This document shows positions 1 through 64,000 of a DNA stretch of 64,000 bases, in pieces. The number at the start of each line of letters is the position of its first letter. The first letter of the stretch is position 1. This DNA comes from Pecten maximus. Its lineage: Eukaryota. The position numbers and the translations under genes were made by a program. A model generated the notes under the pieces. That model had not been told where the DNA came from, ran no database searches, and worked only from the letters and a program-made list of their open reading frames with translations. The DNA lies in assembly GCF_902652985.1 (NCBI RefSeq), contig NC_047029.1, forward strand, positions 1,364,001 through 1,428,000, given 5' to 3'.

Positions 1-490
1 AATGAACTGTCTTTGTCACACGACTTATTACTCTACAGAGAAAGGATCGTTATTCTGGAGGATGTTCGTGGGGAAACTCTTGAAAGTACCCATGACGGTC
101 ATTTAGGATTAACTAAAACTCACGCGAAAGCCCAATAGGCTTGATGGTGACCATGAATAGCCAGCACAAAATATTTACTTGTAAATTTTGTCAATTGAAC
201 AAGCCGTCACAGCATCGAGAACCGAGGAATATTACACCTTTTCCTCTCCAGCCATTGCAAAAGGTAGCAGTTGACCTGTGTACTTGTGTACATCGTAAGG
301 AACACAGTATATCATCGTTACTGACTACTATTCATGTTTCAATGAACTGTGTTAACTTGAAACGACGACTAGTGCTTTTGTCATCTGAAAACTAAGGAAA
401 TGGTGTCGGACAATGGGACTCGATTTGTGTCCGAGGAGTATTGCAGAAAGATACCAATTCAAGCAAACATTCTCTAGTCCGCATTAGCTG
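1..490 (+). pseudogene. Decayed Ty3/Gypsy LTR-retrotransposon pol fragment (integrase Zn-binding and core)
   Basis: Frame 1 from base 1 reads NELSLSHDLLLYRERIVI...HDGHLGLTKT, then CKFCQ, PLQKVAVDL, VTDYYS and EMVSDNGTRFVSEEY across stops and frameshifts; a typical Gypsy HHCC + rve pattern. Possible PPT/LTR start (AATGGGGAGA|TGTT) at ~1122-1135. Confidence 0.75.
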
Positions 491-1849
491 AAACGAGATT
501 CGGTTATGATCAAAACTGGCAATGACAAAGTCTGATCTGATTCCGAAACTGTTCGTCAATGTAATCTAGAAAATCGGTCTTACGTAGTAGATATACCGAA
601 AGGAAACACTTTCCGATGGAATCGTCGATTTCCATAACGTGTCGACAAAAACTGTTTGGCAATCATGTGGACCAAAGCGTCTGTGCATCAACAAATTCGC
701 CGATGCTATCATCAAAGTCTGTGGAAGTAAAACTGAATAAACCACCGAACAGCCCATTTACTATCAGTGACAATTCCGACAAATCCATGTCGTGACCATC
801 CGAAGTGGTCTTTTTACAAGCCCAGGAGACTTTTTGCTTATGTGACTGTGTAAATGGTTTAATTTTGCGTAAAGTTTGTAATTTTGTGTTTCTATATTGA
901 CAGGAAATACTTAAAGTGTTACAGTTAAAGTTTTTGATGTTCATCATAGGACTTGGGTTTGCTTGCAATGTGGTCAGATTGGATTTAGTTTAAAGTTAAT
1001 GTCTAATCATGATAAATTTAAGCGTTCCTTTTGATTAAATATAATAGTGACATTGAACAGTTAATTAAGTGATACACTTTGGAGTAATTTTAAATTTTGG
1101 GATTTGGTAACTTCTTACCATAATGGGGAGATGTTAAGTTTAACTATAAGGTCAATAGAGTTATTTCCCTTGAATGGTGTGAGTACTTTTAATGTGACGT
1201 CACAAATTTCTGTATAGATAATTCCGTGTAACGTGATCAGAGACTTTCTGATGTTGTATGCCTGAAACAAGGGGTATTGCCGAGTGCAATGGCCGGCACC
1301 ATTATGGCATCAGGGAAACGGATTATTCAGAAAACATGTAAAGATCATAAGTTTTCATACAAAATTAGCTGTTCACTGACGTTAATAGAAGATAAAATGG
1401 TAAGGATATGTGGCAAAAGTGAAATTTGCTGTTTTCATTATTAGTTATCACATACTTTGTCGGTGTCCACGGGGCTGCATTGTTCTCGTTTCATGAAAGA
1501 TAAGTTATTTTCTTACCATCACATGTGTTATCATGTACTTCTTTATAATGTCAACATATCGATAAGGTTTTCCCAAGAGAGAATAGTGCCGGAGATTGTA
1601 AAATTAAATCTATTTTCGGTCAGGGATAATAAATTCCGGATTTCCCCCAATAAAATTGTTAAACCTATCTGGATTATACCTCTATATTCAATATTATTTA
1701 AAATGGTTTAAAACGTACTATAACGTTTTTAATTATTTCTGTTTTATTAAAAATGACGGTTATTTGAAGACAATCTGTTGATTTCAATACAGCAACGTTA
1801 AGGACAAATGAAGTTGGTTTATGGGTTTTGCTGAAGAAGAACTAACCAA

Positions 1850-3158
1850 TAACGTGGAAAGAAAGCTGGAAAAGAGAATTACTGCAAATAAAACTGTCGT
1901 AGAAATCCGTAAGATCGGGGATTGTTTGCTCGTATTCTCATTGCAGCAAGATGCCGACCAAAAGTAATTGCTCAGAGTCATTGCCAAATACAAATTATCT
2001 GTAATTCCCCGGTTTTTTGTTGTTGTTTTCTTTAAATTTTTGTTTGTTTTTTGTTTGTTTTTTGTTTATTTTTTGTTTGTTTTTTTGTTTTGTTTTTGTT
2101 TTTATTATCATTATTTTTATTCCATTGCTTAGTGAAAAATCTGCTTATGAGTGTCCTAGAAATGTTAGCCGCTGATAGCGCGGTTGAAATCACGGACGAA
2201 ACGTGCACATAAGATAATAGATACTACAACCATTGTAGATGGTATGGTGGAAGTACAAGCGATGGGGAAACCGCTCTTGGTAAACGTTTGTAGTGACTTA
2301 GCAGAACACTTCCTACAAGTCAGTTAAAGAAAGTGCCTGTTAAAATACAATGACGTACATCTTACATTTGACAGGTATGATGTTCCAAAATCACTGAAGG
2401 ATGCCAAAAGACAAAGACGACTTGGAAAAAAGGAGGCAACTGCTTACAATATAACAGACCATACCTATCTTACCAATGTATCTCTGGTGAAGTTTCTGAC
2501 GCATTCATCGACGAAGGATGAATTATCAACATACCTCTCAATAAAAGTCCTCGAGTATGCAACTGAAATGAATCTGCACCTGGTCTGTGCATGGAGAGAC
2601 CAAGCAAGGTCAACTTTTTTCGATGCTGGGTACTTGGCCAGTTCACAAGAGGAAGCAGATATAAAACTCGTCCTACATGCTCACCTCAAAGATGCTCATC
2701 AAACTTGTATATCCACTCACTCGATACAGACGTGTTCATTCACTTTTTTAAGACGGTATCCACGACTACCAAATTCTGCACTGGAACAGGGAATAGGCGA
2801 CCTGAAATAGATTTGGGGCATATATATTGTAGTCTGTCGCCTTTAGAAATAGAGGTCCTACCTAGTGTCCACGCGTTTTCAGGAGCAGATACTACTTGAT
2901 CGTTTTCCGGTGAAGGAAATCTGTCATTTTGGAAGGCATTTCGATCTGCAGACGAATCAGTGAAACGCGTTTTCGCAGACCTCGAAAAGAATGAACTCAC
3001 AGAAGAAATGGAAATAATGATCAAACAGTTCACATGTTATCTATATTTTCCGAAAACAACTCTCATGGATATTGGTTTTCTATGCTGGTGGATGCTTAAG
3101 CAAAAGCAAGCTCAAGCTAAAAAAAACTTCCGCTTACTAGGGCAGCACTGGAACAATC
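1850..3158 (+). pseudogene. 5' part of a decayed PIN/FEN1-like nuclease + CXC-domain gene (probably transposon-derived), interrupted by the Polinton-like element
   Basis: Motifs across frameshifts: DRGLFARIL, IVDGMVEVQ, LTFDRYD, QEEADIKLVLHA, HSLDTDVFI, HAFSGADTT, GNLSFWKAF, WWMLKQKQAQ, KLPLTRAALEQ. The acidic motif order resembles FEN1/XPG-type PIN domains. Confidence 0.7.
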
Positions 3159-3294
3159 GAGAGATGTGATGACACTGTGGGGTTTTTTTCTCTCCCAGAA
3201 TGCTTCATTCAAGATGGCTGCCAATGTTGGCAGCCATCTTGAAATGAGGCATTCTGGGAGAGAAAAAAAACCCACAGATGTCATCAATTCTCTC
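3159..3294. repeat. Terminal ~136-bp imperfect palindrome (hairpin), left end
   Basis: Arms GAGAGATGTGATGACACTGTGGGG(T)7CTCTCCCAGAATGCTTCATTCAAGATGGCTGCCAA / TTGGCAGCCATCTTGAAATGAGGCATTCTGGGAGAG(A)8CCCACAGATGTCATCAATTCTCTC around a TG apex at 3225-3226. Confidence 0.93.
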
Positions 3295-3417
3295 CCCTGT
3301 ATCTTGGTTTTCAAATACAGAAGTGACATACCTTTCTTTAGTTGTATTTTCTTGAGATTTTATCTTTTCATGTTCTTTTGGACATCTTCTTCTTTCAATA
3401 TCTGTTGTTGATGATTT

Positions 3418-3789
3418 ATGGCTAGCCGGGTTGGATTTCATGACGTTATTGACTTTCGGCATGCTAGTATAGTATGTAAATGGCTAGTCGGGTTGGTTTT
3501 CACGACGTTATTGACTTTCGGCATGCTAGTATAGTATGTAAATGGCTAGCCGGGTTGGTTTTCACGACGTTATTGACTTTCGGCATGCTAGTATAGTATG
3601 TAAATGGCTAGCCGGGTTGGTTTTCACGGCGTTATTGGCTTTCGGCATGCTAGTATAGTATGTAGATGGCTAGCCGGGTTGGTTTTCATGGCGTTATTGG
3701 CTTTCGGTATGCTAGTATAGTATGTAAATGGCTAGCCGGATTGGTTTTCATGGCGTTATTGGCTTTCGGCATGCTAGTATAGTATGTAA
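3418..3789 (+). repeat. 62-bp tandem repeat, 6 copies (in left TIR)
   Basis: ATGGCTAG recurs at 3418, 3480, 3542, 3604, 3666, 3728. Confidence 0.93.
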
Positions 3790-3790
3790 A

Positions 3791-4641
3791 TGTCATGATG
3801 TTATTTGTCATTATTTGTCATGTTTTGTCATTATTTGTCATGTTTTGTCATTTTTGTCATAATTTTGTCATTTTTGTCATGTTTTTGTAATGATTTTGTC
3901 ATTTTTTGTCATGTTTTGTCATGATTTTGTCACGATTTTGTCATTATTTGTCATGATTTTGTCATGTTTTGTCATGATTTTGTCATGTTTTGTGATGATT
4001 TTGTCATTTTTGTCATGTTTTTGTCATGATTTGTCATGATTTTGTCATTTTTGTCATTTTTGTCATGATTTGTCATGATTTTGTCATGTTTTTGTCATGA
4101 TTTTGTCATTTTTGTCATGATTTGTCATGATTTATCATGATTTTGTCATGATTTTGTCATGTTTTGTCATTTTTGTCATGATTTTGTCATGTTTTGTCAT
4201 GATTTTGTCATTTTTGTCATGTTTTTGTCATGATTTGTCATGATTTTGTCATTTTTGTCATGTTTTTGTCATGATTTGTCATGATTTTGTCATTTTTGTC
4301 ATTTTTGTCATTATTTGTCATGATTTTGTCATGTTTTTGTCATGATTTTGTCATTTTTGTCATGATTTGTCATGATTTTGTCATATTTTGTCATGATTTT
4401 ATCATGTTTTGTCATTTTGTCATGATTTTGTCATGATTTTGTCATTATTTTGTCATTTGGGATTTTGTCATTATTTTGTCATTTTTTTGTCATTATTTGT
4501 CATGTTTGGTCATTACTTGTCATGTTTTGTCATTATTTGTCATTGTTTTGTCATGATTTTGTCATGATTTTGTCATGATTTTGTCATGTTTTGTCATGAT
4601 TTTGTCATGTTTTTGTCATGATTTTGTCATGTTTTGTCATT
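3791..4641 (+). repeat. Irregular 9-12 bp TTTTGTCATGA-type array (in left TIR)
   Basis: Continuous tgtcatgatttt/tgtcatttt variants; mirrored as ATGACAAAA at ~11423-11920. Confidence 0.93.
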
Positions 4642-4871
4642 ATCCTTCTGAGAGGCCTGGCATTCTTCAATTACAGTTGTCTTGGAAATTCTATGATCTA
4701 TACCAAAAAACATGGTAGTCATTACAATAGAATTCTGATTGAAATACAAGAATTCACATGACCCTGATGTTTTGAAAGGTGAAGTGAAGTCAAATCTATT
4801 TTTGGAATAAAGGAAAAGTTGCCAACAAGTTTATAAAGGGAATCATCTTACGGGAAATATGTATCATTTCT

Positions 4872-5150
4872 ATGATGTTGTCAAATTCAGCATACACCAT
4901 GTTAAAAATCATTCGGTCTCCAATCAAATTTTACCTGAGGTGGAAACTGAGAAAAAGCAAAAGCTGGATATCATTGATAATGTGCATCAAAACAAAAAAT
5001 GATTATTGGGAAGTGATAAATGATGTAGACCGTACATGTTTACGTGGAAAATTAGTTTGTGAAATATTTACCAAAGATTTATGTGAAGTGCAAAGAACCG
5101 ATTCATTTCTTAAACAATTTGAACTGTTAACAGCACATGAAAAGGTATAA
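4872..5150 (+). CDS. Orphan 92-aa ORF, first gene of the element cassette
   Basis: ATG start, same strand as all element genes, TATAAA 40 nt upstream as for other element genes; no recognisable motif. Confidence 0.4.
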   Translation: MMLSNSAYTMLKIIRSPIKFYLRWKLRKSKSWISLIMCIKTKNDYWEVINDVDRTCLRGKLVCEIFTKDLCEVQRTDSFLKQFELLTAHEKV

Positions 5151-5183
5151 AAGGAGTTGCAATGAATATGTGAATAAGGAAAA

Positions 5184-6311
5184 ATGTTGTCAAAAAAGCA
5201 GAAAGATTTTCTGAAGAAGATATGGTATGATCCAAAACATGTGTTGGGATTCACTGGCCCCAAGAGGTTGCATGAGGGTATAAAAAAGAAAGGCAAATTG
5301 AAGATAAGTCTATCACAGGTCACTGCTTGGTTGCAGAATCAAGATCTTTATAGTGTAAGAAGACAAGTTAGACACAAAACACCAAAAGTCAAAACTCCTT
5401 TGGTGAGTGTGGATTACATGTGAGATGCTGATTTAGCAGATGTCTCCAATATCAAAGACTATAATGAAGGCATCACTTTCTTACTAGTTATTGTGGATCA
5501 TTTTTCACGTTATGCTTGGGTACTCCCCCTTAAAAACAAGAAGGATACCACAGTGTTGGAGGCTTTCAAAAAGATATTTGCAGAACGTCAGCCCGTCATC
5601 ATCAGATCAGATCATGGAAAAGAGTTCTTAAACAATGCATTTCAAAAGCATTGCAAAGCCATTGGGGTCACCCACATTGCAAGTCACAGTGCTCATAAAG
5701 CTGCATTTGCTGAATCATTTATAGGGAAGTTGAAAAATATTTTGTATAGATACTTGCATTCCAATCAAACGTTTACCTTTATCGATGTGTTACCTGACAT
5801 CATTAGAAGTTACAACAGTAGAACACACTCTGGTCTGTATGGATTTGCACACAAGGATGTAGACAATGACACACAAAACATCATCTTTTCGAAAAGAGAC
5901 CATGAACCTCCCAAGAAAAAGATGCCACACAAATTCAAAAAAGGAGATCAAGTGAGGCTGAGTTACAAAGTCCGTGAATTCCGTCGGGGGTGGCATCAGA
6001 AATGGACAGATGAACTATTCATAGTCTCTCACAGATATTACAGAGGAAGTGTTCCGGTTTATAAAGTCAAAGATATGATGGGTGAACAGATAGAGGGGGT
6101 TTTCTACGCTCAAGAATTACAAAAGGTCTACAAATCAAAAGAAACGAAGTGGAAAATAGAAGAAGTCTTAAAAGTTAAGAGAGTTAAAGGAAAGAAATTA
6201 GCGTTGATTAGATGGTTAGGATGGCCAAAAAAATTTGATTCCTGGATAGATTATGATGACATTGAAGTGCCCATAAAAACTATAAATAAGCTGAAAAAAA
6301 CACCAAAATAA
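5184..6311 (+). pseudogene. Polinton rve (DDE) integrase with C-terminal chromodomain; nonsense codon at 5421-5423
   Basis: VDYM*DADLAD...LLVIVDHFSRYAW, RSDHGKEF, AFAES, YNSRTHS, FKKGDQVR, WTDELF, FYAQELQKV; chromodomain WKIEEVLK...LIRWLGWPKKFDSWI. ORFs 5184-5423 and 5493-6311 are in the same frame (likely TGG>TGA). Confidence 0.92.
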
Positions 6312-6319
6312 AGAAAACC

Positions 6320-7117
6320 ATGGCTTACGTGTGTCAATTTTGTTCTAAAATGTACACGTTGAAAAACTCTCTGGATCAACATATCAGAAGAAAACATTTC
6401 AAAGATCTACGTGAAATACCGTGTTCATCATCTGGCAAAATTACCTCTCAGGAGGAATTTGATATAGTTAATGTACCGGTAAGCACGTTACCCCCAGTAC
6501 CTAGAGGACATTTCTTGCCCTGGAAACATCCCTTTACCTGTATGATAGCAGGTCCTACAGGAAGTGGAAAAACAACGTTTGTGAAGCGGTTTATAGACAA
6601 CATTCAACAGATGATGACTCCCATACCGGATAAAATCCTGTGGTGTTATGGAGAATATCAAACAATCTATGGTTTCATTGACAAAGTAGAGTTTCATGAA
6701 GGTTTACCTGATCTAATGGAACTAGACACGTCTGTGAATAATTTGATAGTGATAGATGATTTGATGTCTGAAGTTAACTCTGACGTAACGTCATTATTCA
6801 CCAAGAAGAGTCATCATTGCAACATCAGCGTCATGTATATAGTTCAGAATGTATTTTGTCAGAGTAAAAAACATAGAGACATCAGTTTGAATACTCATTA
6901 CATTGTTTTGATGAAAAATCCTAGAGATTCGTCACAGGTCAGGTGTTTGTCTCAGCAGATGTTTCCAGGTAAAACTTTACTGATGGAAGCCTAAAAGGAT
7001 GCTACTCTTCATCCTCATGGATATCTGTTAGTAGATTTGAAACAAAACACTCCTTCAGATCTCAGATTACGTACATGTATATTTCCTGGAGAGTATCAGT
7101 TTGTGTATGGCACCTAA
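6320..7117 (+). pseudogene. FtsK/HerA (A32-like) genome-packaging ATPase with N-terminal C2H2 zinc finger; premature stop at 6992-6994
   Basis: Walker A GPTGSGKT, Walker B LIVIDD, SHHCNISVMYIVQN, RDISLNTHYIVLMKNPRD; the frame continues past TAA as KDATLHPHGYLLVDLKQNTPSDLRLRTCIFPGE to TAA at 7115-7117. Confidence 0.92.
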
Positions 7118-7167
7118 AAACTTATATATATATATGCTTCATGGAAGGTAGATGTTGTTTGACGAAG

Positions 7168-7464
7168 ATGTCTTCATATCTGGAGAAACATTGTAAAGAC
7201 TTGGAGTATTTTTGCCAAGCCGAACCTTCTGTACGCAAAGTCATCCTAGAAAAGGCCAGTAAAAGTTTCATATACTGTTTATGTGAGTGCATACAAAACA
7301 TTCTACAGGGTCGTTTGCCTTTGACACCAAAGCAAAAGAAACGGTTGTCCCGTCACAAACAAAAGTGTAGACAATTATTGAAAACTAAAAAACGTATCAT
7401 TCAACAAGGAGGATTTTTACCTGCCATCACATCCATCTTACTACCCGGTCTATTTAAAAGATGA
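7168..7464 (+). CDS. Small basic Polinton core protein with adenovirus pX-like GGFLPA C-terminus
   Basis: CLCECIQNILQGRLPLTPKQKKRL...IIQQGGFLPAITSILL; resembles the conserved small Polinton/adintovirus ORF; ATG 7168 lies 45 nt after a TATA box. Confidence 0.75.
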   Translation: MSSYLEKHCKDLEYFCQAEPSVRKVILEKASKSFIYCLCECIQNILQGRLPLTPKQKKRLSRHKQKCRQLLKTKKRIIQQGGFLPAITSILLPGLFKR

Positions 7465-8393
7465 AAAAAAAGATACTGGACGTGCAAGGTCCCATCACCA
7501 ACTTCAGACCTAAGCCTCCTGTAGACTCTTTCGTGAAATCCCTTCACCACATTGAGGGGGAAATGGCAAGTACTTTGCAACGTGAAGATCTTCCACTTGA
7601 CGAAAAAATGACTTTGTATGATCAGGATTTAAGAAAATACCTTTCTAGACATCAACAATACAAACAGGATGGTTTAACACCCAAGGTAGTCACTACCATC
7701 GAAAACTTTCCCAAAGAGGACCTCACACGTAAACTTGTTTTGCAGAGTGTACCAAAAACTGCTCAATCTAAGACAGAAATGTTGATGGATAGATTAAAAC
7801 AGGTAGTCCAGTGGAACGACAAAGGAGAATTTGGATATAAAGGTGCCCCGGTGATTTCAGGTTCTAATCTAGTGCATTTAGTGGGCAACGCTACACGTCA
7901 AAGGTCTCTGAAACACGTCAACCCTCAGGGGATGAATACCTTTCTAACAGCTTTAAGGGATCTGAATGTCCCTCCGAGCTGGATAAGTAATAAAGAATAT
8001 TTGGATAAAATGCAAACTGTTGCCTCTACTCCTTTACCAACGATAAGAGAGAATATACCATCTGAAATGTCTTTGGCTAGACCTCCAGCTACTCTTACAT
8101 CTATGATGCCATCTCCAGTCACCCCATTGGCTACATCTCAATCAACTCATACACCATATCATGTTACCCCTTTGGCTACATATCAAGATTTTCATACACC
8201 GATACCATCTGGAGCTACCCCTTTGACCACATCTGAGAACACCCTCCTATCTCCAACACAAATGGATTGGAAGGAATGCAGTGATGAGAGTGGCTACAAC
8301 ACTTTTTCTACACCCACTTCACGATCAACGTTACCTAGAAAACCGGTTTCAGACATGCTAAAGAAATGGAAAAAATTTAAGCCTACAGATTAG
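7461..8393 (+). CDS. Conserved Polinton-associated protein of unknown function with Ser/Thr/Pro-rich tail
   Basis: 310-aa ORF; EMASTLQREDLPLDEKMTLYDQDLRKY, WNDKGE...ISGSNLVHLV, NVPPSWISN resemble an ORF recurrent in animal Polintons. Confidence 0.7.
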   Translation: MKKKILDVQGPITNFRPKPPVDSFVKSLHHIEGEMASTLQREDLPLDEKMTLYDQDLRKYLSRHQQYKQDGLTPKVVTTIENFPKEDLTRKLVLQSVPKTAQSKTEMLMDRLKQVVQWNDKGEFGYKGAPVISGSNLVHLVGNATRQRSLKHVNPQGMNTFLTALRDLNVPPSWISNKEYLDKMQTVASTPLPTIRENIPSEMSLARPPATLTSMMPSPVTPLATSQSTHTPYHVTPLATYQDFHTPIPSGATPLTTSENTLLSPTQMDWKECSDESGYNTFSTPTSRSTLPRKPVSDMLKKWKKFKPTD

Positions 8394-8446
8394 AGCCCGG
8401 AAAAAGTATAAAAGTCATCGAAACACTCCAGTCAAATCATAATAAA

Positions 8447-8698
8447 ATGACTGACAATACCAGTGTAACCTCTAATTGGTTGTTGTTTGGTACCAAACTG
8501 CCAAGAGAAGAAATTGTTTTCTTTTGTCAAGTGTGCATCATCTATATCATCATCTGCTGTAGCATCTATCATCTGAGCATAGGTCATCCACTAGAGTCTC
8601 TGTGGGTTTCTTTGTTGAGCAGTGGTATTGGCTATCTAATACCTAGTCCTACTCTGAAAAAGAAAGATGTTTTACATTTACATAACCCTTCCCAGTAA
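8447..8698 (+). CDS. Small two-TM hydrophobic protein
   Basis: EIVFFCQVCIIYIIICCSIYHL and LWVSLLSSGIGYLIPSP hydrophobic segments; TATAAAA 40 nt upstream. Confidence 0.65.
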   Translation: MTDNTSVTSNWLLFGTKLPREEIVFFCQVCIIYIIICCSIYHLSIGHPLESLWVSLLSSGIGYLIPSPTLKKKDVLHLHNPSQ

Positions 8699-9455
8699 TA
8701 ATTCAATGGAGTACTTTCAAGACAATACATTAACAATTTACAAGACACGTTTGCCTCAACCTCTAGACCCCAAAGGTTCTTGGGAGATGGGTCTAGCTGA
8801 AATTCAATATCCTCACTCTTGGTTCAACGTACGTGAAGGTGAATTGTGGTTGGAGATGATCGTTGGTGGCAGTGACAATGTTGCTAATGTTGAATTTGAT
8901 CCCGGAGCTGCATTAAAACTTTACGTTAAACCAGGTTATTATCCCAATGTGCTCAATATTTTAGAATACATATGGGGGGCCAAAAAAATGGTATCGCATG
9001 GAGATATGTTCAAGATTTCTACCGATAAAATTGATCAGAGGGTAACTTTGACTATATCTACTGGCTTACGTTTAAATCTCAGTCCTATGCTGACAAAATT
9101 GTTAGGATTTAAGTATTCACGGTTTTCTGAAGGAAAACACACTGGCAGGAACATGGCTGACGTTCGTCAAGGTTTCTATTCCATTTATGTCTACTGTCCT
9201 TTGGTTGAACCACAGATGGTGGGTGATTCCAGGGTTCCACTTGTCAGAATAGTTCCAATTGAGGATATGCCAGGACATGTCATCAGTAAAGAATTCCAAC
9301 CAATTCATTATGTACCATTACAACAACGTCAATTTCAAGAAATAGAAATAATGTTGAGAGACGATACAGGCAAACCCATTCCATTTGAGAGAGGAAAAGT
9401 TGTCGTCACCTTACATTTTAAGAGGCATTCTTTAGGTTCAATTTATCAGAACTAA
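8667..9455 (+). CDS. Minor capsid protein (penton-like single jelly-roll, Polinton PX)
   Basis: YITLPSNNSMEYFQDNT, WEMGLAEIQYP, IYVYCPLVEPQMVGDSRVPLVRIV, HYVPL, IEIMLRDDTGKPIPFERGKVVVTLHF. Confidence 0.88.
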   Translation: MFYIYITLPSNNSMEYFQDNTLTIYKTRLPQPLDPKGSWEMGLAEIQYPHSWFNVREGELWLEMIVGGSDNVANVEFDPGAALKLYVKPGYYPNVLNILEYIWGAKKMVSHGDMFKISTDKIDQRVTLTISTGLRLNLSPMLTKLLGFKYSRFSEGKHTGRNMADVRQGFYSIYVYCPLVEPQMVGDSRVPLVRIVPIEDMPGHVISKEFQPIHYVPLQQRQFQEIEIMLRDDTGKPIPFERGKVVVTLHFKRHSLGSIYQN

Positions 9456-9508
9456 AAGGTCTATATAAGAAATTATTATTAGGCTCAAACTGAAGAAAAG
9501 CAATCGAT

Positions 9509-10690
9509 ATGAAAGCTGCTCACCAATGTAATAGAAACCTATTTGATAGGTATTACTTGAATCAAGCTGGGGGAGGTGGTAGTGGAAATGTCTTCAGAGG
9601 AACGAGAATGCAGAGAGGTCATGATATAGGAGGTCTGTTTAGAGGTTTATTCAAAACCATTAAGCCTTTACTTCATTCTGGAATGAAGAGCATCACTCCA
9701 ATTGTGAAGAAAGGAGTGAGACTTGTAGGAAAACAAGCAATTGATTCTGGCATGAAATTGACTAGTGATTTGCTAAAGGGGGAAAACATCAAAGCCAAAG
9801 AATCTCAGTTGACCAGTGGAATGTGGTATAAGGATACAGCTGCGCAAATGGACACGGCTGGAAACGATAATCATGGCTACATCAAGAGGAAATTGTCAAC
9901 AGCAACCAGTAGATCTGTGGAAATGATGGGAAGACTCCATTCTGACCTATTTGCCCAGGAAAGATATCTTGTCAATAATGTGAACATGAAAATAACGTTA
10001 ACCAGAAGTAAAGATGTTTTCTGTTTGATGGGAGAAGACAAAGAATTCAAAGTTGTCATCAAGGACATCTATCTAAACGTGAGAAAAGTTAGACTGAGTC
10101 CATCGGTGAGACTGGCCCATGCAAAAGCCCTGGAAATATCACCTGCCAAATACCCAATCAGAAGAATTGCAATGAAAGTATTTTCTGTTCCAAGAGGAAA
10201 TCACAATTTTGTAAAGGATAATCTTTTTCTAGGACAAATGCCTAAGAGATTGGTCATCGGATGTGTGGACAGTGATGCCTATAGTGGACTCATCACCAAG
10301 AATCCTTTTCATTTTAAAGATTTTGATATTAATTTTGTTGTCCTGAACGTGGATGGCAAACAAGTCCCCACCAAGCCTTTGCAGCCAAATTTCACCCAGA
10401 AACATTACGTAAGAAGCTACATGGGCCTGTTTAACACTACCGGCAAAACGTTTCGTGACGAGGGAAATAACATCTCAAAGGATGAATATGGCACTGGTTT
10501 TACCCTCTTTGGATTTGATCTGACACCCGACCTTTCAGAAGTGGGCACATTTCATCTTATAAAAAAGGGAAACTTGTCTTTGGAAGTGCATTTCGGAACA
10601 GCCCTACCCAATACCATCAACTTTGTGGTGTATGCTGAATTTGACAATATCATAGAAATAGATCGTAACAGGCAAATTCTTTTTGATTAA
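9509..10690 (+). CDS. Chimeric ORF: amphipathic (cupiennin-like) virion protein fused in frame to an N-terminally truncated double jelly-roll major capsid protein (PY/hexon-like)
   Basis: aa 1-~95: YYLNQAGG...QRGHDIGGLFRGLFK...VGKQAIDSG...GENIK. From ~9794: AKESQLTSGMWYKDTA, GRLHSDLFAQERYL, AKYPIRR, GQMPKRLVIG, NPFHF, GFTLFGFDLTPD, VVYAEFDNIIEIDRNR (MCP motifs). Confidence 0.85.
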   Translation: MKAAHQCNRNLFDRYYLNQAGGGGSGNVFRGTRMQRGHDIGGLFRGLFKTIKPLLHSGMKSITPIVKKGVRLVGKQAIDSGMKLTSDLLKGENIKAKESQLTSGMWYKDTAAQMDTAGNDNHGYIKRKLSTATSRSVEMMGRLHSDLFAQERYLVNNVNMKITLTRSKDVFCLMGEDKEFKVVIKDIYLNVRKVRLSPSVRLAHAKALEISPAKYPIRRIAMKVFSVPRGNHNFVKDNLFLGQMPKRLVIGCVDSDAYSGLITKNPFHFKDFDINFVVLNVDGKQVPTKPLQPNFTQKHYVRSYMGLFNTTGKTFRDEGNNISKDEYGTGFTLFGFDLTPDLSEVGTFHLIKKGNLSLEVHFGTALPNTINFVVYAEFDNIIEIDRNRQILFD

Positions 10691-10695
10691 AGTGC

Positions 10696-11150
10696 ATGAT
10701 GAATACTTTAGAAATAGACCTGATCCTACAAGCCGTTTCTCCTCATTTTGCAGGGGTGTATGCTAGAAATACATTACCTACATGTCCTTTAAGTGTTCCT
10801 TGTCTCATGTTTTGTAATACTGACCCAGATAATAAACAAGGACAACATTGGATTGCTATGTATATAGATGAAGAAAGACGTGGAGAAATTATGGTCCTCA
10901 TGGATTGTCTCCCTTTCATTTAGATTTTATCAATTTCTTAAACCGGCAATGTAAAACATGGATTTATAATCCCGTTGCAGTACAGCATTTGAACTATCTA
11001 GTGTGTGGTCAACATTGTATCTATTACTTGGTTCACCGAGAGATGGGAATGACCATGAATGACATCACCGAATATCTTCAATCAGAATGGCATGCCAATA
11101 CTTACATTGTAGATGATTTCGTTCATCATCTTGAACGTAACTTGTTATAA
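10696..11150 (+). pseudogene. Adenain-like (C5) cysteine maturation protease, frameshifted near 10887
   Basis: FAGVYA, CNTDPDNKQGQHWIAMYI in ORF 10696-10923; VQHLNYLVCGQHCIYYL in ORF 10905-11150; the expected catalytic Asp position reads YGPHG. Confidence 0.88.
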
Positions 11151-11279
11151 TAGTAATGAGTATACATTGTTATTAATTGCAGGTTTTGTGTAGTGACTGT
11201 ATGTATTGCAATACATAACTTATAAAAATATTGATTGTTTAATTAAGAAATCATTGTTTGTATATACGTTTGTGAATAT

Positions 11280-11285
11280 AATAAA
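11280..11285 (+). terminator. Putative polyadenylation signal at the end of the element cassette
   Basis: AATAAA 130 nt after the protease stop, just before the right TIR. Confidence 0.4.
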
Positions 11286-11319
11286 AGAAAAAAAAACTAA
11301 GTATGAATTATGTTATTTT

Positions 11320-12417
11320 TTTCAATCAGAATTCTATTGTAATGACTTCCATGTTTTTTGGTATACATCATAGAATTTCCAAGACAACTGTAATTGAAGA
11401 ATGTCAGGCCTCTCAGAAGGATAATGACAAAAATGACAAAAATGACAAAAAATGACAAATAATGACAAAACATGACAAAATCATGACAAAAATGACAAAA
11501 CATGACAAATAATGACAAAACCATGACAAAAATGACAAAATCAGGACAAAACATGACAAAACATGACAAAATCATGACAAAACATGACAAAATCATGACA
11601 AAACAATGACAAATAATGACAAATAATGACAAAATCATGACAAAAATGACAAAATAATGACAAAATCATGACAAATCATGACAAAAATGACAAAATAATG
11701 ACAAAATCATGACAAATCATGACAAAAATGACAAAAATGACAAAATCATGACAAAACATGACAAAATCATGACAAAAACATGACAAAATATGACAAAATC
11801 GTGACAAAATCATGACAAATCATGACAAAACATGACAAAATTGACAAAATTATGACAAAATGACAAAACATGACAAATAATGACAAAACATGACAAATAA
11901 TGACAAATAACGTCATGACATTTACATACTATACTAGCATGCCGAAAGCCAATAACGCCATGAAAACCAATCCGGCTAGCCATTTACATACTATACTAGC
12001 ATACCGAAAGCCAATAACGTCGTGAAAACCAACCCGGCTAGCCATCTACATACTATACTAGCATGCCGAAAACCAATAACGTCGTGAAAACCAACCCGGC
12101 TAGCCATTTACATACTATACTAGCATGCCGAAAGCCAATAACGTCATGAATTCCAACCCGGCTAGCCATAAATCATCAACAACAGATATTGAAAGAAGAA
12201 GATGTCCAAAAGAACATGAAAAGATAAAATCTCAAGAAAATACAACTAAAGAAAGGTATGTCACTTCTGTATTTGAAAACCAAGATACAGGGGAGAGAAT
12301 TGATGACATCTGTGGGTTTTTTTCTCTCCCAGAATGCCTCATTTCAAGATGGCTGCCAACATCTTGAATGAGGCATTCTGGGAGAGAAAAAAAAAACACA
12401 GTGTCATCACATCTCTC
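11320..12417 (-). repeat. Right terminal inverted repeat (shorter microsatellite, 4x62-bp repeat, terminal hairpin 12293-12417)
   Basis: Reverse complement of the left TIR; four 62-bp units at ~11922-12169; hairpin apex has a 10-bp deletion. Confidence 0.93.
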
Positions 12418-12423
12418 ACAATC

Positions 12424-12700
12424 AATCTTGCGAACTGAGCTTCAGGCTATAATTTGGTTCAATGATGACGTCGCATGCCCTATGCTTCCATCTCCTACTG
12501 TTTGGATGGAGAGGGTAAAATGATAGTTATGACCTCCCTTCATCCTGCACCAACTGCAATGTTTGAATTTATTTCATGCAAGTGCAAAACAACTCGATGC
12601 TCATCAAATAAGTGTAAGTGCAAATCGAACAACTTGTTTTGTACATAACTTGACGAGTGTGTAGCAGATAATGACACATGCGAAAACACACCATTAGGCC
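12424..12700 (+). pseudogene. 3' part of the interrupted PIN-like/CXC gene
   Basis: Continues ILRTELQAIIWFNDDVACPMLPSP, then PAPTAMFEFISCKCKTTRCSSNKCKCKSNNLFCT*LDEC...CEN (tesmin/CXC-like Cys cluster). Confidence 0.8.
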
Positions 12701-12906
12701 AATGAATGCATGAAAACAATGATATGGAAGAGATAATGTGAAATTCCCCTTAGGGACAACGGAATTCTGACTTATGCATAGAAAAAAAAAAAAATTTGCT
12801 TTGTGAACATTTATTCATAAACGATTTAAAAAAAAAAGTATTTCATATTGCTTAAATAAATGTCTTAAACTTATCGGTTGCCGTGAACACTCACCGTGAA
12901 GCATTA

Positions 12907-13568
12907 CCGTAATTTCTTGCGTATTGCCCGCTCCGTTAGATCGCCCGCACTGACCAAAATTTGGTATTTATGTTTTTAATTCTGTAGATAGCCCGCTCCG
13001 TCGCATTGCCCGCGGGTTATCTGCTATATATGTATATACAAATAAACGACAAGAGCTGCGAAAGCGCTCGGAACAAAGCAGAAATGTTTTACTGTTTTTA
13101 TTTTTAATATTTTCAACCAATTACAAGGACATACTATATATTTTACTTATATATACCGGGTAGCTATACAAAATGTATATCAATCGTAAAACATGAAAAC
13201 GTTTACCTTGTACACGATTTGGGGAATCCCCTTAGTACCGATGCGTTATACATTACCTAGCTAAGGATTTGGTGAACAGTGTTAATAAACGTAATTCGGG
13301 CTCGGGGTCTAGCTGTGAGTTGTTTTTACATGATTTGTACTGGTCAGAATCTCCAATTACGTCCATTATTAACTTTATTTTTTTATTAAATTTTGTGAAA
13401 ATCTGTATGTGTTCATATCATGCTTTTAATATATGTCGTATAGCCCGCAGTTTTCAATGGTTTTTGAAAACATTTCGTCAGATTGCCCGCGTCATCAGAT
13501 AGCCCGCAGAAGGCAATTTTTAATGTTTAAAATCGTATAGCCCGCGGGCAATACGCAAGAAATTACGG
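12907..13568. mobile_element. Tc1/mariner(pogo)-type MITE
   Basis: Perfect TIR CCGTAATTTCTTGCGTATTGCCCGC / GCGGGCAATACGCAAGAAATTACGG, TA on both flanks, subterminal GCCCGC repeats, no ORF. Confidence 0.85.
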
Positions 13569-15089
13569 TAAACGTCTGTTTGTATCCACACTGGGTACCA
13601 CGTGACCAGTGTAAGAGGCACTAGTTCATTCTAGAAGTGTTTTATTTTTGTTGCGAAAAGTCATTATGTTTCACGTTTTTCTAGCGACGAGTCTTTTCTT
13701 TTAAGCATATCGTACATGAAAATGTCCAATAATTAACTCTGTTTTGTCATCATCATCGTCATGGTTTCCCATAACGTTAGTGCAACAAATCCTCTTTGCT
13801 CTACCCTACTATCATACACCACGATATCCAGTCATTCTGCTGACATTCTGCTGTTCATCCGAACGTATTTATCGGGCAATACGTTCGGGTGAACGGGTCA
13901 TGAGAACTATTCAAGTGATGAAAAAAGATTTATATACCTCTCTTTGTATATGGCAAAAAGTATCATATACTTACGAGAATAAAAAAAAACAATCTATATC
14001 AAGCACGAGTTTGTGTGACCTGTTTCTACCACAATAGAACAAAAATCTGAGGATGAATTAACCTGATTTGTATCAACGTGTGTTCTTTTCATAATATCAG
14101 GTGGGGTGTAAGGATAAGACCTAAATTGAAATGCTTTTACAATTTATTACAAATCATAAGCAATAGTAAACAAGTTTAATGCATTTTTGCCAGGGAAATA
14201 GAAATTTATCAAACTAACAAAACTTATATTTTCACTGCAGCGATGAGCAGTGAAAATATACGATTTTGCAGTAAAAATATAAGTTTGCAGTGAAAATATA
14301 AGTTTTCCGTTTTTGACCAATCAGATCGGACCTTTCTATTCACCTCGTTGAAACTTGCTGATTTTCCAGTCGAAGCGGAGATAGATAAATTGGTTATTTT
14401 GCTGTATTTCTGAAATTTTCAGATTAGTTTTTGACAAAATACTCACTAGACGTTAGCTATTCAAGCACAGATTCTCCTATAACAGCAGAAAACGCTTAAA
14501 TTGCGTTGATCAGTCCTTTCAAAATGGCGCCGTCAAGTTGACGTTGAGTAACGTCACAAAGAGATGACGTCATTACTGATTCCCGTACTTTTTGACATTA
14601 TTCATTTTTCGATGTGTTTAATTTTGTTTTGAAGTTTATAAAATGCAATAAAAGAAAATGGAAAACATTCAATTTCCTCTATTTATTTTTTTAAAGCAAT
14701 ACATTAATAGAAATGTATATATATTTTATAAGATATGACAAACACAACTGCGGACTACTTCTTGTGCGAACCATTCAGAACGCATGTAGCCAAGGATTAG
14801 ACACAATCTATAACAATATACATATATTTCTATGTAAACAACATCAAACAAAAAACAAACAAAAAACGATTTTCCTCTTGTGTGATGTTCGTATACACGG
14901 GAGCTTGACTAGTTCCTATAATCCAGGATGACACTAATAACTTTTATCCCAGAACCACGGTTGTTTCAGAACAAGTGCTAACACACATTGTGTTGTTTGC
15001 TGGCAAAGCTCTGGCATTCAAATAGATCATAAATACCATACAAAAACAGTTCAATGATTAAGTGAACCCGATAAGACATGGACATATAA

Positions 15090-18000
15090 ACACTGCCATC
15101 TCCTTTATACCGCCATTCCCTTGACCGACACTGCCATCCCCTTGACCGACACTGCCATCTCCTTGACCGACACTGCCATCTCCTTGACAGACACAGCCAT
15201 CCCCTTGACAGACACTGCCATCCCATTGACAGACACTCCCATCTCCTTGACCGACACTATCATCCCCTTGACAGACACTGTCATCCCCTTGACAGACACT
15301 GTCATTCCCTTGACAGACACCGCCATCTCCTTGACAGTCACTGCCATCCCCTTGACAGACACTGCCATCCCATTGACACTCCCATCTCCTTGACAGACAC
15401 CGCCATCCCCTTGACCGACACTGTCATCCCCTTGACAGACACTGCCATTTCCTTGACAGATACTGTCATCCCCTTGACAGACACCGCCATCCCCTTGACA
15501 GACACTACCATCACCTTGACACACACTCCCATCTCCTTGACCGACACTGTCATCCCCTTGACAGACACTGCCATCCCCTTGACAGACACTGCCATCCCCT
15601 TGACAGACACTGCCATCTCCTTGACAGACACTGCCATCTCCTTGACAGACACCGCCATCCCCTTGACAGACACTGCCATCCCCTTGACAGACACTGCCAT
15701 CTCCTTGACAGATACTGTCATCCACTTGACAGACACCGCCATACCCTTGACAGACACTGCCATCACCTTGACACACACTCCCATCTCCTTGACCGACACT
15801 ATCATCCCCTTGACAGACACTGTCATCCCCTTGACAGACACTGCCATCCCCTTGACAGACACTGCCATCTCCTTGACAGACACTGCCATCTCCTTGACAG
15901 ACACTGTCATCCCCTTGACAGACACTGCAATCTCCTTGACAGACACTCCCATCCCCTTGACAGACACTGCCATCTCCTTGACCGACACTGTCATCCCCTT
16001 GACAGACACCGCCATACCCTTGACAGACACTGCCATCACCTTGACACACACTCCCATCTCCTTGACCGACACTGTCATCCCCTTGACAGACACTGCCATT
16101 CCCTTGACCGACACTGTCATCTCCTTGACAGACACTGTCATCCCCTTGACAGACACTGCCATATCCTTGACAGACACTTCCATCCCCTTGACAGACACTG
16201 CCATCTCCTTGACCGACACTGCCATCTCCTTGACAGTCACTGCCATCCCCTTGACAGACACTCCCATCTCCTTGACAGACACTTCCATCCCCTTCACAGA
16301 CACTGCCATCTCCTTGACAGACACTGCCATCTCCTTGACAGACACTGCCATCTCCTTGACAGACACCGCCATCCCCTTGACAGACACTGTCATCCCCTTG
16401 ACAGACACTGCCATCCCCTTGACAGACACTGCCATCCCCTTGACAGACACTGCCATCTCCTTGACAGACACTGCCATCTCCTTGACAGACACTGTCATCC
16501 CCTTGACAGACACTGCAATCTCCTTGACAGACACTCCCATCCCCTTGACAGACACTGCCATCTCCTTGACCGACACTGTCATCCCCTTGACAGACACTGC
16601 CATCTCCTTGACAGATACTGTCATCACCTTGACAGACACCGCCATACCCTTGACAGACACTGCCATCACCTTGACACACTCCCATCTCCTTGACCGACAC
16701 TGTCATCCCCTTGACAGACACTGCCATTCCCTTGACCGACACTGTCATCTCCTTGACAGACACTGTCATCCTCTTGACAGACACTGTCATCTCCTTGACA
16801 GACACTGCCATCTCCTTGACAGACACTCCCATCTCCTTGACAGACACTGCCATCCCCTTGACAGACACTGCCATCCCCTTGACAGACACTGCCATCACCT
16901 TGACACTGCCATCCCCTTGACAGACACTGCCATCCCCTTGACAGACACTGCCATCTCCTTGACAGACACTGTCATCCCCTTGACAGACACTGCCATCCCC
17001 TTGACAGACACTATCATAACCTTGACACTGACATCCCCTTGACAGACACTGCCATCCCCTTGACAGACACTGCCATCTCCTTGACAGACACTGGTATCTC
17101 CCTGACAGACACTGCCATCCCCTTGACAGATACTCCCATCCCCTTGACAGACACTGTCATCTCCTTGACAGACACTGCCATCTCCTTGACAGACACTGCC
17201 ATCTCCTTGACAGACACTGTCATCCTCTTGACAGACACTGTCATCCCCTTGACCGACACTGCCATCCCCTTGACAGACACTGTCATCTCTTTGACAGACA
17301 CTGTCATCTCCTTGACAGACACTGTCATCCCCTTGACAGACACTGCCATCTCCTTGACAGACACTGTCATCCTCTTGACAGACACTGCCATCTCCTTGAC
17401 AGACACTGTCATCCCCTTGACAGACACTGTCATCCCCTTGACAGACACTGCCATCTCCTTGACAGACACTGCCATCCCCTTGACAGACACTATCATCTCT
17501 TTGACAGACACTGCCATCTCCTTGACAGACACTGCCATCCCCTTGACAGACACTGCCATCCCCTTGACAGACACTCCCATCCCCTTGACAGACACTGCCA
17601 TCTCCTTGACAGACACTGCCATCCCTTTGACAGACACTCCCATCCCCTTGACAGACACTGCCATCTCCTTGACAGACACTGTCATCACCTTGACAGACAC
17701 TGTCATCACCTTGACAGACACCGCCATCTCCTTGACAGACACTGCCATCTCCTTGACAGGCACTGCCATCTCCTTGACCGACACTGTCATCCTCTTGACA
17801 GACACTGTCATCCCCTTGACCGACACTGCCATCCCCTTGACAGACAATGCCATCTCTTTGACAGACACTGTCATCTCCTTGACAGACACTGTCATCCCCT
17901 TGACAGACACTGCCATCTCCTTGACAGACACTGTCATCCTCTTGACAGACACTTCCATCTCCTTGACAGACACTGTCATCCCCTTGACAGACAGTGCCAT

Positions 18001-20135
18001 CCCCTTGACAGACACTGCCATCTCTTTGACAGACACTGCCATCCCCTTGACAGATACTGTCATCCCCTTGACCGACACTGTCATCCCCTCGACAGACACT
18101 GCCATCTCCTTGACAGACACTCCCATCTCCTTGACAGACACTGCCATCTCCTTGACAGACACTGCCATCCTCTTGACAGACACTGCCATCCCCTTGACAG
18201 AAACTGTCATCCTCTTGACAGACACTACCATCTCTTTGACAGACACTGCCATCTCCTTGACAGAAACTGTCATCTCCTTGACAGATACTGTCATCTCCTT
18301 GACAGACACTGCCATCTCTTTGACAGACACTGCCATCTCCTTGACAGACACTGTCATCTCCTTGACAGATACTGTCATCTCCTTGACAGACACTGCCATC
18401 TCTTTGACAGACACTGCCATCTCCTTGACAAACACTGCCATCTCCTTGACAGATACTGTCATCTCCTTGACAGACACTGCCATCTCTTTGACAGACACTG
18501 CCATCTCCTTGACCGACACTGTCATCTCCTTGACAGACACTGTCATCCCCTTGACAGACACTGCCATCTCCTTGACAAACACTGCCATCCCCTTGACAGA
18601 TACTGTCATCTCCTTGACAGACACTGTCATCTCCTTGACAGACACTGTCATCCCCTTGACAGACACTGCCATCTCCTTGACAAACACTGCCATCTCCTTG
18701 ACAGATACTGTCATCTCCTTGACAGACACTGCCATCTCTTTGACAGACACTGCCATCTCCTTGACAGACACTGCCATCTCCTTGACAAACACTGCCATCT
18801 CCTTGACAGACACTGCCATCCCCTTGACAGACACTATCATCTCCTTGACAGACACTGCCATCCCCTTGACAGACACTACCATCTCCTTGACAAACACTGC
18901 CATCTCCTTGACCGACACTGTCATCTCCTTGACAGACACTGTCATCCCCTTGACAGACACTGCCATCTCCTTGACAAACACTGCCATCTCCTTGACAGAC
19001 ACTATCATCTCCTTGACAGACACTGCCATCTCTTTGACAGACACTGTCATCCCCTTGACAGACACTGCCATCCCCTTGACAGACACTGCCATCCCCTTGA
19101 CAGACACTCCCATCTCCTTGACAGACACTCCCATCTCCTTGACAAACACTGCCATCTCCTTGACCGACACTGTCATCTCCTTGACAGACACTACCATCTC
19201 CTTGACAGACACTACCATCTCCTTGACAGATACTGTCATCTCCTTGACACTGACATCCCCTTGACAGACACTGCCATCCCCTTGACACTGACATCTCCTT
19301 GACAGACACTGCCATCCCCTTGACACTGACATCCCCTTGACAGACACTGCCATCCCCTTGACAGACACTGCCATCTCCTTGACAGACACTGTCATCCCCT
19401 TGACAGACACTGCCATCTCCTTGACAAACACTGCCATCTCCTTGACAGATACTGTCATCTCCTTGACAGACACTGCCATCCTCTTGACAGACACTGCCAT
19501 CCCCTTGACAGACACTGTCATCTCCTTGACAGACACTGTCATCCTCTTGACAAACACTGCCATCTCCTTGACAGATACTGTCATCTCCTTGACAGACACT
19601 GCCATCCTCTTGACAGACACTGCCATCTCCTTGACAGACACTGTCATCCCCTTGACAGACACTGCCATCTCCTTGACAAACACTGCCATCCCCTTGACAG
19701 ACACTCCCATCCCCTTGACAGACACTGCCATCCCCTCGACAGACACTGTCATCCCCTTGACCGACACTGTCATCTCCTTGACAGACACTGTCATCCCCTT
19801 GACAGACACTGCCATCTCCTTGACAGACACTGCCATCTCCTTGACAAACACTGCCATCCCCTTGACAGACACTCCCATCCCCTTGACAGACACTGCCATC
19901 CCCTCGACAGACACTGTCATCCCCTTGACCGACACTGTCATCTCCTTGACAGACACTGTCATCCCCTTGACAGACACTGTCATCTCCTTGACAGACACTG
20001 TCATCCCCTTGACCGACACTACCATCTCCTTGACAGACACTGCCATCTCCTTGACAGACACTGCCATCCCCTTGACAGACACTGCCAACTCCTTGACACT
20101 GTCATGCCCTCGACAGACACTGCCATCTCCTTGAC
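15090..20135. repeat. 21-bp minisatellite (CCTTGACAGACACTG[C/T]CATC[C/T])n, ~240 copies
   Basis: Direct reading; source of the TDTAISL / QGDGSVC / MAVSVKE pseudo-ORFs. Confidence 0.97.
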
Positions 20136-23100
20136 ACCAGAACAGGGTCTCCGAGTATTATATCGGTACTAAAAACGAAAGTGAAACCGACTTCACAAAA
20201 TATAACAATATTGACTGAAAACTCGTTCTTGTTATTTGTTATTCCCCAACAGTAAAATATAAACCATTGAACATATTTGTTGCTTCCTCTTGTTGATTTG
20301 ACCTTTTCTACCAAATAAAGTTTTCTGGAAAAATCAGGTGCATCAAAGTTTCTGGTTTTCGATATTGCATATCAGTTTTTTATACACTCGGTACTCGGCA
20401 TATCAAAAAACCCTTCGAATTATTATAGTTTATGAGGGATGTCTCTTGTCTAACAATACCAGCTAAAACATAATGAGAATTTAGCCATCTGATAATGAAC
20501 ACACCAAAGAGAGACAATCCCCTTCGTAACAAACGAATAATGAATATTTTAGACTTGTTCAAATGGTAATTATCGCAATCTCTTGTTTGGGGTTGGTTAA
20601 AATTACTGTTTCAGATAAAACAATATTATATGTTTGTATTTCCCCTATCATTGTAGTAAGCCAGATTGTATCACTCAGTTATCTACATTACATAGTTTAC
20701 TGTACTGTCCCCATTATCATGTGATATTGCACATGCGCAAACAGTTGGGTCCAGATGAAATACGGGAATCCCAGATTAAACGCGACTTCCACTTTTGATC
20801 TAGACGCAGTTATCAATTGATTTCCTTTAACAAACACATTTTAAAAACAAGTGATTTGGATTTTAAAGAAAGCAGACGTCAACTAAGGTGTGGTAAGTGT
20901 ATATATATATATATATATAGATTTCCTCTGTGAAACATACAGGTGTATAACACATGTACCTGAATGATTAGTACGTGATATTAACAGAAAGATACCATCC
21001 AGCAGCTCAGTTCAAGATACAGTTTAATGGTATATGTATATATATATATATAAATGTGTGTGTACAAAACCAGTTCTTGGTATCAGACAATTAATAATCC
21101 AACAGAATTCATAGAGCCCTCCTTGAAGTTATCCCTCGTCTTCGGGACACTCAGTTAGTAAGGATACCTATTAAAGACGAAAGGAGAGGAAATGAAAGAA
21201 TCAGGATCAGAGTAGAAAAGACAAGAAAGTGAAAAAGAGAAAAAAAAGTACATTCAAATGAGGTCTCAGTGTCAAAATGTTCCAATTCGAATACAGGTCT
21301 TGACAAACATTGCAATTTCCTTGATGCCATCTCCTTGACATACATTGCCAACTCCTTGACACTGCTATCCCCTTGGTAGACACTGCCAATTCCTTGACAC
21401 TGTCATCTCAATGACAGACACTGTCATCTCCTTAACACCAGAACAGGGTCTCCGAGTATTATACCGGCACTAAAAACGAAAGTGAAACCGACATCACAAA
21501 ATGTAGCAATTATGACTGATAACACGTTCTTGTTATTTATTCCCCAACAGTAAAATATTAACCATAAAAACCAATGTATTGTGTCCTCCTGCTGATTGAC
21601 CTTTTCTGAAAAATCAAGTTTTCTAGATAAATCAGGTGCATCATAGTTTCTGGTCTTCGATATTGCATATCAGTTGTTTTTTTTATACACTCGGTACTCG
21701 GCATATCAAAAAGCCCTTCGAATTATTATAGTTTATGAGGGATGTCTCTTGTCTAACAATACCAGCTAAAACATAATGAGAATTTAGCCATCTGATAATG
21801 AACACACCAAAGAGAGACAATCCCCTTCGTAACAAATGAATAATGAATATTTTAGACTTGTTCAAATGGTAATTATCGCAATCTCTTGTTTGGGGTTGGT
21901 TAAAATTACTGTTTCAGATAAAACAATATTATATGTTTGTATTTCCCCTATCATTGCAGTAAGCCAGATTGTATCACTCAGTTAGTTACATTACATAGTT
22001 TACTGTACTGTCCCCATTATCATGTGATATTGCACATGCGCAAACAGTTGGGTCCAGGTGAAATACGGGAATCCCAGATTAAACGCGACTTCCACTTTTG
22101 ATCTAGACGCAGTTATCAATTGATTTCCTTTAACAAACACATTTTAAAAACAAGTCATTTGGATTTTAAAGAAAGCAGACGTCAACTAAGGTGTGGTAAG
22201 TGTATATATATATATATAGATTTCCTCTGTGAAACATACAGGTGTATAACACATGTACCTGAATGATTAGTACGTGATATTAACAGAAAGATACCATCCA
22301 GCAGCTCAGTTCAAGATACAGTTTAATGGTATATGTATATATATATATATAAATGTGTGTGTACAAAACCAGTTCTTGGTATCAGACAATTAATAATCCA
22401 ACAGAATTCATAGAGCCCTCCTTGAAGTTATCCCTCGTCTTCGGGACACTCAGTTAGTAAGGATACCTATTAAAGACGAAAGGAGAGGAAATGAAAGAAT
22501 CAGGATCAGAGTAGAAAAGACAAGAAAGTGAAAAAGAGAAAAAAAAGTACATTCAAATGAGGTCTCAGGGTCAAAATGTTCCAATTCGAATACAGGTCTT
22601 GACAAACATTGCAATTTCCTTGATGCCATCTCCTTGACATACATTGCCAACTCCTTGACACTGCTATCCCCTTGGTAGACACTGCCAATTCCTTGACACT
22701 GTCATCTCAATGACAGACACTGTCATCTCCTTAACACCAGAACAGGGTCTCCGAGTATTATACCGGCACTAAAAACGAAAGTGAAACCGACATCACAAAA
22801 TGTAGCAATTATGACTGATAACACGTTCTTGTTATTTATTCCCCAACAGTAAAATATTAACCATAAAAACCAATGTATTGTGTCCTCCTGCTGATTGACC
22901 TTTTCTGAAAAATCAAGTTTTCTAGATAAATCAGGTGCATCATAGTTTCTGGTCTTCGATATTGCATATCAGTTGTTTTTTTTATACACTCGGTACTCGG
23001 CATATCAAAAAGCCCTTCGAATTATTATAGTTTATGAGGGATGTCTCTTGTCTAACAATACCAGCTAAAACATAATGAGAATTTAGCCATCTGATAATGA

Positions 23101-24850
23101 ACACACCAAAGAGAGACAATCCCCTTCGTAACAAATGAATAATGAATATTTTAGACTTGTTCAAATGGTAATTATCGCAATCTCTTGTTTGGGGTTGGTT
23201 AAAATTACTGTTTCAGATAAAACAATATTATATGTTTGTATTTCCCCTATCATTGCAGTAAGCCAGATTGTATCACTCAGTTAGTTACATTACATAGTTT
23301 ACTGTACTGTCCCCATTATCATGTGATATTGCACATGCGCAAACAGTTGGGTCCAGGTGAAATACGGGAATCCCAGATTAAACGCGACTTCCACTTTTGA
23401 TCTAGACGCAGTTATCAATTGATTTCCTTTAACAAACACATTTTAAAAACAAGTGATTTGGATTTTAAAGAAAGCAGACGTCAACTAAGGTGTGGTAAGT
23501 GTATATATATATATATAGATTTCCTCTGTGAAACATACAGGTGTATAACACATGTACCTGAATGATTAGTACGTGATATTAACAGAAAGATACCATCCAG
23601 CAGCTCATTTCAAGATACAGTTTAATGGTATATGTATATATATATATATAAATGTGTGTGTACAAAACCAGTTCTTGGTATCAGACAATTAATAATCCAA
23701 CAGAATTCATAGAGCCCTCCTTGAAGTTATCCCTCGTCTTCGGGACACTCAGTTAGTAAGGATACCTATTAAAGACGAAAGGAGAGGAAATGAAAGAATC
23801 AGGATCAGAGTAGAAAAGACAAGAAAGTGAAAAAGAGAAAAAAAAGTACATTCAAATGAGGTCTCAGGGTCAAAATGTTCCAATTCGAATACAGGTCTTG
23901 ACAAACATTGCAATTTCCTTGATGCCATCTCCTTGACATACATTGCAACTCCTTGACACTGCTATCCCCTTGACATACATTGCCAATTCCTTGACACCAG
24001 AACAGGGTCTCCGAGTATTATACCGGCACTAAAAACGAAAGTGAAACCGACATAACAAAATGTAGCAATTATGACTGATAACACGTTCTTGTTATTTATT
24101 CCCCAACAGTAAAATATTAACCATAAAAACCAATGTATTGTGTCCTCCTGCTGATTGACCTTTTCTATCAAGTTAAGTTCTCTTGATAAATCAGGTGCAT
24201 CATAGTTTCTGGTCGTCGATATTGCATATCAGTTGTTTTTTTATACACTCGGTACTCGGTATATCAAAAAGCCCTTCGAATTATTATAGTTCATGAGGGA
24301 TGTCTCTTGTCTAACAATACCTGCTAAAACATAATGAGAACATAGCCATCTGATAATTATCAGATGGCTATGTTCTCATTATGTTTTAGCTGGTATTGTT
24401 AGACAATCCCCTTGGAAACAATTGATTAATGAACACTTTAGACTTGTTCAAATGTAATTATCACAATCTCTAGTGCGGGGTTGGTTAAAATTACTGTTTC
24501 AGAAAAAAAATATCACTATGTGTTTGTATTTCCCCTATCATTGTAGTAAGCCAGATTGTATCAATCAGTTAGTTACATTGTTTACTGTACTGTCCCCATT
24601 ATCATGTGATATTGTACATGCGCAAACAGTTGGGTCCAGGTGAAATACGGGAATCCCAGATTAAACGCGACTTTCTCTTTTGATCTAGACGCAGTTATCA
24701 ATTTATTTCCTTATACCAAGACATTTTAAAAACAAATAATTTGGATTCTAAAGAAAGCAGACGTACAACTAAGGTGTGGTAAGTGTTTATATATATATGT
24801 AGATTTCCTCTGTGAAACGTATACGTGTATTATACTTGTGTCTGTATGAT
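20134..24850. repeat. ~1.3-kb tandem duplication, ~3.6 copies
   Basis: ACACCAGAACAGGGTCTCCGAGTATTA recurs near 20134, 21435, 22734, 23995; near-identical small ORFs at 21151/22450/23749 (1299-bp period). Confidence 0.95.
24307..24406. repeat. 100-bp near-perfect palindrome in the fourth tandem copy
   Basis: TTGTCTAACAATACCTGCTAAAACATAATGAGAACATAGCCATCTGATAA|TTATCAGATGGCTATGTTCTCATTATGTTTTAGCTGGTATTGTTAGACAA, 1 mismatch. Confidence 0.92.
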
Positions 24851-25899
24851 TAGCCGCTACTTCAATTCTGTAATTGTAATGGTTGAAAGGATTTCGTCGC
24901 TCATGTTCGAATGTGATACTAGTTGTTTTTCATGGCTGTCAACATCAGGACCGTCTCGGTTTTGACGTCATTGAACGTGTAGCTACTCGACTACTACATC
25001 ACCACTTTGTCCAGGCCTAACCATTTTGTCTCAAAAGCGTTATATTAAAATTAAGATGATACGGAATTCACATTCTTTTTAAAATGGTGAAAAAGATATT
25101 GTAAGATAGTAATTTAACATTCTGATAAAACTCTTTAAGAGCTTAAATGACCTGTGATATCACATAAACGTATACGCTCCCCTAATTCCGGTCAAAATGT
25201 TCGACCAATCTATATGATGAATAGGAAATGAGAGTTCTGCGCCACTTTATCCCTCCTTCTTTATTTATAGTAAATCCCTCCCTGGCGGGATGGATCAGTG
25301 AGGGATGAGTGAGGGATAAGGGATTGACCTCATGACCTTTAATTAGAATGCCCTTTTAATTCATAATATTAATTATAAGGTATATAGTTAGAGATGATGG
25401 ATATACTTTACGCCAGGTGTATTTATAGACTGACATGTCCAAACAGGTTATACGTTAGGTAAGCGGCTGATTCCCTGAACGCCTACATTTTGAAATAACA
25501 CCCTACTGGCTATGTTTGTACAGTAATTATAGTCTGTTCTGGTGAAGTCACTTTTGTTACCTGTGTTTTACCTGTGTATGTTACCTGTAATTTTCATTGA
25601 ATTTCTCATCAAAATCAAATGTCAATATTCAATGAATATACTGCACAAAAATACAATAAATTAGAATTAACTATGCACATGATAATTGTCAATACTTATT
25701 TAAACAATTTAATAATGAAATATATTCTTTCTTCCCTGCCTTAAACAAACCATACCAAGCCCTTTACATTTGCTTCTCTTGATCGACTGGAAAAACTCAA
25801 AGCCCTTTACTGAAATTTTTTTTCTACCCAGCCTTCACTTAGAAAAACTAAGTCTGAATCATTTCTGGCTTGCCGAAATGCCTGCCTCAAGACTTCGTC

Positions 25900-26126
25900 G
25901 TGATGGAGTTGGTAAATTAATCCAGCTACGATAGTTCGAGGTCGACGCTTAACAAACTTGTGAACATTGCCGAATTCAACATGTTTAACTTTCCAGAGAT
26001 CGCTGCAGATTAATTGTCGTATCAAAGCTGTTGTATTATCCCTCTGTTCTCTTGAATTCCTGAAAATACAAGGTCACACTTCATGGATCTACACTGTATG
26101 TCAGTGACCTTCTCCCTAATCTCATT
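25900..26126 (-). pseudogene. Decayed non-LTR retrotransposon ORF1 fragment (L1-RBD-like)
   Basis: Minus strand reads NEIREKVTDIQCRSMKCDLVFSGIQEN, then (frameshift) LIRQLICSDLW...EFGNVHKF..RRPRTIVA; a typical ORF1 pattern. Confidence 0.65.
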
Positions 26127-26735
26127 TGCTGGCATATGTAAATTCTCCGTAGTACTGACAGTTTCATCCACGCACGCCTTGACCATGTGGAAGGTTCCCT
26201 GTCATTATCACAAAAGTTCTATTAGAGAAAAATAAGCAAATATGCTCAAATTATTTTTTTTTCTGTGAATCAAGCGAATTCCCGCTACGACGGAACGTTT
26301 TTCACATAAGTGATGGTTTTAATTGAAGACGTCACAATATTGCTTTAGCAGGTGTGTCTTTACCATGAACATTACCCTTTATAGTCTAAAACACAATGGA
26401 AATAAACACAGTGATGTTACAATGTATCTGTAGCTCATCGACAGCTTTATTTTATTATATTTATTTATCATTATTATTTAAATGGACATATTTTAGCGTT
26501 AATCATATTGAACCGTTTTCGCGCTGAAACCATCCGCTAGATAGTGACTGCGGTAATTACATATATATCTACTATTTCTATAGGAAGTAATGAAGGTGCG
26601 CCGACTTGTCATTGCACAAATCTGTTAAAATTGTTGTAATAGACCAAAATTAGGATTTTAACAGTAATTCAAATCTTGATTCCTATTGCAATCTATTATT
26701 TCCATTTTGTTACAGGAGCGAATTAGATTTATGCC

Positions 26736-29700
26736 ATGGCGGCGGAACAAACTTTGGTGTATTTTAACACACAAACAACTGGACTTAGTAAGTACAACAT
26801 TCCTTGTGTTTATACATTAGACCAATGTACGCGCACTTCTGATAGAGAAATTAACAATCCAAGGTTTCCAAAAACGTAGGTTGATGAAAACTACGAGAAA
26901 GTTCTATCTAAGACATCATCATCTCAATCGGAAAGTTCTATTTATTTTTAATATATGAAGTCAGACGTGTTCAATGTTTTTTTGTTTTGGCTTGAGATAC
27001 CGTTGTTAAGAAAATGACGCGATTTTCCACAAGGATAAAATGAGTTGCATCACTTTGAAGCTTCCGTTATGACTGACTCCTAATTTCTTAATCATTATGA
27101 CGGAATGACCGCGGCTAACAACATGTCCAAGTCATATATCGCCATTATGAGTTGTGTTATCAATCGCCATTGTTGGTTATGTCATAGATCGCCATTGTTG
27201 GTTATGTCATAGATCGTCATTGTTGGTCGTGTCATAGATCGCCATTGTTGGTCGTGTCATAGATCGTCATTGTTGGTCGTGTCATAGATCGCCATTGTTG
27301 GTTATGTCATAGATCGCCTTTGTTAGTCGTGTCATAGATCGTCGTTATTGGTTTTGTCATAGATCGTCATTGTTAGTCGTGTCATAGATCGTCATTGTTA
27401 GTCATGTCATATATCGCATTTGTTAGTCGTGTCATAGATCGTCGTTATTGGTTTTGTCATAGATCGTCATTGTTAGTCGTGTCATATATCGCCTTTGTTA
27501 GTCGTGTCATAGATCGTCGTTATTGGTTTTGTCATATATCGCCATTGTTGGTCGTGTCATATATCGCCATTGATGGTCGTGTCACAAAACGTCATTGTTG
27601 GTCATGTCGTAGATCGTCATTGTTAGTCGTGTTATATATCGCCATTGTTAGTCGTGTCATAAATCGTCATTGTTGGTTATGTCATAGATCGCCATTGGTA
27701 GTCGTGTAATATATCGCCATTGATGGTCGTGTCACAGAACGTCATTGTTGGTCGTGTCATATATCGTCATTGTAGGTCTTGTCATAGATCGTCATTGTTG
27801 GTCGTGTCACCAATCGTCATTGTTGGTCGTGTCATCAATCGTCATTGTTGGTCGTGTCATAGATCGTCATTGTTGGTCGTGTCATCATTCGTCATTGTTG
27901 GTCGTGTCATAGATCTTCATTGTTGGTCGTGTCATCAATCGTCATTGTTGGTCGTGTCATAGATCGTCATTGTTGGTCGTGTCACAGATAGTCATTGTTG
28001 TTCGTGTCATAGATCGTCATTGTTGGTCGTGTCATAGATCGCCATTGTTGGTAGTGTCATAGATCGTCATTGTTAGTCGTGTTTTAGATCGTCATTCTAA
28101 GTCGTGTCATATATCGCCATTGTTAGTCGTGTCATAGATCCTCATTGTTGGTTGTGTCATAGATTGGCATTATTGGTCGTGTCATAGATCGCCATTGTTG
28201 GTCGTGTCATAGATCTTCATTGTTAGTCGTGTCATAGATCGCCATTGTTGGTCGTGTCATAGATCTTCATTGTTATTCGTGTCATAGATCATCAATGTTA
28301 GTCAAGTCATAGATCGCCATCGTTGGTCGTGTCATAGATCGTCATTGTTGGTCGTGTCATAGATCGCCATTGTTAGTCGTGTCATAGATCGCCATTGTTG
28401 GTCATGTCATAGATCGCCATTTTTGGTCGTGTCAGAGATCGCCATTGTTGGTCGTGTCATAGATCTTCATTGTTAGTCGTGTCATAGATCGCCATTGTTG
28501 GTCATAGATCGCCATTGCTAGTCATGTCAAAGATCGTCATTGTTGGTCGTGTCATAGATCGTCATTGTTGGTCGTGTCATAGATCGTCATTGTAAGTCGT
28601 GTCATATATCGCCATTATTGGTCATGTCATAGATCGTCATTGTTGGTCGTATCATAGATGGCCATTGTTGGTCATAGATCGCCACTGTTAGTCATGTCAT
28701 AGATCGTCATTGTTGGCCGTGTCACCAATCGTCATTGTTGGTCGAGTCATCAATCGTCATTGTTGGTCGTGTCATAGATCGCCATTGTTGGTAGTGTCAT
28801 AGATCGTCATTGTTAGTCGTGTTATAGATCGTCATTGTAAGTCGTGTCATATATCGCCATTGTTAGTCGTGTCATAGATCGTCATTGTTGGTAGTGTCAT
28901 AGATCGGCATTATTGGTCGTGTCATAGATCTCCATTATTGGTCGTGTCATAGATCGCCATTGTTGGTCGTGTCATAGATCGGCATTATTGGTCGTGTCAT
29001 AGATCGCCATTGTTGGTCGTGTTATAGATCTTCATTGTTAGTCGTGTTATAGATCGTCATTGTAAGTCGTGTCATATATCGCCATTGTTAGTCGAGTCAT
29101 AGATCTTCATTGTTGGTCGTGTCATAGATCGCCATTGTTGGTCGTGTCATAGATCGGCATTATTGGTCGTGTCATAGATCTTCATTGTTGGTCGTGTCAT
29201 AGATCTTCAATGTTAGTCGAGTCATAGATCTTCATTGTTAGTCGAGTCATAGATCTTCATTGTTGGTCGTGTCATAGATCTTCAATGTTAGTCGAGTCAT
29301 AGATCGCCATTGTTGGTCGTGTCATAGATCGTCATTGTTGGTCGTGTCATAGATCTTCATTGTTGGTCGTGTCATAGATCGTCATTGTTGGTCGTGTCAT
29401 AGATCGCCATTGTTGGTCGTGTCATCAATCGTCATTGTTGGTCGTGTCATAGATCGCCATTGTTAGTCGTGTCATATATCGCCATTGTTGGTCATGTCAT
29501 AGATCGCCATTGTTGGTCGTATGACAGATCGCCATTGTTGGTCGTGTCATAGATCTTCATTGTTAGTCGTGTCATAGATCGCCATTGTTGGTCATAGATC
29601 GCCATTGCTAGTCATGTCATAGATCGTCATTGTTGGTCGTGTCATAGATCGTCATTGTAAGTCGTGTCATATATCGCCATTGTTGGTCATGTCATAGATC

Positions 29701-32700
29701 GTCATTGTTGGTCGTGTCATAGATGGCCATTGTTGGTCATAGATCGCCATTGTTATTCATGTCATAGATCTCATTGTTGGTCGTGTCATAGATCGTCATT
29801 GTTGGTCGTGTCATAGATCGCCATTGTTAGTCGTGTCATCAATCGTCATTGTTAGTCGTGTCATAGATCATCATTGTTGGTCGTGTTATAGATTGTCATT
29901 GTTAGTCGTGTCATCATTCGTCATTTTTGGTCGTGTCATATATCGCCATTGTTTGTCGTATCATAGATCGTCATTGTTGGTCGTGTCATAGATCGTCATT
30001 GTAAGTCGTGTCATATATCGCCATTGTTGGTCATGTCATAGATCGTCATTGTTGGTCGTGTCATAGATGGCCATTGTTGGTCTTAGATCGCCATTGTTGA
30101 TGATGTCATAGATCTCATTGTTGGTCGTGTCATAGATCGTCATTGTTGGTCGTGTCATAGATCGTCATTGTTGGTCGTGTCATAGATCGTCATTGTTAGT
30201 CGTGTCATCAATCGTCATTGTTAGTCGTGTCATAGATCGTCATTGTTGGTCGTGTTAAATATCGTCATTGTTAGTCGTGTCATAGATCGTCATTGTTGGT
30301 CGTGTCATAGATCGTCATTGTTGGTCGTGTCATAGATCGTCATTGTAAGTCGTGTGATAGATCGTCATTGTTGGTCGTGTCATAGATCGCCATTGTTAAT
30401 GATGTCATAGATCGCCATTGTTAGTCATGTCATAGATCGCCATTGTTGGTCGTTTCATACATCGCCATTGTTGGTCGTGTCATAGATCGTCATTGTTGGT
30501 CGTGTCATAGATGGCCATTGTTGGTCATAGATCGCCATTGTTAGTCATGTCATAGATCGTCATTGTTGGTCGTGTCATAGATCGTCATTGTTGGTCGTGT
30601 CATAGAACGTCATTGTTGGTCGTGTCATAGATCGTCATTGTTAGTCGTGTCAACAATCGTCATTGTTAGTCGTGTCATAGATCGTCATTGTTGGTCGTGT
30701 TATAGATCGTCATTGTTGGTCGTGTTATAGATCGTCATTGTTAGTCGTGTCATCATTCGTCATTGTTGGTCGTGTCATATATCGCCATTGTTAGTCGTGT
30801 CATAGATCGTCTTTGTTGGTCGTGTCATAGATCGTCATTGTAAGTCGTGTCATATATCGCCATTGTTGATCATGTCATAGATCGTCATTGTTGGTCGTGT
30901 CATAGATCGTCATTGTTAGTCGTGTCAAAGATCGTCATTGTTGGTCGTATCACAGATCGTCATTGTTAGTCGTGTCATAGATCGTCATTGTTGGTCGTGT
31001 CATAGATCGTCATTGTTGGTCGTGTTATAGATCGTCATTGTTGGTCGTGTCATAGATCGCCATTGTTAGTCGTGTCATAGATCGTCATTGTTAGTCGTGT
31101 CATAGATCGCCATTGCTAGTTGTGTCATAGATCGTCATTGTTGGTAGTGTCATAGATCGTCATTGTTGGTCGTGTCATAGATCGCCATTTTTGGTCGTGT
31201 CATAGATCGTCATTGTTAGTCGTGTCATAGATCGCCATTGCTAGTTGTGTCATAGATCGTCATTGTTGGTCGTGTCATAGATCGTCATTGCTGGTCGTGT
31301 CATCATTCGTCATTGTTGGTCGTGTCATATATCGCCATTGTTGGTCGTGTCATAGATCGTCATTGTTGGTCGTGTCATAGATCGTCATTGTTGGTTGTGT
31401 CATAGATCGCCATTGTTAGTCGTGTCATATATCGCCATTGTTAGTCGTGTCATAGATCGTCATTGTTGGTAGTGTCATAGATCGTCATTGTTGGTCGTGT
31501 CATAGATCGCCATTGTTAGTCGTGTCATAGATCGCCATTGTTAGTCGTGTCATAGATCGTCATTGTTAGTCGTGTCATAGATCGTCATTGTTGGTCGTGT
31601 CATAGATCGTCATTGTTGGTCGTGTCATAGATCGCCATTGTTAGTCGTGTCATAGATCGTCATTGTTAGTCGTGTCATAGATCGTCATTGTTGGTCGTGT
31701 CATATATCGCCATTGTTAGTCGTGTCATAGATCGCTATTGTTGGTCGTGTCATATAGATCGTCATTGTTGGTCGTGTCATAGATCGTCATTGTTAATTCT
31801 GTCATAGATCGCCATTTTTGGTCGTGTCATAGATCGTCATTGTTAGTCGTGTCATAGATCGCCATTGCTATATCTGTCATGGATCGTCATTGTTGGTCGT
31901 ATCACAGTTCGTCATTGTTAGTCGTGTCATAGATCGTCATTGTTGGTCGTGTCATAGATCGTCATTGTTGGTCGTGTTATAGATCGTCATTGTTGGTCGT
32001 GTCATAGATCGCCATTGTTAGTCGTGTCATAGATCGTCATTGTTAGTCGTGTCATAGATCGCCATTGCTAGTTGTGTCATAGATCGTCATTGTTGGTAGT
32101 GTCATAGATCGTCATTGTTGGTCGTGTCATAGATCGCCATTTTTGGTCGTGTCATAGATCGTCATTGTTAGTCGTGTCATAGATCGCCATTGCTAGTTGT
32201 GTCATAGATCGTCATTGTTGGTCGTGTCATAGATCGTCATTGCTGGTCGTGTCATCATTCGTCATTGTTGGTCGTGTCATAGATCGCCATTGTTGGTCGT
32301 GTCATAGATCGTCATTGTTGGTCGTGTCATAGATCGTCATTGTTGGTTGTGTCATAGATCGCCATTGTTAGTCGTGTCATATATCGCCATTGTTAGTCGT
32401 GTCATAGATCGTCATTGTTGGTAGTGTCATAGATCGTCATTGTTGGTCGTGTCATAGATCGCCATTGTTAGTCGTGTCATAGATCGCCATTGTTAGTCGT
32501 GTCATAGATCGTCATTGTTAGTCGTGTCATAGATCGTCATTGTTGGTCGTGTCATAGATCGTCATTGTTGGTCGTGTCATAGATCGCCATTGTTAGTCGT
32601 GTCATAGATCGTCATTGTTAGTCGTGTCATAGATCGTCATTGTTGGTCGTGTCATATATCGCCATTGTTAGTCGTGTCATAGATCGCTATTGTTGGTCGT

Positions 32701-34897
32701 GTCATATAGATCGTCATTGTTGGTCGTGTCATAGATCGTCATTGTTAATTCTGTCATAGATCGCCATTTTTGGTCGTGTCATAGATCGCCATTGTTAGTC
32801 GTGTCATTGATCGTCATTGTTAGTCGTGTCATAGATCGTCATTGTTGGTCGTGTCATATATCGCCATTGTTAGTCGTGTCATAGATCGTCATTGTTGGTC
32901 GTGTCATATAGATCTCCATTGTTGGTCGTGTCATAGATCGCCATTGTTGGTCGTGTCATAGATCGTCATTGTTAGTCGTGTCATAGATCGCCATTGCTAG
33001 TTGTGTCATAGATCGTCATTGCTGGTCGTGTCATCATTCGTCATTGTTGGTCGTGTCATACATCGCCATTGTTGGTCGTGTCATAGATCGTCATTGTTAG
33101 TTCTGTCATGGATCGTCATTGTTGGTCGTGTCATAGATCATCATTGTTGGTCGTGTCATAGATCGTCATTGTTGGTCGTGTCATAGATCGACATTGTTGG
33201 TCGTGTCATGGATCGTTATTGTTGGTCGTGTCACAGATCGCCATTGTTAGTCGTGCCATATATCGCCATTGTTGGTCGTGTCATATAGATCGTCATTGTT
33301 AGTCGTGCCATATATCGCCATTGTTGGTCGTGTCATATATCGCCATTGTTGGTAATGGTTAATAACAGTATGGTTCTTGGTTGGTCGACTTCAATAATAA
33401 CTTAAACATTCTTACACATATTTGTCTTCTTTATGACAGATTTATTTTTTTATTTTTATTTTCTTTCTTTCATTTCCCTGCAGAAGATCCACATATTGTT
33501 GAGCTTGCTGCCAATGCTAGAAAGAGAGGCTATGCACCTTTTCACAGGTACATTTTACCGAGAAAAGAGTTCAAGACCGAGACATCAAAAACTAAATTTA
33601 AATTGTCAGCTGACCGCAAAACTCTTCTGTTGAGTGGAAAGGAAGTAGACGCGTGCATATTGAAATGCGCTTTGACAGCTTTTGTAAAATGGCTGGAAGG
33701 AATCGTGAATCCAGTACTGGTCGATCATTATGTGGAGTACCATACCAATGCCCTGCAAAGCGCCTTTTCCTACTTTCCACCGTTATTACAGCGATATAAG
33801 AAAATTGTGAGAAGAAAAAGCGATACTCTGCCGTTGTTTGGGAAATTGTTCCATCAGGGAAAACGTTTGACCAGAGCAGCACTGGCATCTGAAATCCTTG
33901 GTGAAAATTCATACACGGAATACAATGCTCGGGAACACGTGAGAGTGTTACTAGAAATGACCGAGAAGATGGGAATATCGAAAGCTGATATCCTCGTAAG
34001 TTTCACAGATCACACTAGTCTATTATGACATGTACATCCAGAAATATCGTCCTTAAGCAGGAGTATTTCAGTATGCACATGTACCATTTTGACTCTTTCA
34101 TATTTAGTCTGGGTTCAATTTACCGACACCAAGCTGTTATAAAAAAAAAACGTCGATAAAACGTACGAATAACTCGGACTACGAACTTCTGTACTTTGAA
34201 TTGTCGTGGTGTTTAGCTCAAGTGCTCTGAGGAATATGAAAAAGAAACCGACACTTCATTGTTAGCAAATTGTTTTCACCTTTGTGTCTCTAACAAATTG
34301 ATTTGCTCCATGTTTGATTGACGTTTCATTAACATATATACATTGTTAACCAAGTTTCCATATCATCCTCTATTGTCTGCTCATTTACACGATATCAAAA
34401 GTATCTTTCGGGGAAGGTCTTTCGGGCAAAGTAGTAACCAGCTATAGCGATCTTTCGGCTAGGGGGTTCTGTGCAGCAGATCATGAGCTAGAAGTTTAGC
34501 TATCGTTCGAGTTAGGGACCGTCTCTCAACATACATCTAGTATCTATAAGTACGACGTTGACATGCTCCATTGCAGACACCTGATCTGAACAAAAAGGTT
34601 TCGTTTTTGCTTGATAATTCCGATAGATATTTATTTAATGACAGGGTCAGCAAAAAACATCTGAAACCTATATTTCATGAAAATCACAATTAATATTGTT
34701 ATATTTTGCAGCGAAACGCAACGCCTCTGTCAAACCCAGAAATTTGTCACTCGTCTCCGGGGAACTCGGATAGTGAGGTTATCTATCAAAGACAAAAGAA
34801 GAGGAAACGAAAGAATCCGGATCAGAGTAGGAAAGAGAAGAAAATGAAAAAAGAGAAAAAAGAAGTAACATCAAATGAAAGCCCAGTGTCAGAATGA
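26736..34897 (+). CDS. Spliced gene (coding exons 26736-26787, 33484-33995, 34712-34897; ~249 aa): DEDDh/DnaQ-like exonuclease fold with degenerate catalytic motifs and basic C-terminal tail
   Basis: Kozak GCCATGG; GTAAGT donors at 26788 and 33996; polypyrimidine-CAG acceptors ending 33483 and 34711; phases join to MAAEQTLVYFNTQTTGLKDPHIVELAA...FHRYILP...PVLVDH...DTLPLF...YNAREHV...KKRKRK; AATAAA follows near 34908. Confidence 0.78.
27130..33352. repeat. 25-bp minisatellite (GTCATAGATCGTCATTGTTGGTCGT)n inside intron 1
   Basis: Period 25 (27181, 27206...); ~6.2 kb. Confidence 0.97.
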
Positions 34898-36014
34898 TCC
34901 AATTCGAATAAAGGTCTTAATAAGATGAAGAGCAAGAAAAAGAAGAAGCCCTTTCGCAGTCATTAGATGTGTTCGATTTAGTCCTATTCCCAGACCTTTT
35001 TAGTGAGCTTTTCAAGGTTTCTATATCGTGGACTTTTGTAGCACTTAAAACACCACCTGTAATTGAATGAGTTCCCGGTTGAAATAAAATTAGTCCTGTA
35101 CTAGGTCAACTTTGTAAAATAAAACACGTTCATTAATATAATCTATATACGTGTATGGTCTAACATACCGCGGGAACGTAGAATATGCACCCTATGTAAT
35201 TTAAGAGAAATAATTTCATTTATTCAACTGTGATCAGCAACTTATAATCAATAGCAGACGGAAATATATGTCTAGATAGTATCATGAAAGACCAAATACA
35301 TTTAAATTCCATACATTATTCAATTACGTAACTAAAAATGAACTTATTGCATTGGCTAAATTTATTATTGATATAAATGAGATAATTAATTCACAATACT
35401 GATGTCCATCCTGTTTTACCATGTATCATTGTGTATCCATTTGCTAACGTTCTTATTCTCTGCTCTGTACTGTTTACGAGAATGAAGAAATTGCCATTGT
35501 CATTGACCATGGCGTTCTGGTTTATAGGACTATGGACTTGGGACGAATCTAAACAAACACATTATTGGATACGACACCGTAATTAAATAATGAACCGATT
35601 ATCATGAACAGAAATTGACACAAGTAATTTTTGCGATATCATTTGCTTTGTAACAAAAATGTCCATGCATTTCCATGCTTAATTTCTCGATATCTTTACT
35701 TTTCTAGGGAAATTTTTTTTTTTTCAAATAAAAAAAAAATTCCATGAATGTCCGGAGAGCCAGTGTTGCTATGTTAAAGTATTTACATATCATTATTTTT
35801 TTCATTTTATCTGTGAAAATACACAATAAGAAATGTGTGTTTTGGGTTTTTTTTTGTTTTTTTGTTTTTTTTCTTCTTTTTTTTTCTGCCTGGGAGTGCC
35901 GTTGGAGAGAGAACAAACGTTCTCGCGGGAAAGTGTCGGACAGTTCTTTGCACCGTCTTAGTAACCGTCATAATAACAACACAAAGAATGTAGTTCCATC
36001 TACATTAGTTATTC

Positions 36015-36712
36015 TTACCATCTCGTTACACTAATTGTTACCATCTCGTAACACTTATTGTTACCATCTCGTAATACTTCTTGTTACCATCTCGTAACAC
36101 TTATTGTTACCATCTTGTAACACTTATTGTTACCATCTCGTAACACTTATTGTTTCCATCTCGTAACACTTATTGTTACCATCTCGTAACACTTATTGTT
36201 TCCATCTCGTAACATTTATTGTTACCATCTCGTAACACTTATTGTTTCCATCTCGTAACATTTATTGTTACCATCTCGTAACACTTATTGTAACCATCTC
36301 GTAACATTTCTTGTTACCATCTCGTAACAATTCTTATGTCCATCTCGTAACACTTACTGTTACCATCTCGGAACACTTATTGTTTCCATCTCGTAACACT
36401 TATTGTTACCATCTCGTAACACTTATTGTTTCCATCTCGTAACATTTATTGTTACCATCTCGTAACACTTATTGTTTCCATCTCGTAACATTTATTGTTA
36501 CCATCTCGTAACATTTATTGTTACCATCTCGTAACACTTATTGTAACCATCTCGTAACATTTCTTGTTACCATCTCGTAACAATTCTTATGTCCATCTCG
36601 TAACACTTACTGTTACCATCTCGGAACACTTATTGTCACAATCTTTGGACACTTATTGTCACAATCTTTGGACACTTATTGTTACCATCTCGTAACACTT
36701 ACTGTTACTATC
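36015..36712. repeat. 23-bp minisatellite (CCATCTCGTAACACTTATTGTTA)n
   Basis: Period 23 (36041, 36064...). Confidence 0.95.
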
Positions 36713-37395
36713 TAGTACGTACTACTGGTAATTAAAGTCTGAGAAAGATAACAGAACTGTTATCTAAACGTCACTAGCAATAACTATATTAGTTGTGTTA
36801 GATAACCATTTATATAAATTAATAAAGATGGTCACGGGAAACAACAATTGATTGTGCGAAGGAATCCATCTTTAAGTATAATAAAACAGTACAATATACA
36901 CCGATCCTACCTGCTCATCGTCTGGCACATAAACATTTAAAACGTAAACACGATTTCTCATATTTAGTATGCAAGGTAATTTTATCAGAAGTAGTCGTTT
37001 TAACTTTATTGAATCATAAATTTTAAATATTATGCATAGAATCACGAATTCATAATGTGTTTCACACTCTCTAATACCATCTTTGTCACAGCCTATTAAA
37101 TATATAATTAAATGATATGTCTAATAACCATAGAGGCTTAGACATGTAGACCTTGAGGTATGTATGTATCTGTCTGTGGGTGATATACTAGGATGATTCG
37201 GGCTTCCTGGTAGTATGTAAATTGGTCGATATTTTGTTACCCACCCCGCCCATCCCGAATACAGCAAGTGACTGATGGCTTGGGCTTGATTGCTCTCAAG
37301 AGTTTAGTTATACCCAATACCTAGCTATGGATCTGTATTCAACAAATCGCTAGAGTTATGTTATTTCATTCTTTGAAACACTACACATACAAGGT

Positions 37396-37836
37396 GGCAC
37401 GGTGGTCAAGTGGTAGAACGCAGGGCTATGTAACCGACGGGTCGCTGGTTCGAATACGGTTGTCTAACGGTAGGCCGCAGTGCTACGTGACCGAAGGGTC
37501 ATTGGTTCGAGTCCCGGCACGGTGGTCTAGTGGTGGGGCGCAGGGCCACGTAACCGAATGGTCGCTAGTTCAAGTTTCGGCACGGACGCTGTGTTGAACC
37601 ATTGAACAAGATACTTTATTCCGTTGTGTTTCAGTCGATTCAGCCGGAAATGAGTACGTGGTAGGGCATTGTAAGAAATGTCGTGTAAGGTGTTAGTGCC
37701 AAAATGGCAGCTCCGACTGTATATGCCCCCCAGGGAGTTGAGAAAGACATTGGCTGGTTTCTAAGACCCAATAGCCACGGTTTATAATTTGTGAACCACT
37801 TTGAGACGGCTATTATCAAATTATTATTATTATTAT
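37396..37836 (+). mobile_element. tRNA-derived (CORE-like) SINE with triplicated head and (ATT)n tail
   Basis: Three ~60-bp heads with A box (TGGTCAAGTGG) and B box (GGTTCGA) variants at 37396, 37457, 37516; CORE-like TTGAACAAGATACTTTAT...CAGTCGATTCAGC; TTATTATT tail. Confidence 0.7.
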
Positions 37837-38717
37837 GGTGGTCAGTGCCCAGCCTGCCAGAAGGCACTTTTTTTCAATGTGCCGTGCGCAATGCGAAAAG
37901 AGACAGCGCGCCATGCGAAGGGCGACAATGCGACAAGCGAAGAGCGACAATGCGTCAGCAATGACATTTGCGACAAAAGTACCAATGCGTCAGGCCGACA
38001 GAATTTTTATGTCGCATTGTTGCGTAATTCTGTCGTGTGTCGCGTTCATTTTGCCGCATTGCGCGCTATCACTCTTTGCATCGCGCCAATACGACAGTGC
38101 GACATGGCAGAATGCAGTCCCCATAGAAAAACTGCTAGACATGCTAATTTCTTTTTAGAATTTTGTATGCCTAACTCTAAATTAGGTCTGTTTTAAGAGT
38201 TTTGTATAACCAATGTCTGAATTCGGTATTTCTTTCTTAAACACAAACCGGGATACGGCTCAATAAAGATAAATTTTCGGTGTTGCATACTTTGACGATG
38301 TTTGTTCTAATATAATTGTTTAAATGCAGTCAATTGATAGTGTATTCTAGGTAGCCTCTTATATGGAACAGTGTCTCCATGTTGGTAGGTAGGTAAGTAA
38401 ATAGATGTTCGTTACTAACATGGTCTGATGATGGTGACAGAGTGTAAACAAAGAAAAGGCGTGCGTACAATCTAACAAAGGTTGTAATCACATACAAGAG
38501 AGACAATTTTTATACGTCTCGTCACACGTCATATTTTGAGGGAAACTTAAGATTCCTTTTCTAAACACTTGTTTCTTCAGTATTCTTCAACATAAGAAAT
38601 CAATTGACGTTTGTTTTTCATGGAAAAGATTTACAGAGAAAATTCTTTAAAAGATTTTCCTCTAAGTAACTAATGGGTTTTTTTTTATGAAATATTTATG
38701 GAACTCGAATAGACCGT

Positions 38718-39105
38718 CCCATCTTTCCCTCCTTAATTGTGGGCTTCGGGCGAGTTCCTCCCCTCTGATACTGGTCATGGGTTTGGGCAATTCTTACCCT
38801 CTTTCTTCTCCCTAATTGCGGACTACAGACGAGTTCCTCCCCTCTGATACTGGACACGGGTTCGGGCAATTCTTACCCTCTTTCTTCTCCCTAATTGCGG
38901 ACTACAGACGAGTTCCTCCCCTCTGATACTGGTCACGGGTTTGGGCAATTCTTACCCTCTTTCTTCTCCCTAATTGCGGACTACAGACGAGTTCCTCCCC
39001 TCTGATACTGGACACGTTCGGACAGATCTTGCACTCTTTCTCCTTTGTTATTGTGGACTGAAGCCTACAGGCGAGTACCTCCCTTCTGATACTGGACACG
39101 GGTTT
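38718..39105. repeat. 79-bp tandem repeat, ~5 copies
   Basis: CGAGTTCCTCCCCTCTGATACTGG at 38751, 38830, 38909, 38988 and degenerate at ~39072. Confidence 0.9.
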
Positions 39106-39469
39106 TTCGGGATTTCTGAGGGTAGATGTGATCCCCATTTTCTTCTCAGTGCCTTGCCCTTGTCTCGCTCTTTGTCGTATTTAATTTCAGTAATGCCTTC
39201 AAATTTCGCAGCTGTGAAGATCTTTTTGACATCAAAGTTGAAAACTAGCTTTTTATTACCCTTTCGATTTCTTTGGAAGCCGAAATACATTGTACCTCTA
39301 AATACAAGCTGTCGTTGTCTTGCCGAACACGGCCATGAGATCTCCTTGTTTGCTACATTTTAAACCATGTAAACAGTGGTTCTTTTGAAATGTTAAGAAT
39401 TATATGATATTCATTGAAATGTGAGGCTGTAGTATCTTCCCATTACGGTTTTGACATTATACTTTCGAT

Positions 39470-39900
39470 CCATTTATCCCCTTCCTGGTGCCCACACGTT
39501 AGGTTCTATAGATCCTTAGCACCACTGACGAGTCACAGAAGGAACAAGAAACAACTGGATAGTGTGGTTTGTTTCATTGCTCCATGGAATCTACCTCCAT
39601 ATTGGTATAGAGAGGTTGGTTTAGGGGTTGCCTTAGCCCGAGTTTCCTCTGGCCCTGACACCATGTCTTGCCAGAGGAAACTCGGACTAGGGGTTGCTGG
39701 TGTGTCTTACACCCACCGACTGTAATTATAGCGCTTGCTGTCTGTGTTCCTTCTAATTCTAAGCCTGTTCCGGCTCATCTTGTACACTGTAGTCTGTTTC
39801 TATATGTACTGGGAGATTGCTAAGTCATCGGCAAAATCCAGGTCGTCAAGTTTCCACTGTATCCCGTTTTTCTTGTCCGGCCTTCATAATCCAATAAATC
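39470..39900 (-). pseudogene. Decayed RTE-clade LINE reverse transcriptase fragment
   Basis: Minus strand 39880-39800 reads KKNGIQWKLDDLDFADDLAIS (RT FADD motif in RTE-type context); lower boundary approximate. Confidence 0.65.
39634..39689. mobile_element. 56-bp hairpin micro-insertion with ~9-bp TSD
   Basis: IR TAGCCCGAGTTTCCTCTGGC / GCCAGAGGAAACTCGGACTA; flanks GGGGTTGCCT and GGGGTTGCT. Confidence 0.7.
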
Positions 39901-40804
39901 TCGAGCCGAAAGTGAAAAGATGACAGTACATAGCTTAGGTACATCCCTATCTACGTCATGTAGACGCTTGACAGCTGGTGCGCATGGGATACATTTATGA
40001 TATATTATACCATTACAAATGTACATGTATGTGTTATTACGGTGTTAAGAGTACCTTGTTACTGAGTATAAATGAACAAAATAAATGACAACTGTATCAA
40101 GTAATTATGAATTATACGAACGTTTCGAAATCAAAAGTATATGACGTTACTCAAGCTGTTCCAATTGAAATCATGCATTGGTTCCTATTTTCTTAAGTTT
40201 TTTTTTTTAGTTTTTTTTTCTGTTATCATGGCGGAGAAGGATTGTGACATTGATACTAGCATGTGGACGGTTACCATGGAGAGTTGTAAATACTTCAACT
40301 GATTTCAGATAACGTTCTGTCGACAGTTTCCGTCACTTTACGGAAATAAACGAGTTAACAAGAAATGAGGATCTATTATAGCAAGCTTTATCGGCGCATG
40401 TCTTTCGATAGACAGGTTTTAATTGTCCGTGTGGTTCGTACAGGTATAATAAATCAGGTAATGTATGGGGTGGGCGGTAGGAAACATTTCAATTAGAGAC
40501 TTTATATATGGTATTGTGACCATAAATTCCGTTCCTATTACACTCTCCTACAGATATAGAGGCCTGAGTAAATATACCTGGTTCTATTAGCATGTGTCAT
40601 ACCCTGGAGTTTTAAAATGTGCATAGGAAACAGTCTTTGGTATGTACAGGTAATGTCATACCCAGACACCACTCTATTAGTGTGATATTTATTTAGGTTT
40701 GATTGGTTAGTAAATCTTATTTGTCAAAGATAATTATGGACCATTAGTCTTGCATTTGTTTGTTTTTTTCGACGACAAAGGCATTTTTTTATCTAGTTGT
40801 GTTT

Positions 40805-43800
40805 GTCATAATCTCGTCCTGTTGTGGTTTTCATTATCTCGCCCTATTAGGACTGCCATAATCTCGTCCTGTTGTGATTTTCATAATCTCGCCCTAATAT
40901 GACTGTCATAATCTCGTCCAGTTATGGCTATCATAATCTCGTCCTGTTGTGATTTTCATAATCTCGCCCTTTTATGACTGCCATAATCTCGTCCTGTTAT
41001 GACTATCATAATCTCGTCCCGCTATGGCTATCATAATCTCGTCCAGTTATGGCTATCATAATCTCGTCCTGTTATGATTGTCATAATCTCGTCCTATTAT
41101 GACTATCATAATCTCGTCCCGTTATGACTGTCATAATCTCTTACTGTTATGACTGTCATAATCTCGTCCAGTTATAACTGTCATAATCTCGCCCTAATAT
41201 GACTGCATAATCTCGTCCTGTTGTGATTTTCATAATCTCGCCCTAATATGGCTGTCATAATTTTCTCGTCCAGTTAAGGCTATCATAATCTCGTCCAGTT
41301 ATGGCTATCATAATCTCGTCCTGTTGTAATTTTCATAATCTCGCTCTATTTAGACTGCCATAATCTCGTCGTGTTATGACTGTCATCATCTCGACCAGTT
41401 ATGGCTATCATAATCTCGTCCAGTTATGGCTATCATAATCTGGTCCTGATAGGACTGTCATAATCTCGTCCCGTTATGACGCGTCCTGTTTTGACTGTCA
41501 TAATCTCGCCCTGTTATGACTGTCATAATCTCGTTCCGTTAAGACTGTCATAATCTCGTCCCGTTAAGACTGTCATAATCTCGTCCCGTAAAGACTGTCA
41601 TAATCTCGTCCCGTCAAGACTGTCATAATCTCGTCCCGTAAAGACTGATATAATCTCGTCCCGTTAAGACTGTCATAATCTCGTCTTGTTGTGACTGTCA
41701 TAATCTCGTCCTGTTATGACTGTCATAATCTCGTCCTGTTATGACTGTCATAATCTCGTCCCGTTATGACTGTCATAATCTCGTCCTGTTTTGACTGTCA
41801 TAATCTCGTCCAGTTATGACTGTCATAATCTCGCCCTGTTATGACTGTCATAATCTCGTCCTGTTGTGATTGTCATAATCTCGTCCTGTTATGACTGTCA
41901 TAATCTCGTTCTGTTTTGACTGTCATAATCTCGTCCCGTTATGACTGTCATAATCTCGTCCCGTTATGACTGTCATAATATCGTCCCGTTTTGACTGTCA
42001 TAATCTCGTCCCGTTATGACTGTTATAATCTCGTCCTGCTGTGACTGTCATAATCTCGTCCTGTTATGACTGTCATAATCTCGTCCTGTTTTGACTGTCA
42101 TAATCTCGTCCTGTTATGACTGTCATAATCTCGTCCTGCTGTGACTGTCATAATCTCGTCCTGTTATGACTATCATAATCTCGTCCTGTTTTGACTGTCA
42201 TAATCTCGTCCTGTTGTGATTTTCATAATCTCCTCATGTTATGACTGTCATAATCTCGTCCCATTATGACTGTCATAATCTCGTCCCATTATGACTGTCA
42301 TAATCTCGTCCCATTATGACTGTCATAATCTCGTCCTGTTTTGACTGTCATAATCTCGTCCTGTTATGACTGTCATAATATCGTCCTGTTATGGCGGTCA
42401 TAATCTCGCCCTGTTATGACTATCATAATCTCGTCCTGTTTTGACTGTCATAATCTCGTCCCGTTATGACTGTCATAATCTCGTCCTGTTTTGACTGTCA
42501 TAATATCGTCCCGTTATGACTGTCATAATCTCGTCCTGTTTTGACTGTCATAATCTCGTCCTGTTATCACTGTCATAATCTCGTCCCGTTGTGACTGTCA
42601 TAATCTCGTCCCGTTGTGACTGTCATAATCTCGTCCTGTTGTGACTGTCATAATCTCGTCCTGTTATGACTGTCATAATCTCGTCCTGTTGCGACTGTCA
42701 TAATCTCGGCCTGTTGTGATTGTCATAATCTCGTCCTGTTGTGATTTTCATAATCTCGCCCTAATATGGCTGTCATAATTTTCTCGTCCAGTTAAGGCTA
42801 TCATAATCTCGTCCAGTTATGGCTATCATAATCTCGTCCTGTTGTAATTTTCATAATCTCGCTCTATTTAGACTGCCATAATCTCGTCGTGTTATGACTG
42901 TCATCATCTCGACCAGTTATGGCTATCATAATCTCGTCCAGTTATGGCTATCATAATCTGGTCCTGATAGGACTGTCATAATCTCGTCCCGTTATGACGC
43001 GTCCTGTTTTGACTGTCATAATCTCGCCCTGTTATGACTGTCATAATCTCGTTCCGTTAAGACTGTCATAATCTCGTCCCGTAAAGACTGTCATAATCTC
43101 GTCCCGTCAAGACTGTCATAATCTCGTCCCGTAAAGACTGATATAATCTCGTCCCGTTAAGACTGTCATAATCTCGTCTTGTTGTGACTGTCATAATCTC
43201 GTCCTGTTATGACTGTCATAATCTCGTCCTGTTATGACTGTCATAATCTCGTCCCGTTATGACTGTCATAATCTCGTCCTGTTTTGACTGTCATAATCTC
43301 GTCCAGTTATGACTGTCATAATCTCGCCCTGTTATGACTGTCATAATCTCGTCCTGTTGTGATTGTCATAATCTCGTCCTGTTATGACTGTCATAATCTC
43401 GTTTTGTTTTGACTGTCATAATCTCGTCCCGTTATGACTGTCATAATCTCGTCCCGTTATGACTGTCATAATATCGTCCTGTTTTGACTGTCATAATCTC
43501 GTCCCGTTATGACTGTTATAATCTCGTCCTGCTGTGACTGTCATAATCTCGTCCTGTTATGACTGTCATAATCTCGTCCTGTTATGACTGTCATAATCTC
43601 GTCCTGCTGTGACTGTCATAATCTCGTCATGTTATGACTATCATAATCTCGTCCTGTTTTGACTGTCATAATCTCGTCCTGTTGTGATTTTCATAATCTC
43701 CTCATGTTATGACTGTCATAATCTCGTCCCATTATGACTGTCATAATCTCGTCCCATTATGACTGTCATAATATCGTCCTGTTATGGCGGTCATAATCTC

Positions 43801-45270
43801 GCCCTGTTATGACTATCATAATCTCGTCCTGTTTTGACTGTCATAATCTCGTCCTGTTATGACTGTCATAATCTCGTCCTGTTTTGACTGTCATAATCTC
43901 GTCCCGTTATGACTGTCATAATCTCGTCCTGTTTTGACTGTCATAATCTCGTCCTGTTATCACTGTCATAATCTCGTCCCGTTGTGACTGTCATAATCTC
44001 GTCCCGTTGTGACTGTCATAATCTCGTCCTGTTGTGACTGTCATAATCTCGTCCTGTTATGACTGTCATAATATCGTCCTGTTGCGACTGTCATAATCTC
44101 GTCCCGTTATGACTGTCATAATCTCGTCCTGTTTTGACTGTCATAATATCGTCCCGTTATGACTGTCATAATCTCGTCCCGTTATGACTGTCATAATCTC
44201 GTCCTGTTGTGACTGTCATAATCTCGTCCCGTTATGACTGTCATAATCTCGTCCTGTTGTGACTGTCATAATCTCGTCCTGTTGTGATTGTCATAATTTC
44301 GTCCTGTTATGACTGTCATAATCTCGTCCCGTTATGACTGTCATAATCTCGTCCTGTTATGACTGTCATAATCTCGTCCAGTTATGACTGTCATAATCTC
44401 GTGCTGTTATGACTGTCATAATCTCGTCCTGTTGTGAATGTCATAATCTCGTCCTGTTATGACTGTCATAATATCGTCCTGTTTTGACTGTCATAATCTC
44501 GTCCCGTTATGACTGTCATAATCTCGTCCCGTTATGACTGTCATAATCGCGTCCTGTTATGACTGTCATAATCTCGTCCCGTTGTGACTGTCATAATCTC
44601 GTCCTGTTGTGACTGTCATAATCTCGTCCTGTTATGACTGTCATAATCTCGTCCTGTTATGACTGTCATAATCTCATCCCGTTAAGATTGTCATAATCTC
44701 GTCCCGTTGCGACTGTCATAATCTCGTCCTGTTTTGACTGTCATAATCTCGTCCTGTTTTGACTGTCATAATCTCGTCCCGTTAAGACTGTCATAATCTC
44801 GTCCCGTTATGACTGTCATAATCTCGTCCCGTTATGACTGTCATAATCTCGTACTGTTACGACTGTCATAATCTCGCCCTGTTACGACTGTCATAATCTC
44901 GCCCTGTTATGACTGTCATAATCTCGTACCGTTATGACTGTCATAATCTCGTCCCGTTAAGACTGTTGTCATAATCTCGTCCTGTTGTGACTGTCATGAT
45001 ATCGTCCTGTTATGACTGTCATAATCTCGTCCCGTTATGACTGTCATAATCTCGTACTGTTACGACTGTCATAATCTCGCCCTGTTACGACTGTCATAAT
45101 CTCGCCCTGTTATGACTGTCATAATCTCGTCCCGTTATGACTGTCATAATCTCGTCCCGTTAAGACTGTTGTCATAATCTCGTCCTGTTGTGACTGTCAT
45201 GATATCGTCCTGTTTTGACTGTCATGATATCGTCCCGTTTTGACTATCATAATCTCGTGCTGTTATGACT
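40805..45270. repeat. 25-bp minisatellite (GTCATAATCTCGTCCTGTTATGACT)n
   Basis: Period 25; unit junction forms the palindrome TTATGAC-T-GTCATAA; internal 1518-bp duplication. Confidence 0.97.
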
Positions 45271-48044
45271 GCTGTATGTATTAGGGACAATAATGTTTCT
45301 GTAGCTACATTTTCCCTTGCTATATATATATTTTCATTTTTTTTTTTTACAATAAATCCGTGACGTCGACATTATCGCGATCAGTTTATTCATTGAAAAT
45401 CTTTATGTTTTTATTTGGCGATTTTCATTATAAGAATAGTTAATTTGCCTTATGAATAAAAGGATTGTCCCATAGCAGCAATGGTGATTTCGTCACTTAC
45501 CTAATAGGATAAAATTGTCATATAGAAAGAAAAATGCACAATAGTCAATTCGTCCCACGCCTGGAATGATATCAGCCACCATATATTATGCAGCCGTGTA
45601 TTATCAGTTGTACCTCCATGTATAGCCAGGAAGTAATACACAGGTAAGCAGACTATACTTTACCTGTACACCATTTACATATGCACCTCATGTTCACTCG
45701 ATTTCTATACTAGTTTAAAGGTATGGCCACGTGTGCCCCGCTGAGTGACAGGATTACTATTTATCAAACACATAGCTGATATAATTCATTTCCGACTGTC
45801 GACAATTTTGATCAGTTACCTGTCGGGCGGGATGAGGGGACAGTAGTAAGATACCTATCCACGAGGTCTTTTTACACCTGTACACAGATTTCACTACTTG
45901 TAATCAAGTCAAGGTAAGATATTTAACATTATTTACTTATCTAAACTTCATAATACTTCGAAAAAACACTTTCGCATCCGAGCAGTCGATCGTGCACATT
46001 TGACATATCACTGTAATTAGAAAATTGTCTTAATTATTTTCTTTTGTAAAGTGTTCTTGTGTGGCTGGACTTTGCTGATATTCGCCCTGAACACCTGTAG
46101 TGTTGTACCTGGGGTTTATGTAACAGTAAACATGATATTGTGTTTGATGAGGACTGTTTATGAGTGTCATTGTGTTACTTTATCTGCTGTCTATGACAGG
46201 GACGTCAATAAAAGTCCGATTTCAGTACTAATTGAAGTCAATAACCACGTGATTATGTAAATAGGACTAGACAATGACGTCACAAATATACCACAGTCGT
46301 ATTTGGGGTAAAAGGGGTGTGGTGCGGGCTTTAGACGAAAGTAAACAACTGATAACGTTTTTGGTATTATGCATCGTATCTCAGTTATGACAAAGAGTTA
46401 TTGTTTAGATGAAATGTAAAGAAATACATAATATACATCTTATCGATAATATCAACAACAAAAGAGGAATAATTCACTATATGGAGTCGAGTAGTGCATA
46501 CATTTAGATAAACAAATTCTGGATTGCTGCACTGCACTTAAACGGTACCTCACCTGTAACATACTGCGCCAACTCTATTCCTCAAGGATCAAAAATTGAA
46601 TTCAATCAACATTCTAAAGGGAACACTGGGATATTTTACACCCCCGTGTAGTGAGGTACAGCAAACCGACCACACATTAACTACCACATGTCATCATGTA
46701 GTTGGATACAGCTGGTCACACATTAGTCACCTCATATCATCATATTGCGGAATACAAAACGATCACATTAGTCACCTCCAACGATTATTTACAGCATACG
46801 CGATCCTTTGTGACGTCACTGGAGATTGCCAGTCTCCCAACATTTTTGGAAATGATCAGTACCCTCCTAGGTCCCAACATGTTGATGAATACATCTTGTA
46901 ATTGATACCAATGATAGGTAATTGTAGCATAGTGCTCAGAGATACCCTGGACGCTAAGAATTATCATGAGACTTAAAACGAGTGTTCTGCCAAATGTATT
47001 GTAAGACAGCCATGTAGGTGGAGTGGTCACAACAAGTAAAATTCATATTTAAACAAGGGACAGATTTTAGTCATCATAAGTATCATCTAACCAAACACTC
47101 AATTGCTCAATTACAAATGCTACAAACATGAACTGACTGTCAACAACAACGACTTGTTTTGGATTATGGCCATGAACTCGTATACTAACTACGAACTCGT
47201 ATTGACCAATTACAAGTAAATCGTGATTGACATACCTTTACTTTATTTACTCTAAATCAAAGAAACTTGTTAAATCGATATCCCTCGAGTTCGCTTAGCT
47301 GTGTCTTAGTCCTGTGTGTTAGTCTGGGAACTAAAACCCTTGTTGAACTAAAAGTCACCTGCACTCGGGTGTTTCCGTCGAGCTAATCAGGCGAGAGGTG
47401 GACATGGACCTGGACAGAGTTACCGAACGCGCCTCCTATTTTTGACATTGTCACTGTTTTCTGAATTAGATGAAGTTGACCCTAAAGACACTGTATTATA
47501 CAGAAACCATGAAGACACCCGCTGTCGTTCCTTCACGTTATTTTAAGGCGAAAGGGAGGAATATAGACGATATAGACAGCTGTCAGGTTAATTGATGCTA
47601 TAAATATTCAGATTTGTTTAAAACTAAAATTCGGAATGTTACAAAATCATTTTCTTCGGACATGGAACCAGAATATCACCAACGACAAATCAAAGTCAAA
47701 TCCTCGACTATGCAATTTGTTTTGTGATTTTAAAAAAGTAGGTCACCATAGCCTGTATATTTTAATTCACTCTGGTTTCATTTGGTTCCATTGCCATCTA
47801 AATGACAAGATTTACAAATATCACCTACATAAAAATATCCCTCTGGTCGGTATCGGTATGATAAAACAGTTAAAGTATTGGGTTGAAGGATACATGAAGC
47901 AAGTTTCTGTTTTCCCTCGACCATACCTATTCACTCGGCTTCGCCTCGGAAAATAGACCTGGTAAAGAGGAAACTAAGAACTTGTTACATCTCTCATCCC
48001 CATACTTTATCTGTATACTACAATGTACATGTAACTATGGGCTA

Positions 48045-48520
48045 GTGGTGACTACATATCTACACCATAGTAGTGACTAATTACTAACAGGTGGTGACTA
48101 ATTACTAACAGGTGGTGACTGACTACGAATAGGTGGTGACTAACTGCTAACAGGTGGTGACTGACGACAATATATTGGTGACTAATTACTTTCATGTTGT
48201 GACTAATTACTAACAGGTGGTGACTGACGACCATCTATTGGTGACTAATTACTAACATGTGGTGACTTATTACTAACAGGTGGTGACTAGTTACTAACAG
48301 GTGGTGACTAATTACTAACAGGTGGTGACTGACGACCATCTATTGGTGACTAATTACTAACAGGTGGTGACTGACGACCATCTACTGGTGACTAATTACT
48401 AACAGGCGGTGACTAATTACTAACTGGTGGTGGTTAATTACCATCTAGTGGTGACTAATTATGATCTAGTTGTTACTAATAACGATCTAGAAGTGTCTAA
48501 CTACGAACTTAGGGTGACTA
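48045..48520. repeat. 21-bp degenerate minisatellite (GTGACTAATTACTAACAGGTG)n
   Basis: Period ~21. Confidence 0.88.
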
Positions 48521-49007
48521 ACTATAAAGAACTACTTTGAACTATTTACCAGTAGAAGTATTCAATAACTATACTACTATTTATGTTAAATCGTAAGGAA
48601 TGATCTGCCCGGTGTAAATATCCAGGTGAAATCGAGGAAGTATAAATCCGACCCGTAACTGACACTCGTAAACTCGGGAATGGGTCGGGTGGGTCTGGTC
48701 GACTCGTTATCACAGGAATATAATCCCTATGTCAATGTTAGGTGTAGGTTACTCTGGCGGGCCGGGTCCGTGCCACAACATTCACATTTTAAATATTATA
48801 TGTACCACAGAAAAAATATCTATACAGATACACACATACTGGACTAGACACACACTTCTGTAATACGATAAAGCGAAGGAAAACATAATGTCCATACTGA
48901 CACTCGAACTGATGACCTCTGGCTTTCGAATCCGACGCCCTACTAACAGTCGTCCTGGATACTCACTTCCCCTGGAGAACCCAGGGACCCTGGAGTATCG
49001 AGGATGA

Positions 49008-49228
49008 GGGGCCGCGGTGGCCGAGTGGTTAAGGTGTCCTGACACTTTAACGCTAGCCTTCCACCTCTGGGTTGCGAGTTCGAAACCTACGTGGGGCAGT
49101 TGCCAGGTACTGACCGTAGGCCGGTGGTTTTTCTCCGGGTACTCCGGCTTTCCTCCACCTCCAAACCTGGCCCGTCCTTAAATGATCCTGGCAATTAATA
49201 GGACGTTAAACAAAAACAAACCAAACCA
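49008..49228 (+). mobile_element. tRNA-derived SINE (V-domain-like) with 14-bp TSD
   Basis: A box TGGCCGAGTGG, B box GAGTTCGAAAC, central TTTCTCCGGGTACTCCGGCTTTCCTCCAC, AAAC-rich tail; TSD AGTATCGAGGATGA at 48994-49007 and 49229-49242. Confidence 0.9.
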
Positions 49229-51199
49229 AGTATCGAGGATGACCAACAGTCAGAGCTAGTAATACGACTGCATCTAGAGCAATATAAATTGTATGTACAG
49301 TCTAATATGTAACTAGGGTATAGTATTTCCCGCCAAAAAACAGTTGTTGGAGAATTACGGGAAACTCGGAATATACAAAGACGAGCGCAGAAACGAAAAT
49401 AAATCGCCAGGCATTTCTATATAAGTAAAGCGATGTGGCTACAGTTGATACTCTATGTATATATAGGCCATTTATGTACATACGTATATGTGTGGCTGTA
49501 GGTCGGACTATATATACAGTGTGTACCTACAGTGTCGTCTGGCCACCAATTACCGCAGTGTGATAAATGGTCCAGTGGCAGAGAAGTTGGACCTGCCCGG
49601 GAAAGTCACACCACAACTCATCTACCTAAAGTAAACATAGGGAGAATGATATAGACCGAAAGGCAACAATAGTAGCCATGAAACAATGATAAATATAGAC
49701 CTATAATTGAGAACATTTCTAAACACGAAAAATACAATAGGTCCTTGTGCGCATGATATATATACATATAGTGTACATAATGTGCTCAATTCTTTTTGCG
49801 AAATAGAAAAAAGTCTGGCGATGATTTGGTGGTGATGTTTTGTTCATAAAGCATTAACTAATGTACACGCACTGGTACAGGGCGGACGAGAGGTGTTCCG
49901 CTAGCCTTGGTGATGAGCCGAAACCCAGTGTCAATTTTGATGTATCAGCTTTTGTATTTCACAAGGCAGGTAGTGTACGTACAGCAAGCTAACGTAACAT
50001 AGAGTTATTTCATAAAATTATATTAATTTACATAATTTTCCTTGTAAAACAGATAACTTATCCCGTATATAAAGATTTATGAGCTTCTATTCCACTCGTG
50101 TTAAGGTGTCCCGGCGCTCTATGCTTAAACGAAGAAGAGAGTTTTCTTTATTTTTTAGCTTGGATTTACTTCCCCATTTATTATAACAAAATAAAAGACA
50201 TATTTACATAAAATCCATACAACTCCTATTCTGGGATTCAAACCTTGATTATGAAGCCTATTTTGTTATCGCTGGGAATTTAGAAATGGTCGTATTACCT
50301 CCCTTGTCAACCACAGTCATTTTCCCGTAATTTGTTTTATTTCCCGTAATTTTCAACAGCCATTATTTTACATAACAGTAGCGTTTATCACTGGTTATGA
50401 TTTTGGGTGAAAGCTTCATTCTCCACTTTTTGTTGTGATAAATTATTGTAATTAATTTGAAGAATCATTTGGTAACAAGAAGAATAAAAATCCAGATAAA
50501 GATGTCATCATATAGCATTGTTATCATTGTTATACTCCCAGGTATGTATACCGGTACATGTAGCAGCCAAATCGTTTTTTGAAAATGAATTGTAACCGAT
50601 GTCTATGATAATGTAGTGATGAGATACAGACGTAGGGTCTCTGACACTCAGCCGACTGTATTTGTACCAACGTCTTGTGCACCGTGAACAGGGGTTCGAT
50701 TCCTGTCCTTTCCTCCCTTACAATGTACAGTTCTTTCTTTCTTCACTGTTCTCTCTTTCTGCGCTTTGTTTTGTTATCATTTTCTCCAGATATAAGTTCG
50801 ACACCCGTCCTAATATAACCCTGGCAGTTGCGAGGACGTGACCCCCAACCCCACCCCCTCTCCACCCCCACCCCAAAAAACCCAACAAAACAAAAACAAA
50901 AACAAAAGCATACGCTAAATATAATTCACATTACTTACTCTTTATACTTATATATACCATTTGAGCGTAGATGGTCCTGCAACCTTGGGTAATTTACGTA
51001 ACGCCCAGTGGTATGGTAATTCGCTCAGAGTGTGTTTCATCACTGTATGTTATGTAATATGTATGGTAAATCGCTCAATTACGAAGCGTAATTTGCGAGG
51101 TACAGTGTACAAATGCCGTTAGCTCCGTCCTAAACAGCTATTTCTGTCAGAGGCTGCACATCATACTCAGAAGGTAAGTTTTAACTGCTAGATACAACA

Positions 51200-52605
51200 T
51201 AGACTGGTCACTAGACTGACCACTAGACTGACCCCTAGACTGGTCACTAGACTGACCACTAGACTGACCCCTAGACTGGTCACTAGACTGGTCACTAGAC
51301 TGGTCTTTAGACTGTCAGTAGACTGGCCACTAGACTGACCACTAGACTGGTCAACAGACTGGCCACTAGACTGACCCCTAGACTGGTCACTAGACTGACC
51401 ACTAGACTGACCCCTAGACTGGTCACTAGACTGACCACTAGACTGACCCCTAGACTGGTCACTAGACTGGTCAACAGACTGGTCACTAGACTGGTCACTA
51501 GACTGACCACTAGACTGGTCAACAGACTGGCCACTAGACTGGTCACTAGACTGACCACTAGACTGGTCTTTAGACTGTCAGTAGACTGGCCACTAGACTG
51601 ACCACTAGACTGACCACTAGACTGGTCACTAGACTGGTCACTAGACTGACCACTAGACTGACCACTAGACTGACCCCTAGACTGGTCACTAGACTAGTCA
51701 ACAGACTGGTCACTAGACTGGTCACTAGACTGGTCTTTAGACTGTCAGTAGACTGGCCACTAGACTGACCACTAGACTGACCACTAGACTGGTCACTAGA
51801 CTGGTCACTAGACTGACCACTAGACTGACCACTAGACTGACCCCTAGACTGGTCACTAGACTAGTCAACAGACTGGTCACTAGACTGGTCACTAGACTGG
51901 TCACTAGACTGGTCTTTAGACTGTCAGTAGACTGGCCACTAGACTGACCACTAGACTGGTCAACAGACTGGCCACTAGACTGACCACTAGACTGACCACT
52001 AGACTGACCCCTAGACTGGTCACTAGACTAGTCAACAGACTGGTCACTAGACTGGTCACTAGACTGGTCACTAGACTGGTCTTTAGACTGTCAGTAGACT
52101 GGCCACTAGACTGACCACTAGACTGACCACTAGACTGGTCACTAGACTGGTCACTAGACTGACCACTAGACTGACCACTAGACTGACCCCTAGACTGGTC
52201 ACTAGACTAGTCAACAGACTGGTCACTAGACTGGTCACTAGACTGGTCTTTAGACTGTCAGTAGACTGGCCACTAGACTGACCACTAGACTGGTCACTAG
52301 ACTGGTCACTAGACTGACCACTAGACTGACCACTAGACTGACCCCTAGACTGGTCACTAGACTAGTCAACAGACTGGTCACTAGACTGGTCACTAGACTG
52401 GTCACTAGACTGGTCTTTAGACTGTCAGTAGACTGGCCACTAGACTGACCCCTAGACTGGTCAACAGACTGGCCACTAGACTGACCCCTAGACTGGTCAC
52501 TAGACTAGTCAACAGACTGGTCACTAGACTGTCCACTAGACTGGTCAACAGACTGGTCAACAGACTGACCACTAGACTGGTCAACAGACTGGTCACTAGA
52601 CTGGC
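51200..52605. repeat. 12-bp minisatellite (TAGACTGGTCAC / TAGACTGACCAC)n
   Basis: Direct reading; periodic GGTCTTTAGACTGTCAGTAG variant marks higher-order blocks. Confidence 0.95.
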
Positions 52606-53241
52606 ATATCAATATATTCACTATATGCAAACAGAATATGCATATGTTCAAGTTTATAAGATAAATATTGGCATGGTCATACTAAATTGGACACTACCTA
52701 AACATTTTGTTTACCTGTTCAGTGTCTCAGCAGGTACATTGATTTGTTGCATGATATATAACATTTGTAGATCAACGCAGCTCACTGTCTTTGATCTTGT
52801 AATTCTGTGAACTTACAATGTACAGATAATCTACAATAAATCACTCACCTACTTTTTAATTTTGATTTTGGAGAGCACACACCATTTGTTTATCCGCCAT
52901 CGCATCCTCGTCGCGACAAAAAATGAATTACAATTTATGTAGGTATATATAGTCAAATAGTTGTCTTCCTTCGTCATTTGTGTTTCTAAGCTATATATCT
53001 ATTTATTAGCACAATGTATCATATGCACTATGTGTTGGTGATCCGAAGATAAAGATTTGAATTTCCTGTCGTAGTTGTACCGAGAGAAATATATCTAATA
53101 TATGTACAATTCGTATCCATGTATGTAAATACATTGCGATCCAGGTATTCATATATCATCTTATAGACGACTTCCACAATGATCATGTCAGGGTATCGGG
53201 CCGACCATCACTGCGCCATTGAAACATTCTTTTTTAAGAAC

Positions 53242-53375
53242 GCCGATGTGGCGCAGCGGTATAAGCTGCGGGTATTTCTGGCTAGGCGATTGGGTGCAGT
53301 AGATCGTGGGTTCGAGGCCCGGTCAGGGCACGAGTCAAAAAGTTGTCTTTCTTCGTCATTTGTGTTTCTAAGCTA
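53242..53375 (+). mobile_element. tRNA-like SINE head fragment
   Basis: TGGCGCAGCGG A-box-like and GGTTCGAGGCC B-box-like motifs; 3' part duplicated at ~52959-52994. Confidence 0.4.
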
Positions 53376-53456
53376 AGTATCTCCAATAGCTATATAGAAA
53401 TACATATCGAATATCTAAATAGTATGATATTATGTATATAAACTTTCATAGAAAAA

Positions 53457-54007
53457 ATGGGATGTGTACATTATACAATATATCTGTTATAGAGACAATG
53501 GGATGTGTACATTATACAATAGGTCTGTTATAGAGACAATGGGATGTGTACATTATACAATAGGTCTGTTATAGAGACAATGGGATGTGTACATTATACA
53601 ATAGGTATGTTATAGAGACAATGGGATATGTACATAATACAATAGATCTGTTATAGAGACAATGAGATGTGTACATTATACAATAGGTCTGTTATAGAGA
53701 CAATGAGATATATACATTATACAATAGGTCTGTTATAGAGACAATGGGATGTGTACATTATACAATAGGTCTGTTATAGAGACAATAGGATATGTACATT
53801 ATACAATAGGTCTGTTATAGAGACAATGAGATGTGTACATTATGCAATAGGTCTGTTATAGAGACAATGGGATATGTACATTATACAATAGGTCTGTTAT
53901 ATAGACAATGGGATGTGTACATTATACAATAGGTCTGTTATATAGACAATGGGATATGTACATTATACAATAGGTCTGTTATATAGACAATGGGATGTGT
54001 ACATTAT
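53457..54007. repeat. 41-bp minisatellite
   Basis: GACAATGGGATGTGTACATTATACAATAGGTCTGTTATAGA, period 41. Confidence 0.95.
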
Positions 54008-55181
54008 GTTTGAAGTATCCCAACCAACATTTGATCCAATGATATATACTATGTATAAAACATATCTTTATCACAGACAATGAAATCTCGCACAACAGGA
54101 GAGACATTAGTATATATATATAAAGTGATGGATTTATTGGTTATATGTATGTTCAAAACTCCATAATATTTTATTTGCTTTGACATTTTATGACCGGAGT
54201 TCTCACCTTTGCCCATTTTCGTCACGCAAGCACGACTTTGTAATTATTTGACGCAATCAAGGTGGTGAAATATGTTCTCTCTCGTTCGGTAAGCTTCAAT
54301 CCCCGTAGCTTTCTAACAACCTTTCGCAGTTATAAATGCCATCCCGGAGTTGTCTTATTCAGACCAATCATGTTGTCGTACGACAACAATGTCCGTCTGT
54401 ATTGTGGGACTGCAGTTTGTTCTCGTTACTGTGGGATTGTGCCCTTCCAACCCCCATCCCCCCTCACCAAACCCCCACCCCAACCCCAAATCCCCACCCC
54501 AACCCCCATACCCCCAACCCCCTTAAACGTCATATCAACTGAAGGACGATAAAATGAGAGAAAAATCTAAAATTATTAAAACGATTTTCCTAAAAAAGTG
54601 ATGAGTAAATTGAAACGTATGAGAGGCTTGGAAATAACCGTTTGATCGATAAAACAAATAATTTTTAAAAAGCTTGACAGTCAAACTTAGGTCTTCATAA
54701 CGTTGGTAGAATAGAAAAATAAACTTTTAATCAGTTGACAGAATAAATATAACAAGTGCTTTGTGAACATATGTTATGCATTTATAATTTAAGTTTTCCT
54801 GGTATATGTCAAGCCTATCTTAATAGCATCATGCAAATGTAACTTAATTGTTCTGTAAATCAGTTTGAAAAATAGATCTTTTCTAAAATCATGCTTCACT
54901 TAACAATTAATGTTCGTAGATGAATACCATCTGTATGTAGGATTGGTTTTTGTGTGTGGCTTCAGTAAACATGACATGTAATTATGTAAATAATATGCAG
55001 TGTGCAGAACTCCGGTTCCATGAGCGGATGTTTACAAATGTATATATTATTATTCTCTTCATTTCCTCCTTAAAGAAGATTGTATAAATAGAATACCACA
55101 GTTACAATAGTAAACAAGATAATTGATATAAATAAAGTACATGCACAGTATATTTGACAAAAATTAGAATACAACAATATC

Positions 55182-55252
55182 CACCTTCGCTAGCCAAGGT
55201 GTTCAATACGATACTCTGCCTCTCTATTGAACACCTTGTGCTAGCGAAGTTG
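55182..55252. mobile_element. 71-bp hairpin micro-MITE with exact 9-bp TSD
   Basis: IR CACCTTCGCTAGC-CAAGGTGTTCAATA / TATTGAACACCTTGTGCTAGCGAAGTTG; TSD AACAATATC at 55173-55181 and 55253-55261. Confidence 0.85.
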
Positions 55253-57624
55253 AACAATATCAATATTTGAAATATTTGTGCAAATTTTTTGAAGCGTACT
55301 TTACCAATACTAGTCGGAAGTCCGCTAGCAAAGAGTTTTAATCTGATTTAGTTCCCCGTTATACATTACCACACATATGGAAGAATTTAACTGTACCTGA
55401 ATTAGGTTCAATAATCAAAGCAGAACTAACCGGATATAACATGCAAATTATGTAATACAGCACACCTGAGTGAGTCTTACCTTGTTAAATTAACGTGTAC
55501 CTGGTGATGTCAACACTGCTTTGGTAGAACAAAGATTGTGTAGCGTAGATGTCTCCATTTACAGTTAAAATTAACAAATGAATTTTCAAATCAAGCCCAA
55601 GTGATTTATCCGGTTAGGAGATCTGTGAAATTTGACTGTTAATTTTCGGTTCTTATCTCGTCCACGGGAGGGGGTAGAGTAGTAACTAACCTGTCTCAGC
55701 CCGGGGGTGGGATCCGACTGCTATCCTATCTCACCTCTGGGGAGGGGGTGAGACATTTAGAGGTATTTATCACCAGTTTATCAATATTACTGAGATTGTT
55801 TTAAAGTACTCCCCAAGTATCGGGAAAGCCTTGAGGTGTCTATCGCTAAAAAACACATTATTTTATAACTTTGATATACGTTATAAGCGGTTCCACTTTT
55901 TATAGTCTTAGAGTAATATCACCTGGGTTATTGACAATAGCATTGTTAGCTTGTTCTCTATACCTGTGTTGTAAACATTTATTATTGAAACTACAATTTG
56001 TAATTTTTACCTGGGATATATTGGTGCTACCTGTATCTGCGGTGCCGGGTTATATATTAGATAGGTGTGTTACAAGACCGGTCTACCTGGTGTGACAACA
56101 TTAATATTCTTTAAGACTACACGGAGTTGATATAGATGTATAGACAGATAAGAAAATCCTTTTCGTTTATCCCAAGTGTTCACTACACTTCTCCGCCGTT
56201 AGTGTGAGTCAGTGTGTAGTGATGTATGGCCGTAGCTCCCGTCTCCAGCCTACCTGGTCAGGTCTCCATACTTCGGGGTACACGGACTGTCCAAATACAC
56301 CCTTAACTAGGAATGTCTAAATGAGAGTATCGAGATACCAACAGGATGCCTTTATCTCAAAATATGCCGCGGAAGGTAAGTAAAGAATGAGAAATATTAA
56401 TCAGTACAGACATGAGATTTGATTACCTGTAGAGGATAAATCATTTCCACATTCGTTCTATCATCGATCACACATTGGTAAATATCAAGGTGTGTAATTA
56501 CGTCCAGGTACAAAGGCTTTGTCACGCTTACAAAAAATGTTAATAGATCTTTTGATTATGTATAAGTTGATATGCTAATCAGTCTCATACATTTACTGAA
56601 CTTCAGTAAAGTTACAACATATATTCAATTTACTTCTTAAGGTTTGCACTTGATATCGTATAGGCTAGCTACAGTTCAGATTAGTTGGGGATATTCTGTA
56701 TATGTGGTTTGAATGGCTTTCCTGAAAATAAGCGGAGCTTTTTTTCTTCAAAACGGCTGCAGAAACTGCTTCGCCAAGCTCTGCTCCGATTAGTCATGTA
56801 AACGTGCATTGCACGAAGGTTTCTTTTCTTTTTTTCTTTCTTTCTATTTTTTGTTGTTGCTAATATCACAATATTTTGAAATATTGTATTCGGGTAGGTA
56901 AGAGTCGTTCGTTTATCAAAACTAGTATTAGATTGAATTCGTGACGTTTCGGTGAATTTACTCACATTCATCGTGTAAAACTTACGAAATTATAATCAAA
57001 TCAACAACTCTACACTTTAACTTTAACTTGAACTATACAAGTAAATTCAAGGACAAGATTTTATTCGGGTATGCTTTGTTTAGAACTTTATCGTTATTGT
57101 GCGCGAGTCTATGGGCCCCTTCGTCTCGATTTAGAGTCTTTACGGCGTATTAAGAGGTGTTAAGGTTGAGGACAATGTTTTTTCTTGCATTCTTTTCTTA
57201 GTTGTCATCATATCGTGTCCATGTTTGTTTGTTCTGTAATGATTTTATTTGATTCAGCAGAAGTAAGAAGTTTGATAGGTTTTACTATCTGACTAACTTG
57301 CACCGAAGGGAATCGTTCGTCATCTCGTTGGCCTATATTTTATCCTCTAGTACAACTGGACTCTACAGTCTTAAAATATTACAGGACTTGGAAATTATAC
57401 CATATTACTAAATAACTTGACCAGAGGTACTGAAGTGAGTGATAGTAATACAACAGACAGGACAGAAGAAAGGACAAAGTGACAATATGTATCTGCATCA
57501 TTCTATCTACAACAGATATTGAAATAATCTTATTCTAGTAACGTAACATTTTATATCTCGACGTGGTTATAATGTGTCTCGCTTCAGATGTAGAGCATTA
57601 CTAGCCCAAACTTAACCAGTTTTA

Positions 57625-58224
57625 GGTTGTTCAAGTTGTTCAGATGTTCCGACACAAGTATTAGATTGTTCCTGTGTTCCGACACAAATTTTAGATTGTT
57701 CAGATTTTTCAGTTGTTCCGACACAAGTTTTAGATTGTTCAGATTTTTCAGTTGTTCCGACACAAGTTTTAGATTGTTCAGATTTTTCAGTTGTTCCGAC
57801 ACAAATTTTAGATTGTTCAGATTTTTCAGGTGTTCCGACACAAATTTTAGATTGTTCAGATTTTTCAGTTGTTCCGACACAAATTTCAGATTGTTCAGAT
57901 TTTTCAGTTGTTCCGACACAAGTTTGAGATTGTTCAGATTTTTCAGGTGTTCCGACACAAATTTTAGATTGTTCAGATTTTTCAGTTGTTCCGACACAAG
58001 TTTTAGATTGTTCAGATTTTTCAGTTGTTCCGACACAAATTTTAGATTGTTCAGATTTTTCAGTTGTTCCGACACAAGTTTTAGATTGTTAAGATTTTTC
58101 AGTTGTTCCGACACAAGTTTTAGATTGTTCAGATTTTTCAGTTGTTCCGACACAAGTTTAAGATTGTTCAGGTGTTCCGACACACACAAGTTTTAGATTA
58201 TTCCTGTGTTCCGACAAAAGTTTT
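57625..58224. repeat. 39-bp minisatellite
   Basis: CCGACACAAGTTTTAGATTGTTCAGATTTTTCAGTTGTT, period 39. Confidence 0.95.
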
Positions 58225-58819
58225 AAAGTTAAGAGCTGAATATGCATAGAAAGGACATTAACACAGGGATATAGCTACACAGATATGTCAACGAAATGCA
58301 TGTGTAAGGTGAGATCAGAGACCTATGTAGTATGCATTGCTATTAAGTTCTCTTGTAAGATTAGCCGGGAAAAGTGTATTTACGACGAGTCAATAACACG
58401 GGCAGCACATGAAGCAACGTACAGTTATTACGACAGTCCGTATTGTAAAATAATTATCTGTGTTTTAATCACATTATAGGTGTAACGTTTCTTGTTTGTG
58501 GTTGGTCCGTAGATAGTTATACCCTATGAAATAACTGAGTTTTGTAGCGTTTATATTTTTATTGAGACAGAAACTCAAGATATGAATGAAATGCGAAAAG
58601 AAATGATTTTCCCTCCCGCAGACAAATGTAGAGGATCGCGGCGGTGTCCACCCTTATCCGTCGACTCTCTCTATCGACTCTCTCTACACACACGTTGTGT
58701 AAACAGTGTGCTGGGTATTCACGTATATACTAACATCTTCACTTATCATGCTTCGACAGGAAATTACCCCAATAAATAGTCAGTCCCTGAACGACTCTTA
58801 CAGCATGTGATATCGGACC

Positions 58820-59832
58820 CAGTTACTTTTAATCCAAATAAGACGGAAGTTATTTTTATTTCTAATTCGGATAACGTTGATGAAGATCTGGAACTGATTT
58901 TTGATGGTCATTTTTTAAATTTTAGTAGTAAGCATAGACATCTTGGAGTTACATTAAATTCAGATGCTAAATGGGTAGATCATATAAATGAAATTTATAA
59001 GTCGGCTATGGGAAAAGTAAATATATTGCGAAAACTTAAATATACATTAAAGCGTGATGCTCTTTTACGAATTTATAAAACTTATATTTTACCAGTTTTA
59101 GAATATGCGTGTGAAGTTTGGGATGGGTGCACTTCAAGTGATTCAGAAAAGTTAGAGAAGGTTCAGCGGGAGGCAGCTAGGATAATAACAGGGTTACCAT
59201 TATTTGCTAGAAACGAGTCATTGTATTCAGAAACAGGTCTAGAATTACTTTCAGTTAGAAGGAAAAGACGGAAATTACAATTAGTTTACAAAATGGATAG
59301 ACATCAAACTCCAAACTACATTACAAATTTACTTCCCTCTACAGTCGGTGAAAACAGACAGGGTCTAAGAAATAATGAAAAATATAGAATCCCAAATTTC
59401 AGACTGTCTATTACAAAACAATCTTTTCTACCTTCCTCTTTGACGATGTGGAACTCTATACATTCTGATATTAGATCCATGCCTTTTTCTGCTTTCAAGT
59501 CAGCATTAGCCCCTAACTTACCATGCTCAGTACCCCCTTATTACTTAATTGGTGATAGAAAACTTAATATTATTCACACTAAATTAAGACATGAATGCAG
59601 TTCCCTTAATCATGATCTTTACCGTTCAAATCTGGTCCAAAACTCAAATTGTGTAAATTGTGGCTATTATTGTGAGAATGCCTATCACTTCTTCTTTGAA
59701 TGTCAATCTTACACAAATGCTCGAGTTGTGCTTTTAAATCATTTAAGTGATTTAGATATAAATATATCTTTAAGATTATTACTTTTTGGAAATGAAAATA
59801 TGTCTTTGGATTTAAATTCCATGGGTAAATAA
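58820..59832 (+). mobile_element. 5'-truncated CR1/L2-group LINE ORF2 C-terminal fragment
   Basis: FNPNKTE, HRHLGVTL...WVDHI, YKTYILPVLEYACEVWD, LEKVQREAARIITG, C-terminal CVNCGYYCENAYHFFFEC knuckle; RT catalytic motif absent (would lie upstream). Confidence 0.88.
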
Positions 59833-61295
59833 TAATGGTTTACTCAACCTTCCCATCGGCCAATTCCGTAAAGAGTTTGATTCCGAGCAGCGACGGAATT
59901 TATCGAGATGTTTTCGTGTCGTCACTTCCGTATAACGTAATCTGGGATTGTATTCTTACCTTCCAAATCTTTCATGATGTATTCACATAGATTACTAGTC
60001 TGTATAATTTGATTTGCTAGTTAATAAATGTATTACGCCATGATTGGCTACCTGCTGTCCGTGGTGTCAACTTCCGTAGAGGAACAAGTGGGGGAATTGA
60101 TTATAAAACAAGAAATATCTTTAAAAAAGATAAACGACATAGTTCTAATGCTGGTGGTTATAATGAAAAACTGCTGGTAGAATAAATAAATAGAATAAAA
60201 TAATCATTTTTGGTGATAATAAGACTGCATTTGAATAAGGAATATAATTTCATTAATGTTACATTTGAAAGGATACATCCACTTATTCAGCTTGCATTCA
60301 ATCTTAACTTTGTTTCGTTTTTAACTGCATATCTGCATTTTGCATTCACCGCTACATTGACCAATCGCATACTTCATCTTGACCAGTAACGTCACCTGTC
60401 GCGTCATATCCGGGGCCAAAAGAATATTATACGGCTATGCCGAAAAATGTGATTGATAGAGACAGAGATCCGCATTATTGGGAATAGTTCTGCTATTCCA
60501 CGCATGGCGGCGCTGTTGCTTGGTTATGGTCGGAAGAGAGATATGACTATGAGAGAAGTACCACCTGACCAACAGGTTAACATAGAAACAGATTTCCACA
60601 TGGATTGTGTATAGTAAATTAAATTATAAGGATTAACTTGAAAACATCTTTATTTTATCTTTATTTTTTTGAGCTATAACACAAACAACTGGAGTGCACT
60701 GCTTCGCGGTTTATTAGAATAACCTCCGTTCTTCTCCAGAGCATAATATATATTCAAGTTAATCATTAAATATTTCAGTTGCTGTGGTTATTGATTAAGA
60801 TATACACGTGGATTTCCAGTATTACTAGTATACTATACATTAATTTCTCAATTATGCGTAAGAAAACAATAGATAATACATGTTTTTCCTGGTAATCCAT
60901 CATTTACTTCAATAACGACATACAATCTGACAATAAAAAACAAATTTGACAAATGAGATTAATACATTGTTCATTTTTGTACTAGCTGGGGTCAGGTCAA
61001 ATTCAGGTCAAATAAAAAGGTATTTATGTTAATGGATAAAATCCATTGTACTGACAGATTGAACTTAACCCAGCAGCTCAGGGTATCAGAAGTTACCGTT
61101 GTAACTGGAATGCATCTTTATCATATCCCGATAAATAATGAGTATTTGTTTGTTTCTTTTCTTGATATCTTTAATCAGAACGATCAATAGTTTATAGGTG
61201 TTCAAAAAACATAAAATCGCAAGACAATGATATACAATATGTTGATATGATTCAATCTGCTACAGGTACTACATGGAACAGAAACGGATGATGAA

Positions 61296-62670
61296 TACCT
61301 GTACAGGTATATATACCGTCTACACAGATAAATACCTGTACAGGTATATATATACCGTCTACACAGATAAATACCTGTACAGGTATATATATACCGTCTA
61401 TACAGATAAATACCTGTACAGGTACACGTGTATATACCGTCTACACAGATAAATACCTGTACAGGTACACGTGTATATACCGTATACACAGATAAATACC
61501 TGTACAGGTACACGTGTATATACCGTCTACACAGATAAATACCTGTATAGGTACACGTGTATATACCGTCTACACAGATAAATACCTGTAAAGGTACACG
61601 TGTATATACCGTCTACACAGATAAATACCTGTACAGGTATACATACCGTCTACACAGATAAATACCTGTACAGGTATATATATACCGTGTACACAGATAA
61701 ATACCTGTACAGGTACACGTGTATATACCGTCTACACTGATAAATACCTGTAAAGGTACACGTGTATATACCGTCTACACAAATGAATACCTGTACAGGT
61801 ATACATACCGTCTACACAGATAAATACCTGTAAAGGTACACGTGTATATACCGTCTACACAGATAAATACATGTACAGGTACACGTGTATATACCGTCTA
61901 CACAGATAAATACATGTACAGGTACACGTGTATATACCGTCTACACAGATAAATACGGGTACAGGTATATATACCGTCTACACAGATAAATACATGTACA
62001 GGTACACGTGTATATACCGTCTACACAGATAAATACCTGTACAGGTACACGTGTATATACCGTCTACACAGATAAATACCTGTAAAGGTACACGTGTATA
62101 TACCGTCTACACAGATAAATACATGTACAGGTACACGTGTATATACCGTCTACACAGATAAATACGGGTACAGGTATATATACCGTCTACACAGATAAAT
62201 ACCTGTACAGGTACACGTGTATATACCGTCTACACAGATAAATACCTGTACACGTACACGTGTATATACCGTCTACACAGATAAATACCTGTACAGGTAC
62301 ACGTGTATATACCGTCTACACTGATAAATACCTGTACAGGTACACGTGTATATACCGTCTACACAGATAAATACCTGTACAGGTACACGTGTATATACCG
62401 TCTACACAGATAAATACCTGTACAGGTACACGTGTATATACCGTCTACACAGATAAATACCTGTACAGGTACACGTGTATATACCGTCTACACAGATAAA
62501 TACCTGTACAGGTACACGTGTATATACCGTCTACACAGATAAATACTTGTACAGGTACACGTGTATATACCGTCTTCACTGATAAATACCTGTACAGGTA
62601 CACGTGTATATACCGTATACACAGATAAATACCTGTACAGGTACACGTGTATATACCGTCTACACAGATA
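61296..62670. repeat. 43-bp minisatellite with palindromic cores
   Basis: GATAAATACCTGTACAGGTACACGTGTATATACCGTCTACACA; contains palindromes TACCTGTACAGGTA and TACACGTGTA. Confidence 0.95.
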
Positions 62671-63338
62671 CATATCCATATATATTCGCCATATTATTGT
62701 TCATTTTATCTGCAACGTATGCTTATCTGTATGTTCTATTTCATTTGGAAAATCCTTAAAACTCAAATTCTATCATACTTTATGCACTTATGGAGTTATG
62801 ACCAGTAATCAGAATCCACACACACAACATCCACACATGGAGTATATATACCAATAATCAGAATCCACACACGGAGTATATGTACCAATAGTCAGTATTA
62901 TTCTGCTGGTTCGTCCTTTCAGTTCTTAAACAGCAATATGTATTAACCAGATGAGGGGAAAATAGAGCAGGAATCGTGTTCCTCACCTCTACATTCGCTG
63001 ACATGTGGCAGATCGGACTGACCATTTGTCACGTGAGGGTCATCTTCACGCGGTCGTTTATTACAGAAACACCCTAAAAATACCTTCCGGTTACAAAAAT
63101 ACTCATCTGTCAGCCACAAAGTCCCTAGGAATAACAAAACATAAAAATACAGTACATGTACATGCGTGTATATGACAGCTGTTTTTAGCAGGTATGACCC
63201 CAAATCGTAACTTGTATTTGCTTTGTTTTTGTTTTGTTTTGTTTGTATGTTGGTAATTTTAATTATTTATCAATATTTTTTAATTGTTTGCCAGGTCGCG
63301 GCCACCATTTATTTTTTATTTCATATTGTCTGTTTCAG

Positions 63339-64000
63339 ATGTCCTTCCGGGATCACCGCAACGTCAACATGGAGTCCAAGTTGAAGGAGGTGAACCACCT
63401 TGACAACATGAGCAAAGGAATGAACAAGGCGCGGGAGTATCTCATACTATTTCTCACCTACATACTTTACAAGATCACACGCTCCATCGTCGTGACCTTC
63501 CAGAAGTTTACGTGGGCAGTTACCGGTGTCGAGAGGACACGGAAGGACGCACAGCGAGGATTACAATTTAAACTAAGTGCGCATGTCCAGAATGTTTTAT
63601 GGCGACGGAAGTTGTTTGGTATGACGATGGCTGACCCGTCTGATTTCATTACAACACATAAATGTTTTAAACATCCAAATTATGTGCTAAAGCCCCAGAT
63701 ATCTTTATATTGTATCACCAAGAAGGAGGCCATATTTGTTGAAGTTAAGGAGGGAACAGATATACATGGATCATCAGAAGATACGTCATTATTTGAGGAA
63801 CAGTTTAAGCATGCTCAGTGTCTCATCTCCATTCCTCTGGCCTCATTTCATAAGGTAGCTTCAGATCTCGGAGCTCCCAGGGTACCTATCATATGGATCT
63901 CAAGCACCGGGCGTTACGGTTCCACTCTTCTCACGCGTGTGTTTGCGCAACTTCCGGGTATGATGGTATTGTCGGAGCCCGATGTCCTTACTAGTCTAGC
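63339..64000 (+). CDS. Sulfotransferase-like protein, 5' part (runs off the window)
   Basis: Acceptor TTTCAG at 63338, then an open frame MSFRDHRNVNMESKL...YLILFLTYILY (hydrophobic)...IIWISSTGRYGSTLLTRVF...VLSEPD, matching the PAPS-binding 5'-PSB loop; no stop to base 64000. Confidence 0.75.
   Translation, partial: MSFRDHRNVNMESKLKEVNHLDNMSKGMNKAREYLILFLTYILYKITRSIVVTFQKFTWAVTGVERTRKDAQRGLQFKLSAHVQNVLWRRKLFGMTMADPSDFITTHKCFKHPNYVLKPQISLYCITKKEAIFVEVKEGTDIHGSSEDTSLFEEQFKHAQCLISIPLASFHKVASDLGAPRVPIIWISSTGRYGSTLLTRVFAQLPGMMVLSEPDVLTSL

Follow-up and report, generated by a model that had tools for sequence, protein, structure and literature searches.

The element at positions 3159-12417 of the window, i.e. 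the whole stretch of 64,000 nucleotides of Pecten maximus DNA that was analysed, is one member of a Polinton-like family that encodes capsid proteins and an integrase and lacks a polymerase (segment S). Elements with the same termini that carry a protein-primed PolB (pPolB) are found elsewhere in the assembly (segment R). S and R have complementary, non-overlapping gene sets located on separate elements, and no element carrying both sets in cis was present among the listed loci of the single assembly on which this comparison rests. We estimate at roughly 55% the probability that these elements represent a bipartite Polinton, whose capsid-plus-integrase segment S and polymerase segment R would complement each other in trans.

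The window element begins with GAGAGAT and finishes with ATCTCTC, and direct reading of the + strand places the target-site duplication (TSD) ACAATC at both 3153-3158 and 12418-12423. The left terminal inverted repeat (TIR, 3159-4744) is composed of a terminal hairpin of type A, common to the pPolB-only elements (3159-3294), about 120 bp of unique sequence, six copies of a 62-bp repeat (3418-3792), a TGTCA microsatellite (3804-4640) and an inner portion of 113 bp. The right TIR (11320-12417) contains the microsatellite, four 62-bp repeats and a terminal hairpin with a shortened loop (12293-12417). When the microsatellite is excluded, the TIR arms are 93-97% complementary; their terminal palindromes of about 135 nt have computed DNA folding energies of -67.5 and -51.5 kcal/mol in the two TIRs, and the distance between the TIRs is 6575 nt. 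The first-pass annotation, which had described intact ends with a 6-bp TSD, hairpins and about 6.6 kb between the TIRs, is borne out by these data. A Polinton-type set of ends is present, namely TIRs, a 6-bp TSD and a short-repeat end motif, the latter being (GA)3, one base off the (AG)3 reported for Polintons. Perfect 6-bp TSDs flank 13 of the 16 distinct two-ended elements (8/10 for S, 2/2 for R and 3/4 for the satellites described below).

Nine Polinton genes, all on the + strand, are located between the TIRs. They are preceded by a 426-bp spacer (4745-5177, + strand), which separates the left TIR from the integrase and contains a weakly constrained frame of 92 aa (4872-5150, + strand; dN/dS 0.6) and, in inverted orientation, a repeat of 34 bp from the 3' end of the capsid gene (4866-4899). 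The gene of the rve integrase with a chromodomain (5184-6311; PF00665, E 1.5e-12) is followed by that of the packaging ATPase (6320-7117), with a Walker A motif GPTGSGKT, an N-terminal zinc finger and weak P-loop ATPase matches to Pox_A32/IVa2 (Pox_A32 E 4e-5, just over the cut-off). Next come a PM-like gene (7141-7464), a PZ-like gene (7461-8393), a gene for a small hydrophobic, likely membrane protein with same-position homologues in metagenome contigs (8447-8698), a likely minor capsid gene, assigned by position and size (8667-9455), a PW-like gene (9509-9793), the major capsid gene (9794-10699) and an adenain-type protease gene (10696-11150; Peptidase_C5, E 7e-5). An AT-rich spacer of 169 bp, conserved in sister copies, connects the protease to the right TIR (11151-11319). 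The names PM, PZ, PW and minor capsid follow from gene order, as laid out in the portion of PMC8097293 used, and not from sequence matches. The putative minor capsid protein has no Pfam match and is 29-36% identical to the proteins in the same slot of contigs with pPolB in cis. Homologues of the ATPase and protease of the family are also present in pPolB-bearing metagenome contigs; a PDB sequence search with the protease retrieved only ASFV S273R (E 0.72). The capsid frame of a sister copy is predicted to fold as a double jelly roll (model pLDDT 81), and the top Foldseek matches of this model are the major capsid proteins of Sputnik (E 1.7e-16), iridovirus and mavirus, with that of PBCV-1 also among the matches. 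A search of IMG/VR with the capsid gave nine pattern matches and no relative.

The window copy is decayed, five of its nine genes being broken. The lesions are an in-frame stop in the integrase, a premature stop in the ATPase, a copy-specific deletion that fuses the first 95 of the 142 PW codons to capsid residues 132-432, a stop near the capsid end and a frameshift in the protease. The capsid and integrase gene set described in the first-pass annotation was confirmed. The suggestion that PolB could have been lost at position 9793 is not upheld either: the deletion at 9793/9794 took about 600 bp of PW and the capsid N-terminus, and sister copies have nothing but PW and capsid sequence at this place.

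Absence of a polymerase is a property of the whole family. Fifteen queries covering both PolB classes were compared with 44 family stretches; no PolB remnant was detected on 37 of them and the remaining 7 gave only short chance matches (best E 0.003). The window element likewise has no PolB, in line with the initial observation. Pfam scans of the window frames found neither helicase nor primase, and the non-gene gaps measure 426 and 169 bp. Protein-primed PolB, the Polinton criterion, is absent from the element and is present only when S and R are taken together as a single genome. When the assembly was searched with the protease-to-TIR junction (best 40 of 110 candidates scored), 26 of 35 mapped copies with the protease-spacer-TIR arrangement on the right also kept the left junction of TIR, 426 bp and integrase; the other nine have an internal deletion or lie on a stretch that ends first. 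Since the junction query itself selects for the right junction, the census was repeated with integrase DNA (best 40 of 52 candidates) and capsid protein (best 97 of 208). Among the matches listed, the S family amounts to about 45 integrated copies in the assembly. No listed pPolB lies within 15 kb of any of the 45 S capsid loci, the nearest being at 295 kb, whereas 7 of the 34 capsid loci from other families have one (50 listed pPolB loci; best 91 of 109 pPolB candidates scored). As a control, other Polintons of this assembly carry pPolB in cis with the capsid genes.

The genes of S bear marks of purifying selection. All nine frames are open in 2 of 37 stretches examined for this, and comparison with 16 copies, pooled over pairs, gives dN/dS of 0.21 for the capsid, 0.34 for the integrase and 0.38-0.64 for the other genes. 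A copy diverged at pS 0.3-0.5 has the same gene order, no PolB in 19 kb, and dN/dS of 0.18 for the capsid and 0.33 for the integrase. Homologues are found in other scallops, at 76% in Argopecten and 70% in Mizuhopecten, and NCBI labels as Pecten maximus a protein identical to the sister-copy capsid. Collectively, the 26/35 copies keeping both junctions and the 0/45 capsid loci near a pPolB argue for a family without replication genes, as had been proposed, and not for a single deleted copy. S likely depends on a helper, a dependence also raised in the first-pass annotation. Copies with the same TIRs and a pPolB, which had been named as the sign of a simple deletion derivative, do exist, but they lack integrase and capsid; this points to a split genome and not to such a derivative.

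The R elements were reached through a search with type-A ends, in which the best 40 of 215 candidates were scored. This led to two complete elements, of 8161 bp (G000:C8:37979196-37987356) and 7903 bp (C3:13850963-13858865, G000), with type-A hairpins and perfect TSDs. Besides a PF03175 pPolB, each has one or two small frames, and neither encodes an integrase, ATPase or capsid protein. Since R lacks an integrase, its TSDs need an integrase in trans. The family was then defined by a pair of searches at the DNA level, in which all 24 candidates of one and all 9 of the other were scored. None of the 13 R stretches of at least 10 kb carries S genes; 10 of them contain the type-A end sequence and the other 3 have no end. 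Copies diverged up to pS 0.18 retain the R layout, and dN/dS of the R pPolB is 0.32-0.71. No R copy of the assembly has a full-length open pPolB, all being broken; compared with the youngest S copies, R is less numerous and has diverged further (pS 0.07-0.18). R-like DNA spans the pPolB gene in a separate DNA sample from the host and is present in a second organism at about 86-93% identity; pieces from organism B, which are at depth below 5, were left out. Among the data sets listed for R none is RNA, and a run that may be RNA covers all 30 bins, which speaks neither for nor against expression. For the small right frame of R, an Atlas search gave an uninformative top score of 0.89.

The ends of S and R are as similar to each other as those of S are among themselves, with a median identity over the terminal ~180 nt of 90% for both S-R (90 pairs) and S-S (104 pairs). 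In a tree of 29 ends, R ends are scattered over three or more positions between S ends, which requires 4 changes, and they form one group in 0% of 200 bootstraps (180 columns, the bootstrap being not settled); clustering of the labels compared with shuffles is not significant either way. Ends belonging to one element resemble each other (median 96%, 7 elements) more than they do those of other elements, as copying of a displaced strand via a TIR panhandle would predict. A panhandle/slide-back model of Polinton copying was reportedly proposed by Kapitonov and Jurka in 2006. Four gene-poor elements with type-A ends, here called satellites, are 61-84% self-palindromic and join S-type TIR interiors to pieces of the left arm of R; one of them carries a type-B interior at 92%. 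As controls, five canonical Polinton copies with long frames have neither a type-A nor a type-B end within 20 kb, and AGTAGT without a hairpin forms the ends of the only canonical-type pPolB element for which these were read.

The S cassette occurs with two hairpin types, type A, as in the window, and type B, which shares with type A only the first dozen or so bases. Type B marks the youngest S copies, with 99.6-100% identical capsid DNA in 9 of 10. No R partner with type-B ends was found among 25/25 candidates, three short contigs apart. The hairpin arms co-vary at 9 pairs; both sides changed in 36 cells, compared with 14.7 after shuffling, and none of 500 shuffles was as high (22 ends, with relatedness inflating the signal). 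This co-variation indicates that fold-back or arm-to-arm copying occurs. The 3' terminal bases are able to pair with the inner arm, and one R end has a fold-back junction at the hairpin. The asymmetry between outer and inner arms is swapped in none of 30 ends, an off-centre extra A being in the inner arm in 16 ends and in the outer arm in 0, which rules out a flip/flop of the whole hairpin; the loop alone inverts in a few ends. One seemingly flipped type-B end was dropped, the flanks of this copy being an inverted duplication. Pfam scans detected no HUH nickase/Rep among the frames of the element. As the arms never swap, AAV-like hairpin transfer is unlikely, and the hairpin self-priming of this type that had been invoked earlier finds no support.

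The two halves differ in their affinities. By the definitions given in the consulted part of PMC8502044, R is of the Alpha class and the virion module of S appears to be of Beta type. A metagenome scan gave 79 loci, and the 30 of at least 5 kb were annotated; pPolB is in cis in 11 of these 30, the rest being mostly too short to judge. The closest capsids are 48-54% identical to that of S and belong to contigs with the order pPolB-ATPase-PM-integrase-minor-PW-capsid-protease; in S the integrase stands first, where these relatives carry pPolB. The pPolB of the contigs with the closest capsids has almost no match to that of R, whereas the R pPolB is 37-49% identical to those of elements with capsids that resemble the S capsid at only 31-34%. 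The nearest relatives of the S capsid module are in-cis elements whose PolB is of the other class, so that S and R cannot be regarded simply as the halves of the nearest known ancestor. Hybrids of Alpha PolB and Beta virion genes are known in cis (PMC8502044, in the part available), so S and R either split from such a hybrid or came together through the acquisition of shared ends. One of the metagenome contigs (L247) has, between short inverted repeats, a cassette of about 7 kb with neither PolB nor TSD, which is no more than a lead.

Gene sets never seen in cis, shared and intermixed ends, TSDs, purifying selection and chimeric satellites together lead us to the bipartite reading. The protein-primed polymerase of R would copy both S and R from their common GAGAGA ends, by strand displacement through a TIR panhandle, while the integrase and virion proteins of S would insert and package both segments; complementation in trans, this mode of copying and the formation of virions are inferred. 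Against it count the broken R copies, the lack of an R partner for the youngest S copies, of type B, the affinity of the S capsid module to the other PolB class, and the reliance on a single assembly. A bolder form, to which we give slightly less than even odds, is a naturally bipartite, integrating double jelly-roll dsDNA virus of animals in which an Alpha pPolB segment and a Beta capsid-integrase segment, of distinct Polinton lineages united by hairpin ends, spawn palindromic satellites; it may be widespread but overlooked, since Polinton searches ask for polymerase and integrase next to each other.

The broken polymerases are also accommodated if a full-length Polinton outside the assembly, in other individuals or as an exogenous virus, supplies everything in trans, S and R being its non-autonomous deletion families. 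Shared ends would follow naturally from such a parent, amplified PolB-less polintons coexist with full-length relatives in Pieris (10.1101/2025.02.07.637071, in its available part), and the Alpha/Beta hybrids mentioned above exist in cis. We nevertheless consider this origin unlikely, since the 45 S and 13 R loci include no in-cis copy or junction remnant, both layouts have been kept over deep divergence, and a capsid dN/dS of ~0.2 reflects a constraint dispensable for a fully helped passenger. S could also do without any viral polymerase, moving by integrase cut-and-paste or being copied by a host polymerase from its folded-back 3' end, with R as a passenger. The pairing of the 3' bases with the inner arm, the co-varying arms, the fold-back junction of one R end, the excess of S over R and the partnerless type-B S copies are in agreement with this. 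However, the flip/flop predicted by hairpin transfer is missing from all 30 ends, the extra A keeps to the inner arm (16 against 0) and S encodes no nickase; purifying selection on the R pPolB and the S/R chimeras would moreover be left unexplained, which makes this scenario quite improbable. Finally, S might be served by the polymerase that canonical Polintons of this genome carry in cis; these have open PolB frames of 1095-1318 aa, and their PolB class goes with the S capsid module in metagenome contigs. This we regard as very improbable: canonical elements do not show the hairpin ends, the one end read being AGTAGT, and both pPolB and integrase would be expected to be specific to cognate ends (10.64898/2026.10.13.758929, as far as its available text goes).

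Compared with animal Polintons/Mavericks (adintoviruses) of Beta type, as presented in the parts of PMC8097293 and PMC8502044 consulted, the window element shares 7 of 8 core genes by homology or position and misses pPolB. Genes could be matched for int, atp, pm, pz, minor capsid, pw, major capsid and protease, and the small membrane gene comes in addition to this core. The TIRs, 6-bp TSD, dinucleotide-repeat ends and capsid under purifying selection are also as in the Polintons of these accounts; unlike in Polintons, pPolB is on separate elements with the same ends, and (GA)3 lies within a 135-nt hairpin. Polintons without PolB have already been reported, in one 2026 preprint. Those of Pieris mannii are likewise flanked by TIRs, bear capsid genes and were amplified after the loss of polB, but there the loss accompanies cargo of LINE or LTR type, and full-length relatives are known; the available text of this account describes no polymerase-only partner (10.1101/2025.02.07.637071). 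In C. elegans, pPolB with a TIR and without integrase is noted at 10 loci in the portion of PMC11414722 seen. Tlr1, PLVs and transpovirons are Polinton relatives without canonical pPolB or without the structural module, and according to the excerpted PMC11161782 they bear other replication genes or an integrase of their own, whereas S has no replication gene and R no integrase.

A further comparison is offered by segmented viruses with a related polymerase, the bidnaviruses and the Drosophila Vesanto virus. These are not known to have an rve integrase or a double jelly-roll capsid. As described in the parts of PMC8502044 and PMC8363768 consulted, they encode a Polinton-related pPolB and their segments have matching termini; unlike S and R, they are ssDNA viruses and are not integrated with TSDs. 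The literature searched, which left most subscription journals, supplements and Repbase entries outside its scope, yielded no description of a split Polinton, and the division into capsid-only and polymerase-only elements is likely a new form of Polinton organisation. Since Polintons are defined, and detected in genomes, through polymerase and integrase within one element, e.g. within 20 kb (PMC11414722, in its available part), standard surveys would overlook a split form.

If true, the bipartite reading would introduce a segmented genome among the double jelly-roll dsDNA viruses. According to a model outlined in the accessible portion of PMC10159356, multipartite viruses arise from complementary defective genomes, and S, R, the satellites and the two end types would provide a dated fossil series for it. 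Polymerase swaps between Polinton groups have been reported (10.1101/2023.08.22.554363, as far as its available text shows), and a free polymerase segment could be a possible route for such swaps. The S/R split would also form a parallel to the origin of the bipartite bidnaviruses.

The PolB-less Polinton-like element at window 3159-12417 splits a decayed transposon-like gene, the flanks of which lie at window 2328-3158 and 12424-12700. The left flank translates in frame as LPLTRAALEQ and the right one as ILRTELQAIIW, followed by a Cys-rich, CXC-like stretch. The likeness to transposon and CXC families is a putative one, and a Pfam scan of the window frames gave no match for the interrupted gene. 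Large host tandem arrays occupy window 15090-20136 (21-bp unit), 27131-33353 and 40804-45271 (both with a 25-bp unit), 51200-52605 (12-bp unit) and 61301-62674 (43-bp unit).

Within the left spacer of the element, the 3' end of the capsid gene (10626-10659) recurs inverted as a 34-bp copy at window 4866-4899. This copy is also found in most sister copies and is possibly a template-switch scar. Four satellites elsewhere in the host assembly G000 (C14:2971388-2987260, C9:14607676-14616681, C16:7681986-7694009 and C10:13552497-13559807) have type-A hairpin ends like those of the element, are gene-poor, palindromic over most of their sequence, and mix parts of the capsid-integrase family with those of the pPolB-only elements. 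At one end of a pPolB-only element (L199:1027-1285; G000:C6:13.116 Mb), two terminal segments are joined head to head at the hairpin, an arrangement that resembles a fold-back junction.

Several capsid homologues are carried on ENA/Logan contigs of 7.1-7.7 kb, approximately the size of the capsid-integrase cassette between its TIRs. A metagenome of another host contains an ATPase-integrase-capsid-protease cassette of ~7 kb (L247, Ga0209339_1001889, ~124-7136), flanked by short inverted repeats, with no PolB match within it and no TSD around it. In the scallop genome itself, a 7.6-kb element (L210:1241-8842; G000:C11:35.18 Mb), bounded by AGTAGT ends, 177-bp TIRs and the TSD ACCCAA, encodes pPolB and ATPase; no integrase or capsid match was detected in this interval. 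It is a second capsid-less type in the host genome.

Follow-up and report, generated by a model that had tools for sequence, protein, structure and literature searches.

To our knowledge, the replication of Polintons has so far been inferred from gene content only. Terminal hairpins are well known from parvoviruses, in which those of the AAV ITR and of the left end of minute virus of mice are ~120-145 nt long, pair their 3′ end to the last base and combine inner small repeats with a fixed stem asymmetry. Poxvirus and other covalently closed hairpin telomeres are incompletely paired fold-backs with extra bases, whose closed ends occur as two complementary isomers. Polintons or Mavericks (Eupolintoviridae, adintoviruses), among them a mollusc pPolB2 group with VSR, have duplications of a 6-bp target site (TSDs), long TIRs and a dinucleotide-repeat end, and encode an rve integrase, a packaging ATPase, a protease, capsid homologues and a pPolB with vOTU- and VSR-like domains, as described in the accessible part of PMC10748475, where no job is assigned to the nuclease inserts of pPolB2. 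In the protist Halocafeteria seosinensis, endogenous virophages and PLV with an rve integrase contain palindromes inside the TIR that adjoin the TSD, and hairpin priming was proposed for them in a July 2026 preprint (10.64898/2026.07.28.741278, accessible sections). Bidnaviruses and Vesanto virus encode a pPolB and have several segments with common terminal sequences, and the bidnavirus repeats form no parvovirus-type hairpins according to the available text of PMC4061559 (see also PMC8502044 and PMC8363768, in extracts).

The hairpin family described here shares with Polintons all of the features listed above, as far as the accessible part of PMC10748475 describes them. It is unlike them in its terminal hairpin of 127-136 nt, in the distribution of pPolB and the integrase/capsid genes over separate elements, each with its TIRs, and in the GA instead of AG phase of its ends. 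It is similar to the Halocafeteria elements in having a TIR palindrome beside the TSD on rve-integrase elements; these differ, in the accessible sections of the preprint, by their protist host, a 52-nt palindrome (in the figured subtype) and mostly non-pPolB replicases, whereas the hairpin family is an animal Polinton with pPolB on a sister element. Bidnaviruses and Vesanto virus differ by their ssDNA, a parvovirus-type capsid and the lack of an integrase (PMC4061559, PMC8502044 and PMC8363768, same extracts), and the integrase, A32 ATPase and adenovirus-type protease of the hairpin element place it outside the Bidnaviridae.

We analysed a window of 64,000 nucleotides from Pecten maximus, in which the hairpin-ended Polinton spans positions 3159-12417 (9,259 bp), with the ends GAGAG...CTCTC, between two copies of the 6-bp TSD ACAATC (3153-3158 and 12418-12423). 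Repeats of 62 bp and a microsatellite are found within its TIRs, which are ~1.6 and ~1.1 kb long. Inward of the hairpin, the left TIR (3295-4744, forward strand) consists of unique sequence (3295-3417), six 62-bp repeats (3418-3792), a 10-11-bp microsatellite (3804-4640) and inner unique sequence up to 4744, and the inner part of the right TIR lies at 11320-12292 on the reverse strand. Between the TIRs, all genes are on the forward strand. The first gene of this integrase/capsid segment is a 92-aa ORF (4872-5150), followed by a retroviral-like integrase with a chromodomain (5184-6311; Pfam rve, E 1.5e-12) that is interrupted in the window copy by a stop at 5421-5423, and by an A32/IVa2-like packaging ATPase (6320-6994; Pfam Pox_A32 above the cut-off) of 224 aa in the window copy versus 265 aa in young copies. 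Three conserved Polinton ORFs of 129, 310 and 83 aa (7075-8698) have no Pfam match, and neither has the ORF at 8667-9455, which by position and likeness we take to be the probable minor capsid protein. At 9509-10690, a deletion of ~600 bp near 9793 has fused a 142-aa ORF with the 3′ portion of the gene for the probable major capsid protein. The intact 432-aa homologue of the latter has 1,516 relatives, of which the named ones are F54H12.2-like, one of them with PF21738, and the nearest of these are from Pecten maximus (99%), Argopecten irradians (76%) and Mizuhopecten yessoensis (69%); the capsid ORFs themselves have no direct match in Pfam. The region of an adenovirus-type maturation protease (10696-11190) is open for 75 aa only in the window copy, and an intact copy exceeds the Pfam Peptidase_C5 cut-off. 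Several genes between the TIRs are therefore seen in a broken state in the window copy. An ORF and Pfam scan found no polymerase gene between the TIRs, and no HUH/Rep nickase, Rep/NS1-type gene or protelomerase was present among the ORFs scanned. With its 6-bp TSD, long TIRs, short tandem-repeat end motif, rve, Pox_A32 and Peptidase_C5, the element has the features of a Polinton.

The right flank at 12420-12650 reads as a Cys-rich peptide without a Pfam match, which we assume to resemble the end of a CXC-type transposase; the hairpin-ended element may sit within an older transposon. Elsewhere in the window, long tandem arrays occupy 15090-20136, 27131-33353, 40804-45271, 51200-52605 and 61301-62674, with periods of 21, 25, 25, 12 and 43, respectively, and the long ORFs at 15105-20067 fall inside the array of 21-bp period. 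We also observed a 63-bp-period repeat of tRNA-derived appearance (37396-37585) and a 274-aa ORF with a weak zf-RVT match (59008-59832; E 0.014), which is probably a retroelement remnant.

The left terminal hairpin (3159-3294) is a 136-nt imperfect palindrome, paired from its first base through its last. Positions 3140-3320 fold at -71.7 kcal/mol (z -16.4), with none of 200 shuffles equally stable, and the isolated 136 nt fold at -67.1 kcal/mol around a 4-nt loop (3224-3227; centre 3225/3226). This confirms the original prediction, made from the window's letters, that the terminal 136 bp fold on themselves to the last base with an apex at 3225-3226. A palindrome of ~136 bp had been described at each terminus, which is true of the left one; the right hairpin (12293-12417) is shorter, 125 nt, because 10 nt are deleted at its apex. 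The left hairpin, of what we call type 1, combines a GAGAGA end with a 2x2 mismatch at bases 7-8, an inner arm with 1-nt bulges, a small inverted repeat within the outer arm (3198-3210) and two head-to-head AAGATGGC cores flanking the apex (3211-3218 and 3233-3240), which, together with their AA(G/A)ATGG form, we presume to be YY1-like and label as such. In length, paired 3′ end, small repeats and stem asymmetry it is like the hairpins of parvoviruses, from which the element differs by the absence of a Rep/NS1-type gene in the tested ORFs, the absence of whole-hairpin flip/flop and its integration with a 6-bp TSD. The fold-back with extra bases is shared with poxvirus telomeres, whereas the open end and the single orientation are not. 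Since the tip GAGAGA//TCTCTC is the Maverick end motif (AG)3//(CT)3, as given in the accessible part of PMC8097293, shifted by one base, there is little departure from Polinton ends; the predicted letters were right, and their divergence from the usual Polinton terminus is small.

Copies of the end occur throughout the 918-Mb genome G000, in which we obtained 215 candidates, scoring the best 40, and 86 exact sites of the inner-boundary pattern. The first 30 end loci taken all folded into the hairpin. When the capsid gene was traced through the genome, a second end type of 127-129 nt was found. In total, we recovered 113 ends, 96 of them complete (74 of type 1 and 22 of type 2, of which 16 are distinct) and 17 damaged. 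The two types are 66% alike and have very different mid-arms; common to both are the GAGAGA tip, the mismatch near base 7-8, an inner arm that bulges by 1 nt near base 16-17, small inverted repeats in the arms, head-to-head AA(G/A)ATGG apex cores and a similar length. Each arm of the type-2 ends has a small inverted repeat, at a position similar to that of 3198-3210 in type 1. The AAGATGGC core is present in the outer arm of 69 and the inner arm of 63 of the 74 type-1 ends, and the related AAAATGG core in 21 outer and 18 inner arms of the 22 type-2 ends. Of the arm asymmetries that had been ascribed to the element, the mismatch and bulge near the base are indeed family-wide, while ATTC/ATTTC is polymorphic (25/74 type-1 ends; 23/66 aligned ends).

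Compensatory changes between the arms were also found. In an alignment of 66 of the 74 type-1 ends, 94.2% of the cells pair, and changes had occurred on both sides in 19 of 62 pairs, compared to 9.0 +/- 1.6 after shuffling (0/500) and 6-12 with the partners slid. Moreover, the top four values of corrected mutual information among 650 cross-arm pairs of variable columns are all hairpin pairs. The arms of the hairpin thus change together; because the copies are related, p-values overstate independence and these figures show joint change rather than selection, and covariation can arise by arm-to-arm copying without it. Some pairs stay mismatched in many copies, for instance column 40 in 19 of 66 ends. 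Among the damaged ends chosen from maps, 9 of 15 break at bases 58-73, and this clustering around the apex suggests formation of the structure in DNA.

Within an element, the two ends are 95.5% alike in the median (22 elements), compared to 86% (462 pairs) for ends taken from different elements. Type-2 hairpins of 127-129 nt bound the young copies G000:C3566:3606-15214, C263:12670-23714 and C10:20222285-20233751, which have the same gene set as the window element (hereafter A). The capsid genes of type-2 copies are 99.7% alike, and 98.1% when compared to those of type-1 copies, although the hairpins are only 66% alike, which points to an exchange of ends. Furthermore, five outer arms (three of type 1 and two of type 2, the latter being a single site represented twice) begin like the type-2 inner arm, and this looks like conversion. 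At G000:C3:19609158-19615126, three right ends stand in tandem ~2.8 kb apart, each with the same flank; here an element end lies within a tandem repeat of the host. We considered, but dropped, a mobile mini-element made up of the palindrome alone, as apex sites (86-88) are about as numerous as inner-boundary sites (86), two patterns compared by number and not site by site. Scans of viral contigs with a pPolB frame, a capsid frame and a capsid alignment found no relatives, and a metagenome scan gave 80 loci, with these ends present in none of the 33 loci of at least 4 kb examined.

As controls, we used 19 regions around other pPolB loci in G000. Nine have TSD-bounded ends, of AGTAGT, AGCAGC or TGATGA type, and none of these nine has a terminal hairpin: over the first 150 nt, their folding energies are -11 to -23 kcal/mol (z +0.4 to -4.4), and a tenth, uncertain end is similar, compared to -52 to -68 kcal/mol (z -12 to -16) for five ends of the hairpin family. 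Because the ends of the other pPolB families fold so weakly, the hairpin is specific to its own family among the Polinton families in G000. Three control families are full-length and combine a polymerase of the same (VSR) class with capsid genes, and an association of VSR-class polymerases with hairpin ends as a general rule is thereby ruled out. Six TSD-bounded Polinton-like elements of 7.6-9.8 kb were observed in G000 (C8:32026373-32035716, C10:8788624-8798539, C10:24282904-24292743, C13:14118978-14128120, C12:21782248-21791549 and C11:35184240-35191841). They carry pPolB and ATPase, five of them also integrase, and several have long open polymerase frames; capsid and protease queries gave no match, and these elements may be capsid-less lineages or may have divergent capsids.

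Three other elements (G000:C3:13850963-13858865, C8:37979196-37987356 and C18:20923844-20935853; hereafter B) have the same hairpin ends and 6-bp TSDs and carry pPolB, with one whole and one partial PC4-like region among them; integrase or capsid genes were not found in any of the three. The hairpin had been proposed to stand in for the missing pPolB, and its absence from the nine ends of other PolB-containing families would agree with that. However, sister elements with pPolB are bounded by these same ends, and replacement of the polymerase by the hairpin is therefore not supported. More likely, the hairpin is an end signal common to the two cooperating pieces into which a virus has probably been split.

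The pPolB of B was studied through structures predicted from two natural frames. A vOTU fold (best Z 7.9, rmsd 4.1, 124 aligned) lies ahead of the exonuclease domain; judged by their titles, 24 of its 25 top structure matches are OTU-type deubiquitinases, and its Cys is invariant in 59/59 rows. The last ~85 residues of this frame run out of the polymerase frame. A VSR-like fold has 107 residues aligned to 1cw0 (Z 9.3, rmsd 4.2), a label that rests on this structure comparison, as a sequence search of solved structures gave E 0.48 and Foldseek E 0.02-0.06. A small alpha/beta domain, predicted with confidence, precedes vOTU at the terminal-protein position of Polintons and has weak matches to viral pPolBs (E 0.001-0.07) and none to solved structures. 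Within it, a serine is invariant in 59/59 rows (L094:4448-5356, alignment A4) and might, speculatively, be a candidate priming residue. The B pPolB agrees with the known TP-vOTU layout (PMC11161782) and with the mollusc pPolB2 group with VSR (PMC10748475), both as described in the accessible parts of these papers. All pPolB copies seen are broken and are 94% alike, compared to 99.7% for the youngest A copies, and appear from this divergence to be older than these. A pPolB partner with type-2 ends for the youngest A copies was not found among the 91 protein and 26 DNA pPolB candidates, all of which were scored.

Examining 66 regions, we delimited 27 TSD-bounded elements, of which ten have A genes only, three pPolB without A genes, one a PC4 piece only and twelve no genes; the remaining one is a chimera of PC4 and a capsid end without pPolB. 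None of the 27 combines pPolB with integrase/capsid genes and, because pPolB resides on separate elements with the same ends, the window copy is not an autonomous Polinton. Of 20 B loci, not one has any of the 53 listed A matches within 1.59 Mb (best 40 of 60 capsid and best 40 of 73 integrase candidates scored); 17 share a contig with a listed A match and three do not. Behind pPolB, the DNA continues into the TIR at 13 sites and into A sequence at none of 23 loci. From the TIR on, an independent 7.7-kb contig (L274) is laid out like A, with the same junction between TIR and first gene and no pPolB. In the 28 A copies, pN/pS is 0.26 for shared variants versus 0.73 for singletons (Fisher p 4e-12) and, for the capsid gene alone, 0.13 versus 0.55, the difference being not significant in two of nine A genes; in six copies of the B pPolB it is 0.14 versus 0.35. 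These ratios show purifying selection on shared variants in both modules. In a tree of the type-1 ends (73 of 74), those of A and B intermingle, with seven changes for B, at least two of them forced by well-supported branches, the bootstrap being rough. Complementary gene sets on elements with shared ends, as in a segmented DNA virus, are present in this one assembly, in which no full-length form with pPolB and A genes was found and one chimera was seen. The Polinton is probably split in two, with integrase and virion genes on A and the protein-primed polymerase and a PC4-like gene on B.

How two such segments would propagate can be outlined in a model to which we give about an even chance. 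The pPolB of B would copy both segments in trans, beginning at their GA-repeat tips with a protein as primer, and the integrase of A would insert both; since B has TSDs but no integrase, we infer that the latter is supplied in trans. The hairpin would be the shared end signal on displaced strands. When these single strands fold end-to-end, the two ends of one element would stay alike, and when they fold back on each hairpin, one arm would be copied from the other, while the outer arm would be recognizable as the true end by the fixed mismatch and the 1-nt bulge near the base. In short, the palindrome is a hairpin that terminates elements throughout the family, with arms that change in step, and it likely serves as a shared signal for replication and integration.

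The orientation of the hairpin bears on this model. The near-terminal form of the inner arm is fixed in all 74 type-1 and all 22 type-2 complete ends, and an extra A is found in the inner arm of 25 of 74 type-1 ends and in the outer arm of none. The loop alone occurs in both orientations (21 versus 4 for the commonest pair in type 1; 11 versus 11 in type 2). An opened telomere or AAV-type terminal resolution predicts whole-hairpin flip/flop isomers. We found none in the 96 complete ends, a count that leaves out the 17 damaged ones, and the earlier suggestion of an opened hairpin telomere or rolling-hairpin origin fails on this point. The pattern is consistent with copying from end to end and from arm to arm, or with a resolution by which one orientation is retained. 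A centre flip between G000:C10:3120367 and 3132110 was not counted, as it is partial and its inverted flanks suggest rearrangement or misassembly. No head-to-head junction was present among the 86 inner-boundary sites listed. At G000:C6:13116526-13116780, a B copy ends in a fold-back junction (an inverted piece of the inner TIR, then half a hairpin), which resembles a snap-back defective genome.

A resolution that keeps one orientation is also what a self-priming origin would involve, a reading that we hold to be possible but somewhat unlikely. A folded-back 3′ end would prime the host polymerase or pPolB, and a nick, possibly made by the VSR-like domain of the B polymerase at the conserved mismatch, would resolve one side only. 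This can be combined with the two-segment layout, and the left end of minute virus of mice offers a parallel, as its one-orientation resolution depends on stem asymmetry. The pairing of the last base, the retention of the structure between end types so different in sequence, the VSR-like fold itself and the young intact type-2 A copies without a matching pPolB in the assembly are in line with self-priming. Whole-hairpin flips and head-to-head junctions are missing from the 96 complete ends and the 86 listed inner-boundary sites, respectively, however, and both vOTU and the GA-repeat tip, which are tied to protein priming, have been kept; moreover, the three full-length, TSD-bounded VSR-class families in G000 do without hairpin ends. 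The proposal of hairpin priming in the Halocafeteria preprint, where palindromes adjoining the TSD mostly accompany replicases other than pPolB, counts in its favour and gives the original prediction a precedent; section 7 of that preprint, as accessible, reports no covariation or flip test.

The chimera (G000:C17:11616648-11626396) raises another possibility. It is TSD-bounded, has type-2 ends and joins a B-like left arm, the PC4 region with 73% DNA identity to type-1 B, to an A-type right end, where the protease and the 3′ end of the capsid gene come from A. No other trace of a type-2 B segment was seen, and the chimera could be a deletion product of a full-length element. As it has parts of both modules, one may ask whether A and B are independent deletion derivatives of a full-length Polinton that is missing from the assembly or exogenous, the hairpin being that element's end signal. 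Elements without genes show that deletion derivatives are common, pPolB stands beside capsid genes in relatives (in convergent order in 5 of 33 metagenome loci of at least 4 kb, and in the full-length G000 families), and shared synonymous variants could stem from recombination with a master element. We nevertheless consider this unlikely: no B locus was near a listed A match, the TIR junctions are fixed on both modules, the capsid gene appears to be under selection among polymerase-less copies, A and B ends diversify together, and the convergent order of the relatives should not yield the chimera by one deletion.

Distinctly doubtful, and bolder than the two-segment model given above, is a bipartite hairpin-ended animal polintovirus with separate integrase/capsid and polymerase molecules, a self-priming hairpin, one-sided resolution by the polymerase's own VSR-like nuclease and end types swapped between lineages; such a virus, if real, would connect Polintons with segmented bidnaviruses and with hairpin replication in the style of parvoviruses. 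That the palindrome arose once by snap-back duplication of an end and is kept, functionless, by neutral arm-to-arm conversion alone is very improbable, since, although any quasi-palindrome should undergo inversion of its loop and deletion at its apex and pairs such as column 40 are often mismatched, this fragile structure persists in all intact ends, conversion should erase the near-terminal mismatches too, and the two types have differing mid-arms yet share length, near-terminal mismatch and bulge, inner repeats and apex cores. These readings are not mutually exclusive in all combinations.

We found no report of a bipartite Polinton in the openly accessible literature, nor of a terminal hairpin in an animal Polinton, including the accessible parts of PMC11131425, PMC11071296, PMC12567637 and 10.64898/2026.10.13.758929. 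The hairpin family gives a defined 135-nt end with natural paired variants, and hairpin-free controls in the same genome, for studies of how the ends are primed, nicked and recognized by the integrase. More striking is that the element is probably divided into two parts. If true, it would mean that a virus of the double-jelly-roll type has a divided genome. Surveys that demand all core genes in one window, such as the five proteins within 20 kb described in the accessible part of PMC10748475, would miss such two-segment elements, and polymerase-less Mavericks would have a possible explanation besides decay.
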